A stretch of 64,000 nucleotides of DNA from positions 107,324,001 through 107,388,000 of the forward strand of contig NC_086107.1 in assembly GCF_963921235.1 (NCBI RefSeq). The letters run 5' to 3'. Positions 1 to 64,000 of this stretch are shown piece after piece. Each line of letters begins with the position of its first letter. The stretch's first letter is position 1. Source of the DNA: Mobula hypostoma (taxonomy: Eukaryota). Below the pieces are notes generated by a model. That model saw only the letters and a program-made list of their open reading frames with translations. It was not told the DNA's origin and searched no databases. The position numbers and the translations under genes are program-made.

Positions 1-985
1 CTCCCTCTCTCCCCCGCACCCCCTTTTTCTATCTATCTCTATTTCACTCTCTCCCTCTCTCCCCCGCACCCCCCTTTTCTATCTATCTCTATTTCACTCT
101 CTCCCTCTCTCCCCCGCACCCCCTTTTTCTATCTATCTCTATTTCACTCTCTCCCTCTCTCCCCCGCACCCCCTCTCTTTTTCTATCTATCTCTATTTCA
201 CTCTCTCCCTCTCTCCCCCGCACCCCCTTTTTCTATCTATCTCTATTTCACTCTCTCCCTCTCTCCCCCGCACCCCCTTTTCTATCTATCTCTATTTCAC
301 TCTCTCCCTCTCTCCCCCGCACCCCCCTTTTTCTATCTATCTCTATTTCACTCTCTCCCTCTCTCCCCCGCACCCCCTCTCTTTTTCTATCTATCTCTAT
401 TTCACTCTCTCCCTCTCTCCCCCGCACCCCCTTTTCTATCTATCTCTATTTCACTCTCTCCCTCTCTCCCCCGCACCCCCCTTTTTCTATCTATCTCTAT
501 TTCACTCTCTCCCTGTCTCCCCCGCACCCCCTCTCTTTTTCTATCTATCTCTATTTCATTCTCTCCCTCTCTCCCCCGCACCCCCTTTTCTATCTATCTC
601 TATTTCACTCTCTCCCTCTCTCCCCCGCACCCCCCTTTTTCTATCTATCTCTATTTCACTCTCTCCCTGTCTCCCCCGCACCCCCTCTCTTTTTCTATCT
701 ATCTCTATTTCACTCTCTCCCTCTCTCCCCCGCACCCCCTTTTTCTATCTATCTCTATTTCACTCTCTCCCTCTCTCCCCCGCACCCCCTCTCTTTTTCT
801 ATCTATCTCTATTTCACTCTCTCCCTCTCTCCCCCGCACCCCCTTTTTCTATCTATCTCTATTTCACTCTCTCCCTCTCTCCCCCGCACCCCCTTTTTCT
901 ATCTATCTCTATTTCACTCTCTCCCTCTCTCCCCCGCACCCCCCTTTTCTATCTATCTCTATTTCACTCTCTCCCTCTCTCTCAC
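1..985. repeat. Pyrimidine-rich tandem repeat, ~50-bp unit (CTCCCTCTCTCCCCCGCACCCCCTTTTTCTATCTATCTCTATTTCACTCT), ~19 copies, runs off window start
   Basis: Unit visibly repeated from 1 to ~985 with small length variants in the C/T runs. Confidence 0.97.
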
Positions 986-1005
986 ACACACATCTATTTT
1001 CACAG

Positions 1006-1079
1006 GGCGAGCGGAGGTTACAATGAACGATCTTCCTGCTCCCAGTCCCACGCTGCCAACAGCCCGTGGGCAGCGATGG
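1006..1079 (+). other. Candidate exon of an unidentified + strand gene
   Basis: TATTTTCACAG acceptor-like site ending 1005, ATGs at 1023 and 1076, donor-like GG|GTGAGA at 1080, inside the CpG island. No recognised protein. Confidence 0.35.
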
Positions 1080-1450
1080 GTGAGATGTCCCGTCTCCGGC
1101 GCACGGGCGGGGCTCGCAGCTAGAAGCTGTCCGTGCCCGGCGGTGCGGGTCAGTGCCGCCCCTCAGGCTCCCCGAGGACAACGCAATGTATTCCGTGCCC
1201 ACTTCTCCAGCGGGCGAACACATTGCGCTACATGTGCGTGGTGCGTCCGTCTGACCGCTTCATGTCGGCGGCCAGTAGTTAAGCAGATGGTCGCTTAATG
1301 GCTTTCACAGTCAGTGGGGTCCGCTGTCCGGCTGCCGGGAGATTAAACCCACTCCCGGACCTGGACACGTCCCCAAGTCCCTGTTCTGTCGGGGCTACCC
1401 TCACTAACTGCGATTAATCACGCCCGGCGGGATTTCTCGGCCTCCACTCC
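1006..1450. promoter_or_regulatory. CpG-island-like unique segment (putative promoter / 5' gene region)
   Basis: High GC and dense CpG (e.g. CCGGCGCACGGGCGGG, GCGTCCG, GTCGGCGG) against an otherwise CpG-depleted window; not similar to repeats seen elsewhere in the window. Confidence 0.65.
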
Positions 1451-1847
1451 AAAACAACTTGTTAAAGCCTTTAGTTTTCATAACGCTGCGTTCCCACCCA
1501 GAAATAGGGGTAGTTTCAGGGGACTGTTTCCCTCCGCTGAGTTGTCTGGGTTGAGGAGGGGGTGGGGGAAGACGGTACAGTCTCAGAAATAAAGAGGGAG
1601 GGGCGTTTGGGACTGAGATGAGGAGAAAATTCTCCCCCCCCCCGCAGGATGGAGGGGAGCACTTAACACGGGGGCAATCAGAAATAGATTTAATATCACT
1701 GACTTATATGGCATGATATTTAGCAGGTGGGGCTGCAGCTCTTTAGGGAAATTAGCAGCCCAGGTTTCCCACCGAGGCCTTCATTGGGTCTCATTCCCAA
1801 AGGTTGACTGTTTATTCATTTCTGCCTGATCTGTTGAGTTCCTCCAA

Positions 1848-1880
<33 letters not shown>

Positions 1881-4800
1881 CTCTGGATTACCAGCATCTG
1901 CAGAGCCTTTTGTGTAAATGATAGACTTCTTCCCCCCCCCCACCCCTATCTTTCTGGTCCTGATGAAGGGTTTCAGCCTGAAACTTTGACTGTTTATTCC
2001 CTTCCATAGATGCTGCCTGGCCTGCTGAGCTCCTCCAGCATGTTCTAGGTTTTGTTAAAGATTTCCGGCATCTGCAGGATCTCTAGCATCTATGAATTGA
2101 AATCTGCTGTTTTGTGACTGCAATCCAGTGTAAAGACATAAAATTACGATAAATCACAAAAAAATATAGTGCAAAACAAAAGAATGACAAGGTAGCGTTG
2201 GTGGGTTCATGAAACCGTTCAGAAATCTGATGGTGGGGGGGGGGAGAAGAAGCTGTTTCTGTCTTGTTTGGTGTGGGTCTTCAGGTTCCCTGATGGTAGT
2301 AGTGAGAAGGGGCATGTCTCAGATGGAGAAGGTCACCTTACTGATGGATGCCACCTTGTTGAGGCAGAATCTAATGCAGATGTCTTCAGTGGTTGTGCCC
2401 AAGATGGAGTTGGCCGGACAATTAATATTATGAGAATTGAGGGACGTGGGGGAAGTGCAAGAAAATGGGAAATGCAGGCCCTCCCCAGGTAACGAACAAC
2501 CAACTTGTGTCGAGCCCCTACAGAGCAATGAGCTTTTGAGAGAACAGCAGGATGCATTGACTGGTTGCTACGGGGCTGCAGCCATCTTCTGACGGGTAGG
2601 AATGGACTGTGGCAAGACCTTGCAGAGAATTTCAAAGGGTTGAACCAAAGGTCCTGGTTTAACTACAAACACAGGAGATTCTGCAGATGCTGGAAATCTT
2701 GAACAACACACACAAAATATGCTGGAGTGACTCAGCAGGTTAGGCAGCACCTATGGAAGGGAATAAACAGTAACGGGCTAGGATTAGTAGGTTAGGGGCA
2801 TGCTAAGTTGGTACTGGAGGCATGGTGACACTTACGATCTGCCCACAGAACACCTTCAGACTGCGTTGGTACCAATGCAGAACGATGCGTTTCACTGTAT
2901 GTTTGGATGTTTCGATGTGCATGTGACAAATAAAGTCAATATTTAATCTTTTTTACCTTTAACTCTTTGAAGGAGTGAAGAGTCAGGATGGTCATGAGGA
3001 AGGAGAGAGAAAATCCTGTTCTGAAGATGGACAATGAGTCAGCAGGAAGCCTAAGAATCTCCTGTGGAGCAACCAGTCAGGACAACATCTATGGCTTATG
3101 GTCTTGGTTGGAGTCACCAAGCAAAGAGCACAACAATTAGAGCTACTGTCTTACAGCTCCAATGACCCTCGGTCTAAACCTGATCTTGAATACTGACACT
3201 TACGATCTGCCCACAGAACACCTTCAGTTGGCATGCCCTTCTGTGAATATTTGAGCTCCCACTAATGTCTTCTCCATTCCAAAAGGAGTGCTGGTAATTG
3301 GCTAAAATTACACTGGATAACATTTGTTTTTGAAAGTTTTGCTTCCCCAGAAATTTTTTTGTTTGTTATTGACCTCTTGAAGCTGAACACAAATATAATT
3401 TCAGACTACTTACATCACGTAGGAATTTGGAGAAACAAGAAACTAACTTTTATTGAACATAATGTGTTTAATTGGATATCAGTGCTGACGCTTTGCAATA
3501 GTTCAAGTAAGCAAAAAGTGTTCTGTTGATGATTTTTATTTGGACTCAGTGTCTGAGGCTTCTCGCTTAAATGTCCAATGATAATCAGCCAGTATTGATG
3601 GATTCCAGTTGCCCTGCTACTGTTTCCCCATGACCACAATGTCCCGGTGAAACCTCTCACCATGATCGTCACTGATGGTGTCAAGAGTTGCAGGGAATGC
3701 AGAAAATGAATCTTTAGTGACATGTTGCACTTCATGGTTTCAGATTACATTGTGGGCAACATTTTAATTGACTTGAATTATGAATTGATATAACAAATAT
3801 AGGTGAATTTTTAAAAAGTGGTGAAGTGATAGGTAAATTTCATAGTAATTTTCATGATCAGCAGCCCAATATCCATAAGATACATCCAAATGTATTCAGG
3901 AAGCCAAATCTTTGTTGTCCAATGTAATTAATTAATTAGTTAATGGTGGGAAGTAGAATCAAAGTGGAGTTGATCGGTATGTATGAGACAGAATGAGTTG
4001 TGGGTATGGGGAAGTAAAGTGAGGGAGGATGAGACTAATTTGCCTTGGGAGCTGGCATAGCCTGATGGGCTGAATAGCCTCCTTCTATGCTACAAGATTT
4101 ACCCAAGCTTAGTTTGTTGCTAACTTGGTTTACTGGCATTCTACTGGGATGACCAGCCCATGGCCTCCTGTCTACAATGAGCAACGTCTCCTATTCCGTT
4201 TGGGTAACCTTCAACCTGATGGCATCGATTTCTCGAACTTCTGGTAATTTCCCCCCCTCCCCCTTTTAACCATTCCCTCTTATGGCTCCCCTCTTACCTC
4301 TTCACCTGCCAATCACCTCCCCATGCTGCCCCTCCTCCTCCCCTTTCTCCCATGGTCCACTCTCCTCACCTCTCAGATTCTTTCTTCAGCCCTATCATCA
4401 CCTCCCAGCTTCTCACTTCACCCCCTCCTTTCCTGCACCCACTTACCTTACCCTTCACCTGGTTTCACCTATCACCTGCCTGCTTGTGCTACTTCCCTTC
4501 TCCCACCTTCTTATTCTGACTTCTCCACCCCCCCCCCTTTCCAGTCCCCCAGTGAAGGGTCTCGGCACCAAACATCGACTGATTCTGTCTGACCTGATGA
4601 GTTCCTCTGGTATTTTGTGTGTGTTACCCTGAGATGATTTGAATTGTCTGCAGGCTAGCTACATATTACGAGTCTTTACTCTGCCTGATGCCACAGGGAC
4701 CTTCGTTAAACATCGCCCACTCACCCCTCGGTCCACTGCCGCTACTCAGCAGCCCCCCAGTTCAGTCCGAGTTCCACATCAACACCACACCCCAGCCTGA

Positions 4801-6433
4801 CCCAGGTTCACTTCTACACGCCGGTGCCCCCGCCTCCAGCGTATGGAAAATGCACTGCAGACCCACTGAGGCGGAACGCAGTTTGTCAGAAGCTGAACCA
4901 ACCATTAAAGCTGGACTGCCTGGCGACTGACGGACGGTCACATTAAAGTGATTAACCCTTTTCACCCGCATTACTCTCGCCCAACACCGACTATAAATCT
5001 GGGCGGTTAAAAGCCGACAGCCTACTGTCCGCTGAGCTCAGCTAACAATTCACTCAGAGATTTCTTTCGCTACTTCGTCTGCTCAGTATCGCCAACACAG
5101 TCTGTGCTCGTGGTGCTAACTTCCTAGGAGATGGGGAAGAGACCATATGACCATGACAAGGAAGCAGAACCAGGCCATTCAGCCCTTTTGGTCTGCTCTG
5201 CCGTTCTATCATGGCTGATTTATTTTCCATTCTCCTGTCTTCTCCCCATAACCTTTGACACCCTTACCAATCAAGAAGCTATCAACCTCCACTTTAAATA
5301 TACCCAATGATTTGGCCTCCACAGCCGTCCATGGCAATGAATTCCACAGATTCACCACCCTCTGGCTAAAGAAATCCCTCCTCGTTTTTGTCCTAAAGGG
5401 ATGTCCTTCTATTCTGGGAGTGAGGGTGTGCCTTCTGATCCTAGACTCTCCTAATGGAAAACATCAGAGTCAGAATCAGAATCACTGGTTTAGGTCGTGA
5501 AACTCGTCATTTTGCAGCAGGAATACATTGCAACACAGAACAACAAAAACTATAAATTATAATAAGAGGTATTTATAAAAAGCTAAATTAAAAAAGTAGA
5601 GCAAAAAGAGAAAAAAAATATTGAAGTAGTGTTTATGGGTTCAATGTCCATTCAGAAATCTGGTGGCAGAGGGGAAGAAGCTGTTCCTGAATTGTTGACT
5701 GTGAGCCTTCAGGCTTCTGTACCTCCTCCCTGATGGCAACAATGAGAAGAAGGCATGGCCTTCCCACATCCATTCTGTCTAGGCCTTTCATGTGGGAGGA
5801 AATCAGAGCCCGTGGCGGAAACCGTGGGGGTTACAAGGAGATTGTGCAAACTCCACACAGAGAGCACCAGAGGTCCGTATTGAATCCGGGTCGCTGGTGC
5901 TATGAGACAACAGCCCCACAACCTGCAGCACTGTGCTGCTTATGGATGAACCACTGGTACCTTAAGCAGCTGCGTCTGCAGGTCTGGAACCTCTCTTTAA
6001 ACCGCCTCTCCCTTTAAGGTGCTCTTGCAAATCCATTCTACCTAGGCCTTTCAGTAGGCTTCAATAATATCCCCCCTCGTTTTTCTAAACTCCAATGAGT
6101 ACAGGCCCGGAGTCATCAAACACTCCTCATGGTTTTAATCCTTTCATTCCCAGGATTGTTGTCATAAACCCCCTCTGGATGCTCTCCATTGTTGGCACAT
6201 CATTTCTTGGACACGGGGCTCAAAACTGCTGGAGCTGGATGGAAAAGATAGGAAGGAACTGAAGGGCAGTGGGTTACGGAAGGGAGGAGGAAATACTTGG
6301 AGATATGCTAGGAGAGGAGGTGGGAGGAGAAAAGAACAAAAAGAGATAAACAAAAATATAACATTAGAAGTCCTAGGCCATTTACCCCTTTGTTCCTATT
6401 CCTTAATAAGCACGTGGCTGGTCTTTAGTGATG

Positions 6434-6985
6434 CTCTTAGTGGCCACTTTATTAGGTACACATGTACACCTGTCTGTTAATACAAATATCTAACAGCCAA
6501 TCATGTGGCAGCAACTCAATGCATAAAAGCATGCAGACATGGTCAAGAGGTTCCATTCTTGTTCAGAACAAACATCAGAATGGGGAAGAAATGTGATTTA
6601 ATTGACTTTGACTGTGGACTGATTGTTGGTGCCAGACGGGGTGGTTTCAGTTATCTCAAGCTGCTGATCTCCTGGGATTTTCATGCACAGCGGTCTCTGG
6701 AGATTACAGAGAATGGTGAGGAAAAAAACATCCAGTGAGCAGCAGTTCTGTGGGTAGTTAATGAGAGAGGTCAGAGGAGAATGGCCAGACTGGTTCAAGA
6801 TGACAGATACGCGACAGTAACTCATATAACCACGCGTTACAACAGTGGTGTGCAGAAGAGCATCTCTGAATGCACTGCACGTTGAACCTTGAAGTGGATG
6901 GGCTACAGCAGCAGAACACCATGAACATACACACAGTGGCCACTTTATTAAGTACAAGTGGTACCTACTAAATATATGTGAGTAT
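6434..6985 (+). mobile_element. Non-autonomous Tc1-like element with decayed transposase N-terminus
   Basis: TIR-like CAGTGGCCACTTTATTAGGTAC; internal translation MGKKCDLIDFDCGLIVGARRGG resembles the Tc1 paired-like HTH start; same family at 23090, 32503 and 44487. Confidence 0.8.
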
Positions 6986-7129
6986 ATTCTCACATACTTC
7001 CCTCTAACTGATGTTGAATGGAGCTCATTCCAGCATTCTCCCAGAGGACTGTGTACCCATGTGCACAGGGAATCTCTTCTCTCTGCATTTCCTTGCAAAC
7101 TGCCATGGTCTACCGAGAACCCTCTTTAT

Positions 7130-7395
7130 CTACCTCTTTATTTACTTATTGGGGTACAGTGCAGGATAGGCCCTTCCTGCAGTTCGAGCCGTGCTGCCCA
7201 GCAATCCCCCAACTTAACCCTAGCCTAATCATGGGATGATTTACAATGACCAACTAGCCTACCAAATGGTACTGTGGGAGGAAACCCATGTGGTCACGGG
7301 GAGAACGTATAAACTCCTTACAGGCAGCAGCGGGAAGTGAACTCGGGTCACTGGTACTGTAAAGCGTTGCTCTGACCACTACACCACTGTGCTGC
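7130..7395 (-). mobile_element. tRNA-derived V-domain SINE (HE1-like), representative of many copies
   Basis: Reverse complement of GAGTTTATACGTTCTCCCCGTGACC...GTTTCCTCCCACA V-domain motif, tRNA-like head, (AAAT)n tail. Similar copies near 9230, 16665, 26740, 32226, 34176, 40970, 42640 and 62075. Confidence 0.75.
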
Positions 7396-7518
7396 ACGTC
7401 TATACCTTTAATTCTTCCAGATTCAGTCTGTTTCTTTGAACTCTGATTTTATTTGATGTTTGACCAGTATCACAATAAATATGCTTTAATGCGTTAGTTC
7501 TCTATTATGAAAAGTTAG

Positions 7519-7520
<2 letters not shown>

Positions 7521-7550
<30 letters not shown>

Positions 7551-7860
7551 GATAAATAAAGGCATCCGTTAGTCTTGCAAGACCATGGATCTGTGCCTGG
7601 AAAGTCTTCACTCTTTGTGCCTGGGCAAGGTTGTATGGAAGACCAGCAGCTGCCCACGCTGCAGGTCTCCCCTCTCCATGCCACCAATGTTGTCCAAGGG
7701 AAGGGCATTAGGACCCATACAGCTTGGCACCAGTGTCGCCACAGAGCACTGTGTGATTAAGTGCCTTGCTCAAGGACACAACACGTTGCCTCGACTGGGG
7801 CTCGAACTCATGACCTTCAGATCACTAGTCCAATGCCTTAACCACTTGGCCACATGCCCA
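7521..7860 (-). mobile_element. tRNA-derived CORE-like SINE with 11-bp TSD
   Basis: Minus strand has A/B-box head (TGGCCAAGTGG, GTTCGAG), a GTGTCCTTGAGCAAGGCACTTAA CORE-like motif and an (ATTT)n tail; TSD AAAAGTTAGGT at 7510-7520 and 7861-7871. Confidence 0.85.
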
Positions 7861-9529
7861 AAAAGTTAGGTGATACTCTTGATAATTCTTAAGTTTGCCT
7901 CTTTCAAAGGTTGTTGGGGTGGGGGGGAACAGGTCCACACTTGCCGGAACCATCTTTGTTATCCACGCGTTGAGTTATAAATCAGAATCGCACTGTAGGT
8001 TTTTAGATTAGATCACATGTTCATGGAAACATACAGTGAAACGTGCCCTTACTTTTAACAACCCACACACCCAAGGGTGTGCTGGGGGCAGCCCACAAGG
8101 GTCGTCATACATTCCAGCACCAGCAGAGCATACCCACAATGCTCGGCAGAACAACGATGACAAAACAACATCAGCAGGACAACAAAAACAGAATCTGAAT
8201 TATCATCCCGGACATACAGAACAGTACAGGCCCTTTGATCCACAATATTGTGTCAACTTTTAACCTCTAAGGTCAATCTAACCTTTGACCGGTGTCTTAT
8301 AAAGCCTTGGCACTGCACCCTTGCCTTTATATTGTAGTCCTCTTGAAACTGAAATTTGTTATTTGGTGCAAGATGTAAAAAAACAGCAAGTTACAATAAA
8401 AATGAATAAATAAATAGTGCAAGGCAGTGGAAGAGATTCTTGTTGATCTTTACAACGTGGAGGTTCAGGGAAGAGCGCTGGTTGTTTCATTTCCTCTGCA
8501 GCCCGTTTTGTGTTTGTTAGCACTGCCCCACAGTTCACAGCCTTTTCCAAAAATTCACCACAGAGCCCCCCTGGCTTCCTCATGCCATACTGGGACAGAA
8601 AGTTTGGTCAGTTTTCTGTCTGTGTTAGGTTACCATGAGTTGGGCCGCGCTTGCCGGAGACGAGCAATGGAAGGGGGCGACTCCAAGATGGTTGGAGGCA
8701 CGGTAGCATGGCGGCTGGCGTAATGTTGTTACGGTGCCAGTGATCACTGATCGGCGTTCTCTTCCCGCCACTGCTTGCATGCTGTTGCCATTACTGTACG
8801 GGTTTCCTCCAGGTGTTTTCACCCTCATTTCAAAGTCGCATGCTTAAGGTTAATGACAGGTTGCCATGTACGTATGAATGTATTTAATTCCACCCTCCAC
8901 CCTCCCCTATTTCCCACTCTGACCTTTACTTCTTCTCACATGCCTATCACTTCCCCCTGGGTCACCTCCTCGTTCCCTCTCTCCTACGGGCTACTCTCCT
9001 CTCCTATCTCCAGCCCTTGACCTTTCCCACTCACCTGACTTCACCCATCACCTTCCAGATATCCTCCTTCCCCTCCCACCAGCGTTTTATTCTGGCACCT
9101 TACCCCCTTCCTTCTTAGTCCTGAAGAAAGGTCTTGGCCCGCAGTGTCGACTATTTCTTCCTCTCCGTGGATGCTGCCTGACCTGCTGAGTTCCTCCAGC
9201 ACTTTGTGTCTGTTTATTTTTTGTTTAGTGATTGATTGATTGAAATAAAGTGCGGAATAGGCCCCTTCCGGCATTTTGAGCCGCGCTGCCCAGCAACCCC
9301 TGATTTAATCCCAGCCCAATCACAGAACAATTTACAATAACCAATTAGCCTACCAACCGGCACATCCCTGGACTGTGGGTGGAAACCAGAGCACCCAGGG
9401 GAAACCAACATGGTCGCGGGGAGAAGTTACAAACTCCTTACAGGCGGGAATGCGAATGTTGGTGCCGGAAACGTGGTGACACTTGCAGGCTGCCCAACAC
9501 AATCCTCACTGATTTGATTTGACACATTT

Positions 9530-10100
9530 CAGAATCAGAATCAGAATCATATGCCATGAAATCCATTGTCTTTGTGGCAGCAGTACAATGAAATACATGA
9601 TAATAGAGAAAAGAATGTGAATTACAGTAAGTATATATATATATAATAGTTTAAATTAAATACGTAGTGCAAAAATAGAAATTAAAAAAAGGAGTGAGGT
9701 AGTGTTTATGGGTTCAATGTCCATTCAGAAATCAGATGGCAGAGGGGAAGAAGCTGTTCCTGAATCACTGAGTGTGTGTCTTCAGGCTCCTGTACCTCCT
9801 CCCTGATGGTAGCAATGAGAAGAGGGCATGTCCTGGGTGATGGGGGTCCTTAATGATGGACGCTGCCTTTCTGAGGCACCGCTCCTTGAAGACGCCCTGG
9901 ATACTACGTAAGCTCGTGCTCGTGATGGAGCTGACTAATTTTACAACTCTTTGCAGCTGAATTCGATCCTGTGCCGTGAGTGGCCTCCCCATAGCAGGTG
10001 GTAATGCAGCCGGTTAGAATGCTTTTCTGTAGAAATTTGCGAGTGTCTTTGGTGACAAGCCAAATATCCTCAAACTCCAAATGAAATAAAGCCGCTGTAT
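9530..10100 (-). mobile_element. Rex1/Babar-type LINE 3' fragment, representative of many degraded copies
   Basis: ORF 9765-9992 (LQRVVK...IIKDPHHPGHALFSLLPSGRRYRS) matches the Rex1-type ORF2 C-terminus; (TTCTGA)n tail. Related pieces near 14375-15050, 26160-26455, 37000-37500 and 46885-47530. Confidence 0.8.
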
Positions 10101-12033
10101 GTTTCAATATTTCATTGTACATGTGACAAATAGATCTAATCTTTAATCTCTGTCTTTACAGAGGTTGTAGATGAAACCTTTGGTGGTAAGTACGTGGTGA
10201 TGCCGTGTTCTGGTTATATAATTGCGTTGTGATTCCTAAGATATTAAAGAATCAGAATCAAGTTTGATATCACTGGCATATGCCGTGAACTTTGTTGTCT
10301 TTGTGGCAGCAGTACAATGCAATACATGATAACTTAAACCACTCTAAATTACAATAAGAAAAATACGTAACAACTAAGTTAAATAAGTAGTACAAACTTA
10401 CTTACTGCAAATAAATTCAGCCGTCAATCTTCAAATCTGAATTTAGATTGTAGATTAAATTCAAAATGCAGCTCTGAACACAGGTTCCCAAAAGCCTTGA
10501 ATCACAGACCAGACAATGCTGACTGAAATCCATTTTGACGTCTGTGGTGTGGGTGTGAATTGGGAGGTGTGAAGTTTGTGTGTAGTTTCAAAGAAAGCAT
10601 TGTAGTTGCATTGGAGTTCTCCTTCGATGTTCAGCGCCTGGAATATCGGGTAGCTTTGGGCCAGCCACACCTGTCCACTGGAAGCATCTCAATATGATGC
10701 CTGCTGTATTTTCCTTCATCGAATAAAGAGGCAGCTTCATATCTACCAGTACTTTTCCCTGGTGACTTCATTCGCACAGCAGCAGCAGTAGTCGCTGGGC
10801 ATCACCTGCACCATTTTAAACTGGAAGATGGTGAGAGAGAGGGAGAGAGGAAAGGGATTGCTTTGAGTTATCGTTGTTTGTGTTGTACTGCTGGACATTG
10901 TGGGCACGCTATGTTGGCGTCAGAATGCGTGACAACACTTGCGGTCTGCCCCCAGCACACCCTTAGTTGTTAGCTCAAATACTACATTTCACTGTCTCGA
11001 TGTACATGTGATAAATAAATAAATCTGAATCGGAGTCTACTTGGTGGTAGAGGCCTGGGGTTTGGGACGTGCTGTCTGTGTGGGTAACAGCGCCGAGTTT
11101 CCCAGACAGTGCACACTGCAGTAACGACACAGCGGAGGTGTCAGGAATGAGCGTTCAGAGTGATGGATGGCGGGTGCCAATCAAACAGCTGTTTTGTCTG
11201 GATGGTGTCAAAATCTTTGAGTGATCATGAAGCTGATGTGAACAGTTACAAATAGAACGTAGGAATTGAGATGTTGGGAATGATTTGTTAAACAAATGTA
11301 GGTCAGTGGATAACTGTATTTAAAATTCTGAAGGAATGTGAGGGAGTGGATAAGAAATTGTTTCCAGTGATCCAATTATAGAGTCATAGAAAATTAAAGC
11401 ACACAAAAGGCCCTTTGGCCCATCTAGTCCATGCTGAAACATTTAAACTGCCTACTCCCATTGACCTGCACCAGAACCATAGACCTCTATACCCCTACCA
11501 TCCATGTACCTTTCCAAACTTCTCCTAAATGTTGATATTGAGCTCGCATGCGCCACTTGTGCTGGCAGCTCGTTCCACACTCTCACGGCCCTCCGAGTGA
11601 AGACGTTTCCTCATGTTCCCCTTAAAACTTTTCACCTTTCACCCTTCACCCATTACCTCTGGTTGTAGTCCCACTTGCTCTTACCCTGTCTATACCCCTC
11701 ATAGTTTTGTATACCTCTATTAAATCTCCTCTCAATCTTCTATAATCTTCTCACTGACACCATCGGGAAGGAGGTACAGGAGCCTTAGATCCCACACAAC
11801 CAGGTTCAGGAACAGATATTATCTCTCGACTTTCAGGTTCTTGAACCAGCATGGATAACTTGGATTACATGGGTCATTCACCTCAACTCCAAACTGATCC
11901 TACAACCTACAGACTCACTTTCAAGGACTTGACAACTTATGTTCTTAATATTATTTATTATTATTATTTGTTGTTTTATATTTGCACATTTTTCTTTTGC
12001 ACACTGTTTTTTGTCCATTTTAATTCGTGTGTA

Positions 12034-12489
12034 CGAGGGGTGATTGATAAGTTTGTGACCTAAGGTAGAAGGAGATGAGTTATTACCTTCAAACTTTTTG
12101 CATTTTCACTCAAAGAGTTGAACTGCACGTGCATGTAACAAGAGCTGTATAACTCATCTCCTTCTACCTAGGCCATGAACTTATCAATCACCCTTGCTGT
12201 GGATCACCTGGAGGTCCAAGACGCCCTCATTTCATGCATGTGCAGTTAAACCCTTTGAGTGATAATGCAGAAAGTTTGAAGTTAATAACTCATCTCCTTC
12301 TACCTTAGGCCACGAACTTGTCAATCACCCCTGCTGTGGCCCACTTCTACGAAGAAGGGATCCATATGCTCCACGACCGCTGGACTAAGTGTGTAAATGT
12401 AGTAGGGGACTATGTTGAAAAATAAGTGTGCCAGGTTTTCTAAAATTGACTCCTTCTACCTCGGCTATGAACTTATCAATCACCCCTTG
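12034..12489 (+). mobile_element. Mariner deletion derivative (MITE) with TA TSD
   Basis: TA|CGAGGGGTGATTGATAAGTT ... AACTTATCAATCACCCCTTG|TA terminal inverted repeats; 12345-12425 encodes FYEEGIHMLHDRWTKCVNVVGDYVEK*, a mariner transposase C-terminus. Confidence 0.9.
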
Positions 12490-13694
12490 TAGTTGTTTAC
12501 TGATTCTATTGTGTTTCTATGTATCTTCTGTGAATGCCCACAAGAAAAGAATCTCAATATGGTGACATCTACATGTACTGCGATAATAAAATTATTTTGA
12601 ACTTTGTACTCTGGAAATCTAGAGACTAAGATCTCTGAAGAAAATCAAATTAGTTTCTCCAGAAAAACGCAGTGAGAAAAGAATATAACTACAGGAGCTC
12701 AGTAAAATTCCATCGAGTTCACTGTTGTCCTCGGGGAAGCAAAGATCAAAGTAAATTTATTATCAAAGTACCATATATGTCACATATACAGTACCGTGCA
12801 GAAGTCCTAGGCATACATATATACAGCTAGCGTGCCTCAGACCTATGCATAGTACCATATTTGTCAACATGGAGCAGAGAGCAAGTTTGTAAATCTAGCG
12901 GGAGCAAAGAATGTTTGCAATGGCGAGGGTGGAGCGCCAAGGAAGGGGTGTGGGACAGGTGGCAGGGAAGGAGTGCCAGGGTTGAGGGTGGCATGGATGC
13001 ACACACACTCAGCCCTGAGACACAGGGCAAACAGCTGGTTTATTGATCATTACAGAATGTCTCTCTGGTGCTTCCTGCTCCCTTCCCCTTTTCCCAACCA
13101 TGATTCCCCTCTCCCTGCCCCCTTCCCACTCTCAGTCCACAATAGAGACCCAGATCAGAAGCTGATTTATCATCACTCACATATGTCATGAAGGTTGTTT
13201 TTTTTTTGTGGCAGCAGTACAGTGCAATACATAAAATTACTACAGTACTGTGCAACACTAAGATTTGCTTTCTCGTGGACTTGCTCTGTAAGTCCAAGAA
13301 CCGCAGCAGAATCAATGAAAAACTGCACAACAGGGCAGACAACAGCTAATGAGCAAAAGATAACACACTCTGCAAATATGAAAGAGAAAATAATAATAAT
13401 AATAATAATAATAAGCAAGAAATATTTAGAACATGAGAGGAAGAGTCCTTGAAAGTGACTCCATAGGTTTTGGGAATAATTCAGCAATGGGGCAAGTGAA
13501 GCTGAGTGAAGTTATCCCCACTGGTTCAAAAGCCTGATGGTTGAGGGGTGATAACTGTTCCTGAACCTGGTGTGGTGAGTCCTGAGGCTCCTGTACCTTC
13601 TTCCTGATGGCTGCAGTGAGAAGAGAGCATGTCCTGGGTGGTGGGGGCTTCCTGAATTTTGTTGCTGCTTTCCTGCAACAGAGCTCCATATACA

Positions 13695-14373
13695 TTAGGT
13701 TAGATTATGAGGACACGCAGTCCTCTTTTGTTGTCATTTAGTAATGCATGCATTAAGAAATGATACAATATTCCTCCAGTGTGATATCACAGAAACACAA
13801 GACAAACCAAGACTGAAAAACTGACAAAAACCACATAATTATAACAGATAATTGCAACAGTGCAAGCAATAACGTAATTTGATGAAGAACAGACCATGGG
13901 CACGGTAAAAAAAAGTCTCAAAGTCTCTTGAAAGTCCCATCATCTCACGCAGACGGTAGAAGGAAAAAAACTCTCCCTGTCGTGAGCTTCCAGCGCCACA
14001 AACTTGCCGATGCAGCATCCTGGAAGCACCCGACCACAGTCCGACTCTGAGTCCGTCCGAAAACTTCGAGTCTCCGACCAGCCCTCCGATACCGAGCACC
14101 GAGCACCATCTCTGCCGAGCGCTTTGACCCCAGCCCTGGCCGCCAGCAGCAGGCAAAGCCGAGGATTTGGGGCCTTCCCCTCCGGAGATTCTCGATCGCA
14201 CAGCAGCAGCGGCAGCGAACCGGGCATTTCAGAAGTTACTGCAGATGTTCCTCCATGCTTCTCACGTCCGTCTCCATCAAATCAGGATTGTGCACGGCCC
14301 CTATTTAACAAATATGATATCATTCACCGGAGAGGCTGCGCACGCTGCGTCGTGTCACCATCTTCTCCTCCCT
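13695..14373 (-). mobile_element. Non-autonomous LINE-related element, copy 1 (AAGATGG head, TCTAA-repeat tail)
   Basis: High similarity to 36332-36989 and 40035-40409; minus strand starts GGAGGAGAAGATGG and ends in (TCTAA)n. Confidence 0.8.
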
Positions 14374-17167
14374 CCTCAATGGTGCTCAATGGTGGGGAGA
14401 GCTTTACCCGTGATCGACTGGGGAGTATCCACTACTTTTTGTAGGATTTTCCATTCAAGGGCATTAATGTTTCCACATCAGGCTGTGATGCAACAAGTCA
14501 GTATACTCTCCACCACACATCTGTAGAGGTTTGTCAAAGTTTTCGATGTCATACCGAATCTTTGCAAAATTCTAAGGAAGCAGAGGCATTGCTGTGCCCT
14601 CTTCATAATGACACTTACCTGCTGGGCCTGACAGCTCCTCTGAAATGATAACACTCGAGGAATTTATAGTTGCTGACCTTCTCCCCAGGATGAGGTCTGG
14701 CTCATGGACCTCTGGTTTTCTCCTCCTGTAGTCAATAATCAGCTCCTTGGTCTTGCTGACATTGAGTGAGAGGTTGCTGTGGCACCACTCAGCCCCATTT
14801 TCAATCTCCCTCCTACGTGCTGATTTTCATTACCTTTGATTCGACCAGCGACAGTGGTGCTATCAGCAAGTCTTCAATAAGTGAGTAGAGCCGGGGGGCT
14901 AAGCACGCAGCCTTGTGGTGCACCTGCACTGATGGAGATTGTGGAGGAGGTGTTGTTGTCAATACGAACTGACTGGGGTCTGCTAGTGAGGAAATCGAGG
15001 ATCCAATTGCACAAGGAGGTATTGAGGCCAAGATGTTGAAGCTTACGGCTTAAGAAAATCAACCATTCGTATTGGTTTTGATCCATACATGACCCCAGAA
15101 CAATATGAAGGGTAGTTATACATGGATGTCACAGTACACTGGCGTAGCGGTTAGGGTAATGCTTTACAGTGCCCTCAATCCAGTTCCGTATAAGGAGCTT
15201 GCCCAGTCTCCTGTTGTCCACGTGGGTTTCCTCCCAGGCGTCTCTGTTTTCCTCCCACATTCAACAGACATACATGTTAAGAGTTATGGGCATGCTACGT
15301 TGGCGCCAGAAGCACAGCAGCTTGCGGGCTGCTCCCCCTGCCCCGAAGCATCCTCGGAGTGTGTTGGCCATTGACACAAAATGATGCATTTCACTTTATG
15401 TTTCGACGTACATGTGACAAATAAAACTAATCTCGAAGGCTTAACCTTAAAGTATACACAGATCCATAACACGAGTTCCATTCACTCGGTGTTGTCACCA
15501 GGTTTGATTGACGGGGGGGGGGACACAAAAGACTGCAGACGCTGAAATCTGGAACAGTGCACAAAACCCCGGAGGAACTCGGAGTTGACGTGCGTTTTGA
15601 TTGATAGAGTAATTAGCCAATGATCTCTGCTTGTCCACAGGAGGTGGGAACAGCTGCCGAACCCCAGCATTATAGTCTATCAACGGCAACACACACAAAA
15701 TGCTGGAGGAACCCAGCAGGCCAGGCAGCATCTGTGGACAAGAGTATAGTCGATGTTTCGGCCCAAGGCCCTTCAGCAGAGCTGAAGGGGAAGGGAAGAA
15801 GTCAGAGTATGAGGGTGGGGGGAGGGGAGGAAGAAGTACGAGTTGGCAGGTGGTAGGTCAAACCGGGAGTGGGGAGAGCTGGGAAGTTGATTGGAGGAGG
15901 AGATAAAGGGCTGGAGAAGGGGGGATCTAACAGGACAGGACAGAAGTCCATGGAAGAAGAAGAGGAAGGGAAAGGAGCACCAGAGGGACGCGATGAGCAG
16001 GTGAGGAGAAGGAAAGGAGTAAGACGGGAGCCAGAATGGCGAATTGAAAAAGGGAGAAGGGAGAGGGGGGAGAAGTTAGATAAATCGATGTTCATGCTAT
16101 CAGGTGGGAGGCGACCCAGACGGAATATAAGCTGTTGCTCCTCCAACCTCATAGTCCAGCCTGATAACACCTGCAGCACTATTGGTCACTAGGCCTGATT
16201 GACAGGGGAATCAGCCAAAGACCTTTGGGGTTGGGGGTGTCACTGAATATCCACAGTATTTTAGTCCAACATCATTGCTCCTGAACTGAAGGGTTTTCAG
16301 TGGGCAGCTAAAAATATACCATGTCACCGCAGGTCTGGAGTCACTTGTAGGCCCTGAGCTGAATGGCTACTAGGGGTAGGCATGGCAGATTATCCTCCTT
16401 GGGCCACATTAAGAAACAAGATGGAAAAGGTAGTTTAAATGGTTTGGCACAGACTAGATGGGCTGAAGGGCCTGTTTCTGTGCTGTACTTTTCTATGACT
16501 ATGACTCTATTATCTTTCAGCCTTTTCCACTGAGGTGGGGTAAGTCTACATCCAGACATCATGGCTTAAGGGTGAAAAGTACGATGTTTAAGGGGAGCAT
16601 GAGGGCAAACCTCTTCGCTCAGAGGGTGGTGCGTGTGTGGATGTGGGTTCGATTTGATTTGATTCTATTGATTTATTTACTTATTGCGATACAGCGCGGG
16701 ATTGGTCCTTCCGATCCTTTGATCCGCGCTGCCCAGCAATCCCCAATTTAACCCCAGCCTAATCACAAGACAATTTACAATGACCAATTAACCTACCAAC
16801 TGGTAGATCTTTGGACTGTGGGAGGAAACCGGAGCACCCGGAGGGAACCCATGCAGTCATGGGGGGGACATATGACCTCCTTACAGGCAGTGGCGGGAAT
16901 TGAACCCTGGGTCGCTGGTACTGTAAAGTCTTGTGCTGACCACTACACTAACTTGGCCACCCGTTCCAACATTTCAACAAATGATTCCAACATTTACGAG
17001 GAGTTTGGATAGGTACATGGATGGGAGGGGTATGCAGGGCTATGATCCAGGTGCCAGCCAATGGGACTAGGCAGAATAATAGTTCAGCATGAACTAGATG
17101 GGCCGAAGGGTCTGCTCTTGTGCTCAAGTTCAAAGTTCAAAGTAATTTTTATTATCAGATTCCATAC

Positions 17168-17712
17168 GTTGAGGTCTCCGTTGGTCAAGGTCAACTATGG
17201 ATGTTGCTTCCTAGCTGTGTAGATATGCAAGCCTGGGCAGTACAATATGGAGAGCAAGCTGTTGCCTGTGTAGTAAGCTCCCCCTCTCCATGCGTCTGAT
17301 GAACCCAAAGAAATGACAGAGACTGATACAGTTTGGCACCAGCAGCGTTGCAAGAGTTGTCAGTTGTATTGAACTCAGCGTAGGACGACCTTGGGGACTG
17401 CAGCTCCGGAATTTTCCCACAAGGTTTACCTCCCGAAGCCTTCCCCATGAGTGGGTATAGCCACAAGGCGGCAGAGGTTTGAGATCAGAGTTTTACTTCT
17501 CCTAACCAACCACGGCTGAAAAGCCCCATCTGCCCAAAGCGACTGGTTTTAAAACAACAGTAGCCCGCCTTTGCCCCTTCTCCTGTCAGTAGAAACGGTT
17601 CCGCCGGGCTTAGTAGCTAGGTCACACGTGAAGGCCAGGAGCTGGACTTGGTTGTCAGAGGCTATTTGAGGCGCATTCCATTGGGAACATTTAATAGGTA
17701 GTGGGGGCTTTA
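17168..17712 (-). mobile_element. RTE-related non-autonomous element
   Basis: Colinear with 61243-61765 (+) and a split copy at 23905-24070 / 24590-24670; carries the AGAAG-AAAACTCTGA-TCAAACCTC motif recalled from RTE 5' regions. Confidence 0.65.
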
Positions 17713-18669
17713 AAAGGATCAATGAAAGATCGACTAGAGCATAGAAGACAACAATCTGTGCAAATGAAAATATAAATAAATATCAATAAATAACGTGAAC
17801 ATGAAGAGTCTTTAAATTGGGATCATTGGTTTTGGGAACATCTCAGTAGATGGGTGTAGTTATCCCCTATTAGTAAATGGTGTTCTGTGGCTCTGGTCTG
17901 ATGATTCTCTGGTCACTGTTTGTAAGGTTAGCTTTTCACATCCAGATTTAATTTCTAGAATTAAAGTTTACTAGCTTCCAATGCTGGGATTCAAACACAC
18001 ATCTGGATCAATATCCAAACTCCACACACCAGTAATCACTCCATCATCAAGGCCCATGGTTTTCAAAGTAATTTCCAAGTCTGTGTGTCTCTCCTTCCCT
18101 GCCCGGACGTCAGAGTATCAGCATTGCAAACGACTGCATTAGCAGCTCGCAAAGAAGCAGGGGAAACCAATCAATATCTTTCCGACTTGCAGAGGTGAGA
18201 CTGTGGCTCACATCGCAATCAGTGCCACCTTCTCGTGGCTCGTTAACCCCTCGGAGCGCCGAGGGTGAAGCGGGGCCACTCGCACAGCCTGTCTGTCTTT
18301 AACCCCCTCAGCCTGCTGCCTGTTCTAAAGGCACCTTCTCCCCTGGACCTCCGCAGACTGGGCAGCTCGCTAGCGGCAGGCAGATGTCCCTTCTAGGCCA
18401 CGGGCGTAACTGAACCTCGGAAAGGGAGGACCCTTCCCTGTGTTTACCCTTGACCCAGGACCACTCCCAAGTATTGGGAGGGTGGGGGAGTGGAGGTATA
18501 GGTCAAACGAGAAAGTGGGGTTGGCACAGACCTACTGACAGGTAAGTGGTAAGGAATGCCCAAGGAGAAAGTTTTTCGGGCTGTTTAAAAGAAATGAGAG
18601 TTTGCCCCAGAATTTCAGTGCACCCAAGTAGTTGTTTTAGAGAGTGGGTACAAGTAGTCAAGACACGTT

Positions 18670-19312
18670 GTTATAGAGTCATAGAAAAATACAGCACAGA
18701 AACTCACCCTTTGGCTCATCTTGCCCGTGTCGAACCATTTAAACTGCCTACTTCTATTGACTTGCACCGGGACCGTAGCCCTCTGTACCCCTGCCATCCA
18801 TGTACCTATCCAAACTTCCCCGAAGTGTTGAAATCGAGGTCGCATGCACCACTTGTGCTGGCAGCTCATTCCACACTCTCACCATCCCCAAGTGAAGAAG
18901 CCTCCTTCATGTTCCCCTTAAACTTCTCACCTTTCACCCTTAACCCATGACCTCTAGTTGTAATCCCATCCAACCTCAGTGGAAAAAGCCTGCTTCCATT
19001 TCCCTATCTATACTCCTCATAATTTTGTATATCTCTATCAAATCTCCCTTCAATCTTCTACGCTCAAAGGAATAAAGTCCTAACCGATTCAATCTTTCCT
19101 TAAAACTCAGGTCCTCCAGCCCCAGCAATGTTCTCTGTACTCTTTCAACCTTATTTACATCTTTCCTGCAGGTGGGTGACCAGAACTGCACACAATCCTC
19201 CAAATTAGGCCTTGCCAATGTCTTGTACAATTTCAACATAACATCCCATCTCTTGTACTCAATACTTTGATTTATGAAGGCCAATGTGGCAAAAGCTTTC
19301 TTTATGACCCTG
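18670..19312 (-). mobile_element. CR1 LINE 3' fragment
   Basis: ORF 18976-19284 (LKLYKTLARPNLEDCVQFWSP...ERRRLKGDLIEIYKIM) is CR1 ORF2 C-terminus; similar fragments near 11380, 21000, 29990, 42200 and 63000. Confidence 0.88.
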
Positions 19313-19564
19313 TATTAGTGAAAGGGGACTGTACTTTCCTATCCTGAAATATCCTGGATCGCGAATGGTCTTGGGGGTGATGGAGTGAGATGATGATTGG
19401 GTTAATACTGGACTCAGGACTCTGGAAATGTGGAGAGGCTGGAAGCATTGTGGATCGTGGAATTCAGGCGATCAGAGTGAAAAGTCTGGAATCTGGTTGC
19501 CTCTGGGGATCAGTGGAGCCGTGGTTTGGGCCTCAAGGGAGCAAAAGTGAGATCAGAGAGTAGG

Positions 19565-19780
19565 CAACACACATCAAAGTTGCTGGTGAACGCAGCAGGC
19601 CAGGCAGCATCTCTAAGAAGAGGTACAGTCGACGTTTCAGGCCGAGACCCTTCGTCAGGACTCGGCCTGAAATGTCGACTGTACCTCTTCCTAGAGATGC
19701 TGCCTGGCCTGCTGCATTCACCAGCAACTTTGATGTGTGTTGCTTGAATTTCCAGCATCTGCAGATTTCTGGTTGTTTGC
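19565..19780. mobile_element. Fold-back Penelope-derived mini-element with 13-bp TSD
   Basis: Inverted arms of ~80 bp around a hammerhead motif plus a ~37-nt unpaired tail; TSD ATCAGAGAGTAGG at 19552-19564 and 19781-19793. Confidence 0.88.
19627..19662 (-). ncRNA. Minimal type I hammerhead ribozyme motif (Penelope-associated)
   Basis: Minus strand AGTC CTGACGA A GGGTCTCGGCCT GAAACGTC GACT: CUGANGA and GAAA cores, stem II, ACGU palindrome replacing stem III, GUC cleavage triplet, stem I AGTC/GACT. Confidence 0.75.
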
Positions 19781-21240
19781 ATCAGAGAGTAGGGGATGGT
19801 TGTGAAAATATTGCTGTCACGTTGGTGGGGATGGAGAGAGGTAGATTATCGGAATGGGACATCCCATTTTGGGGGACCCAAACTAGTGCCTGGATCAATT
19901 TGGTTCAACGTTCCTCATGTCTTCAGCTGTCTCTCAGGACCAAGAATGGCTTGCTTCCAAAGTCAAAGTCAAGTCTATTATCATACATTTGCTCTGCTCT
20001 GCTTTGCACTGAAACTGAGGCCACGGCCTGCTCCGGGCTTCGTGTCTGTGGGCTCTGTAATATTTACTCTGCTATGCGCTATACAGAGGCCGAGGCCGTG
20101 GCTATGCTCCGGCTGTGCTGGGCTTCGTGTCTATGGATTGCTTTCATTCTGAATGCGATTCAGAATGTACCTTCCTTAATCGCAGGATTCTGCAGAGAAT
20201 GGTGGGGACAGCCCAGCACATCTGTAATTGTGAACTTCCCATGATTCGGGACACTTGCAAAGACAGGTATGTAAAGAGGGCCTGAAGGATCACTGGGACC
20301 CGAGTCACCCCAATCACAATCTATTCCAGCTGCTACCATCCAGGAAACGGTACCGCAGCATAAAAGCCAGGACCCATGGGCTCCGGGACAGCTTCTTCCA
20401 CCAGGCCATCAGACTGATTAACTCACACTGATTTGAGTGTATTTCTATGTTACATTGACTGTTCTATTTATTATAAATCACTATGAATGCACATTGTACA
20501 TTTAGACGGAGACGTAACGTAAAGATTTTTACTCCTCATGGATGTAAGAAATAAAGTCAATTCAATTCAATTCAGTTCAATTCAATTTGTTTACTATTAC
20601 TGTTTGCATGATTTGGTTGTTTTTTCTCTGCACATTGGGTGTTAGTCGGTCTTCTTTTTGTTCATGGGTTCTTCTGGGTTTCCTGTTTCATGGCTGCCTG
20701 TAGGGAGATGAATCTCGAGGTTGTGTACTGTATACAGAACTTTGAACAAGCATGTGCATGCCACATTAGTTAGTTTAGTTAAGCCCATCACCCCTGCAGG
20801 GCACAGGAAACTGACAGCAGCTTGTCAGAGTCCACGAGTGTAAAGGTGTAATGAGAAACCTACTTGCAGTATCACCACAGGCACACGGCATCAGATGTAC
20901 ACCATTCAGAAGAAAAGCATAAATTATACAAGAAAGAACACAACTAGGACCAAAAAAAAAACATTGTGGTATAGCACTGAAATAGCGTTTAACTCTTTTT
21001 CACACAGGGAGTGGTGGGTGTGTGAATTGCACTGCCAGCGGCGGTGGTGGAAGCGGATACATTAGGGTCCTTTAGAGCCTCTTAGATATGTACATGGAGC
21101 TTAGAAAAATAGAGGGCTATGCGCTAGGGAAATTCTAGGCAGTTTCTAGAGTAGGTTACATGGTCGGCACAACATTGTGGGCCGAAGGGCCTGTAATGTG
21201 CTGTAGGTTTCTATGTTCTATGTCCTGTGTAAGTTTGGGC

Positions 21241-21766
21241 TAGGGTTGCCAACTGTCCCATATTAGCCAGGACACCCCGTATATTGGGCTAAACTGGTTT
21301 GTCCCATACAGGACCGCCCTTGTCCCGTATTCCCCCCTGCTAAGGTAGAGCGTTCCTATGAAACCGTTTGTAAGCCAAAATGGTGTAAAGCGAAGAAGCA
21401 ATTACCATTAATTTATATGGGAAAAATTTCTGAGCATTCCAGACCCAAAAAATAACCTAGCAAATCATACTAAATAGCACATAAAACCTAACATAACACT
21501 AACATATAAAGCAGGAATGATATGATAAATACACAGCCTATATAAAGTAGAAATAATGTATGTACAGTGTAGTTTCGCTTACCAGAATCAGGAAGATTAA
21601 GCCAAAACCAATTTGTAGAAAAAAAATTGGCACGTACTCACATGCGCACACAGGTGCCCGCGTAAGGCTTCATGGTCATAGTAGTCCTTCTGGGGTAAAC
21701 ACAAGTGTCCCGTATTTGACTGCTACTTTTGTCCCTTATTTGGGAGTGAGAAAGTTGGCAACCCTA
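21241..21766. mobile_element. hAT-type MITE
   Basis: TIRs TAGGGTTGCCAACT / AGTTGGCAACCCTA; 8-bp flanks GTTTGGGC / ATTTGGGC (7 of 8 match). Confidence 0.88.
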
Positions 21767-21896
21767 ATTTGGGCCCTATCGCTTTCTGAGGGTTCTGAGG
21801 CCTTTGAGGACTGAATGTCAAAGAAATGGGGTCCAGAGGTTCTGAGCCTGGGACAAAGGACTGGAGGTTGGATTGGAGGCCCGGAAGTGACCTGTC

Positions 21897-21932
<36 letters not shown>

Positions 21933-23089
21933 GAAGGAGGGAAAGTAGAATTACAGTGTGTGAAAATCCATGAGTTCACTGGAGGTTGGAAACAACCTCT
22001 CCTGGGTTTGGAGGACTGTGTCTGTCGGTGGATGGGAGGAAAGGAGGAACAAAACTTGTTTTGCTGTTATTGTTGTTGCTTGTGTTCTATTGTCAATCAA
22101 CATGGTGGGCTTGCCGTATTGGCGTCGGAATGTGCAGCGACACTTGCAGGCAGCCCCAGCACATCCTAAAGTTGTGCTGATTGCTAATTGCAAACATACC
22201 CCACAGTATACCTTGATGTATGTGTGATAAATAAAAAAAATCTGAGGTGACTGATGTCTACAGATAGGACGCGTGATGCATACGTATTGTCACTTCCATG
22301 GGGCACAAACTTGAAGTTCTTAACTCCACCTCAAATGCTTCAGGGTTCCGAAAGAGGTAGCTGAAGAGATTGTAGAGGCATTAATAATGATCATTCAAGA
22401 ATCACTAGATTCTGGAATGGTTCCAGGGGACTGGAAATTGCAAATGTCCCTCTGCTCTTTAAGAAGGGAGGGAAGCTTAAGACCAGGGGTGCAGTGCTAG
22501 CTGGAGCACACCAGAGCGCGTCCGGCACATCTTTAAGAAAAAAGCCGAAATAAACAAGTTAATTAATTAGGTGCCCCAGGGTGATTTGAGTATCTCAGAA
22601 ACTGCTGATCTCCTGGGATTTTTACGCACAACAGACTCTGGAGTTTACAAAGAATGGTGCCAAAAACAGAAAAAGCATCCAGCGAGTGGCTGTTCTGTAA
22701 GCGAAAACATCTTGTTAAATCCACTCGCTGGATGTTTTTCCTCTGGGTGCTTCAGTTTCCTCCCACAATCCAAAGACATACCAGTTAGTAAGTTAATTGG
22801 TCATTGTAAATTGTCCTCTGATTAGGCTAGGGTTAAATCAGGGGTTGTTGGGCGGCATGGCGCAAAGGGCCTGTTCTGCACTGTAGCTCAATAAATAAAT
22901 AAATAGATAGATAAATAAGTGAGTAAATAAGTAGGCAGATAGGTAAATAAGGAATGGCACTGACAGGAGACAACTGGTCTAAGTATTTCAGTACAGGACT
23001 CGTGAGAATGGACTGTTCCTTAGTAACTAGAGATCTGTGACTAACAAGCGGATGATCCTGACATGACAGCAACAATCTTTCAGCACATT

Positions 23090-23629
23090 CACTCAGCGGC
23101 CACCTTATTAGGTACACCTGTACACCTGCTCATCAATGCAAATATCTAATCAGCCAATCATGTAGTGGCAACTCAGTGCACAAAAGCATGCAGGCATGGT
23201 CAAGAGGTTCAGTTGTTGTTCAGATCAAACACCAGAATGGGGGAAGAAATGAGATCGAAGTTACTTTGACAGTGGAATAATTCTTTGTGCCAGATGGGGT
23301 GGATTGAGTATCTCAGAAGCTGCCGATCTCTGGCGATTTTCATGATTTTCAAGAGCTTACAGAGATTGGTGCAAAAACAAAAGAACATCCAGTGAGTGGC
23401 AGCTTTGTGGGCGAAAGTGCCTTGTTAATGAGAGAGGTCAGAGGAGAATGGCCAGACTGGTTCAAGCTGACAGGAAGGTGACAGTAACTCAGATAACCAT
23501 GTGTTACAACAGGGATGTGCAGAAGAGCATCTCTGAATGCACGACACATCGAAACTTTTAATGGACGGGCTACAGCAACAGAAAACCATGGACATACTCT
23601 CGGGAGGTTCCTACAGTTACCACTGAGTG
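23090..23629 (+). mobile_element. Non-autonomous Tc1-like element
   Basis: CACTCAGCGGCC ... CCACTGAGTG|TA termini; same internal transposase N-terminal remnant as 6434-6985. Confidence 0.85.
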
Positions 23630-24074
23630 TATTCCTAAGATATCGGCATGAATGCCAAAAAGGCAAATCACTACCCTCCTGAGCTTCTCGAGCCTCCTTC
23701 GGTGGCAATTCCGAGGAAGCTCTCAGAGGGCAGGTGGGTCAACACAGAAAGACTCTGCTTCACTGTGCCTCAGGTCACTTCACAATCATTGGTATCAGTT
23801 TTTTTTGTAATTGGAGTTGTTTTTTAGATTGGTGCATGAATGTGCAGATAATAGAGAGATGAGGACATTGTATAGACTGAAGGGTTCCTTAAAATTGTTA
23901 TAGCCAGGGGTAATAATGGGGATAAGCTCCCACTACCTATTAAATGCTCCCAATAGTGTGCACCTCAAGTAGCCTCTGACAACCAAGTCCACCTCCTGGC
24001 CTTGGCTACTAAGCCTGGAGGAACTGTTTCTACTGACAGGAGAAGGGGCAAAGGCAGGTTACTGGCTTTCCCAC

Positions 24075-24480
24075 CCCAAACCCCGGTTTGTACGAACGCT
24101 GTGTAATTTGCTACCCCGTTACAACTCAGTGCCAAGAAATAACAGACAGCACACTGCACGTGCTGAAAGGAATTATAAAAAAACAAAAAGGGCCCATTAT
24201 AATTAAACAGTCAAATGTGCACAAGCTGGAGCTCAACTCTTCCAAAAGTCATATTCACCGACCCTCAGTCGACTGCGGCACCCAGCTCCCTCGAATCATG
24301 GTCCCCCACCGGGTCAAATCCCATGACCAGTTCTCTCCAGCGTCTTGCCTCTTCATCTCCCGCCGAACGAAGGACCCAGCTCACATTCCAAAAGCACCTG
24401 TTATCTCTAACCGTAACCCAAACACTGCTTCTACAGAAAGACCGTTATGTTAGCAGTGAAACCTTTCCCAGGGTGTTACA
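24075..24480 (-). mobile_element. Partial solo LTR, same family as 59022-59615
   Basis: Ends in CCCAGGGTGTTACA, the reverse complement of TGTAA-ACCCTGGGAAAGGTTTCACTGCTAA that starts the 59022 copy; internal similarity. Confidence 0.7.
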
Positions 24481-25937
24481 CATAGATTTGCAGAGTGTGC
24501 CCACAAGAAAATGAATCTCAGGGTTGTATATGGTGACATATACTGTATGTACTTTAATGATAAAATTTACTTTGAACTTTGAGCTTGTTCTCCATACCGT
24601 ACTGCCCAGGCTTGCGTATCTGGTCAGCTAAAATGCAACATCCATGGTGGACCCTGACTGACGGAGGCCCCGCTAGAGGCAGAAGGGATTGGTTTAGTGA
24701 GGCGTTTAACCAGTTCAGCACAACATCCTGAGTTGAAGGGCCATACCTATGCTATATATCCTATGTGGGATTAGTGTAAATGAGTGGTTGTCTCTGACAC
24801 GTTTCCATGCTGCGTAACATTGACTCCATAACATCTTCCCTGCCTCATTCCCCCACTCCAGTGGAGAGAGGGAATTCTCCCTGGACAAGGTCAACTACAT
24901 ATCAGCGCATGGTCAGGCAAAAAGGTCGGACCCACTGAATTTGCCTCCCCGGTAGGTTCGGTTCCCAAACACGCCCTTGATCCACGGTCTGTACTTGCTT
25001 GCCCCCAGCTTAACATCCAATCGATCCATCTTCCCGATTACTCCACGTGTTCCCAGGAAGATTTGGTGATTGGCTTACTATTGTTACATGTACCAAGATC
25101 CCGGATACAGTGAAATGCTTGTCTTGCTCGCTCTTCATCCAGATCACAGTGCATTGAGGTAGAACAAGGTAAAGCAGTACCAAAGCAGAATAACGGTGTA
25201 ACAGCTACAGAAAGTGCAGCGCAGGTACACAATGAGATGTAAGATCATAATGAGGTAGATTCTGAGGTCAAGAATCTATCTTATGTACTAGGGAACCATT
25301 CAATAGTCTTATAAGAGTGAAATAGAGACTGTCCTCAAGCCTGGTGGTGCGGGCTTTCAGGCTTTTGTATCTTCAGCTTGATGAGAGAGGGGAGAAGCGA
25401 GAATGTCCGGGTTGGGTGAAGCCTTTGATTATGTTGGCCACTTTACTGAGGCAGCGAGAAGTACAGTTAATAGTCTAGCTGCCTCATAGCTCCAGCGACG
25501 AGGGTTCAAGCCCGACCTCCGGTGCTGTCTTTGCAGAGTTTGCATGCTCTCCCTGTGCGTATACGCTGCCTTCCGGTGGGTCGCGAGGAGAAACAGTGAA
25601 TGCTTCAGGCCGGCTCCGAAGAAGCAACTTTGGACTTTCAACAATGACCCGGTTTCAGAATCGGGTTTGGTATCAGCAGCAGATGTCGTGAAGTTTGTTG
25701 TCTCTGCGGCAGCAGTACAATGCAAGACATAATAATAGAAAAAAAACGTGAATTACAGAAAAAATATATAAAATAGTTTAATTAAATAAGTAGTGCAAAC
25801 ATAGAAATGAAAAGGAGTGAGGTCGTGTTCATGTGTTCACCGTCCATTCAGAAATCAGATGGCAGAGGGGAAGAAGCTGTTCCTGAATCACTGAGTGCGT
25901 TCCTTCAGACTCCTGTATCTCCTTCCTGAGAATAAGG

Positions 25938-26149
25938 AACCCCGTTACATCACAGAATACACATCAGGAATGCTGCAGGCTCTCAGTTCCTGCACCAATA
26001 CGTGTATTTACGCCCTGACTCTGAGCAAATTCCAAGAGGAACTCAAGAATGCGGTGATATACCCACTGAATCTGATTTTGAAACTTATGAAACTTTAGAA
26101 ATAAATGCTGTAAAGTATTAAAGTTCGGCTGCTTTATGTTCCCAATTCA
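25938..26149 (+). pseudogene. Orphan 3' fragment of a class A GPCR (GPR139-like): TM7, helix 8, stop and short 3' UTR
   Basis: Translation PRYITEYTSGMLQALSSCTNTCIYALTLSKFQEELKNAVIYPLNLILKLMKL* (NTCIY as NPxxY equivalent, helix-8 FxEEL); AATAAA after the stop; flanked by TGAGAATAAGG repeats inside a LINE remnant. Confidence 0.8.
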
Positions 26150-27451
26150 TGAGAATAAGGCATGTCCTTGGTGGCGGAGGTCCTTAATGATGGACGTTGC
26201 CTTTCTGAGGCATCCCTCCTTGAAAATGTCCTGGATACTACGGAGGCTAGTGCCCATGTTTGAGCTGGCTAAGTTTACAACTCTCTGTAGTTTACTTCGA
26301 TCCTGTGTAACAGCACCCCGACCACCTCCATACCAGATGGTGATGCAGCCAGTTAGAATGCTCTCCACGGTACATCTGTAGAAATTTGCAAGTGTTTTTG
26401 GTGACATACCAAATCTCCTCAAACTCCTAATGAAATATAGCTGCTACCGTGCCTTTCACAGATGCCAACTGACCTGTTGAGATTTTCCTGGTAATTTCGT
26501 TCTGCTCTCTTTTCCCTCATATGATCATCCCCTCGTGCAAGCTTTATTAGTAGTTTATAGTAACTTCTATGTCGCAGAGTCATAGAGCACCAAAGCACAG
26601 AAACAGGCTCTTTGGCCCATCTAGTCCATGCTAGCCTGGTCTGCCTGGTCTCTTTTCCTTGTTGCCAGACTGTAGCATTCCAAATCTCTCGTCCATGTAC
26701 CCATCAAAGCTTCTCTTAAGAGTCACTATTGACCTTGCACAGTAGTGTAGCGGATGGTGTACTGTTACTACAGTGCCAGCGACCCGCATTCACTTCCCGC
26801 CTCTGTCAGTACGGAGTTTGTACGTTCTCCACGTGACCGTGTCAATTTCTTCCGGGTGCTCCAGTTTCCTGCCACATTCCAAAGGTGTATGGTTTAGGGT
26901 TAGTGAGTTGTGGGCACGCTATGTTGGCGCAGGAAGCGTGGCGACACTTGCACAATCCCTGCTGATTGCATTTGACGCAAACAGCGCATTTCACCATATG
27001 TTTTGATACCTTTATGTAAAGCTATGCATCATTGCTGTAAAACAACAAACTTCACGGTATTCTGCGTGTCAGCGATAATAAGCCTGATTCTGATTCTGAA
27101 ACAACACACACCAAACACTGCAGGAACCCAGCAGATCAGGCAAGATCTACGGAAGTGAATAAACAGTCGACATTTCGGTCCGAGACCCTTCTTCAGGACT
27201 GGAAAGGACACCAGGACAAAAAGTTGGTGGAGGGGAAGGAGGCTGGCTAGAAGGTGAGTGGTAAAAGTAAAGAGCTGGAGAAGAGGGGATCTGATAGGAG
27301 AGGAGAGCGGACCATGGGAAAAGGGGAAGGAGAGGGTGACCTGGGTGCAATTGGCAGGTGAGAGGAGGTAAAAGGCCAGACTGGGAATTAGAAGAAGAGG
27401 GGAGGGGGAGGGAAAAAATTACTAGAAGGAGAAATCGATATTCATGCCATC

Positions 27452-27664
27452 TGCAAACACGAGGAATTCTGCAGATGCTGGAAATTCAAGCAACACACAT
27501 CAAAGTTGCTGATGAACGCAGCAGGCCAGGCAGCATCTCTAGGAAGAGGTACAGTCGACGTTTCGGGCCAAGACCCTTCGTCAGGACATCCAGTGTCGTT
27601 GACTGTACCTCTTCCTGGAGATGCTGCCTGGCCTGCTGTGTTCACCAGCAACTTTGATGTGTGG
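27452..27664. mobile_element. Fold-back Penelope-derived mini-element nested in an older Penelope fragment
   Basis: Near-identical arms to 19565-19780 in the opposite orientation; hammerhead core on minus strand 27554-27587; TSD-like TTCATGCCRTCTG at 27441-27453 and 27665-27677. Confidence 0.85.
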
Positions 27665-28486
27665 TTCATGCCGTCTGGTTGGAGGCCAGCAAGACAGAAT
27701 ATAAGGTGTCGCTCCTGCAACCTGAGGGTGGCTTCAGCTTGGCACGAGAGGAGACCACGGACCAACAACGTCAGATTCTGATTCTAATTCTCAGTTTCCT
27801 CTCAAAGAATCTAGTCGACTAGTTCCATTCCCTAGGGGGAGAGTTGCCCGTTTCTGCCACTTTCTGGATACACGAAGTCGTCCCAAGTTCACAGTCAGAT
27901 TTGTTAGTATAGCTAGCAAGTAGATAAAAGATGATGAGAATGCGTGGAAAATACAAACAATGTAAGATTAATGTAGAACTAGTGTAAATGGATGGTTGTT
28001 AGTAGTAAGCGTGGACTCAGCTGAATGGTGCTGTGCCTCCACGACTGTCGAACTGCCAGGATGGAAATGAAATCTCACCCCAGGACAAGATGGATGGCGA
28101 GCTCTGGTATGAAGCGGTTAACACGCTGCTATTAATGCATGCCACAGGAGAGCTGGGCGAGTATTGACTGAGAGGAAGGATTAAGGGATGGAGGCAGGTG
28201 GAGAAGATTGAAGGGGGCTTGGAGCATGACGCCTCCTGGGTTGCAGGGATCAGTTGAAGGGAAGTACTCAGCAGGAATCAGTAATGTATGACGGGTGGAT
28301 AATCTGGTATTTTGCTAGAGAAATAACTATCAAGAACCTTGCTTAAAAGGCCGCACAAAGGCTATTTCAGAGAACTTGATACCGGAGAATTAAATTTAAC
28401 GCAAACGACACCTCTTGACTTTGATACTTCGATGTACGCGTGACAGATAAAACTAATCTTTATCGTTCTTTATCTGTCCCTCGCAG

Positions 28487-28518
28487 TAGCAGGCCACAGC
28501 GCACCCCCACTGACTCCG
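28487..28518 (+). other. Candidate 32-nt internal exon of an unidentified gene
   Basis: Pyrimidine tract TTCTTTATCTGTCCCTCGCAG, then a GC-rich 32 nt, then consensus donor CCG|GTAAGT; tandem CAG-TAG-CAG acceptors. Confidence 0.55.
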
Positions 28519-28894
28519 GTAAGTGGTTTCGACCTGACGAGTGAGGACCGTGACTTCAAGCTGCACTCTGGAGAACTGTAGCTGGGGTATTGTTGGTTCT
28601 TCTGGACGACATAGCATCATAGAACATTACAGCACAGAAACAGGTCCTTCAGCCCATCTAGTCTGTACTGAATTATTATTCTTCCTAGACTCATCAACTT
28701 ACACCTGGACCCCTCCATACCCCTCCCATCTATGCTCCTCTTATGGGAGGAACCCAGAGCACCTGGAGCAAACCAATAAGTTCATGGTGATTATACAAAC
28801 TCCTTACAGACAGTGGCGGGAATTGAACCCAGATCTTACAGCCGACTCTGTAATGTGTTACACTAACCATGCGTTACACAGTGTTGCAAGCACA

Positions 28895-29890
28895 GTACGT
28901 GTGCTTGCAACACTGTGTGTCCGACAGAGTGATCAGCAGCACTGGGGCTCCACAGGGGACTGTCTTGTCTCCCTTTCTCTTCACCATTTACACCTCGGAC
29001 TTCTGCTACTGCACAGAGTCTTGTCATCTTCAGAAGTTTACTGATGACTCTGCCATAGTTGGATGCATCAGCAAGGGAGATGAGGCTGAGTACAGGGCTA
29101 CGGTAGGAAACTTTGTCACATGGTGTGAGCAGAATTATCTGTGGCTTAATGTGAAAAACACTAAGGAGCTGGTGGTAGACCTGAGGAGAACTAAGGTACC
29201 GGTGACCCCTGTTTCCATCCAGGGGGTCAGTGTGGACATGGTGGAGGATTACAAATACCTGGGGATACGAATTGACACTAAACTGGACTGGTCAAAGAAC
29301 AATGAGGCTGTCTACAAGAAGGGTCAGAGCCGTCTCTATTTCCTGAGGAGACTGAGGTCCTTTAACATCTGCCGGACGATGCTGAGGATGTTCTACGAGT
29401 CTGTGGTGGCCAGTGCTATCATGTTTGCTGTTGTGTGCTGGGGCAGCAGGCTGAGGGTGGCAGACACCAACAGAATCAACAAACTCATCCGTAAGGCCAG
29501 TGATGTTGTGGGGATGGAACTGGACTCTCTGACGGTGGTGTCTGAAAAGAGGATGCTGTCTAAGTTGCATGCCATCTTGGACAATGTCTCCCATCCACTA
29601 CATAATGGACTGGTTGGGCACAGGAGTACATTCAGCCAGAGACTCATTCCACCGAGATGCAACACAGAGCGTCATAGGAAGTCATTCCTGCCTGTGGCCA
29701 TCAAACTTTACAACTCCTCCCTTGGAGGGTCAGACACCCTGAGCCAATAGGCTGGTCCTGGACTTATTTCCTGGCACAATTTACATATTACTATTTAACT
29801 ATTTATGGTTTTATTACTATTTATTATTTATGGTGCAACTGTAACGAAAACCAAATTCCCCCGGGATCAATAAAGTATGACTATGACTAT
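28895..29890 (+). mobile_element. Rex1/Babar LINE, 5'-truncated, open RT C-terminal frame (ORF 28869-29750)
   Basis: GAPQGTVLSPFLFTIYTSD, KFTDD, YKYLG RT motifs; 3' end AATAAAGTATGACTATGACTAT; the same 3' end recurs at 34981-35266. Confidence 0.93.
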
Positions 29891-32502
29891 CCATACTGCT
29901 GACTGTTAGATTTCTGCTGGACTTGAGGTCTCCATCTTCAAACACAGTTGGCCAAAGGCTGCTTTGACACAGCGAAGGTCTGCCTTTGGAGTCATAGAGT
30001 GCTACAGCACAGAAACAGATCCTTCTGCCCATCTAGTCCATGCCAAACTATTAGTAAGCCTAGTCCTATTGCATAGCCCTCTGTAACCCTCCCAACCATG
30101 TACTTATCCAAACTTCTCTTGAATGTAGAAATTGAGCCCACATCCAGCACTTCCGCTGGCAGCTCGTTCCCCGCTCTCCCCGCCCTCTGAGTGGCAAAGT
30201 TCCCCCTCATGTTCCCTTAGATATTTCACCTTTTACCCTTAATCTAAGACCTAGTCACGATTCAAGATTGTTTATTGCCATTTTTCAGTACATGGGTGTA
30301 AAAGAGAAGAAAATTATTGTTACTCTGGATCCAATGCAGCTTTAAAAAAAGCACAACAGGTATAAAGAACACAATCAAAAAGCATAATAAATATAAATAC
30401 ATAAGTTTAGCTTACGTGTAGAATGATCAGCCAACACCTCCATCCATTAACCCTCCCACCCGCACTCTCACACAACCCAACTTCTCACAGCCTCAGTGGA
30501 AAAAGTCTGGTTGCATTTACCCTTTCTACACCCGTCATAATTTTGAATGTGAACATATTAAGAAAGGTCTGTCAAATGGATTTGATCCTGCGGTCAGAAA
30601 CAGAGAAGGGATAAGCACAAGAGATCGTGCGGATGCTGGAAGCCCAGAGTAACACGCACAAAATGCTGGAGGAACTCAGCAGGTCAGGCAGCATCTTCGG
30701 AAAGGAATAAGGAACCATTTCCAACCAAGACCTTTCACATGGACTGGAGAGGTACGGGGAAGAAGTCAGAATAAGAAGCTAGAAAAAGGGGAAGAAGTAC
30801 AAGCCAGCAGTAATAAGGGGACCTGATGAAGGGGAAGGTGGGATTGTGGGGAAAGGGGGAATGAAGTGAGAAGCTGGGAAGTGATCGGTGGAAGGAATAA
30901 AGGGCTGAGGAAGAAGGAATCTGACGGGAGAGGAGAGTGGACCACGGGAGAAAGTGAAGGAGGGGCAACAGAGGGAGGTGATAGGCAGGTGAGGAAAGGA
31001 GAAGGGGCAACAGGGGAACGAGAGAGGGGAATGGAAAAGGAGATGAGGGGGTGGAGGGAGAGATTACTGGATGTTGGAGAAATCGGTGCTCGTGCCGTCC
31101 AGTTGGAGACTACCCAGATGGTGTTATTTGTTCAACTTGAGAGTTCAAATTTCAAAGTAAACATTATCAAAGAACATCTATGCCACCATATACAACCCTG
31201 AGGTTCATTTTCTTGTGGGTATACTGAATAAATCTGTAGAATAATCACCTTAACAGAATCAATGAAAGACTGCCCAACTAGGGTGTTCAACCAGTGTGCA
31301 AGAGTGAACAAACCATGCAAATACAAAAAGAAGAAATAATAATAATAAATAAATAGCAACAAATATTGAGAAAATAAGATTAAGAGTCCGTGAAAGTGAC
31401 TCCATTGGTTGTGGGAACATTTCAATGAAGGGGCAAGTGAAGTTGAGTGAAGTTATCCCTTTTGGTTCAAAAGCCCAATGGTTGAGGGGTTGTAAGTGTC
31501 CCTGAACCTGGTGGTGGGAGCCCTGAAGCCTAGTACATTCTTCCTAATGGCAGTAGCAAGAACAGAGCATGACCTGGCTGGTGCGGGTCCCTGATGATGG
31601 ATGCTGCTTTCCTGTGACAGCGTTTCATACAGATGTGCTCAATGGTTGGGGGTGCTTAACCTGTGATGGACCGGGCCGTATCCACTACTTTCTGTTGGAA
31701 TTTCCATTCAAGGGCATTGGTGTTTCCATGCCAGGCTGTGATGCTGCCAGTCAATATACTCTCCAACTCACATCGATAGAATCTGTCAAGTGGCCTCATC
31801 ACGGTGGTGGAGGAGGCCATGGATTGCCATGTCGGAATGGGAATAGGCAGTGGAATTACCTCCTCAGAATTCAAAGCTAATATGGACTGTTGCTGTTTGT
31901 GGGAGCTTTCTGTGCACACGGAAGAGTGCCTGTAATGAACTTCGGGGTGTGCTGAGGTCCTGAAGGATGCCACAGAAATGCAAATCTCTCTTTCTCTCCT
32001 TCAGCCTTTCTGTCAATTCCCCAGTGCAATGATATTCCCGCTGATGTTAACCAGCTAGTAGCTTCTGGCTGGTGGTGAGAACGGAGAGCTCACTCCCAAT
32101 GGCCATGCTTGAGACGAACAGAATAGATGTACCGAGAGCAGGCTGGATGGTCAGATAGAAGGGAAAGGAACGGAGGACAGAAATTGACAGAAACACTCAG
32201 CAGGTCAGGCAGCATCCGTGGAAACGGCGGCACAGTAGCGCAGTGGTTAGCACCCTGCTTTACAGTACCAACGACCCAGGTTCAATTCCTGCTACTGCCT
32301 GTAAGGAGGTTGCACGTTCTCCCTGTGGTCGCGTGAGTTTCCTCCGGGTGCTCTGGTTTCCTACCACAGTCCAAAGTCGTACCAGTTGGTAAGTTAATTG
32401 GTTATTGTGAATTGTCCCGCGATTAGGCTAGGGATAAATTGGGGTGGGGGGTGTTGCTGAGTGGCACAGCATGAATTAAATCTGATTGAGATGTTGGAAA
32501 TA

Positions 32503-33031
32503 CACTCAGTGTCCACTTTATTAGGTACACCTGCTGGTTAATGCAACTTTCCAATCAGCCGATCATGTGGCAGCAACTCAGTGCACAAAAGCATGCAGAC
32601 ATGGTCAAGAGGTTCAGTTGTTGTTCAGATCAAATATCAGAATGGGGAAGAAATGCGATCTGAGTGATTGACTGTGGAATGATTGTTGGTGCCAGAAGGG
32701 TTGATTTGAGTATCTTAGAAATTGCTGATCCCCTTGGATTTTCATGTACAACAGTCTCTTGAGTTTACAGAGAAGGGTGAAAAAAGCAAAAAATATCCAG
32801 TGAGCAGCATTTCTGAGGGTGAAAGTGCCTTGTTAATGAGAGAGGTCAGAGGAGAATGGCCAGACTGGTTCAAGCTGACAGGAAGGTGACTGTAACTCAA
32901 ATAACCATATTTTACAACATTGGTGTGCAGAAGAGCATCTCAATACGTTGAACCTTGAAGTGGATGGGCTACAGCAGAAGAAGACCACGAACATATACTC
33001 AGTAGGTCCCTAAAAGTGTGGCCACTGAATG
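32503..33031 (+). mobile_element. Non-autonomous Tc1-like element
   Basis: TA|CACTCAGTG start and GGCCACTGAATG end; same family as 23090. Confidence 0.85.
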
Positions 33032-33282
33032 CATAATGAGTGAAAAGGTATTTCTTTCACCAAACATAAACTATCATGGGAAATTAGGGAGAACTTTGGA
33101 TATGGTGCTGGGGTTCAGGTCTGAGATCAGTAGATTTGTTGTTAGTTAGAAATGATATGGAACATGAATGAGGCTGAGACTTGAAATCTTGGTCAGCATG
33201 GACTAGTTGGGCCGAAGGGCCTGTCTCTGCTGTATTTCTCTATGACTGGCACTCTCAGGGTGTCATTCTCAGGATGAAGGAG

Positions 33283-33504
33283 AAGAAGAAGAAGAAGAAA
33301 GCCCTTAACTCCGAGTGGAGTCATCGGGACGTTTTTGACGGCGTTTTTTTTTAGCAGGTTTTCCTATTTTTACAAAGCCGAGTTGCTAGTTCGACACTCA
33401 ACCCAGCACAGATGGAAAGCATGCAAGGGAGCCGGCTGGATTCGAACTTGGGAGCCTTCGCTCCGAAGTCCGGCGTTGATGCCACTACGCTACCAGCCGG
33501 CCTA
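33283..33504 (-). mobile_element. tRNA-derived SINE with (TTC)n tail and 13-bp TSD
   Basis: Minus-strand head GCCGGCTGGTAGCGTAGTGG...GTTCGAATCC (A/B boxes); TSD CAGGATGAAGGAG at 33270-33282 and 33505-33517. Confidence 0.85.
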
Positions 33505-35269
33505 CAGGATGAAGGAGGAACAACTCTTATTCTGTCAAGGTACCCATCAACAAGATGGCATGAACATCAATGTCTCCTTCCGGGAATTTTTTCCCTTCCC
33601 TTACCTCTTCTTCTATCCCCCACTCTGGCCACTTACCTCTTCTCCTCACCTGCCTATCACTCCTCCTGGTGACGCCCCTTCCCTTTCCCCTACGGTCCAC
33701 TCTCCTCTCCTATCAGATTCCTTCTTCTCCAGCCCGTTACCTTTCCCACATACCTGGCTTCACCTATCACCTTCCAGCTAGCCTCCTTCCCTCCTCTCGC
33801 CTGTTCATTCTGGTGTCTTTCCCCCTCCTTTCCAGTCCTGAAGATGGGTCTCGGCCCAAGGTGTTGACTGTTTATTCATTTCCATAGAGGCTGCTTGACC
33901 TGCTGAGCTCCTCCAGCACTTTATGTGTTACTCTGGATTTTTGGCATCTGCAGAATCTCTTGTGCTTATGACACCTCCAGTGCTGGGTAAGGGAAAGCGA
34001 CACCCTCATAAAGGCTGCCTTTTTTGATGCGATGTTAAGGCAAAGCTGTGTCTGTCCCTTTCGATAAGTATAACTAAACCTCATTTTGAAGAGCAGAATT
34101 CCACATTCAGTCCACAACCGTCATCAGTAAAACAGATTATCCAGTCAGCAATATTTTGTTGTCTGCGGAATCTTGTTTATTTATTTACTTAGCGAGTCAG
34201 TGCGGAATAGGCGCTTCTGGCCCTTCGAGCCGTGCTGTCCCAGCAACCTCACAACCCCGATTTAACCCTAACCTAGTCACAGGACAATTTACAATGACCA
34301 ACTAACCTGCCAGTACGTCTTTGGACAGTGGGAGGGAACCAGAGCACCTGGGGGGAAACCCACACATTGCAAGGGGGAGGATGTACAGAGACTCCTTACA
34401 GAACGATGCTGGAAGTGGACTCCGAACCCCGGGACGCCCCGAGCTATAATAGCGTCACGCTAACAGCTACGCTGCCACGGTGCCCGAATTTGTTGCGCAC
34501 GAGTGGCTGCCGTGTCTTCTACATGAAACATCGACTCCACCTGGGGGCCCTTCGCCTGGTGTAGAGCTCTTCAGACCCAGATTCAGCTTTATCAGTTGTG
34601 TGTACACCGAATCGTAGAGTGAAATGCATCATTTGCGTTGGCGACCAGCACACCAAAGGATATGCGTGGGGCAGCCCGCAAGTCTTCGCCACACATCCGG
34701 CGCCATGTCTGACATGCTCGGTAGAACAACACAGAACGCAACAACCGGCAAACCAAAACAAGCCCAGTCCCTCCCTCCTACCCACCCACGCACATACAGT
34801 CCTCTAACCCCTTGTTACCAGTCCTTGACCTCCGGCCTTGTGGATTCACAGACACTGAACCCGAGTCAGAATCAGGTTTAATATCTCCAGTCTATATCGT
34901 GAGATTTGTAGACTTTGTGGCAGCAATGAAATGCATACTAATAACGAAAAAAACTGCGAATTACGGTAAGTAAATACTGTATTCCTGCCTGTGGCCATCA
35001 AACTTTACAACTCCTCTCTTGAAGGGTCAGACACCCTGAGCCAATAGGCTGGTCCTGGATTTATTTCATAATTTACTGGCATAATTTACATATTACTATT
35101 TAACTATTTATTACTATTTTTCTATTACTATTTATTATTTCCATGACTATTACTATTTACTATTTAGATTTACTATTACTATTTCTATTAATTATTTATG
35201 GTGCAACTGTAACGAAAACCAATTTCCCCCGGGATCAATAAAGTATGACTATGACTACTATGACTATAC

Positions 35270-36156
35270 TACTACCTATAAAAAGTATTCACCCCCACCC
35301 CTTCCCGGAAGTTTTCCTGTTTTATTGTTTTACAACATTGAATCACAGTGGCTATAATTTCTTTTTTTTTGACCCTGATCAACAGAAAAAGACTTTCGTG
35401 TCGAGGTGAAAATAGATCTCTACAAAGTGATCCAAAATAAATTATTACAAATATAAAGTAGAACATAATTGATTGCATAAGTATTCACCCCCTTTTAACA
35501 TGACACACCAAATCATCACTGGTGTAGCCAATTGTTTTTAGAAGTCACATAATTAGTTAAATGGAAATCTGTTTTTGGAGACCTGTGTGCAGTCAAGGTG
35601 TTTCAATTGATTGTAGTAAAAATACACCTGTAACTGAAAGGTCCAACTGCTGGTGAGTCAGTATCCTGCAAACATTACACTTGAAGACAAAAGAACACTC
35701 CAAGCAGCTACATGAAATGGTTATTGAAAAGCACAAGTCAGCAGATAGATACAAGGAAATTCCCAAGTCACTGAATATCCCTCGGAGCACAGTTAAGTCA
35801 ATCATCAAGAAATGGGAAGAATATGGCACAGCTGTAAATCTGCTTCGTGCAGGCCGTCCTCGAAAACTGAGTGACCGTGCAAGAAGGGGACTAGTGAGGG
35901 AGGACACCAAGTTACCTGTGACATCTCTGGAGGAGTTACAAGCTTCAGTGGCTAAGATGGAGAGACTGTGCGTACGACTGTTGCCCGGGTGCTTCACCAG
36001 TCGCAGCTTTATGTGAGAATGACAAAGAGAAAGCCACTGTTGAAAAAACTCACATGAAATCTCGGCTAGAGTTTGCTAGAAGGCATGTGGGAGACTCTGA
36101 AGTCAGCTTAAAGATGGCTATATGGTCTGATGAAACCAAAATTGAGCATTTTGGCC
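35270..36156 (+). mobile_element. Tc1 (IR/DR-type) transposon, left end plus frameshifted transposase N-terminal half
   Basis: AAGTATTCACCCCC direct repeats at ~35282 and ~35479; ORF 35681-36016 MKTKEHSKQ...STVKSIIKKW...GRPRKL; downstream frame RKPLLK...WSDETKIE (first D of DDE); truncated after. Confidence 0.92.
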
Positions 36157-36331
36157 AAGTAATGAGGTTCGGTGTCCATACAGAAATCAGCTGGCAGAGA
36201 GGAAGAAGCTGTTCCTGAATTATTGAGTGTGTGCCTTTAGACTTCTGTACCTCCTCCCTGATGGTAGCAATGAGAACAAGGCATGACCTGGGTGTTGGAG
36301 ACCCTTAATGGTGGGCGCTGCCACCATTTTG

Positions 36332-36989
36332 ATTAGATTAGAGTATGAAGACACTCAGTCCTCGTTTATTGTCATTTAGAAATGCATGCATTAAAAAATG
36401 ATACAACGTTCCTCCAGAATGGTATCACAAGAAAACACAGGACAAACCAAGACTAAAACTGACAAAACCACATAATTATAATATATAGTTACAACAGTGC
36501 AAAGCAATTCCATAATTTGATAAAGAGCAGACCATGGGCACGGTAAAAAAAAAGTCTCAAAGTCCCGATAGACTCATCATCTCACGCAGGCGGCAGAAAG
36601 GAGAGACTCTCTCTGCCATGAACCTTCAAGTGCCACAAACTTGCTGATGCAGCACCATTGGAAGCACCCGACCGCAGCCGACTCTGAGTCCGTCCGAAAA
36701 CTTTGAGCCTCCAACACAGCCTCCCCAAGGACTATCCTCTGCTGAGTGGTGGCCGCCAAGCAACAAGCAAAGCCGAGGACTCGGGGCCTTCTCCTCTGGA
36801 GATTCCAGACCACACAGTAGCAGCAGCAGCGAAGCAGGCATTTCAGAAGTTTCACCAGATGTTCCTCCGTGCTCTCACGTCCATCTCCATCAGATCAGGA
36901 TTGTGCACGGCACCCTACTTGACAAATAACAGACATCACCACCGGAGTGGCTGCTGCGAGCTGCGTCACGCCGCCATCTTCTCCTCCTG
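36332..36989 (-). mobile_element. Non-autonomous LINE-related element, copy 2
   Basis: Minus strand starts AGGAGGAGAAGATGGCGGCG; colinear with 13695-14373. Confidence 0.8.
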
Positions 36990-38829
36990 CCTGAGGCATC
37001 ACTCCTAGAAGGTGTCCTGGATACTACAAAGGCTAGTGCCCATGATGGAGCTGACTGAGCTTACAAGTCCCTGCAGCTTACTTTGATCCTGTGCAGTAGC
37101 CATTTGCCCCCTCCCCGATCTCCCCACCCACCAGAGAAGGTGATGCAGCCAGTTAGGATGCTCTCCACACCACATCTATAGAAACTTGCAAGAACCTTTG
37201 ATGTCGTGCCAAACTCCCAATGAAAGATAGTCGCCGTCGTGCCTTCTTTGTAGCTGCATCGATATGTTGGGTCCAGGATAGATTCTCAGAGATGTTGACA
37301 GCAAGGAGCCTGAATTCGCTCACTCTTTCCACTTCTGATCCCTCTATGAGGACTAGTGTGTGTTCCCTCGTCTTACCCTTTCTGAAGCCCACAATCAGTT
37401 GTTTGGTCTTACTGACGCTGAATGTAAGGATTTTGCTGCGACACCACTCAACTAGCTGATATATCTCACCCATGTACGCCCTCTGAAACTCTGCCGACAA
37501 TAGAACTTGAGAAGAAATGGCAATGGAGGATGAGCCAAAAATCATACTGAACAGCAGAACAGCATTGAAGGCTCGAAAGCTCCAAACCTGCTCCTGTTTC
37601 CTGTATCAGATCTGCCCCCAGCTTCAGAGTCACAGAATACAGAGACACACGGGACTGCAGATGCTGGAATTTGGAGCTGCACAGGACAAAGTTGCAGGAA
37701 CTCCTTGCATCTGTGAAGGAAAATGACCAGACCAGATGAAGGGCCTCGACCTGAACTGTTGACTGCTCATACCCCTTCACAGATGCTACCCGACCCGCTG
37801 ACTTCCTCCAGCTTTTTGCGTGCCGGCAAAGTTGTCATTCTGTGAAGAGCCACTTAGTGAGGGCTGTCCGCTGTATGCTGACACGTCAAAATAACCAAAG
37901 TCAATATCGTTCAATAAATGCGACAAATGCCTTCTCGCTCGAGGTTCTGGAATCAGCACCTTTAAGTTGAAGTGATGTGAGGGATGGGGCACCGGGCTTG
38001 CAATGAATAACAGTTAGGGTAAGTCAGACACACAAACAATTTTCTGCAAACTCTAACTGGGTAAATAAAACCAACAATTCAGCACAATTCCCTCAGCAAG
38101 TCATCTTTCTGTTATCCGATAATGTAGGTTTTTCATTTTAATGACAGATTCTTTAACAAGAATAAATTAGCAGTTGTCTTTCACTTCCCTTCAGAAGATA
38201 AATCATATCTTTCCAGTCACTACCACTTGTAACTGAGAGATCTGATCACTGCTGGGCCCGGAGAATGTTACCCACGTTTGCTGCGTTTTGGACCTGGACT
38301 TAGATGATAGACTTTTTTTCCAGTCTCATAGTTTTTTTTTATACGCTATGCTTTTTGCCTGATTGTTCTTGTTTTTTAGTGTGCGGGGAGGGGGATTTGG
38401 AGATCAATGTGCCTGTTCCATTTTTGTACAGGGAGCAGGGGTTTGGGGGCTGATGATCGTGCTACAGTTCCTTTCTTTCTTGGTTTCATGGATAGCTGGA
38501 GAAGGCGAGTTCCAGGGTTGTGTACTTTGATAATAAAATGGACCTTTTGAACCACAGCTAATGACATCGCCTGCCCATTTTGGTGGGTCACTGTTCACCA
38601 GCTCAAGAAGATTGCTGCCTCCAGATCTCCTTCCTACTTTCCCCAGGACCTCTTATTCCTGTGTAAAACCCCCACTGTCTGCAGAACTCAGATCAAGAAG
38701 AGTTTCACATTTGATACGAAGGTCTTTGCTGAGAATATGTGGCTTTTGGTATCAACAATATCAAGAAATATTTAAATAAAATCTTTAACCTAAATGTTCC
38801 TTGGTGCATTTATCAGACAAAAGGACCAT

Positions 38830-39730
38830 TCCTACCATCCCACAAGTGTCTGCATCCAGCACATCTTCCTCCGTAGCCTCTGACTTCTTCAATGGAATCC
38901 TACCACTAAAAACCTCATCCCCTCTCTCCCCTGCCCCACTCATCCCCTCTCCCACCCTTCCCCCCACTCTCCACTTTCCCTAGGGATTCCCCTCTACATG
39001 ATTCCCTTGTACATTCGTTCCTCCCTACTGATCTCCCCCCTGGTATTTATCCTTGCCAGTGGGACAAGTGCTCCATCTACCCATATACCTGCTCTCCCAC
39101 CACCATTCAGGCTCCCAATCAATCCTCCCAGGTGAGGTGACGCTTCACCTGCAAGTCTGTCACAAGGTTATTTACTGTATCTGCAGGTTTTCACACTAGA
39201 ATTGAAACCTATTTTAATTCTGCTTCCCATTGTGGCATGTCAGATCATGAACCCCTCTACTGCCATCATGAAGCCACTCTCAGGTTGGAGGAACAACATC
39301 TCCTATTCCGTCTGGGTAGCCTCCAACCTGATGATATGAACATCGACTTCTCCAACTTCTGGAAATTTCTCTGCCCTCCCCCCCCCTCCCTTTTCCCATT
39401 CCCCGTTCTGGCTCCGCTCTTACCCCTTCCCTTCTCCTCACCTGCCTATCACCCCCTTCTGGAGCCCCTCCTCCTCCCCTTTCTCCCATGGTCCCCTCTC
39501 CCCTCTAATCAGACTCCGGTCTTCTTCAGCATTTTTACCTTTTCCACCTATCACCTCCCAGCGAGCCCCCCCACCTTCTCATACTGACTTCCTCCCCCTT
39601 TCTTTTCCAGTCCTGATGAAGGGTCTCGGCCCGAAACATTGACTGTTTTAGAAGCTGCCTGACCTGCTGAGTTCCTCCTGCATTTTGTGTGTTGCTCTGG
39701 ATTTCCAGCATCTGCAGGGTCTCTTGTGCA
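38830..39730 (+). mobile_element. Penelope-like element 3' fragment
   Basis: EATLRLEEQHLLFRLGSLQPDDMNIDFSNF GIY-YIG C-terminus (ORF 39237); hammerhead-like CAGTC CTGATGA A GGGTCTCGGCCC GAAACATT GACTG at 39608-39645; terminal tail. Confidence 0.85.
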
Positions 39731-40034
39731 TATAAAGAGATTCCGGGCAACTGATCAAGCGGGTAGATTTTAAATAGCATCTTAAAGAGAGAGAAGGTGA
39801 GTAGAGGGAATTCCAGACCTTTGCACCCAGCATCTTAAGGTACCGATGGTTTTGCTATGAGCTACACAGTGTGCGGTTTGTGGCACTGCTCCCTCATAGC
39901 TCCAGTGAACTGGATTTAATACAGACTTCTAGTGTTCTCTCTGTGACCCCATGGTTTTCCCCAGGTGCTCTGGTTTCCTCCCACTGACACAGAGTGGATG
40001 TGGAGAGGATGCTTCCAAAAGCGGGAGAGCCTGG

Positions 40035-40409
40035 ATTAGATTAGATTAGATTATGAGGACACGCAGTCCTTTTTTATTGTCATTTAGTAATGCATGCATT
40101 AAGAAATGGTACAATGTTCCTCCAGTGTGATATCACAGAAACGCAAGACAGACCAAGACTGAAAAACTGACAAAAACCACACAATTATAACATACAGTTA
40201 CAACAGTGCAAAGCAATACCGTAATTTGATAAAGAGCAGACCATGGGCACAGTAAAAAAAAGGTCAAAGTCTCTCAAAAGTCCCATCCTCTCACGCAGAT
40301 GATAGAAGGAAGAAAAACTCTCCCTGCCATGAGCTTCCAGCGCCGCAAACTTGCCGATGCAGCACCCTGGAAGCATCCGACCACAGCCGACTCTTGAGTC
40401 CGTCCGAAA
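40035..40409 (-). mobile_element. Non-autonomous LINE-related element, copy 3 (5'-truncated)
   Basis: Shares the (TCTAA)n tail and 3' half with 13695 and 36332. Confidence 0.8.
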
Positions 40410-41095
40410 ACAGAATTGGACGACCCTTTAGAACAGAGATGAGGAGGAATTTCTTGAGCCAGAGGGTGGTGAATCTGTGGAATTCATTGCCACAGACGGC
40501 TGTGGAGGCCAAAACAATGGGTATATTTAAAGTGGGAGGTGATAGGTTCTTGATTGGTAAGGCTGACAAAGGTTACGGAGAGAAGGCTGGACAATGGGGT
40601 TGAGCGGGTAAATAAATAAGTTGAATGATGGTACAGATTTGATGGGCTGAAAGGTCTAATTCTGCTCCAATGTCCTATGTTCTTACGGTCACACCCGAAT
40701 GAAACGTTGGTTAATTGACTACTATGTTATCCCTAGATGTGTAGACGAGCAGGAGATGGGAATTTGAGAGAAGCTGATGGAAGCAAAGAGAATAAAACAC
40801 AGACAGTAAGTGTATAAATGGGTGTTTGATGGTTGCCGTGGGCTCACTGGACTCTGTAACACTATCAAAGGATTATGGGGGAGATGGAACTGGACATGCC
40901 CCGGATTGAAGGAGACTGAGGAGAAGAGAACATGGACAAATTCTTAAACAAAGATGGGCTTTGGAAAATTATTTATTTATTTACATTGAGCTGCAGTGTG
41001 GAATAGGCCCTTCCAGACTTTCGAGCCGCGCCAGCCAGCAATCCCCCGAGTTAATCCCAGCCTAATAACAGGTCATTTTACAATCTACCAATTGG

Positions 41096-41308
41096 AACAC
41101 ACACACAAAACGCTGGAGGAACGCAGAAGGCCAGGCAGCATCCGCAGAAAAGAATAAGCAGTCGACACTTCAGTCCCAGTGAAGGGTCTCGGCTCGAAGT
41201 GTCGACTGTTTACTCTTTTCCACAGATGCTGCCTGGCCTGCTGAGTTCCTCCAGCACTTTGAGTGTGTTGCTCGGATTTCCAGCATCTGCAGATATCCTC
41301 GTGTTTGC
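41096..41308. mobile_element. Older fold-back Penelope-derived mini-element inserted in a V-SINE
   Basis: Inverted arms, degenerate hammerhead, tail; flanks AATCTACCAATTGG (41082-41095) / AACCTACCAACTGG (41309-41322). Confidence 0.75.
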
Positions 41309-43834
41309 AACCTACCAACTGGCACGTCTCTGTGGGAGGAAACCGGAGCATCTGGTAGGAAATCCACACGGTCACAGGGAGAACATACAAACTCCTTACA
41401 GGCAGCGGCGGGAATTGAACCTGGGTCACTGGAACTGCTAAGCGTTGTGCTAAGCATTAGGCTAACATTACAAAACTGGAGTAGTGTTGGTTGGTGCAAT
41501 GAGTGAACGTGACTTCGGGCACAGACAGTGGAGCACTGGGTGAGTCAAGTTTAAGCAGTCCAGTGTAATAGGTAGACCAAGATGTAATGTGAGTGCAAAT
41601 GCAAAGGAAGATTTGCATCTGTACAAATACTATCAGCCTTCTCAGTACATGAACGTGGTTTGTGACCAATCATCAAAGATAAGCGAGCGATTACTCCTTG
41701 TGTCCATGGGGCAACTGGGCTGAAGGAGCCACCTCCTTCTCACTTATGAGAGAGAGAGAGAGAGAGAGAGCGCCTGTGGTATGTGGAATGCCGGGTGAAA
41801 CGCGAAGTCTTTGGGGGAACTGCAAGTCTGTGTCTTTGCTGTTGCTTTGCTCACACTTGAGTGCTCGGTGGTGGGTGCTGATGCTTTTTTTTTGCCGGTG
41901 GGGGGGAGGGGGGATCATTGCTTGCTGTCACTTAAGCGCGGGAGAGAGGGGAGCTGGGGGGACTTTGGGGTTCTTACGTTTGACTGTCGTTCATTCTTTG
42001 GGGCACTCCTCTGTTTTCGTGGATGATTGTGAAGAAAAAGCATTTCAGGATGTATATTGTATACATTTCTCTGACATTAATTTGCAACTTTGAACCTTTA
42101 ACTGCTCATTTCCATATTGTACATTCTAAGGCAGAGGATGAATGAGATGGTCCCAGGTCTTTCTCCAGCAACTAAGCAACCATTCCTGTTATTACGTTAA
42201 TAGAACATAGAAATCTACAGCACATTACAGGCCCTTCGGCCCACAATGTTGTAACCTACTCTAGAAACTGCCTAGAATTTCACTACCGCATGGCCCTCTA
42301 TTTTTCTAAGCTCCATGTATCTATTAAAAGACCCTATTGTATCCCCCTCTACCACCTTCACCGGCAGTGCATTCCACACACTCACCACTCTCTGTGTGAA
42401 AAACTTACCCCTGACATCTCCCTTGTACCTACTTCCAAGCACCTTCAAACTATGCCCCTTTGTGTCAGCCATTTCAGCCCTGGGAAAAAGCCTCTGGCTA
42501 TCCACACAATCAATGCCTCTCATCATCTATCAGGTCACCTCTCATCCTCCGTCGCTCCAAGGAGAAAAGGCCAAGTTCGCTCAGCCTACTCTCATAAGGC
42601 ACACTCCCCAATCCAGGCAACATCCTTATTAATGGTGGAACCATAGTAGTGGTTAGTGCATCGCTTTCCACCACTGTCTGTGAGGAGTTTGCACGTTCTC
42701 CCCGTGACAGCAAGAGTTTTCTCCTACTGCTCGAGTTCCTCCCCCACCCCCCCGATTCCAATTACGTACAGGCTAGGATTAGTAAGTTGTAGAAATGTTG
42801 GCAGAGGTGTGGCGACACTTGCGGGCTGCCCCCAGATCATCCTCAGACTGTCTGGACCGTTGACGTAAGCAACGCATTTCACTGCATGCTTCGATGTTTT
42901 GATATGCATGTGACACATAAAACTTAGTCCCATCTGGCACCAATCAGTCATTCCAGGGGCTTGACATCAGCTCGTGATTCTACGTCCAAATGGATAGTTG
43001 TAACATTGTTGTGATCCTGTTACTGCATTATTAAATCAGAGCTCTGGACTAATTGAAAACAAGTTGCCTGTTCCTCTAGCAATAAGATTAGGGCAGATTT
43101 TGGCACAGCTCCATTTTCCAGCCTGTTTCCCATAACCCTGGACTTTCCCCCCCGCAACCCTCATAGATCAAAAATCTCCCTGTCTGACTCTTGAATAGTT
43201 TCAGTGCTCTTCCTTCATAGCTTCATAGCCTCCTGGGGTAGAGAATTCCAAATGCTCGCGAGCCCGTTTTAAATGGGAGATCCCTTATTGTAAACTCTGC
43301 CCCCTTGTTCTTGATCGGGTAACCAGGGCAACATCATTGCACCATCTGACAAGCCAGAGGGCTAATGAGTTGAAATGTTACAACAGCAGTTGGAGAATCT
43401 GAAAGCTGCGGTCATTAAATGTGATTTAGATTCTGCCAGATTGTCATAGAATCATATTTGGTTTAGGAAGAGAAAGATTATCTGGTTTGAGCTGATTCTA
43501 TTCCCAGGTTAACGCAAGTAACTATCGAATATCTGCTGAAGGGTAATGTTGATGAATCAGACGGGTATCAGAGAAATTTCTTGGTCTTCAGTGCTCTCTC
43601 ACCAAATTTTAAAAAAAGCTGTAAGTGCAAATCCATAAGACACTTGGAGCAGAATTAGGCCATTTGGGCCATTGAGTCAGTTCCGCCATTCCATCATGCT
43701 AATCCTCTCAATCCCATTCTCTTCCCTTCTTCCCATAAACGTTGACACCCTTACTAATCAAGAACCTATCGACCTCTGCTCCAAATATACCCGGTGCTAT
43801 TAAACCTCATTCTGATGAACAGGAGTTATCCACG

Positions 43835-44312
43835 GTCAGTCAGTCAGTGGTGCCGTCACACATCTGGGGTTGGCGGCTATGCACCTTCATCTTCTTCGAT
43901 CTTGCGACAGCACCGAGTACAGCCTCTCCTCCAGTTTGTTCTCGCTGGCCGCCTTGGCACCGCCCACTGCCACCCCCTGCCGAACTCGAGCCCGAGGCCG
44001 TGTCGGCCTCCAGCCGCGGCTGCTTCTTCGAGCTCGGCCCTTCCTTAGGCGGAGGCCTTGGGCAGGTCCAGGCACACGGTGCAGCGCCCAAGTTCATCAT
44101 ATCTCTTCTAACTAGGTGCATAGCATACGATTCGTAGATACGTGGTGAGGCTTTAATCTCTTCCACGGAAGATGGCCATTGGCTCACAAGGAGATCAGCC
44201 GCCCTTTGTCAGGTCTTGTTTTTTTTAGTTCTGCTGGGTGTCCTCACACCCTCCTCACCAGGCTAAGTCCGGTGGGGGAGCCGGCCCAAGTCGCCGACCA
44301 CTCACCATGCCC
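43835..44312 (-). mobile_element. Short RTE-derived non-autonomous element hosting a captured gene fragment
   Basis: Minus strand encodes HLVRRDMMNLG before and QDRRR after the insert (RTE ORF C-terminal VxxDMxxLG...AQDRxxW motif); (ACTG)n tail. Confidence 0.6.
43907..44085 (-). pseudogene. CYHR1: Circularly permuted 179-bp fragment of the CYHR1/ZFTRAF1 first coding exon
   Basis: Minus strand: 44085-44050 encodes [11 protein letters not shown] and 44049-43907 encodes PKEGPSSKKQPRLEA...[12 protein letters not shown] (one frameshift). Joining the two outer ends restores [22 protein letters not shown], recalled from CYHR1/ZFTRAF1. Confidence 0.85.
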
Positions 44313-44486
44313 ACCTGGTCATTATTGATAAGTCTATCAATATTAATGATAACGGATTATCATTACCACTGGTTGTGGGAGCTTGCTGTGCACAAATCCT
44401 TGCTAAGTTTCACACAAGAATACTCCTTTGGGGTTAAGTGCTTTGGAGCTCCCTCAAAGGGAGGTGAATGGCACTATAGAAATGTA

Positions 44487-45049
44487 CGTTCAGTGGCCAC
44501 TTTATTAAGAGCTTCCTGTACCCAATAAAGTGGCCACTGAATGTCTGTTCATGGTCTTCGAACGCTGTAGCCCATCCACGTCAAGGTTCGATATGTTGTG
44601 CATTCAGAATGCTCTTCTCCACGCCACTGTTGTAATGTGTCCTTATTTGAGATACTGTTCCCTTCCTGTCAGCTTGAACCGGGCCGGCCATTCTCCTTTG
44701 ACGTCTCTCATTAACAATGCATTTTTGCCTACAGAATTGCTACTCATGGGAATTTTTTTTCTCACTATTCTCTGTAAACTCTAGAGACTGCTGTGCATGA
44801 AAATTCCAGGATATCAGCAGTTTCTGAGATACTCAAACCACCCCATCTGGCACTAGAAAAAAAATCACTCGACAGTCAAAGTCACTTAGGTCACATTTCT
44901 TCCCATTCTGATGTTTGGTTTGAACAACTGAACCTCTTGAAAATGTCAGCATACTTTCCTGTATTGAGTTGCTGTCAAATGACTGGCTGATTAGATACTT
45001 GCATTAATGAGCAGGTGAACAGGTGTAGCTAATAAAGGGCTACTGGGTG
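44487..45049 (-). mobile_element. Non-autonomous Tc1-like element
   Basis: TA flanks at 44485-44486 and 45050-45051; reverse complement of the 23090/32503 family. Confidence 0.85.
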
Positions 45050-45282
45050 TAATTGAGTTGTTTTCTTCACTGATAGTTAACGATGGTTAATGAATGGCAG
45101 CCTTGGCCATGACTAAACATGTGACATGCACACCAGTACAAATGAGCTCATTTTCATAAAGCCTCAGGGGCAAGCAAATGTAGATCTTTCATTTGAATAG
45201 CGCCTTTACGTCTTACGCTATTGGTAGATGGATAAATATTAGCCTCAGAGCACTGAGGAGAACTCCCTTGCTCAAAGAGACA

Positions 45283-46377
45283 CCTATATTCTACTAAAAC
45301 TCTCATGCTCTGTCTGTCTGTTTGTCTGTTTGTGACCTCCAATTAGCGCAAACGGTGCATTACAGCGGCACTTTTTTGCCTCAATTGAATTAAAATGCGC
45401 TAACTTGCAGAATACAGGCAAAATTCTGGGTTATATATTCACATAAAATTGCTCATTCGCAAAAATCAACACGTTGGCTTTCACCCAAGACCCAATCGGC
45501 CATCATGGAAATCGGGACACGACAACCCGACGCATGCACACGGCCAGCCTCAGCAGCGACACCTACCGGAGCAAAAGGGCAGGGCAGCTCTATTTCGAGG
45601 GGACATTCTGCTCATCACCATCAGCATGTGCAGGATGGGACACATCTAACTGCCACTCATCAATATGAGATAATTAAATCTTATTGTAATGACGTACTCC
45701 GAGACACCCATAAAACCCTTTGCTGCAGTCAAAGGACAGCGGTGACTATATCACATCCATTTAAGAGAGTGCCAACCACATCATCAAGAATAATCAGCAT
45801 CCTTTGGTGTTAGTGCTTTGTATCTTCTATCCAGCATTAGGGTAAAAAAAATGGTCAGCCTAATTATGCCGCGTGGAAAGGGAAGGGGGTCATTGTGGTC
45901 AAGGGATGATGGCAAACGTCGTTGGGAAGCGGCAAGAAGAGGGAGAGAACAAGAATCAGATGAGGCCAGGGCCACACGACACCAGGATCAAATAGTCAGG
46001 ACAAAAAAAGATGAGAGAAGAAGAGACAGAGGAGGAGAGGCATGCACGTCTCCAGGATCAGACCAAAAAAAAGCAGCAGAAGAGCTGAAGAGACAGGGGA
46101 TGAAAGGACTGCATGTCTCCAGAATGACAACGAGAGGCACGAGGGTGGCAGATAAACCAGAAATGATGCCATCAAAAGTGTCCTTCGTTAAACGAGGAGG
46201 AGCTGTATTCGCTTTGCTACGCGTCATTCTTCATTAATAAACTGAGGTTTTTTTACTTCAGTTTCCAAAGCAAAGCAATACCAATAGCATTCAGGAAAAT
46301 TTAATGTTCATTCTGTCACATCAGACTGCACTACCCTTCTCTCAAAGGGTGCCCCAATGGGTCATCCCGTTGTCTAG
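45283..46377 (+). mobile_element. Non-autonomous Helitron
   Basis: 5' (C/T)CTATATTCTACTAAAAC followed by (TCTG)n; 3' hairpin CAATGGG-TCAT-CCCGTTG then CTAG|T; internal EQESDEARATRHQDQ / EEETEEERHARLQDQ STPR-like repeats. Confidence 0.8.
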
Positions 46378-48429
46378 TAGATTATAGAGTCATTCAGCAC
46401 TGTTGGCCCAATGGTCCATGCTGACCAATATGCCCTTCCGAGCTTCTTCCATTTGTAAAGAATTGGTCTGCAATGCTCTACAGTGTTCCTATCTATGTAC
46501 ATGACTAACTATCTTTTAAAAGTTGTTATTCTACCCAACTCAATCACATAGATACCTTCCTTTGTATAAAATAAGTTGCCCCTCAGTTCCTTTTAAACCT
46601 CTGCCACTGTCACCTTAATCCTATGCCCTCTGGATCTTGATTCTCTAACCTTGGGAAAAGGATTGAGTGCGTTTACCCTATCTCTATCTCTCAGTATTTT
46701 ATACACCTCTGTAAGATCACCCTTCGTTCATCTAATCTCCAAAGAGTTAATCTTCGAGTGGGACTTTTAACGACCACTTTAGAGTGTGTTGGTTTACAAA
46801 AGATGAAAACCCTGACAGTACAACACTCCCCTGGCACCGCGCCGGAGTAACAGCCTGGATTTTTGTGGTCCAGCACAAGCCTTTGCACTTCTATCGATGT
46901 GTAGTGGAGAATATGTTGACTGGCTGCATCACAGTCTGGTACAGAAACACCAAAGCCCTAGAATGGAAAATCCTACAAAAAGTAGGGAATATGGCCCTGC
47001 CCGTCATGGGTAAAGCCCTCCCCTCCATTGAGCACATCTGCACAGTGTTGTTGTAGGAAACCAGCATCCATCATCAAGGCCCTCCACCACCCAGGTCATG
47101 ATCTCTCCTCTCTGCTACCATTAGTAAGAAAGAACAGGAGCGTCAGGAATCACACCACCAGAAACAGGGACAGTTATGACCCCTCAGTCATCAGGCTTTT
47201 GAACCAAAGGGTATAACTTCACTCGCCTTCACTATTCTCATCATTGAACTGTTCCCACAATCCATGGACTCACTTTCGAGGACTGTTCATCTCATGTTTT
47301 TGATATTTATTGCTTACTTATTTATTATTTATTTCTTTTATCATTTGTAAAGTTTGTTGTCTTTTGTACTCTGGGTGAAAGCCCAAGTTGGTGTGGGCTT
47401 TCATTGATTCTATTATGGTTATTATTCTATTATGGATTTATTGAGTATGCCCGCAAGAAATCAAATCTCAGGTTTGTATATGGTGTTATATATGTGCTTT
47501 GATAATATATCTACTTTGACTTTTAACTTTAAGATTTGAACCCATGATGTCCAGCTCGGAGGTGAGAGAGGGGGCATAGCTAACGGAGAAGAAAGCAAGT
47601 GACTGTGTTCCCTTAAATGACTGAAGCTGAGAAACTATTCAGCTGCATAATCAAAGATACTAATTCCACAGGGAGAAGCAATCCTGGACCACAGCTTAAA
47701 GATTCCGATCTATCCCAATTAGAAGCTGTCTCTCAAAAAGCCTGCAGCCTGACAAGGTTGCTGACACAGGGAGAAAATGATCATTCATATTCGCTGCAGC
47801 GCTCTCCCTCTCTCACACTCGCTTATGCTCTTTGTTTCAATTAGTGGCCAGAAGACATCTAGCAGAACAGAAAGCTGGCCACTGTTGGTTACTCCACTCA
47901 ACACCCAGATGTGTGAACAATATGACTGCGTGAACAATATGCCCCCGTGGACCAATTCTTGGTCAGAGGGAAACCACAGAGAGTGCAGGAGCTTTGCGCG
48001 GGTATAAACAATCCTTGGTCGAGATCGTCTTTGTGGAAAATAGAAAGCCCTGCTCTCGAATAGGAAATCTCAGCTCCCCCAATGTGAAGCTTGTAGGCAT
48101 ATAAGATAGAGAGTTTTACCAGAAGCTTGGAGACACTAAGCCTACAGCCACCCTGGAGAGCCCGTAGCCAGTAAAATTTTCCAAGAAGCTTGGAACCGTT
48201 CACTGTTCTGCTTTTAACCCTTTCTATACTTTTTCTAAAGATTTGGCAATTTATTGGTAGTCGGATACTTTGTGCCAGAGTGAGAAGTGGAAACATGTGC
48301 CTTCCCAGTGTTACTGTCTACCAAGGGTGGGAAAGGGTATTGGTTCAAGTGAACTCCAGAAACAGAAACTGTGGCTAAGAGCATTGTTGGGAAGGTACAG
48401 TACTGAGGACATAATGTATCATCTGGGGG

Positions 48430-49332
48430 ATGGTACTGAGGGAGTGTCACATTGTCAGAGGGACAGTACCGAGGGAGTGTCACACTGTCGGAGGGACAGT
48501 ACTGAGGGAGTGCCTCACTGTCAGAGGGACGGTACCGAGGGAGTGTCACACTGTCGGAGGGACAGTACTGAGGGAGTGCCTCACTGTCAGAGGGACGGTA
48601 CCGAGGGAGTGTCACACTGTCGGAGGGAAGGTATCGAGGGAGTGTCACACTGTCGGAGGGACGGTACCGAGGGAGTGTCTCACTGTCGGAGGGACGGTAC
48701 CGAGGGAGTGCCTCACTGTCGGAGGGACAGTACCGAGGGAGTGTCTCACTGTGGGAGGGACGGTACCGAGGGAGTGCCTCATTGTCGGAGGGACGGTACC
48801 GAGGGAGTGTCTCACTGTGGGAGGGACGGTACCGAGGGAGTGTCACACTGTCAGAGGGACAGTACTGAGGGAGTGTCTCACTGTCGGAGGGACAGTACTG
48901 AGGGAGTGTCTCACTGTGGGAGGGACGGTACCGAGGGAGTGTCACACTGTCAGAGGGACAGTACTGAGGGAGTGTCTCACTGTCAGAGGGACAGTACTGA
49001 GGGAGTGTCACACTGTCAGAGGGACGGTACCGAGGGAGTGTCTCACTGTCAGAGGGATAGTACTGAGGGAGTGCCACACTGTCGGAGGGACGGTACTGAG
49101 GGAGTGTCTCACTGTCAGAGGGACAGTACCGAGGGAGTGTCACACTGTCAGAGGGACAGTACTGAGGGAGTGTCTCACTGTCAGAGGAACGGTACTGAGG
49201 GAGTGTCTCACTGTCAGAGGGACAGTACTGAGGGAGTGCCACACTGTCGGAGGGACAGTACTGAGGGAGTGTCACACTGTCAGAGGAACGGTACTGAGGG
49301 AGTGTCACACTGTCAGAGGGACAGTACTGAGG
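48430..49332. repeat. 33-bp minisatellite (GAGGGAGTGTCACACTGTCAGAGGGACAGTACT), ~27 copies
   Basis: Directly visible tandem array; 11-aa periodicity in ORFs 48235, 48270 and 48430. Confidence 0.97.
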
Positions 49333-49389
49333 TAGAACTGCACCATCAAACTCACACGATTGAGCAATAGCTGTAGTGTTCAAACAGCA

Positions 49390-49640
49390 GCTTTCACATG
49401 AACGTTAATCCAGCTCCCTATCTGTTCTTTCAGTTGAAGTACGAACTCCCCATGCCCTTACTTTGAAAATGTCTCAGAGCCAACACTTATCCCTCAGTCA
49501 CCATCCTGAAACAGATGGTCTGGTTGTTGTTGTTTGTAGGACCTTGCCACATGTACAATTCGGCTGTCACATTCTCTATATTGCAATAAAAAAATCTTTA
49601 TTGTTTCTAAGCCACCACAGGAGTCCCTGAGATATGATAT
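49390..49640 (+). mobile_element. Degenerate Deu-domain SINE (SacSINE1/AmnSINE-related) 3' part
   Basis: CCAACACTTATCCCTCA...AAACAGATGGTCTGGT...TGTTTGTAGGACCTTGC resembles the recalled Deu-SINE consensus; related remnants near 31885, 34100, 44355, 45175, 46780 and 57540. Confidence 0.6.
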
Positions 49641-49782
49641 AATTCCCCACCTCTCTAACCAAGCTTTTGGTTGTCATGGCTCTGTGTCAAATTGGAATGA
49701 TCTGCCCCTTTGGGAAGCTTTGAAGAGATAAAGTTATCGGTCGCTTTCTTTCGTTTGCTCTAAACTGCTGCAATATTTATAG

Positions 49783-49794
49783 GGAGTGGGGCAG
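49783..49794 (+). other. Candidate 12-nt microexon (GGAGTGGGGCAG)
   Basis: Pyrimidine tract, CTAAAC branch-like site and TGCTGC, then TTTATAG acceptor; consensus donor CAG|GTGAGT; frame-preserving, with no stop in any frame. Confidence 0.45.
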
Positions 49795-50203
49795 GTGAGT
49801 GTGGGGGTGGGTATGGGGAGGAAGTGAAGTGTCGTCTGGCAAATACCAGCTGAACGCAATACCTGGGATTTATTAATGATTTTTCATGCGTGGTAGGATA
49901 TCATTGAGTGATTGGGCATGGGGGAGGGGAGGATGAGGTCAGAGGGCAAGGTTTAGTCCTAGGGTCACGGAAGCACCACAGGCTAACTTGTCTATGACAA
50001 CCACTGCATCTTCCCTGCCAGTCCAGCTGCCCAGGCTCTCTTCAGCTTCCTCTTTCAGAACCCTGGGATGTAGTTCATCTGGTCCAAGTGACTTATCTAC
50101 CTTTAGATATAAACAAAATAATCTGCAGATGCTGTGATCAAAACAACACTTTCAGTACGCTGGATGAACTCAGCAGGTCGGGCAGCATCGGTTAGAAACG
50201 ATG

Positions 50204-50239
50204 AGTCGACGTTTCGGGCCGGAACCCTTCATCAGGACT
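50204..50239 (-). ncRNA. Minimal type I hammerhead ribozyme motif, intact
   Basis: Minus strand AGTC CTGATGA A GGGTTCCGGCCC GAAACGTC GACT. Confidence 0.8.
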
Positions 50240-51128
50240 GAAGAATGAAAGATGGGGAAGGATTTGAAGAATGCTTGTAGCTTCAGTTGAAAGACCAGTA
50301 ATTTGAAAGACAAAGGGGTGGGGGAGAGGAAGCATTAACGTCATAACCCTGAAAACAATGGGTGGTAGAAGGAGGAGGCGGAACCATGAGGGAGCTGGGG
50401 GAGGGGGTAGAGTGAAATAGGGATAGAGGAAGGGAGGGGGAGGGAATTACCGGAAGTTGGAGAATTCTATGTTCATACCAAGGGATTGGAGACTACCTAG
50501 ACGGTATATGAGGTGTTGCTCCTCCAACCTGTTTAGCCTCATCATGGCAGTAGAGGAGGCCATGTATGGACATATCTCCAGGTGAGGCAACACTTCACTT
50601 GTGAGTCTGTTGGGGTCATCTATTGCATCCGGTGCTCCCGGTGCGGCCTCCTCTACATCGGTGAAACCCGACGCAGATTGGGGGACCACTTCGTCGAGCA
50701 CCTCCACTCCGTCCGCCAAAACAGACAGGATCTCCTGGTAGCCACCCACTTCAACTCTGCTTCCCATTCCCATTCAGGTATGTCCATACATGGCCTCCTC
50801 TACTGCCATGATGAGGCTAAACTCAGGTTGGAGGAGCAACACCTCATATACCGTCTAGGTAGTCTCCAGCCCCTTGGTATGAACATAGAATTCTCCAACT
50901 TCCGGTAATAACTTCTGGTAATTACTTCCCCCTCCCTTCCCCTATCCCTATGTCACTCTGCCTCCTCCCCCAGCTCCCTCATGGTTCCGCCTCCTCCTTC
51001 TACCACCCATTGTTTTCAGGGCTATGAAGTCATTGCTTCCCCTTCCCCACCCCTTTGTCTTTCAAGTTACTGGTCTATCAACTGACGGTACAGGCATTCT
51101 TCAAATCTTTCCCCATCTTTCATTCTTC

Positions 51129-51164
51129 AGTCCTGACGAAGGGTTCCGGCCCGAAACGTCAACT
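51129..51164 (+). ncRNA. Minimal type I hammerhead ribozyme motif with a stem I mismatch next to the cleavage site
   Basis: AGTC CTGACGA A GGGTTCCGGCCC GAAACGTC AACT. Confidence 0.65.
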
Positions 51165-51745
51165 CATCATTTCTAACTGATGCTGCCCGACCTGCTGAGT
51201 TCATCCAGTGTACTGAAAGTGTTGCCTTTAGATGTTTCAGCTTCCCAATCACCTTCCCTCTAGTAATAGCAATTGCATTCACTTATGCCCGCAGACATTC
51301 TTGATCTTCCAGCATCTTGCTAATGTCTTCCACAGTGAAGGCAGATGCAAACTACTTATCTAGTTTACCCGCATTTCCTTGCCCCTCCCCCACTACTACC
51401 ACTCCAGCATCATTTTCCAGCAATGCGATATCTACTCTCACCTTTGATATTATAATAACATACTTTGATATTATTGGCTAGCTTACCTTCATATTTCATC
51501 TTTTCCCTCCTTATAAGACCATAAGATGTAGGAGCAGAATTAGGCCACTTGGCCGATTGAGCCAGCTCCGCCATTTCAAAGAACATAGAACATAGAATAG
51601 TACAGCACAGTACGGGCCCTTCGGCCCACAATGTTGTGCTGACCCTCAAACCCTGCCTCCCATATAAGCCGCCACCTTAGATTCCTCCATATACCTGTCT
51701 AGTAGTCTCTTAAACTTCACTAGTGTATCTGCCTCCACCACCGAC

Positions 51746-54538
51746 TCAGGCAGTGCATTCCACGCACCAACCACTCTCTGAGTAAAAAAACCTTCCTCTA
51801 ATATCCCCCTTGAACTTCCCATCCCTTACCTTAAAGCCATGTCCTCTTGTATTGAGCAGTGGTGCCCTGGGGAAGAGGTGCTGGCTATCCACTCTATCTA
51901 TTCCTCTTATTATCTTGTACACCTCTATCATGTCTCCTCTCATCCTCCTTCTCTCCAAAGAGTAAAGCCCTAGCTCCCTTAATCTCTGATCATAATGCAT
52001 ACTCTCTAAACCAGGCAGCATCCTGGTAAATCTCCTCTGTACCCTTTCCAATGCTTCCACATCCTTCCTATAGTGAGGTGACCAGAACTGGACACAATAC
52101 TCCAAGTGTGGCCTAACCAGAGTTTTATAGAGCTGCATCATTACATCGCGACTCTTAAACTCTATCCCTCGACTTATGAAAGCTAACACCCCATAAGCTT
52201 TCTTAACTACCCTATCCACCTGTGAGGCAACTTTCAGGGATCTGCGGACATGTACCCCGAGATCCCTCTGCTCCTCCACACTACCAAGTATCCTGCCATT
52301 TACTTTCTACTCTGCCTTGGAGTTTGTCCTTCCAAAGTGTACCACCTCACACTTCTTCGGGTTGAACTCCATCTGCCACTTCTCAGCCCACTTCTGCATT
52401 CTATCAATGTCTCTCTGCAATCTTTGACAATCCTCTACACTATCTACAACACCACCAACCTTTGTGTCATCTGCAAACTTGCCAACCCACCCTTCTACCC
52501 CCACATCCAGGTCGTTAATAAAAATCACGAAAAGTAGAGGTCCCAGAACAGATCCTTGTGGGACACCACTAGTCATAATCCTCCAATCTGAATGTACTCC
52601 CTCCACCACCACCCTCTGCCTTCTGCAGGCAAGCCAATTCTGAATTCACCTGGCCAAACTTCCCTGGATCCCATGCCTTCTAACTTTCTGAATAAGCCTA
52701 CCATGTGGAACCTTGTCAAATGCCTTACTAAAATCTATATAGATCACATCCACTGCACTACCCTCATCTATATGCCTGGTCACCTCCTCAAAGAACTCTA
52801 TCAGGCTTGTCAGACACGATCTGCCCTTCACAAAGCCATGCTGACTGTCCCTGATCAGACCATGATTCTCTAAATGCCTATAGATCCTATCTCTAAGAAC
52901 CTTTTCCAACAGCTTTCCCACCACAGACGTAAGGCTCACTGGTCTATAATTACCCGGACTATCCCTACTACCTTTTTTGAACAAGGGAACAACATTCACC
53001 TCCTTCCAATCCTCCGGTACCATTCCCGTGGACAGCGAGGACATAAAGATCCTAGCCAGAGGCTCAGCAATCTCTTCTCTCGCCTTGTGGAGCAGCCGGG
53101 GGAATATTCCGTCAGGCCCCGGGGACTTATCTGTCCTAATGTATTTTAACAACTCCAACACCTCCTCTCCTTTAATATCAGCATGCTCCAGAACATCAAC
53201 CTCACTCATATTGTCCTCACCATCATCAAGTTCCCTCTCATTGGTGAATACCGAAGAGAAGTATTCATTGAGGACCTCGCTCACTTCCACAGCCTCCAGG
53301 CACATCTTCCCACCTTTATCTCTAATCGGTCCTACCCTCATTCCTGTCATCCTTTTTTTCTTCACATAATTGAAGAATGCCTTGGGGTTTTCCTTTACCC
53401 TACTCGCCAAGGCCTTCTCATGCCCCCTTCTTGCTCTTCTCAGTCCCTTCTTAAGCTCCTTTCTTGCTTCCCTATATTCCTCAATAGACCCATGTGATCC
53501 TTGCTTCCTAAACCTCATGTATGCTGCCTTCTTCCTCCTGACTAGATTTTCCAACTCACTTGTCACCCATGGTTCCTTCACCCTACCATTCTTTATCTTC
53601 CTCACCGGGACAAATTTATCCCTTACATCCCGCAAGAGATCTCTGAACATCGACCACATGTCCATAGTACATTTCCCTGCAAAAACTTCATCCCAATTCA
53701 CACCCGCAAGTTCTAGCCTTATAACCTCATAATTTGCCTTTCCCCAATTAAAAATGTTCCTGTCCTCTTTGATTCTATCCTTTTCCATGATAATTATAAA
53801 GGCCAGGGAGCGGTGGTCACTGTCCCCCAGATGCTCACCCACTGAGAGATCTGTGACGTGACCCGGTTCATTACCTAGTACTAGATCTAGTATGGCATTC
53901 CCCCTGGTCGGCCTGTCCACATACTGTGACAGGAATCCATCCTGGACACACTTAACAAATTCTGCCCCATCTAAACCCTTGGAACTAATCAGGTGCCAAT
54001 CAAGATTAGGGAAGTTAAGGTCACCCATGATAACAACCCTGTTATTTTTGCACCTTTCCAAAATCTGCCTCCCAATCTGTTCCTCTGTATCTCTGCTGCT
54101 ACCAGGGGGCCTATAGAATACCCCCAGCAGAGTAACTGCTCCCTTCCTGTTCCTGACTTCCACCCATATTGACTCAAAAGAGGATCCTGCTACATTACCC
54201 ACCCTTTCTGTAGCTGTAATAGTATCCCTGATCAGTAATGCCACCCCTCCTCCCCTTTTTCCTCCCTCTCTATCCCTTTTAAAGCACTGAAATGCAGGAA
54301 TATTGAGAATCCATTCCTGCCCTGGTGCCAGCCAAGTCTCTGTAATGGCCACTACATCATAATTCCATGTATGTATCCAAGCTCTCAGTTCATCACCTTT
54401 GTTCCTGATGCTTCTTGCATTGAGGTACACACATTTCAGCCCTTCTACCTTACTGTCTTTACACTGTTTATTCTGCTTCTCTTTCCTCAAAGCCTCTCTG
54501 TATGTTAGATCTGGCTTTACTCCATGCACTTCTTTCAC
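51746..54538 (-). pseudogene. CR1 ORF2 (AP endonuclease + reverse transcriptase), frameshifted near ~52640 and ~52300
   Basis: YLNARSIRNK, ITETWL, GDLN, LDLV and SDH (APE); KSPGPDG, NYRPVSL, QHGF, DFSKAFD, GVPQGSVLGP and KFADD (RT); spread over ORFs 52646-54538, 52307-52612 and 51746-52279. Confidence 0.93.
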
Positions 54539-54573
54539 TGCTCTATCGCTCTGGGTCCCATCCCCCTCGTAAA

Positions 54574-55155
54574 TTAGTTTAAACCCTCCCGAACCATGCT
54601 AGCAAACCTACCTGCAAGGATATTGCTCCCTCTCGAGTTCAGGTGCAACTCATCCAATCTGTACAGGTCCCACCTTCCCCAGAAGAGATCCCAATGATCT
54701 AAAAATCTAAAACCCTGCTCCCTGTACCAACTCCTCAGCCACGCATTCAACCGCCATCTCCTCCAATTCTTACCATCTCTGTCATGTAGCACTGGCAGCA
54801 ATCCTGAGAACATCACCCTTGAGGTCCTGTTCTTCAGCCTTCTGCCTAATTCCCGAAACTCACACTTCAGGACCTCATCCCTCTTCCTGCCTATGTCGTT
54901 GGTCCCAACATGTATCACGACTTCTGGTTGCTTTCCCTCTCGTACCAGGATATCGTGCACCCGGTCAGAGACATCCCGGACCCTGGCACCCGGGAGGCAA
55001 CAAACCATGCGCGTATCCTTCTCACATCCACAAAATCTCCTGTCTGCTCTCCTGACTATAGAGTCTCCAATGATGACAGCTCTCCTCTTCTCTGTCCCAC
55101 CCTTCTGCACCTCAGGGTCAGACTCAGTGCCAGAGGCCCTGCCACCGTGACTCAC
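54574..55155 (-). CDS. CR1 ORF1 SGNH/GDSL esterase domain (partial)
   Basis: IIGDSIVR, CLPGA, IHVGTND and DELHLN blocks. Confidence 0.9.
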   Translation of the reverse strand: MSHGGRASGTESDPEVQKGGTEKRRAVIIGDSIVRRADRRFCGCEKDTRMVCCLPGARVRDVSDRVHDILVREGKQPEVVIHVGTNDIGRKRDEVLKCEFRELGRRLKNRTSRVMFSGLLPVLHDRDGKNWRRWRLNAWLRSWYREQGFRFLDHWDLFWGRWDLYRLDELHLNSRGSNILAGRFASMVREGLN

Positions 55156-55324
55156 ACCTGGTCGGTCGTCCCGCCAACAGTATCCAGGATGGTAAACTTA
55201 TTATTCAGGGGAATAATTCAGGCTGATCCATTTTTCCTCTCAGCCCCAATCTCCTGCCTTCTCCCCATATCCCTTCATGCCCTGACGAACTATGGCTTTT
55301 TGGTTAAATACCTTCAGTTAGTTT

Positions 55325-55890
55325 TAAAGCTAACTAATTTTTATAGATGCACCGTAGAAAGCATTCTTCTAGGGTGCATCACAACCTGGTATGGAAGTTG
55401 TCCTGTCCAAGACCGGAAGAAGCTGCAGAAGATCGTGAACACGGCGCAGCACATTACACAAACCAATCTTCCGTCCTTGGACTCACTTTACACCGCACGC
55501 TGTGGAGCAGTGCTGCCAGGATAATCAAGGACACGACCCACCCAGCCAACACACTTTTCGTCCCTCTTCCCTCCGGAAGAAGGCTCAGGAGCATGAAGAC
55601 TCGCACGGCCATATTTGGGAACAGCTTCTTTCCAACTGTGATAAGACTGCTGAATGGATCCTGACCCGGATCTGGGCCGTACCCTCCAAATATCCGGACC
55701 TGCCTCTCAGTATTTTTTGCACCACCTTACTTTCCATTTTTCTATTTTCTATTTATGATTTATAATTTAAATTTTTGATATTTACTATTGATTTGTAATC
55801 CAGGGAGTGGGAAGCGCAGAATCAAATATCGCTGTGATGATTGTACGTTCTAGTATCAATTGTTTGGCGACAATAAAGTATAAAGTATAA
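55325..55890 (+). mobile_element. Rex1/Babar-type LINE 3' fragment
   Basis: NFYRCTVESIL...LQKIV and IIKDTTHP...LPSGRRLR; AATAAAGTATAAAGTATAA tail. Confidence 0.85.
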
Positions 55891-57325
55891 AAGCTTCTCA
55901 ATCCTTCATCTTCCAACTAAGTTTTGCTCTATTATATGCTCTCTCTTTTATGCTGTCTTTGACTTCCCTTGTCAGCCACGGTTGCATCAGCCTGCCTTTA
56001 GCTTCCTTCTTCTTCTTTGGCATGTATCTTTCCTGCACCTTCCAAATTTCTCCCAGAAACTCCAGCCATTGTCCTTCTGTCTTCATCCCTGCTAGTGTCC
56101 CCTTCTGATCAATTCTGGCCAGCTCCTCTCTCAAGCCTCCATAATTCCCTTCACTCCACAGTGCAATTTGAGAGGGAGAAGTCGAACATATTATGATCAC
56201 TGCCTCCTAAGGGCTCCTTTACTTTAAATTCTGTAATCAAATCTGGCTCGTTACATAGCATCCTATACAGAATAGCCTTTCCTCTAGTGGACTCAACAAC
56301 TTGCTGCTCTAAATACCCATCTTATAAGAATTCTAAAATTTCTCTCTCTTGAGATCCACATCCAAACTGATTTTCCAAATGTACCTGCATATTGAAATCT
56401 CCATAACTATTCTAACATTGCCCTTTTGATATACATTTTCTATCTCCTGTTGTAATTTGCAGCCCAAATCCTGGAGGCCTGTATGTAACTCCCATCTGGG
56501 CCTTTTACACTTGCAGTTTCTCAACTCTACCCACAAGGATTCTACATCTTCTGATCCCATGTGAAACAGGGACACCTCTTTTTCCTTTATTAGGGAGAAA
56601 GAGAGTCTGTGGTATGTCGAATTAACAGGTGAATTAGTAGTCTTTGGGGTACTGCAAGTCTGTGTTTTTATTGATGCTTTGCTGCACGCTTGAGTGCCGG
56701 TGGGGGGGGGGGGGTGGTACCGAGGCTTTTTCATTGGTGGGGAAGGGGGTCGTTGCTTTGCTGCTGCTTACGTGTGGGAGTGGGGAGCTGGGGTGGGGGG
56801 ACTTTGGGGTTCTAACATTTAACTGTCAGTCATTCTTTGGGGCACTCCTCTGTTTTCGTGGATATTTGCGAAGAAAAAGAATTTTAGGATGTATATTGTA
56901 TACATTTCTCTGGCATTAAATGTAAATGTACCTATGTCACCTCTTTCTTTTTTTAAATTTGATCTCATTTTTTACCAACAGAGCCACCCCACCCTCTCTG
57001 CCCATCCTTTCGATACAATGTGTATCCTTGGATGTTAAGCTCCCAACTGTGATCTTCTTTCATCCACAACATCATACCTAACCACCTCTAACTGTGCTAC
57101 AAGATCATCTACCTTTCCCCGTACACTGCGTACATTCAAATATAACACCTTCAGTCCTATATTTGTCACCTTTTCGATGTTGTCCCCCTGTTACACTGCA
57201 AGTCATCCCACCGACTGCAATTGCGCCCTGTCATCTGCCTGTCCTTCCCAGCACACTGCATCTAGTTGTACATCAACTGTCCCATCCTCAGCCTTGTCAC
57301 TCTGGTTCCCGTCCCCCTGCCACAG
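55891..57325 (-). mobile_element. Old CR1 ORF2 (endonuclease region) fragment, interrupted by a SINE-like insert at ~56560-56935
   Basis: ESLWVELRN and QPWLTREVKDSIK remnants; probably continues at 51234-51510 and 50030-50108. Confidence 0.7.
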
Positions 57326-57850
57326 AATTTTCCACAGATGCTGCCTGACCCGCTGAGTTCCTCCAGCACTTTGTGTGTGTGTTGCTCCGGAACTCAAGCA
57401 TCTGCAGAATCTCTTGTGTTTGGGCCCTGACTGGTGATTGGTGGTGCTGGAATGGCGTAACACTCACCCCTATGCTACTGTGCGAATCAAGCCTCCGACC
57501 ACATAGCAGGAGCCCAGTCTGAATATCACAGCTGAGTGCCTGCCCTTCTCAGAAGCAATGCATGATAACAGGATGCTGCGCGCATGCTGGCTCCCTTAAT
57601 ATAATAAATTTCCCAGGGTCCTTCACAGATGCATTCCAGGCCAATAGTGACACTGAGCCAAGCAAGGTAGCAGAAAAGCTGGCTAAAAGACTTTGTTAAA
57701 GGGGGAAGATTTAAAGGGTTTCTTAAGAAAAGAAAGTGGAGAGATTCAAGTTCAAGTTTATTGCCATTGAACTGTACATTGATACAACCAAATGAAACAA
57801 TGTTCATCCAGACCATGGTGCACCCACAAAACATATATCACACACAGCAC

Positions 57851-58759
57851 CACGCTTCCCTCTCAGCTGCATGGGTAGCTGAAATGCTCCCGCGCACATA
57901 GCCTTTGTTGCCATGCAGAGGGAATCTTTTATATGTTGTTAATATAATTTTGAAATTATGTTGATATAATTTTGAAATCTATGTTGATATAATTTTGAAC
58001 TACCCTGTAATTAATTATATGTTAATGAATATAATCCATAAATTTTCTAAATTATAGACGCATCACAACCTTTACATTTTAGAGATTCAATGTATGTACA
58101 TTATCAGTTTTTCAAGTTAAGATACCGTTACAAATTGTAACATTAAACACAGAATGGGAGTCAGAAGCTCATTGTTAGTAAACAGCCTGCTTGCTGAACA
58201 GCGATGCCGTCTAGTCACGAACGTCTGCCAAAACAAATCTTCTATTCCCAGCTTAAAGAAGGCAAACGTAAAAGAGGCGGACAACAGAAGAGATTCAAAG
58301 ACGTCTTAAAAGCCAACATGAAGAAATGTAACATCGACATCAGCAATTGGGAAATCAATGCCAAGGACAGGAAACTCTGGCAAACCATCATCCGAGAAGG
58401 AACAGCAACTTTCGAAGCCAATAGATGTGCAGAATTAGAAGAAAAGAGAAGAAAATGGAAAGAGAGGCAGCAACAACCAAAGCCCGATCTGCCATCTGGA
58501 ACTACCTGTCCTGAATGCAGAAGAACTTTCAAAGCCAAGACTGGACCCATAAGCCACTTGAAAGCCCATAAGTAGATCAACAGAACGAAGACCATCATCC
58601 TCGACCTCGAGGGATAGCCACGACGACGACGGAGTCATAGTGTGCATATTTCAAAAAAAAAACATTTAAAGCGTCACACAATTTTCAGACCGTGTAAAAA
58701 TTTCCTGCTCAGCGCAATGGTTGGTCCATGCAGCTTTAAAAAAATTAGAGGGAATGCTG
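57851..58759. mobile_element. hAT-type MITE with perfect 8-bp TSD
   Basis: Imperfect TIRs CACGCTTCCCTCT / AGAGGGAATGCTG; TSD CACAGCAC at 57843-57850 and 58760-58767. Confidence 0.85.
58204..58631 (+). mobile_element. RTE-clade LINE 3' fragment nested in the hAT MITE
   Basis: RLPKQIFYSQL.EGKR.RGG..KRFKD, AKDRKLW and a terminal CPEC...HLKAH zinc finger; (ACG)n tail. Confidence 0.9.
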
Positions 58760-59021
58760 CACAGCACATTAAACAAAATATTACAACAGATAAGTTAATA
58801 AAATATAATTCAAAGTGCCTGTCGTGCACAGCACAGATAAACAGTAACCAGTACAGTAAATAGCAAACAGGTCACTGTCCTAGTGACAAGACCTTGTTGG
58901 TGGCAGGGTATTCATTAGTCTCAGGGAGGAAGCTGTTACTCAGTCTGGTGGTCCTAGTTCTGATGCTCCTGTACCTCTTTCTTGATGGAAGTGGGTCAAA
59001 AAGATTGTTAGACATCCTAAA

Positions 59022-59615
59022 TGTAATACCCTGGGAAAGGTTTCACTGCTAATGCAATGGCCTTTCTGTAGAAGCACTGCTAATGTAATGTTTATTTCTG
59101 TAGCAGCAGTATGGCTAGAGATAACAGAGGCTTTGGCATGTGTGCTGACCAATGAAGGGAGTGTTTTTGTCTTGTTGTGTGCCTGAGACCAAGGCGATCT
59201 GGGTCTTCCGTTCGGCGGAAGATGGAGAGAGAAGATGCCAGAACGGAGAGGTCGTAGACACCAGAAAGGAGTGGACTTGGAGTGGGGACGGGAGTCGACA
59301 AAGCCCGGGGAAATCGATGGAGGACCAGCGGAAGGTAAACTGTGAGCTCCAACCTGTGCACATTAGACTGTTCCATTAAAAATGGGCCCTTTTCTTTTTG
59401 TTTTACTTTACTAACCCTTTAGTCAAATTTAGAATTATAAAGCTAAATCATTTAATTGCATATGGTGCATTGTCTGTTATTTTGTAATACTGATTTGTAA
59501 CACATCACGCAGCATCCACCCAAACAGGAGGCTTTGCACCTCAATCTCACATGTTCGGTGGGGCCAGAGATTGTCTTACCTAGACTTACACAGCCAATAA
59601 AACCAGAGGGTTACA
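59022..59615 (+). mobile_element. Solo LTR (probably Gypsy-type)
   Basis: TGTAATACCCTGG ... CCAGAGGGTTACA inverted termini; second partial copy at 24075-24480; no clean TSD. Confidence 0.7.
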
Positions 59616-61242
59616 TTAATAGTACTTTGGACCTTTTCTATACAATGCTCCTGGTAAATGTGGGGGTGGGGGGCGGGGGAGGAAGACCCTGGTGATCCTC
59701 TTGGCAGTTTTAACTATTCTCAGTAGGGTTTTACGGTCCAATGCCTTGCATCTCCCATGTCACAATAATGCAGCCAGACAGCACACTCTCGATGGTGCTG
59801 CTGTAGAAACTTGTTAGAATAGGGGCGCGGTGCCTTGCACACCTCAATCGACTCAGAAAGTGCAGAGGCTGCTGTGCCTCTTTGACTGACGAGGGTGTGT
59901 TGTGGGTCCAGGTTAGATCTTCTGTAATCTGCGCACCAAGGAACTTTGCGCTCTTCGCTCTCTCTCCATGGTAGAGAGATTGATGTGCAGTGGAGACTGT
60001 CCAATCTGAGCCTTCTGGAAGTCCACAATCATCTCCATTGTTGCAGGTGGGGAATTCCAGAGCTAAGGGCCAGGACCAGTCACGGTGGCAAGATCCCCAT
60101 CAGAGTTCTCATTCATGGTCATCGGCGAGTCCTGGGGTTGATACCAAAGACTGAAGCCCTAAGGTTGATCGGAAGTCCGGACATCGACGGCCGACTGCGG
60201 GAGCCACGAGTCCACGAGTCCACTGGGAAAATTGAAGCCCAGTATCTGTGAATCCACTGCAGGCTGGAGGACTGGGGTCGGAGGACTGCATAAACACACG
60301 AGTGGCTAGGAGGGAGGAAGGAACCGGGCCTGTTTTGAACCCTTGTTGTTTTGTTGCTTGTTGTGTTCTGTGTTGTTCTGCCGAGCACTGTGAGCATGCT
60401 ATGCTGTCGCCGGGAAGTGTGGTGACACTTGTGGGCTGCTCCCAGCACTTCCTTAGGTTGTGTTGGTTGAACTGGGAACTGCGCATTTCACCGTATGTTT
60501 CAATGGACATATCACAATTAAAATGAATCGGAATCTCAAAGTTCAAAGTACATTTATTATCAATTATACGACCTTGAAATTTTGTCCCCTTACAGGCAGC
60601 CGGAAAAACAAGAAACCCAAAAGAACTCTCTTCAATCTGAAGATGAGCAGGAAATGGAAGGGTGCAAAGCTCTCGAAGGATTGGAGGAGGTTGCAGAGGA
60701 AGAAGCAGGTTGTGGTGGTGCAAGACCTTGAATGGATTGGAAATCCAGGATGAACATCGCCCAGGCTGGCGGAAGTGAACTAAGGTCACATGGCAGTAGA
60801 ATTACAGACAAGCTCGAGGTTACTGAGGATTGAGAAAAGAAGAGTCGATGGAAAAGTCCTGGCTGCCGGAAACGACACCGTGGGAGATGAGCTGGGGCTG
60901 GGGTGTGGTGCGGCAAAATCATGGAGATGAAAAAGAGTGAAGTAGAAATGTGGCCTAGAGCTCATCTCAGGGCCAAATCTGACTCCAGGTTGTCAAGTGT
61001 TTAGTTCAATTTTAGATAGTTGCTAGGGAGTGGGAAGGAATAGATGGCAACAAACTGCAATAACAATACCATCTGACGTGTTGCTACCGGATTTGGGAGA
61101 TTCTCCCCAGCTTTTAAGCCCTCTATTGCCAACTTACTCCCACCCACCATGGCTAGCTGTATAATATCAATGCACCTCAGGACTCTATTCTTTCTCCTGT
61201 CCCTTACCCTTTGGTTCCTTCATTATTGCTGGGGATTGTAGC

Positions 61243-61765
61243 AGGGATAGGCTCCAACTACCTATTAAATGATCCCAATGGCATGTGTCTCAGATAGACT
61301 CTGACAACCAAGTCCAGCTCCTGGCCTTCACATCTGGCTTAGCTACTAAGCCCAGCAGAACCATTTCTACTGAGAAGGGGCAAAGGCTGGCTATTGGCGC
61401 CTCAAAACCAGTCACTTCGGGCAGATGGGACCCGTCAGCTCATCGAGGAGGAGGAAAACTCTGCTCTCAAACCTCCGCTGCCTTGCCGTTACACCCACTC
61501 ATGGGGAAGGCTTCGGGAATAAACCCCGAGGGAAAAATCCGGAGCTGGAGTCCCTAAGTCAGTCCTACACTGAGTTCGACGCTGATTGGCAACTGCTGCG
61601 ACGCTGCTGGTGCCAAACTGTATCGGTTTCTGCTGTTCCTTTAGGAGAGGGGAAGCCTGTTACATGGGCAACAGCTTGCTCTCCATATCGTACTGCCCAG
61701 TCTTGAGTATCTAGATAGCTAGGACGCAACATCCATGGTTGACCCTGACCGACGGAGGCTCCATC
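61243..61765 (+). mobile_element. RTE-related non-autonomous element
   Basis: Colinear with 17168-17712. Confidence 0.65.
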
Positions 61766-63529
61766 AACCTGGTGCCATCTCTTTCTTACCATAAAATATA
61801 GGAGCAGAATTAGTCAATTTGGCCCGTCAGATCTTCTCTCCCATTTCATCATGGCTGATCCATTTTCCTTCTCAGCCCCAGTCTCCAGACTTCTCCCCAT
61901 TTTGATGTGCTTTGCCTTCTCTTTAGCTCTGTGCTTTATATCAGCACGCTAAGAGCATGTGCCCTTGTTTACATGATGTAATCCAGAAACAGAAGGCGTA
62001 AAACATTGGAGCAGAATTGAGGCCGTTTGGCCCATCGAAGTTGCTCTCCCATACATAATAATAACTAATGGGAACAGACGTCAGCGTAGTGGTTAACGGG
62101 ATGCTATTACAGCGCCAGCGACCCGGGTTCAATTCTGATACTGTCTGTCACCATGACACCACAGAGTTCCTCTGGCTTCTCTGGTTTCCTCCCACAGTCC
62201 AAAGGCGTATGAGTTCATAGGTTAATTGGTCACATGGGTATAAGTAGAAGGGACTGGCTCAAGAACTAAAAACTTTTTTTATCATTGAGTGCATTGCAAT
62301 ACTTCCACCCTTAAACTCAGCAGTGTCAGATACTGCAGGATTTTGCCCTTTACGTAACTTTCCTGGTAGCTTGCTTATGTGATCTGCGCTCAATACTTCT
62401 CCAGTCAATGCACAAGGGAAATTTAAGACCAATGTGTTAAGGTGAAGTGAGACTGAAGAAAGGAGATAACTGGACTGGAGCCATTTTGAAGCCACACCAT
62501 CTGTTCAAATGTTATACTTCTATATAAATTTTCATGTTCGTACACATATTGAAAACTGCCTGTGCTAATCTGTGTCACTGTAATTATATTAAGAGTAGGA
62601 GAGATGCAATGCCTCCACTGGCAATAAGGTGTAGTTACAGAGTGAACAATATATGTTTGATATTTTCATGTTATATTTCCTTACGACAGAAAAGAGGCCA
62701 TTCAGCCCATCGAGTCTACGACAGCTCTCAGCAAAATTCGCTCAGTCTTATTTATTTCCTTGCAATCTATTCCTTTTCACATGCTGATCAAATCCTCTGA
62801 TTTTCCTGCCACTAACCCACACTAGAGATAATTTAAACAAACAAATCAACCTCACAAACAACAGGTCTTTGGATAATGTCTCTGGAGCAACATTCATTTC
62901 AAGAAGACTAGAATATAAATGTGAGGATATAATGCTGAAGTTTTACCAGGCACTGGTCAGACTACAACTGGAGTATTGTGAGCAGTTCTGGACCACTTAT
63001 AAGACCATAAAATATAGGAGCAGAATCAGGCCCTTTGACCCATCATCTGCTCTGCCATTTCATCACGGCTGATCCATTTTCCCTCTCAGCCCCCATCTCC
63101 TGCCTTCTCCGTGCCCTGACCAATCAAAAATCTATCAACCTCTGCTTCAAATATACATAAAGACTCGGCCTCCACAGCTGCCCGCAAAGAATTCCACAGA
63201 TTCACCACCCTCTGGCTAAAGAAATTCCTCTTCATCTCCGTTCTAAAAGGACACCCTTCTATTCTGAGGCTGTGTCCTCTGGTCTCACCACAGGAAACAT
63301 CCTTTCCATATCCACCCCATCAATTCCGTTCATGATTTGATAGGTTTCAATGAGGTCACCCCTCATTCCTCTGAATTTCAGTGAATACAGACCCAGAGCC
63401 ATCAAACGCTCCTCATATGACAAGCCATTCAATCCTGGAATCATTTTCATGAACCTCCTTTGAACCCTCTCCAGTTTCAGCATATCCTTTCCAAGATAAG
63501 GGGCCCAAAACTGCTCACAATACTCCAAA

Positions 63530-63865
63530 CAGACATCCCACCCTGCAAAAACTCATTTCAGGGAGGTAGCTCCATCAATTCGCGGGAGACTCCCGGAACT
63601 TCCGGGAGAGGTGGGATGTCTGCAATAGAGTAGCTCCTTAGCAGCCAGCCAGCTAGTTTAAATAACGTTAGCTATGCTAATGAACGAATGACACCTGTTA
63701 AACTCACCTCAACATGTCTTTTACAGTCTTAACCCACCATGGGCAATAGAAGAGTCACTGTTGCAAAATTATTTTTGAATCCTATTAGGCAGGGGTACAC
63801 TTTAGTGTAGTCTGGGGTGACGTACGTTTTATATTTTCTTTTTATTTGGAACACTCTGCCATGGT

Positions 63866-63904
<39 letters not shown>

Positions 63905-64000
63905 AAAAAAAATCGATTTCCAGGATATTGTATATAACTTGCGGGCATCAGGGAGCCACTATCAATATGCGGGAGACTCCCAGAACTTCCGGGAGAGGTG
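63530..64000. mobile_element. TIR DNA-transposon MITE (hAT-like) running off window end, inserted in a CR1 fragment
   Basis: Starts CAGACATCCCACC; inverted copy GGTGGGATGTCTG at 63610-63622; the same subterminal block is repeated at the window end. Confidence 0.7.

Follow-up and report, generated by a model that had tools for sequence, protein, structure and literature searches.

The 64-kb stretch of DNA analysed here (the window) contains five two-armed copies of a repeat, designated A to E, and a tentative sixth, F, and their coordinates are given in Table 1. Every arm is the 3′ end of a single repeat type, and the profile built from the window copies gave 26 matches, 25 of them at E ≤0.003. 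The element is numbered from the first C of the CUGANGA box of its hammerhead motif (+1), with the cut after +28. PMC3846280, PMC4209133, PMC8557442 and PMC11167929 are cited below for the portions examined.

Table 1. Two-armed copies of the Penelope-like element (PLE) and associated features in the window.
Feature	Position	Strand	TSD	Description
A, left TSD	19552..19564	+		13 bp, perfect; direct-repeat search and chance control
A, inverted tail-less PLE end	19565..19662	-		From the AC-rich boundary (+94) to -4
A, complete minimal hammerhead	19626..19662	-		CTGACGA, helix II, GAAACGTC; predicted to be sequestered in the long hairpin
A, sense arm	19661..19742	+		Begins at +13 inside helix II, without CUGANGA
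A, one-sided PLE tail	19743..19780	+		38 nt
A, right TSD	19781..19793	+		
B	27454..27664	-	27441-27453 / 27665-27677, 13 bp, 1 mismatch	211 bp, 74-nt arms; same subfamily as A, opposite polarity
Host of B	27099..27770	-	Own TSD	Older single-armed, tail-less PLE 3′ end
C	41096..41308	+	41082-41095 / 41309-41322, 14 bp, 2 mismatches	213 bp, 73-nt arms; older subfamily
D	37640..37825			Degraded two-armed copy
E	50109..51224		50100-50108 / 51225-51233, 9 bp	1116 bp, two-armed, architecture as in A, tail on one arm
Endonuclease of the parent PLE	50579..50908	+		GIY-YIG C-terminal fragment, 109 aa, open to the stop
F (tentative)	~1722..1916			Highly decayed; turn inside the hammerhead

The anatomy that the first-pass annotation had given for A, an inverted repeat of about 80 bp with a tail of about 37 nt and a perfect 13-bp TSD, was recovered with small adjustments. 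The inverted-repeat search of the window returned arms of 86 nt each (19564-19649 and 19658-19743) that are 95% complementary, the tail is unpaired and present on one side only, and the whole element measures 216 bp. A perfect direct repeat of 13 nt at comparable lag was found at none of 1500 random window positions, where the longest chance perfect direct repeat was 11 nt, at a single position. The RNA fold of A (-171.3 kcal/mol, z -21) was equalled by none of 200 shuffles, and the hairpin is thereby predicted to form dsRNA if transcribed, as had been proposed. The intact hammerhead of A lies on the minus strand within the tail-less arm, with a predicted cut between 19631 and 19630, and the two arms meet at a 2-nt microhomology (19661-19662). 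The junction word occurs once in the window, with up to 2 mismatches allowed, and the joined flanks of A have no other match within the window. A 226-codon open frame across A was taken as chance.

The same architecture and size recur in B and C, as had been noted. In each of A to E a single arm bears the tail. B lies within an older insertion of an element of its own type. Its arms and those of A are identical in 93 of 97 positions, and nonetheless the junctions, outer ends and polarity of the two differ, which upholds the earlier view that the copies formed independently. The inclusion of D, previously described as a loose likeness, held in part: both of its arms match the family profile (E 7e-10 and 3e-23), but only 29 of 45 aligned letters are identical between them. 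D is absent from the window's list of inverted repeats of at least 30 nt, and the TSD search at D found none. The left arm of F is weak, with a profile E of 9.5e-5 and a pairwise score reached by 22 of 500 shuffles.

The long copy E, missed in the first-pass annotation, has intact hammerhead core boxes in both arms and holds a fragment of the parent endonuclease. The translation of this fragment, VIYCIRCSRCGLLYIGE, gave a Pfam GIY-YIG match at E 0.0029 and 18.3 bits, under the cut-off of 22.6, and is 80-87% identical to batoid PLE proteins (Hypanus, Mobula), pointing to a ray as the probable host. The batoid homologues examined have a YIDD/YIDK RT stretch upstream of the endonuclease; the RT of the PLE family was not found in the 64-kb window. 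The parent endonuclease is tied to A via common terminal sequence at 75-80% identity. The Penelope origin suggested earlier thus stands, with the arms being PLE ends and the endonuclease lying beside the same end in E, and the two-armed units are almost certainly dead, severely 5′-truncated insertions of an endonuclease-bearing Penelope-like element.

The arms of E differ at 26 of 434 positions, which fits ordinary post-insertion divergence and is no proof of two templates. An origin of the arms from different templates was rejected, 11 of the 26 differences being departures of the right arm from the family majority among the variants listed, which fits symmetric ageing. A 13-bp tandem duplication at the endonuclease stop codon (50897-50929) is found in the right arm of E only.

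Other features in the window include, at 52646-55197 (-), a 207-codon esterase-like frame overlapping in a different phase the start of a 650-codon EN/RT frame, a layout that we take to be that of a CR1-like LINE. An RT C-terminal fragment of 298 codons from another non-LTR family lies at 28854-29750 (+), and a 33-bp tandem array with 27 copies, 89% matches and several open frames at 48433-49332. The inverted repeat at 12036-12332 is unrelated, having 110-nt arms at 88%, internal repeats and no PLE similarity, and is possibly a DNA-transposon derivative.

The element family and its hammerhead motif

Two of the protein homologues (P0003 and P0005) carry the linker CKRNKCYTC (CX4CxxC), and the window fragment begins downstream of it. 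A CX2-5CxxC linker between RT and endonuclease is a mark of Neptune/Nematis (PMC8557442), and judged from these homologues the family looks Neptune-type. The family is very abundant: 33,867 contigs of run X1 match 683 of its bases at 85% likeness, a figure that is not a copy number. Pattern scans for family copies gave no hit in metagenome, genome or viral contigs. The protein-led scan likewise gave none in viral contigs and a single distant locus in genome contigs (L001, 43-1275), where the PLE end was not accompanied by an inverted copy. The locus, a PLE 3′ end at 49% identity whose match is followed after about 130 nt by a minimal hammerhead, lies on a contig of an Endozoicomonas MAG and probably stems from animal host DNA that entered the bin.

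The motif CTGACGA, helix II, GAAACGTC, with CAGTC and GACTG on its flanks, fits the minimal hammerhead of metazoan PLEs and was assigned against the published description of that motif (PMC4209133). Rfam reported no hammerhead at the gathering score, and relaxing E to 10 added nothing beyond generic hairpin and miRNA models below cut-off. The core boxes are intact in A, B and E and mutated in C and D, the core of C reading CCAGTGA with GAAGTGTC present in both arms. In an equilibrium folding model of the hairpin transcripts, the helix I pairs of A, B and C had probability 0.0, and these units are not expected to work as ribozymes.

The CCAGTGA core variant is common to two copies (4536-4560 and 41171-41190), which suggests that a subfamily lacking a functional core has spread. 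A pyrimidine-rich 50/54-bp tandem array at 1-981 has weak similarity to the pyrimidine-rich PLE 3′ UTR.

Where the arms meet

None of the five two-armed copies shares its junction with another in the window, in agreement with the earlier remark that the central junctions differ. In A the tail-less arm reaches -4 and the tailed arm starts at +13. In B the tailed arm starts at -3 and the tail-less arm extends up to +25, with a 9-nt insert separating them, and in C the corresponding positions are -5 and +21, with an overlap of at least 1 nt. The tail-less arm of D runs to -6, its tailed arm starts somewhere between about +29 and +34, and the turn falls on the helix I word. E turns inside the endonuclease gene, where the tailed arm starts at -342 and the tail-less arm reaches -555. 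The inversion point is therefore not always in or beside the hammerhead, as had been claimed, but lies there in 4/5 two-armed copies, or 5/6 when the tentative F is counted.

The outer ends are near-constant in A, B and C, at +91 to +96 and at about +131/+132. With these ends fixed, a turn in the hammerhead is unavoidable for a unit of about 215 bp, and size and turn position are hence one observation. The longer arm stops at -4, -3, -5 and -6 in A, B, C and D, that is at the 5′ edge of helix I in all four short copies, whereas the seven single-armed copies measured start at -33 or at -228 and beyond, none of them at -3 to -6.

The clustering of turns at the hammerhead may be real. Breakpoints there were counted in 4/5 two-armed against 3/11 single-armed copies (p = 0.11, not significant), and in 5/6 with F included (p = 0.05), in Fisher tests that were post hoc, with classes assigned by hand and n = 5 two-armed copies. 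Two of the three single-armed copies classed as short (2667-2773 and 32178-32236) are interrupted by other repeats, and the small pieces at 15523 and 26450 and a non-significant match at 25589 were omitted from the classes. Helix I is itself a built-in CAGTC/GACTG inverted repeat, and in most copies a pyrimidine tract followed by AG ends at -3. In the Penelope element of Drosophila, the 5′ end of helix I coincides with the end of an intron (PMC4209133).

Among public contigs on the right arm of E, two of the 15 joints listed switch strand, these 15 being the best of 333, chosen by support and as such a biased sample of breakpoints, with 12 further entries of unstated kind. One strand switch, seen in runs X1 and X5, is at -469/-292 in the ORF, and no inverted self-match accounts for it; the other, in run X5, is at +11/+44. 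An entry from +32 to -4 in run X9, its kind unstated, would be a D-type junction if the strand switches. Biased as it is, this sample shows that both ORF turns and hammerhead turns exist outside the window.

Formation of the two-armed copies

The favoured reading, to which a probability of about 60% is given, is that of two primings, one per nick, at two RT start sites, the cDNAs being joined head to head. The GIY-YIG endonuclease would cut the two strands at sites 9-14 bp from each other, and each of the free 3′ ends would prime reverse transcription on uncut element RNA. The cDNA of the tail-less arm would be initiated at the AC-rich internal site and that of the tailed arm 38 nt further 3′. 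Both would halt early, and their 3′ ends would be joined head to head, either at a microhomology of 0-5 nt or with a short insert between them, the TSD arising by gap filling. Where both stops fall in the structured hammerhead region a hairpin of 190-216 bp would result, and longer runs would give a unit like E. The hammerhead would then serve as a stall or annealing hot spot, through the inverted repeat of helix I, rather than as an enzyme.

Several observations point to this course of events. The tail-less arm of A has -4 to +12, missing from the tailed arm, while the tail is found in the tailed arm only, and the tail-less arms of D and E likewise exceed the tailed arm, by about 35-40 nt and about 200 nt, respectively. 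A folded-back cDNA copies only what it holds, so the absence of nesting in A, D and E, where each arm holds sequence that the other lacks, argues against the simple RT fold-back of the first-pass annotation. The tail-less boundary also terminates single-armed copies with TSD candidates at 27099 (12 bp, perfect, but in a short-repeat context), 15687 (13 bp, 2 mismatches) and 4626 (9 bp, 1 mismatch), which makes it a start site in its own right. In each of the five two-armed copies, moreover, the cut site is spanned by one arm or both, indicating an uncut template. Further points in favour are the published PLE layout, the in vitro activities of the Poseidon protein described below, the mutated core of C, the parent endonuclease next to the PLE end and the two strand-switching joints in public contigs.

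Fold-back or self-priming is considered unlikely. Here a single cDNA, or alternatively an antisense template, would fold onto itself at a short inverted match within its own sequence, copying would then produce the second arm, and the unstable centre would later be trimmed asymmetrically. Self-priming was proposed for PLE junction palindromes (PMC3846280), and B and C, in which the tail-less arm lies within the tailed arm, are equally compatible with it and fit without additional steps. D turns on the helix I word, and the insert of B includes TCCAGT, which equals -7 to -2 in most window copies, as though a longer palindrome had lost its centre. In three of the five copies, however, the tailed arm alone must additionally have lost sequence (16, about 35 and about 200 nt), and the stop of the copied arm at an AC-rich site that also ends single-armed copies is left unexplained. 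Asymmetric trimming of a perfect palindrome could nonetheless mimic A, D and E, and the microhomologies of 1-2 nt in A, C and E are near chance.

That hammerhead cleavage sets the turn, with RT running off the terminus that cleavage leaves at +29 and afterwards turning or joining, is improbable. Four of the five two-armed copies do turn within -6 to about +34, and the tailed arm of the degraded D, the only compatible copy, could begin at +29. The breakpoints of A, B and C (-4/+13, -3/+25 and -5/+21) are off the cut, every copy has an arm across it, the core of C is mutated and E turns in the ORF, and a cause in ribozyme cleavage was not sustained. Minimal hammerhead monomers did not cleave in vitro (PMC4209133), and in Poseidon insertion was normal with a dead hammerhead, mutants being without effect (PMC11167929). 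The ribozyme is probably not the cause of the turn as an enzyme.

An equally improbable alternative is a mobile non-autonomous hairpin family, a MITE-like retro-element in which a preformed palindrome would be transcribed and then integrated as a complete unit by the PLE enzyme. The recurring size of 211-216 bp would suit such a family, and pLTR cis-sequences suffice for mobilisation in trans (PMC3846280). The size, however, follows from the fixed outer ends, and no two of the five junctions in the window are alike, even between A and B at 96% identity. The term MITE-like was accordingly too strong, as nothing shows the hairpin unit itself moving. Very improbable is a DNA-transposon MITE, or an inverted duplication that arose by chance or in assembly. 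Short, non-coding units with a long inverted repeat and a TSD do resemble a MITE, but the reading is largely refuted by the 38-nt tail on one side only and the variable TSDs of 9-14 bp without fixed sequence, and the sequence is entirely of PLE-end origin with arm divergence partly of CpG type.

Two primings alone do not explain why the longer arm stops at -3 to -6 in all four short copies, and the in vitro support for them comes from a Poseidon element, whereas the family here looks Neptune-type. An extended reading is put forward tentatively and as rather doubtful, namely that both nicks prime at separate RT start sites and that the hammerhead, through its structure, is a strong barrier or a point of joining at the 5′ edge of helix I. 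The stop could be due to annealing of helix I, to the acceptor-like pyrimidine tract with AG at -3, or to an RNA 5′ end.

The two-armed copies are ordinary debris of a known insertion pattern, and their value lies in the data they offer on how PLE inverted ends are formed. At about five two-armed copies per 64 kb, the genome could allow a direct count separating two-primer joining, fold-back and cleavage. Were the structural-stop reading true, the ribozyme motif would have a non-catalytic role and the genome would be seeded with many ready-made dsRNA hairpins predicted to act against the element. If many hairpins lie in transcribed introns they are predicted to be a large source of dsRNA.

Comparison with known systems

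The proposed two-primer mechanism resembles L1 twin priming. There the other nick primes as well, which leaves an inverted 5′ piece, joined through microhomology, together with a TSD, and this piece has no overlap with the 3′ piece. Both arms of the window units, by contrast, begin near the 3′ end and overlap, giving an inverted repeat. MITEs are small, non-coding, hairpin-forming and TSD-flanked, with terminal inverted repeats, a fixed TSD and uniform interiors. The window units differ in having asymmetric ends, with a 38-nt unpaired tail between one arm and the TSD, non-uniform interiors and TSDs of 13, 13, 14 and 9 bp (A, B, C and E) of unrelated sequence; with no identical junctions in the window, the variable TSD length agrees with the earlier exclusion of a DNA-transposon MITE. 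Retrozymes have direct or tandem hammerhead-bearing repeats that release monomer RNA, unlike the inverted arms and the one complete motif per short unit found here.

The motif of A resembles the minimal hammerheads of metazoan PLEs in its CUGANGA and GAAA boxes, short helix I, extra nucleotide before helix II, palindromic 15.2-16.2 and lack of helix III (PMC4209133). The same source notes dual hammerhead motifs on opposite strands, 100-700 bp apart, from which the short hairpins differ in having one full motif left, predicted to be sequestered, and mutated cores in C and D.

The Poseidon PLE protein, predicted to be dimeric, cuts and extends both strands in vitro, and its reverse transcription begins at two internal sites bounding the tail (PMC11167929). 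Poseidon_Ac (PAc) is thus like the window family, with two fixed outer ends, one of them AC-rich, that bound the tail, and with an uncut RNA template; the CX4CxxC linker found in the protein homologues of the window family is missing from Poseidon. Inverted junctions are not addressed in the examined portions of that paper. How PLEs form inverted ends is described as undefined in PMC8557442, and the literature searched, which covered few subscription journals and no supplements, yielded no study of such mini-hairpins or of PLE twin priming.

In the published PLE layout an inverted 5′-truncated copy adjoins the 5′ end, and a tail of 30-40 bp is often found at one end only (PMC8557442), such units lying inside TSDs of 8-10 bp (PMC3846280). 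Pen2a_Av and its relatives (PMC3846280; scheme in PMC8557442) match the window units in the head-to-head inverted 5′-truncated copy, the one-end 30-40-bp tail and the single TSD. The sense copy in the window is however shorter than 140 nt, and the whole unit becomes a hairpin of 190-216 bp. The TSDs of the short copies are 13-14 bp as against 8-10 bp in the rotifer examples examined, and there are five two-armed units in 64 kb. The short hairpins are the shortest form of the published back-to-back PLE insertion pattern.

Follow-up and report, generated by a model that had tools for sequence, protein, structure and literature searches.

The window analysed here, a stretch of 64,000 nucleotides from Mobula hypostoma (C45:107324001-107388000 of the 3.48-Gb assembly), contains a 178-nt piece of ZFTRAF1 exon 1 whose two halves stand in swapped order. 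Judged from its sequence, this permuted module is a fixed, founder-derived part of a non-autonomous, SINE-like retroposon family with a 572-nt consensus. How the exon piece was captured can be stated with much less assurance. The reading that we prefer, and to which we give an even chance of being right, is that the reverse transcriptase of a LINE switched from LINE RNA to ZFTRAF1 RNA and travelled exactly once round a 178-nt template that was closed or bridged at its ends, the resulting chimera then becoming the SINE-like master.

The Copy in the Window

On the minus strand of the window segment B comes first and segment A follows, and the order described in the original prediction is reproduced from the sequence. 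Both segments lie within an element copy at 43836..44315 (minus strand), a SINE-like, 5'-truncated copy that spans positions 92-572 of the 572-nt family consensus and is 95.6% identical to it over 482 columns (BLAST on the window). Its 5' limit is approximate, and a few more bases may belong to it beyond 44315. Read on the minus strand, the copy begins with the 5' part of the element (44086..44315, consensus 92-322, placed from the consensus and alignments), which opens with bases from the 3' arm of the long hairpin at the family's 5' end. Segment B (44046..44085, minus strand) comprises 40 nt that correspond to ZFTRAF1 coding bases 284-323 in exon 1, and its translation is the peptide at the RING start. 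Segment A (43907..44045, minus strand) corresponds to coding bases 146-283, also in exon 1. The copy ends with a LINE tail (43836..43906, minus strand) formed by the last 22 codons of the ORF of a partner LINE and an (ACTG)n repeat.

The earlier observation that A can be joined to B without gain or loss of a base stands, the last base of A being the neighbour of the first base of B in the gene. The limits first assigned to the segments require adjustment: their order is correct, but B extends 4 nt further, to 44046, and A starts at 44045. Similarly, the length of 179 bp describes the window copy but not the family. The permuted unit measures 178 nt in the consensus and in the gene; segment A is 138 nt long in the consensus, whereas one inserted, frame-shifting base brings it to 139 nt in the window copy. 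The proposal that a circle was integrated at this site is not sustained, since the window holds an ordinary 5'-truncated copy of the family.

Just 3' of the element, window 43600-43800 (minus strand) resembles what we take to be a common elasmobranch interspersed-repeat tail (...aatggcctaattctgctcc...). The window opens with a pyrimidine-rich tandem array (1-981; 50-nt period, about 19 copies, 93-96% matches), which is also readable with a 154-nt period and which accounts for the GC skew of -0.92 in the first kilobase. At 48433-49332 a 33-nt unit is repeated in tandem 27 times, without indels and at 89% matches; the long open frames that run over it (48235-49404 on the minus strand, 48261-49370 on the plus strand) are probably repeat artefacts. 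The GC skew is negative, at -0.35 to -0.41, across about 4 kb at 51000-55000.

The Source Gene

The source of the module is ZFTRAF1/CYHR1 at locus L042 of the same genome (contig C5, minus strand), and the sequence matches identify the L042 gene as the donor. Exon 1 of this gene starts with an ATG and has 109 codons; its coding part runs to base 327 and ends in VYQ, after which the sequence GTACAG follows. Homologues read on as ...VYQCTNGH, which confirms the end of exon 1 at VYQ. A search with the exon protein gave 76 matches at E <= 0.001 among 8000 scored, and those that bear names are nearly all ZFTRAF1 or CYHR1. The best homologue is that of a sawfish (78% identity, E = 1.4e-39); a catshark shows 77% identity and two skates 72% each, and many tetrapods match the exon's last quarter at 100% identity. 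When the 47-aa translation of segment A alone was used, the protein search returned no match.

The discovery of L042 and the names of its homologues thus bear out exon 1 of CYHR1/ZFTRAF1 as the source. At this locus segments A and B adjoin exactly, A before B, as the original prediction had anticipated for CYHR1 exon 1. That prediction was to be given up if no CYHR1 match existed or if a tandem AB-AB duplication lay at the source locus; L042 is such a match, and the locus in its present form has a single A-B and then an intron.

An A-B-A-B allele or retrocopy of the exon, since lost, could have been the template for a B-A stretch and would place B before A without any circle. The genome was searched with a 27-mer pattern consisting of the last 26 bases of A followed by any base except C, with up to 2 mismatches. 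There were 646 matches genome-wide and 0 with the reversed pattern as control. In the 38 exact matches the next base is T in 35, G in 2, and A in 1, and inspection of the G and A cases identified L039 and L048 as repeat copies and L042 as the real gene start. Only L042 (1 of 38) continues as the gene does. This locus has a single A-B followed by the intron, and the length of exactly one unit would have to be a coincidence; we regard a lost tandem template as very improbable.

The Repeat Family

The 572-nt consensus was built from an alignment of fetched copies. It consists of a long hairpin (consensus 1-125), a stretch for which no matching source sequence was found (126-322), segment B (323-362), segment A (363-500), and the 3' end of the RTE-like LINE (501-572; 72-74 nt) with its (ACTG)n tail. 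The element is short (572 nt) and has no reverse transcriptase of its own. Genome-wide, the 231 bp around the module yielded 944 first-look candidates, and all 40 candidates that were scored matched at full length with 94-100% identity, on many contigs. A 31-mer of the 5' part has 705 matches with up to 2 mismatches, and 0 in the reversed control. The family comprises at least 650-700 copies, or roughly 10^3. Among 80 distinct sampled copies, 75 give a single colinear match through the 5' part, B, A, and tail; of the remaining 5, some are truncated and some broken up by indels, and a copy without the B-A order was not encountered in the 80.

The same arrangement in hundreds of copies on many contigs rules out an assembly chimera. 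Chance similarity is ruled out likewise, since the consensus agrees with the gene of the same genome at 175 of 178 bases (136 of 138 in A and 39 of 40 in B). An artefact or accident of either sort would also have to account for the two sets of pattern matches (646 and 705, against 0 in the reversed controls) and for the near identity of 40 of 40 scored copies, and it can be dismissed for practical purposes.

Copies of the family behave as products of retroposition. Full-length copies share their start base and their (ACTG)n end. L018, L020, L036, and L044 lie between target-site duplications of roughly 8-16 bp, and the 5'-truncated copy L039 has one of about 16 bp. The 5' extent varies among copies, as expected of LINE-driven insertion. 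On average, copies differ from the consensus by 4.2% outside CpG sites and by 17.7% at CpG sites.

The original prediction spoke of a host element with an insert and suggested that other copies of the host be inspected. Such copies have now been examined, and all of them carry the module. A search for module-less copies, with the 30 bases before B followed by anything but the first three bases of B, found none. It gave 54 matches; the 12 that were inspected all carry B-A, with the start of B mutated or partly deleted, and the others have CpG-decayed B starts. Moreover, the 3' side of the module abuts the start of the LINE homology, so the picture of a pre-existing host into which a fragment was inserted is not upheld. 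Since all copies carry the module, its capture happened once, in the founder of the family. Three diagnostic positions, with T, T, and G in the gene and C, A, and A in the element, also point to one capture, because the element-specific states are near fixation (53, 52, and 55 of 56 copies).

The consensus contains a 122-codon open frame (207-572) in which B is out-of-frame, A is in its native ZFTRAF1 frame, and the tail is in the native frame of the LINE. At least 110 codons of this fusion frame remain open in 24 of 56 copies, and a local, frame-shifted version occupies window 43840-44208 (minus strand). A Pfam search with the 122-aa open frame of the window copy gave no match, and a protein search with the 124-aa open frame of L018, among proteins of 68-217 aa, gave no homologue. 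The fusion frame is probably an accident of the fusion. By word matching only, words of the window copy are found in 20 sequencing-run rows from organisms A-I and 10 studies, with shares of 0.06-0.66; no RNA run is listed among these rows. A literature search for a repeat bearing ZFTRAF1/CYHR1 found none among the papers listed.

The Partner LINE and the Shared Tail

The LINE that supplied the 3' end of the element was sought with the 32 bases that follow A, not preceded by the end of A, with at most 1 mismatch. This pattern has 179 matches, and among the matches listed GAG precedes 62 of the 65 exact ones. In the four LINE copies fetched (L081-L084) the ORF runs into the tail, and its stop codon lies inside (ACTG)n. 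The ORF contains RVT_1 (E = 1e-18). In a near-full-length copy a single frame of about 945 codons, interrupted by one internal stop, encodes Exo_endo_phos (E = 2.7e-7) and then RVT_1. The copies used (L081-L084, L090, and L092) are on contigs C1, C2, C5, and C50.

The RTE clade is marked by a single ORF that encodes an AP-endonuclease and then a reverse transcriptase, by the near absence of a 3' UTR, and by a short tandem-repeat tail. The partner LINE has this domain order, the single ORF, and the tail repeat, and by its architecture it is RTE-like. The homology between the element and the LINE covers 72-74 nt, at 96-97% identity to L081-L084 by BLAST; when the full element is compared with LINE ends, it begins at the first base after A. 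The ZFTRAF1 piece and the LINE tail have the same sense orientation. A search with the LINE protein gave 80,740 first-look candidates; other reverse-transcriptase families are probably among them. A scan for (ACTG)n across the fetched DNA detected the family's own tails only.

The Head of the Element

The 5' end of the element is a near-perfect hairpin of 125 nt, with 57 pairs that include 15 G.U wobbles (11 U.G and 4 G.U); consensus 1-140 has a predicted folding energy of -104.5 kcal/mol. The hairpin is present in full-length copies such as L018, L036, and L044, and the window copy retains its 3' arm only (about 44315-44282). The wobbles are clustered in runs, TTT or TTTT opposite GGG or GGGG. 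The hairpin looks as if a perfect inverted repeat had been altered before amplification, by A-to-G (ADAR-like) or C-to-T changes.

Three full-length copies were scanned against Rfam at E <= 1, and the 2 matches obtained lie beyond the limits of the element. The scan thus detected no head of tRNA, 5S, or 7SL origin, which a strict definition of SINEs demands together with an internal Pol III promoter. Comparison of the 5' part with the last 1085 nt of the partner LINE and with the near-full-length copy revealed no similarity; the idea that the head is the 5' end of the LINE is therefore unsupported in one truncated and one near-full-length LINE copy. A search for a separate source locus of the 5' part gave 22 matches, all with 1 mismatch and all element-like, and a second search gave 0 matches. 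At L091 (C22:63160650-63161449) an element fragment (consensus 116-263, 90% identity) abuts an antisense, gag-like open frame with a capsid/SCAN-like stretch and a CCHC zinc knuckle. L091 was considered as a second family and dropped, since the junction is unique in the genome; it is probably a nested insertion of an LTR-type element. The A-run at consensus 181-188 was considered as a poly(A) module boundary and was likewise abandoned.

The Junctions of the Module

All three junctions, between the 5' part and B, between B and A, and between A and the LINE tail, are blunt. The element bases that flank the two ends of the unit differ from those of the gene, and the unit is therefore exactly 178 nt, with no overlap and no gap. 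Its inner junction (...CTA/AGG...) joins coding base 323 to base 146 of exon 1. There is no filler and no GT/AG alongside, and 0 nt of sequence are shared. The microhomology that had been hoped for as support for a circle is thus absent.

The order of the segments is non-colinear, B-A in the element against A-B in the gene, as in pseudogenes derived from circular RNA. The inner junction, however, does not connect a donor end to an acceptor start, as a back-splice would; it falls 4 nt before the donor site of exon 1. The original prediction had argued that a junction short of the exon end (VYQ) counts against canonical back-splicing, and the measured distance confirms the argument. The unit has 71% G+C and comes from a first exon. 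In the predicted fold of the 178-nt source RNA the ends are not brought together, and a panhandle that would bridge them was rejected, there being no such pairing in that fold.

Origin of the Module

A host piece that lies in sense, without filler, on a 5'-truncated LINE tail, within an element flanked by target-site duplications, favours an origin through reverse transcriptase. The module abuts the start of the LINE homology, which is the layout of a template-switch chimera, and gene piece and tail run in the same sense. Non-LTR reverse transcriptases are described as jumping between templates in the available extract of one account (PMC8857657). That the gene piece amounts to exactly one lap, with blunt junctions, is also accommodated, but an exact single lap implies that the template must close on itself.

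In the template-switch reading, the LINE enzyme would begin by target-primed reverse transcription and copy 74 nt of LINE RNA. It would then switch to ZFTRAF1 RNA at coding base 283, copy back to base 146, and continue at base 323 of the same ZFTRAF1 template. This template may have been circular RNA, closed on itself, or else linear RNA, with base 323 reached by a backward or end-to-end jump; in the linear case, the enzyme would have jumped back into the 40 nt not yet copied and collided with its own RNA-cDNA duplex. Synthesis would end at base 284 on meeting template already paired with the enzyme's own cDNA, and the end of the cDNA would then be joined to the present-day 5' part. The founder locus would have been transcribed and amplified to about 10^3 copies, the family being mobilised in trans by the partner LINE, whose machinery would recognise the shared tail.

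Several points weigh against this reading. The piece lies within one exon, so no splice junction proves an RNA intermediate. On small RNA circles reverse transcriptases can go round several times, and annealed strands are displaced by some non-LTR enzymes; given such enzymes, a halt at the collision point has to be assumed. The predicted RNA fold leaves the ends apart, and an ordinary circRNA offers no explanation for an inner junction without GT/AG. Finally, the 322-nt 5' part matches neither a known source nor the 5' end of the LINE, and no chain of RNA templates can be traced beyond the LINE and ZFTRAF1. The more specific version, in which the founding template was a covalently closed, non-spliceosomal RNA circle from inside ZFTRAF1 exon 1 that was copied in one lap by an RTE-type LINE reverse transcriptase halting on its own cDNA, is offered tentatively and seems to us unlikely, if worth considering.

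A microcircle of DNA could also have supplied the unit. A 178-bp eccDNA from exon 1 would have been cut once and ligated as filler, either at the 5' junction of the 74-nt LINE insertion or at a break in a founder element, and the locus would have become the master copy. Cutting a circle once yields one permuted unit without gain or loss of a base, exactly as seen, and it does so automatically, whereas reverse transcription needs the added stop. The size of 178 bp, the 71% G+C, and the derivation from a first exon fit microDNA, here defined as circles of 100-400 bp from a G+C-rich 5' gene region or exon, and to this extent the original proposal of a microDNA or eccDNA origin retains its force. 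MicroDNA is characterised, in the part of the source available, by lengths of 100-400 bp and by enrichment in 5' UTRs, exons, and CpG islands (PMC9527254). Filler at the 5' junction of the LINE insertion would furthermore explain why the module abuts the tail and why the 5' part looks like anonymous DNA.

The orientation and the position of the unit fit the RNA route. A microcircle would have had one chance in two of ending up in the same sense as the LINE tail, and had it entered a pre-existing element, it would have had to hit the precise tail boundary, a target of about 1 in a few hundred positions. The circle junction lacks microhomology, which is a frequent though not obligatory mark of microDNA/eccDNA insertion; in the portion of the review that was available, the levels of microDNA are reported to depend on microhomology-mediated end joining (PMC9527254). 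Chimeras of host RNA and LINE are common, but the capture of a microcircle at a LINE junction has, to our knowledge, no precedent in the literature. A DNA microcircle in the founder is a weighty rival, though we think it rather unlikely.

The unit might, finally, reflect no closed template at all but two independent switches or rearrangements, made by reverse transcriptase or by copying of the FoSTeS/MMBIR type, with the exact abutment of A and B a coincidence. Double template jumps of LINEs are described, as far as the accessible text goes (PMC2104539), and blunt junctions, which all three are, are common for jumps. The first base of B is, however, the immediate neighbour in the gene of the last base of A; with free end points, such exact abutment is expected by our estimate roughly once in 100 to 200 cases. 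Replicative switching, moreover, usually shows microhomology, and here there is none. Two unconnected events are accordingly judged improbable, and the single lap by a LINE enzyme is retained as the preferred reading.

Relation to Known Elements

The element is a variant that combines two known kinds, the chimeric retrocopy and the LINE-tail SINE. Fusion of host RNA to the 3' part of a LINE by template switching is described in the accessible portions of two reports (PMC2104539; bioRxiv 10.1101/2025.02.02.635956), and known examples include U6/L1 and mRNA/L1 chimeras and a tripartite chimera of Magnaporthe (PMC2104539). The element resembles these chimeras in having a same-sense, filler-free host piece on a 5'-truncated LINE end and in its target-site duplications. 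It differs from them in that the host piece is circularly permuted, amounts to exactly one unit, and is not colinear with the RNA; in that an RTE-like LINE ending in (ACTG)n takes the place of L1; and in that it became a family of about 10^3 copies.

A second comparison is with pseudogenes derived from circRNA. Mouse circRFWD2 has 33 pseudogene copies with one junction (Dong et al. 2016, PMC4897178), and the same authors caution that open-ended RNAs with close ends could mimic circles (PMC4897178). The element shares with such pseudogenes the non-colinear parental order, the retro-copied state, the lack of poly(A), and the many copies of one junction. In contrast to theirs, its junction is not a back-splice, since both points lie inside one exon without GT/AG, and its gene piece belongs to a LINE-tailed element.

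SINEs share 3' tails of roughly 80-100 nt with partner LINEs, often of the RTE clade, according to the available sections of one survey, which gives Bov-tA, Bov-A2, MAR4, and AfroSINE as examples of LINE-tail SINEs or non-autonomous RTE elements (PMC3747384). Like these, the element is short, non-coding, and dispersed, has 5' truncations and target-site duplications, and ends in about 74 nt of the 3' end, with the tail repeat, of an RTE-like LINE. Unlike them, it has no detected tRNA, 5S, or 7SL head, its head is not the 5' end of the LINE, and its body holds a permuted piece of a protein-coding exon.

Reintegrated microDNA or eccDNA, as portrayed in the available part of PMC9527254, resembles the unit in size, G+C content, first-exon origin, and permuted single-unit structure. 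The present case differs in the lack of microhomology at the circle junction, in its site at a LINE tail, in its sense orientation, and in being an ancient, germ-line event amplified by retroposition.

Implications

For annotation, about 10^3 spurious ZFTRAF1-like matches are to be expected in this genome. The inner junction is diagnostic of the permuted unit, and the three diagnostic bases distinguish gene-derived from element-derived molecules.

The route by which non-colinear, circle-like copies of genes enter genomes is unsettled. Because the piece sits flush on an identifiable LINE tail and is preserved in about a thousandfold copies, the founding junctions can be read with confidence, and the case offers a concrete pair of enzyme and template. 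If the template was an RNA circle, the module would be a germ-line fossil of the entry of a circular RNA through LINE template switching, and it would mean that the bodies of SINEs can be built from circular RNAs. The family itself shows that part of a coding exon from a conserved RING gene can be carried within a SINE-like family.
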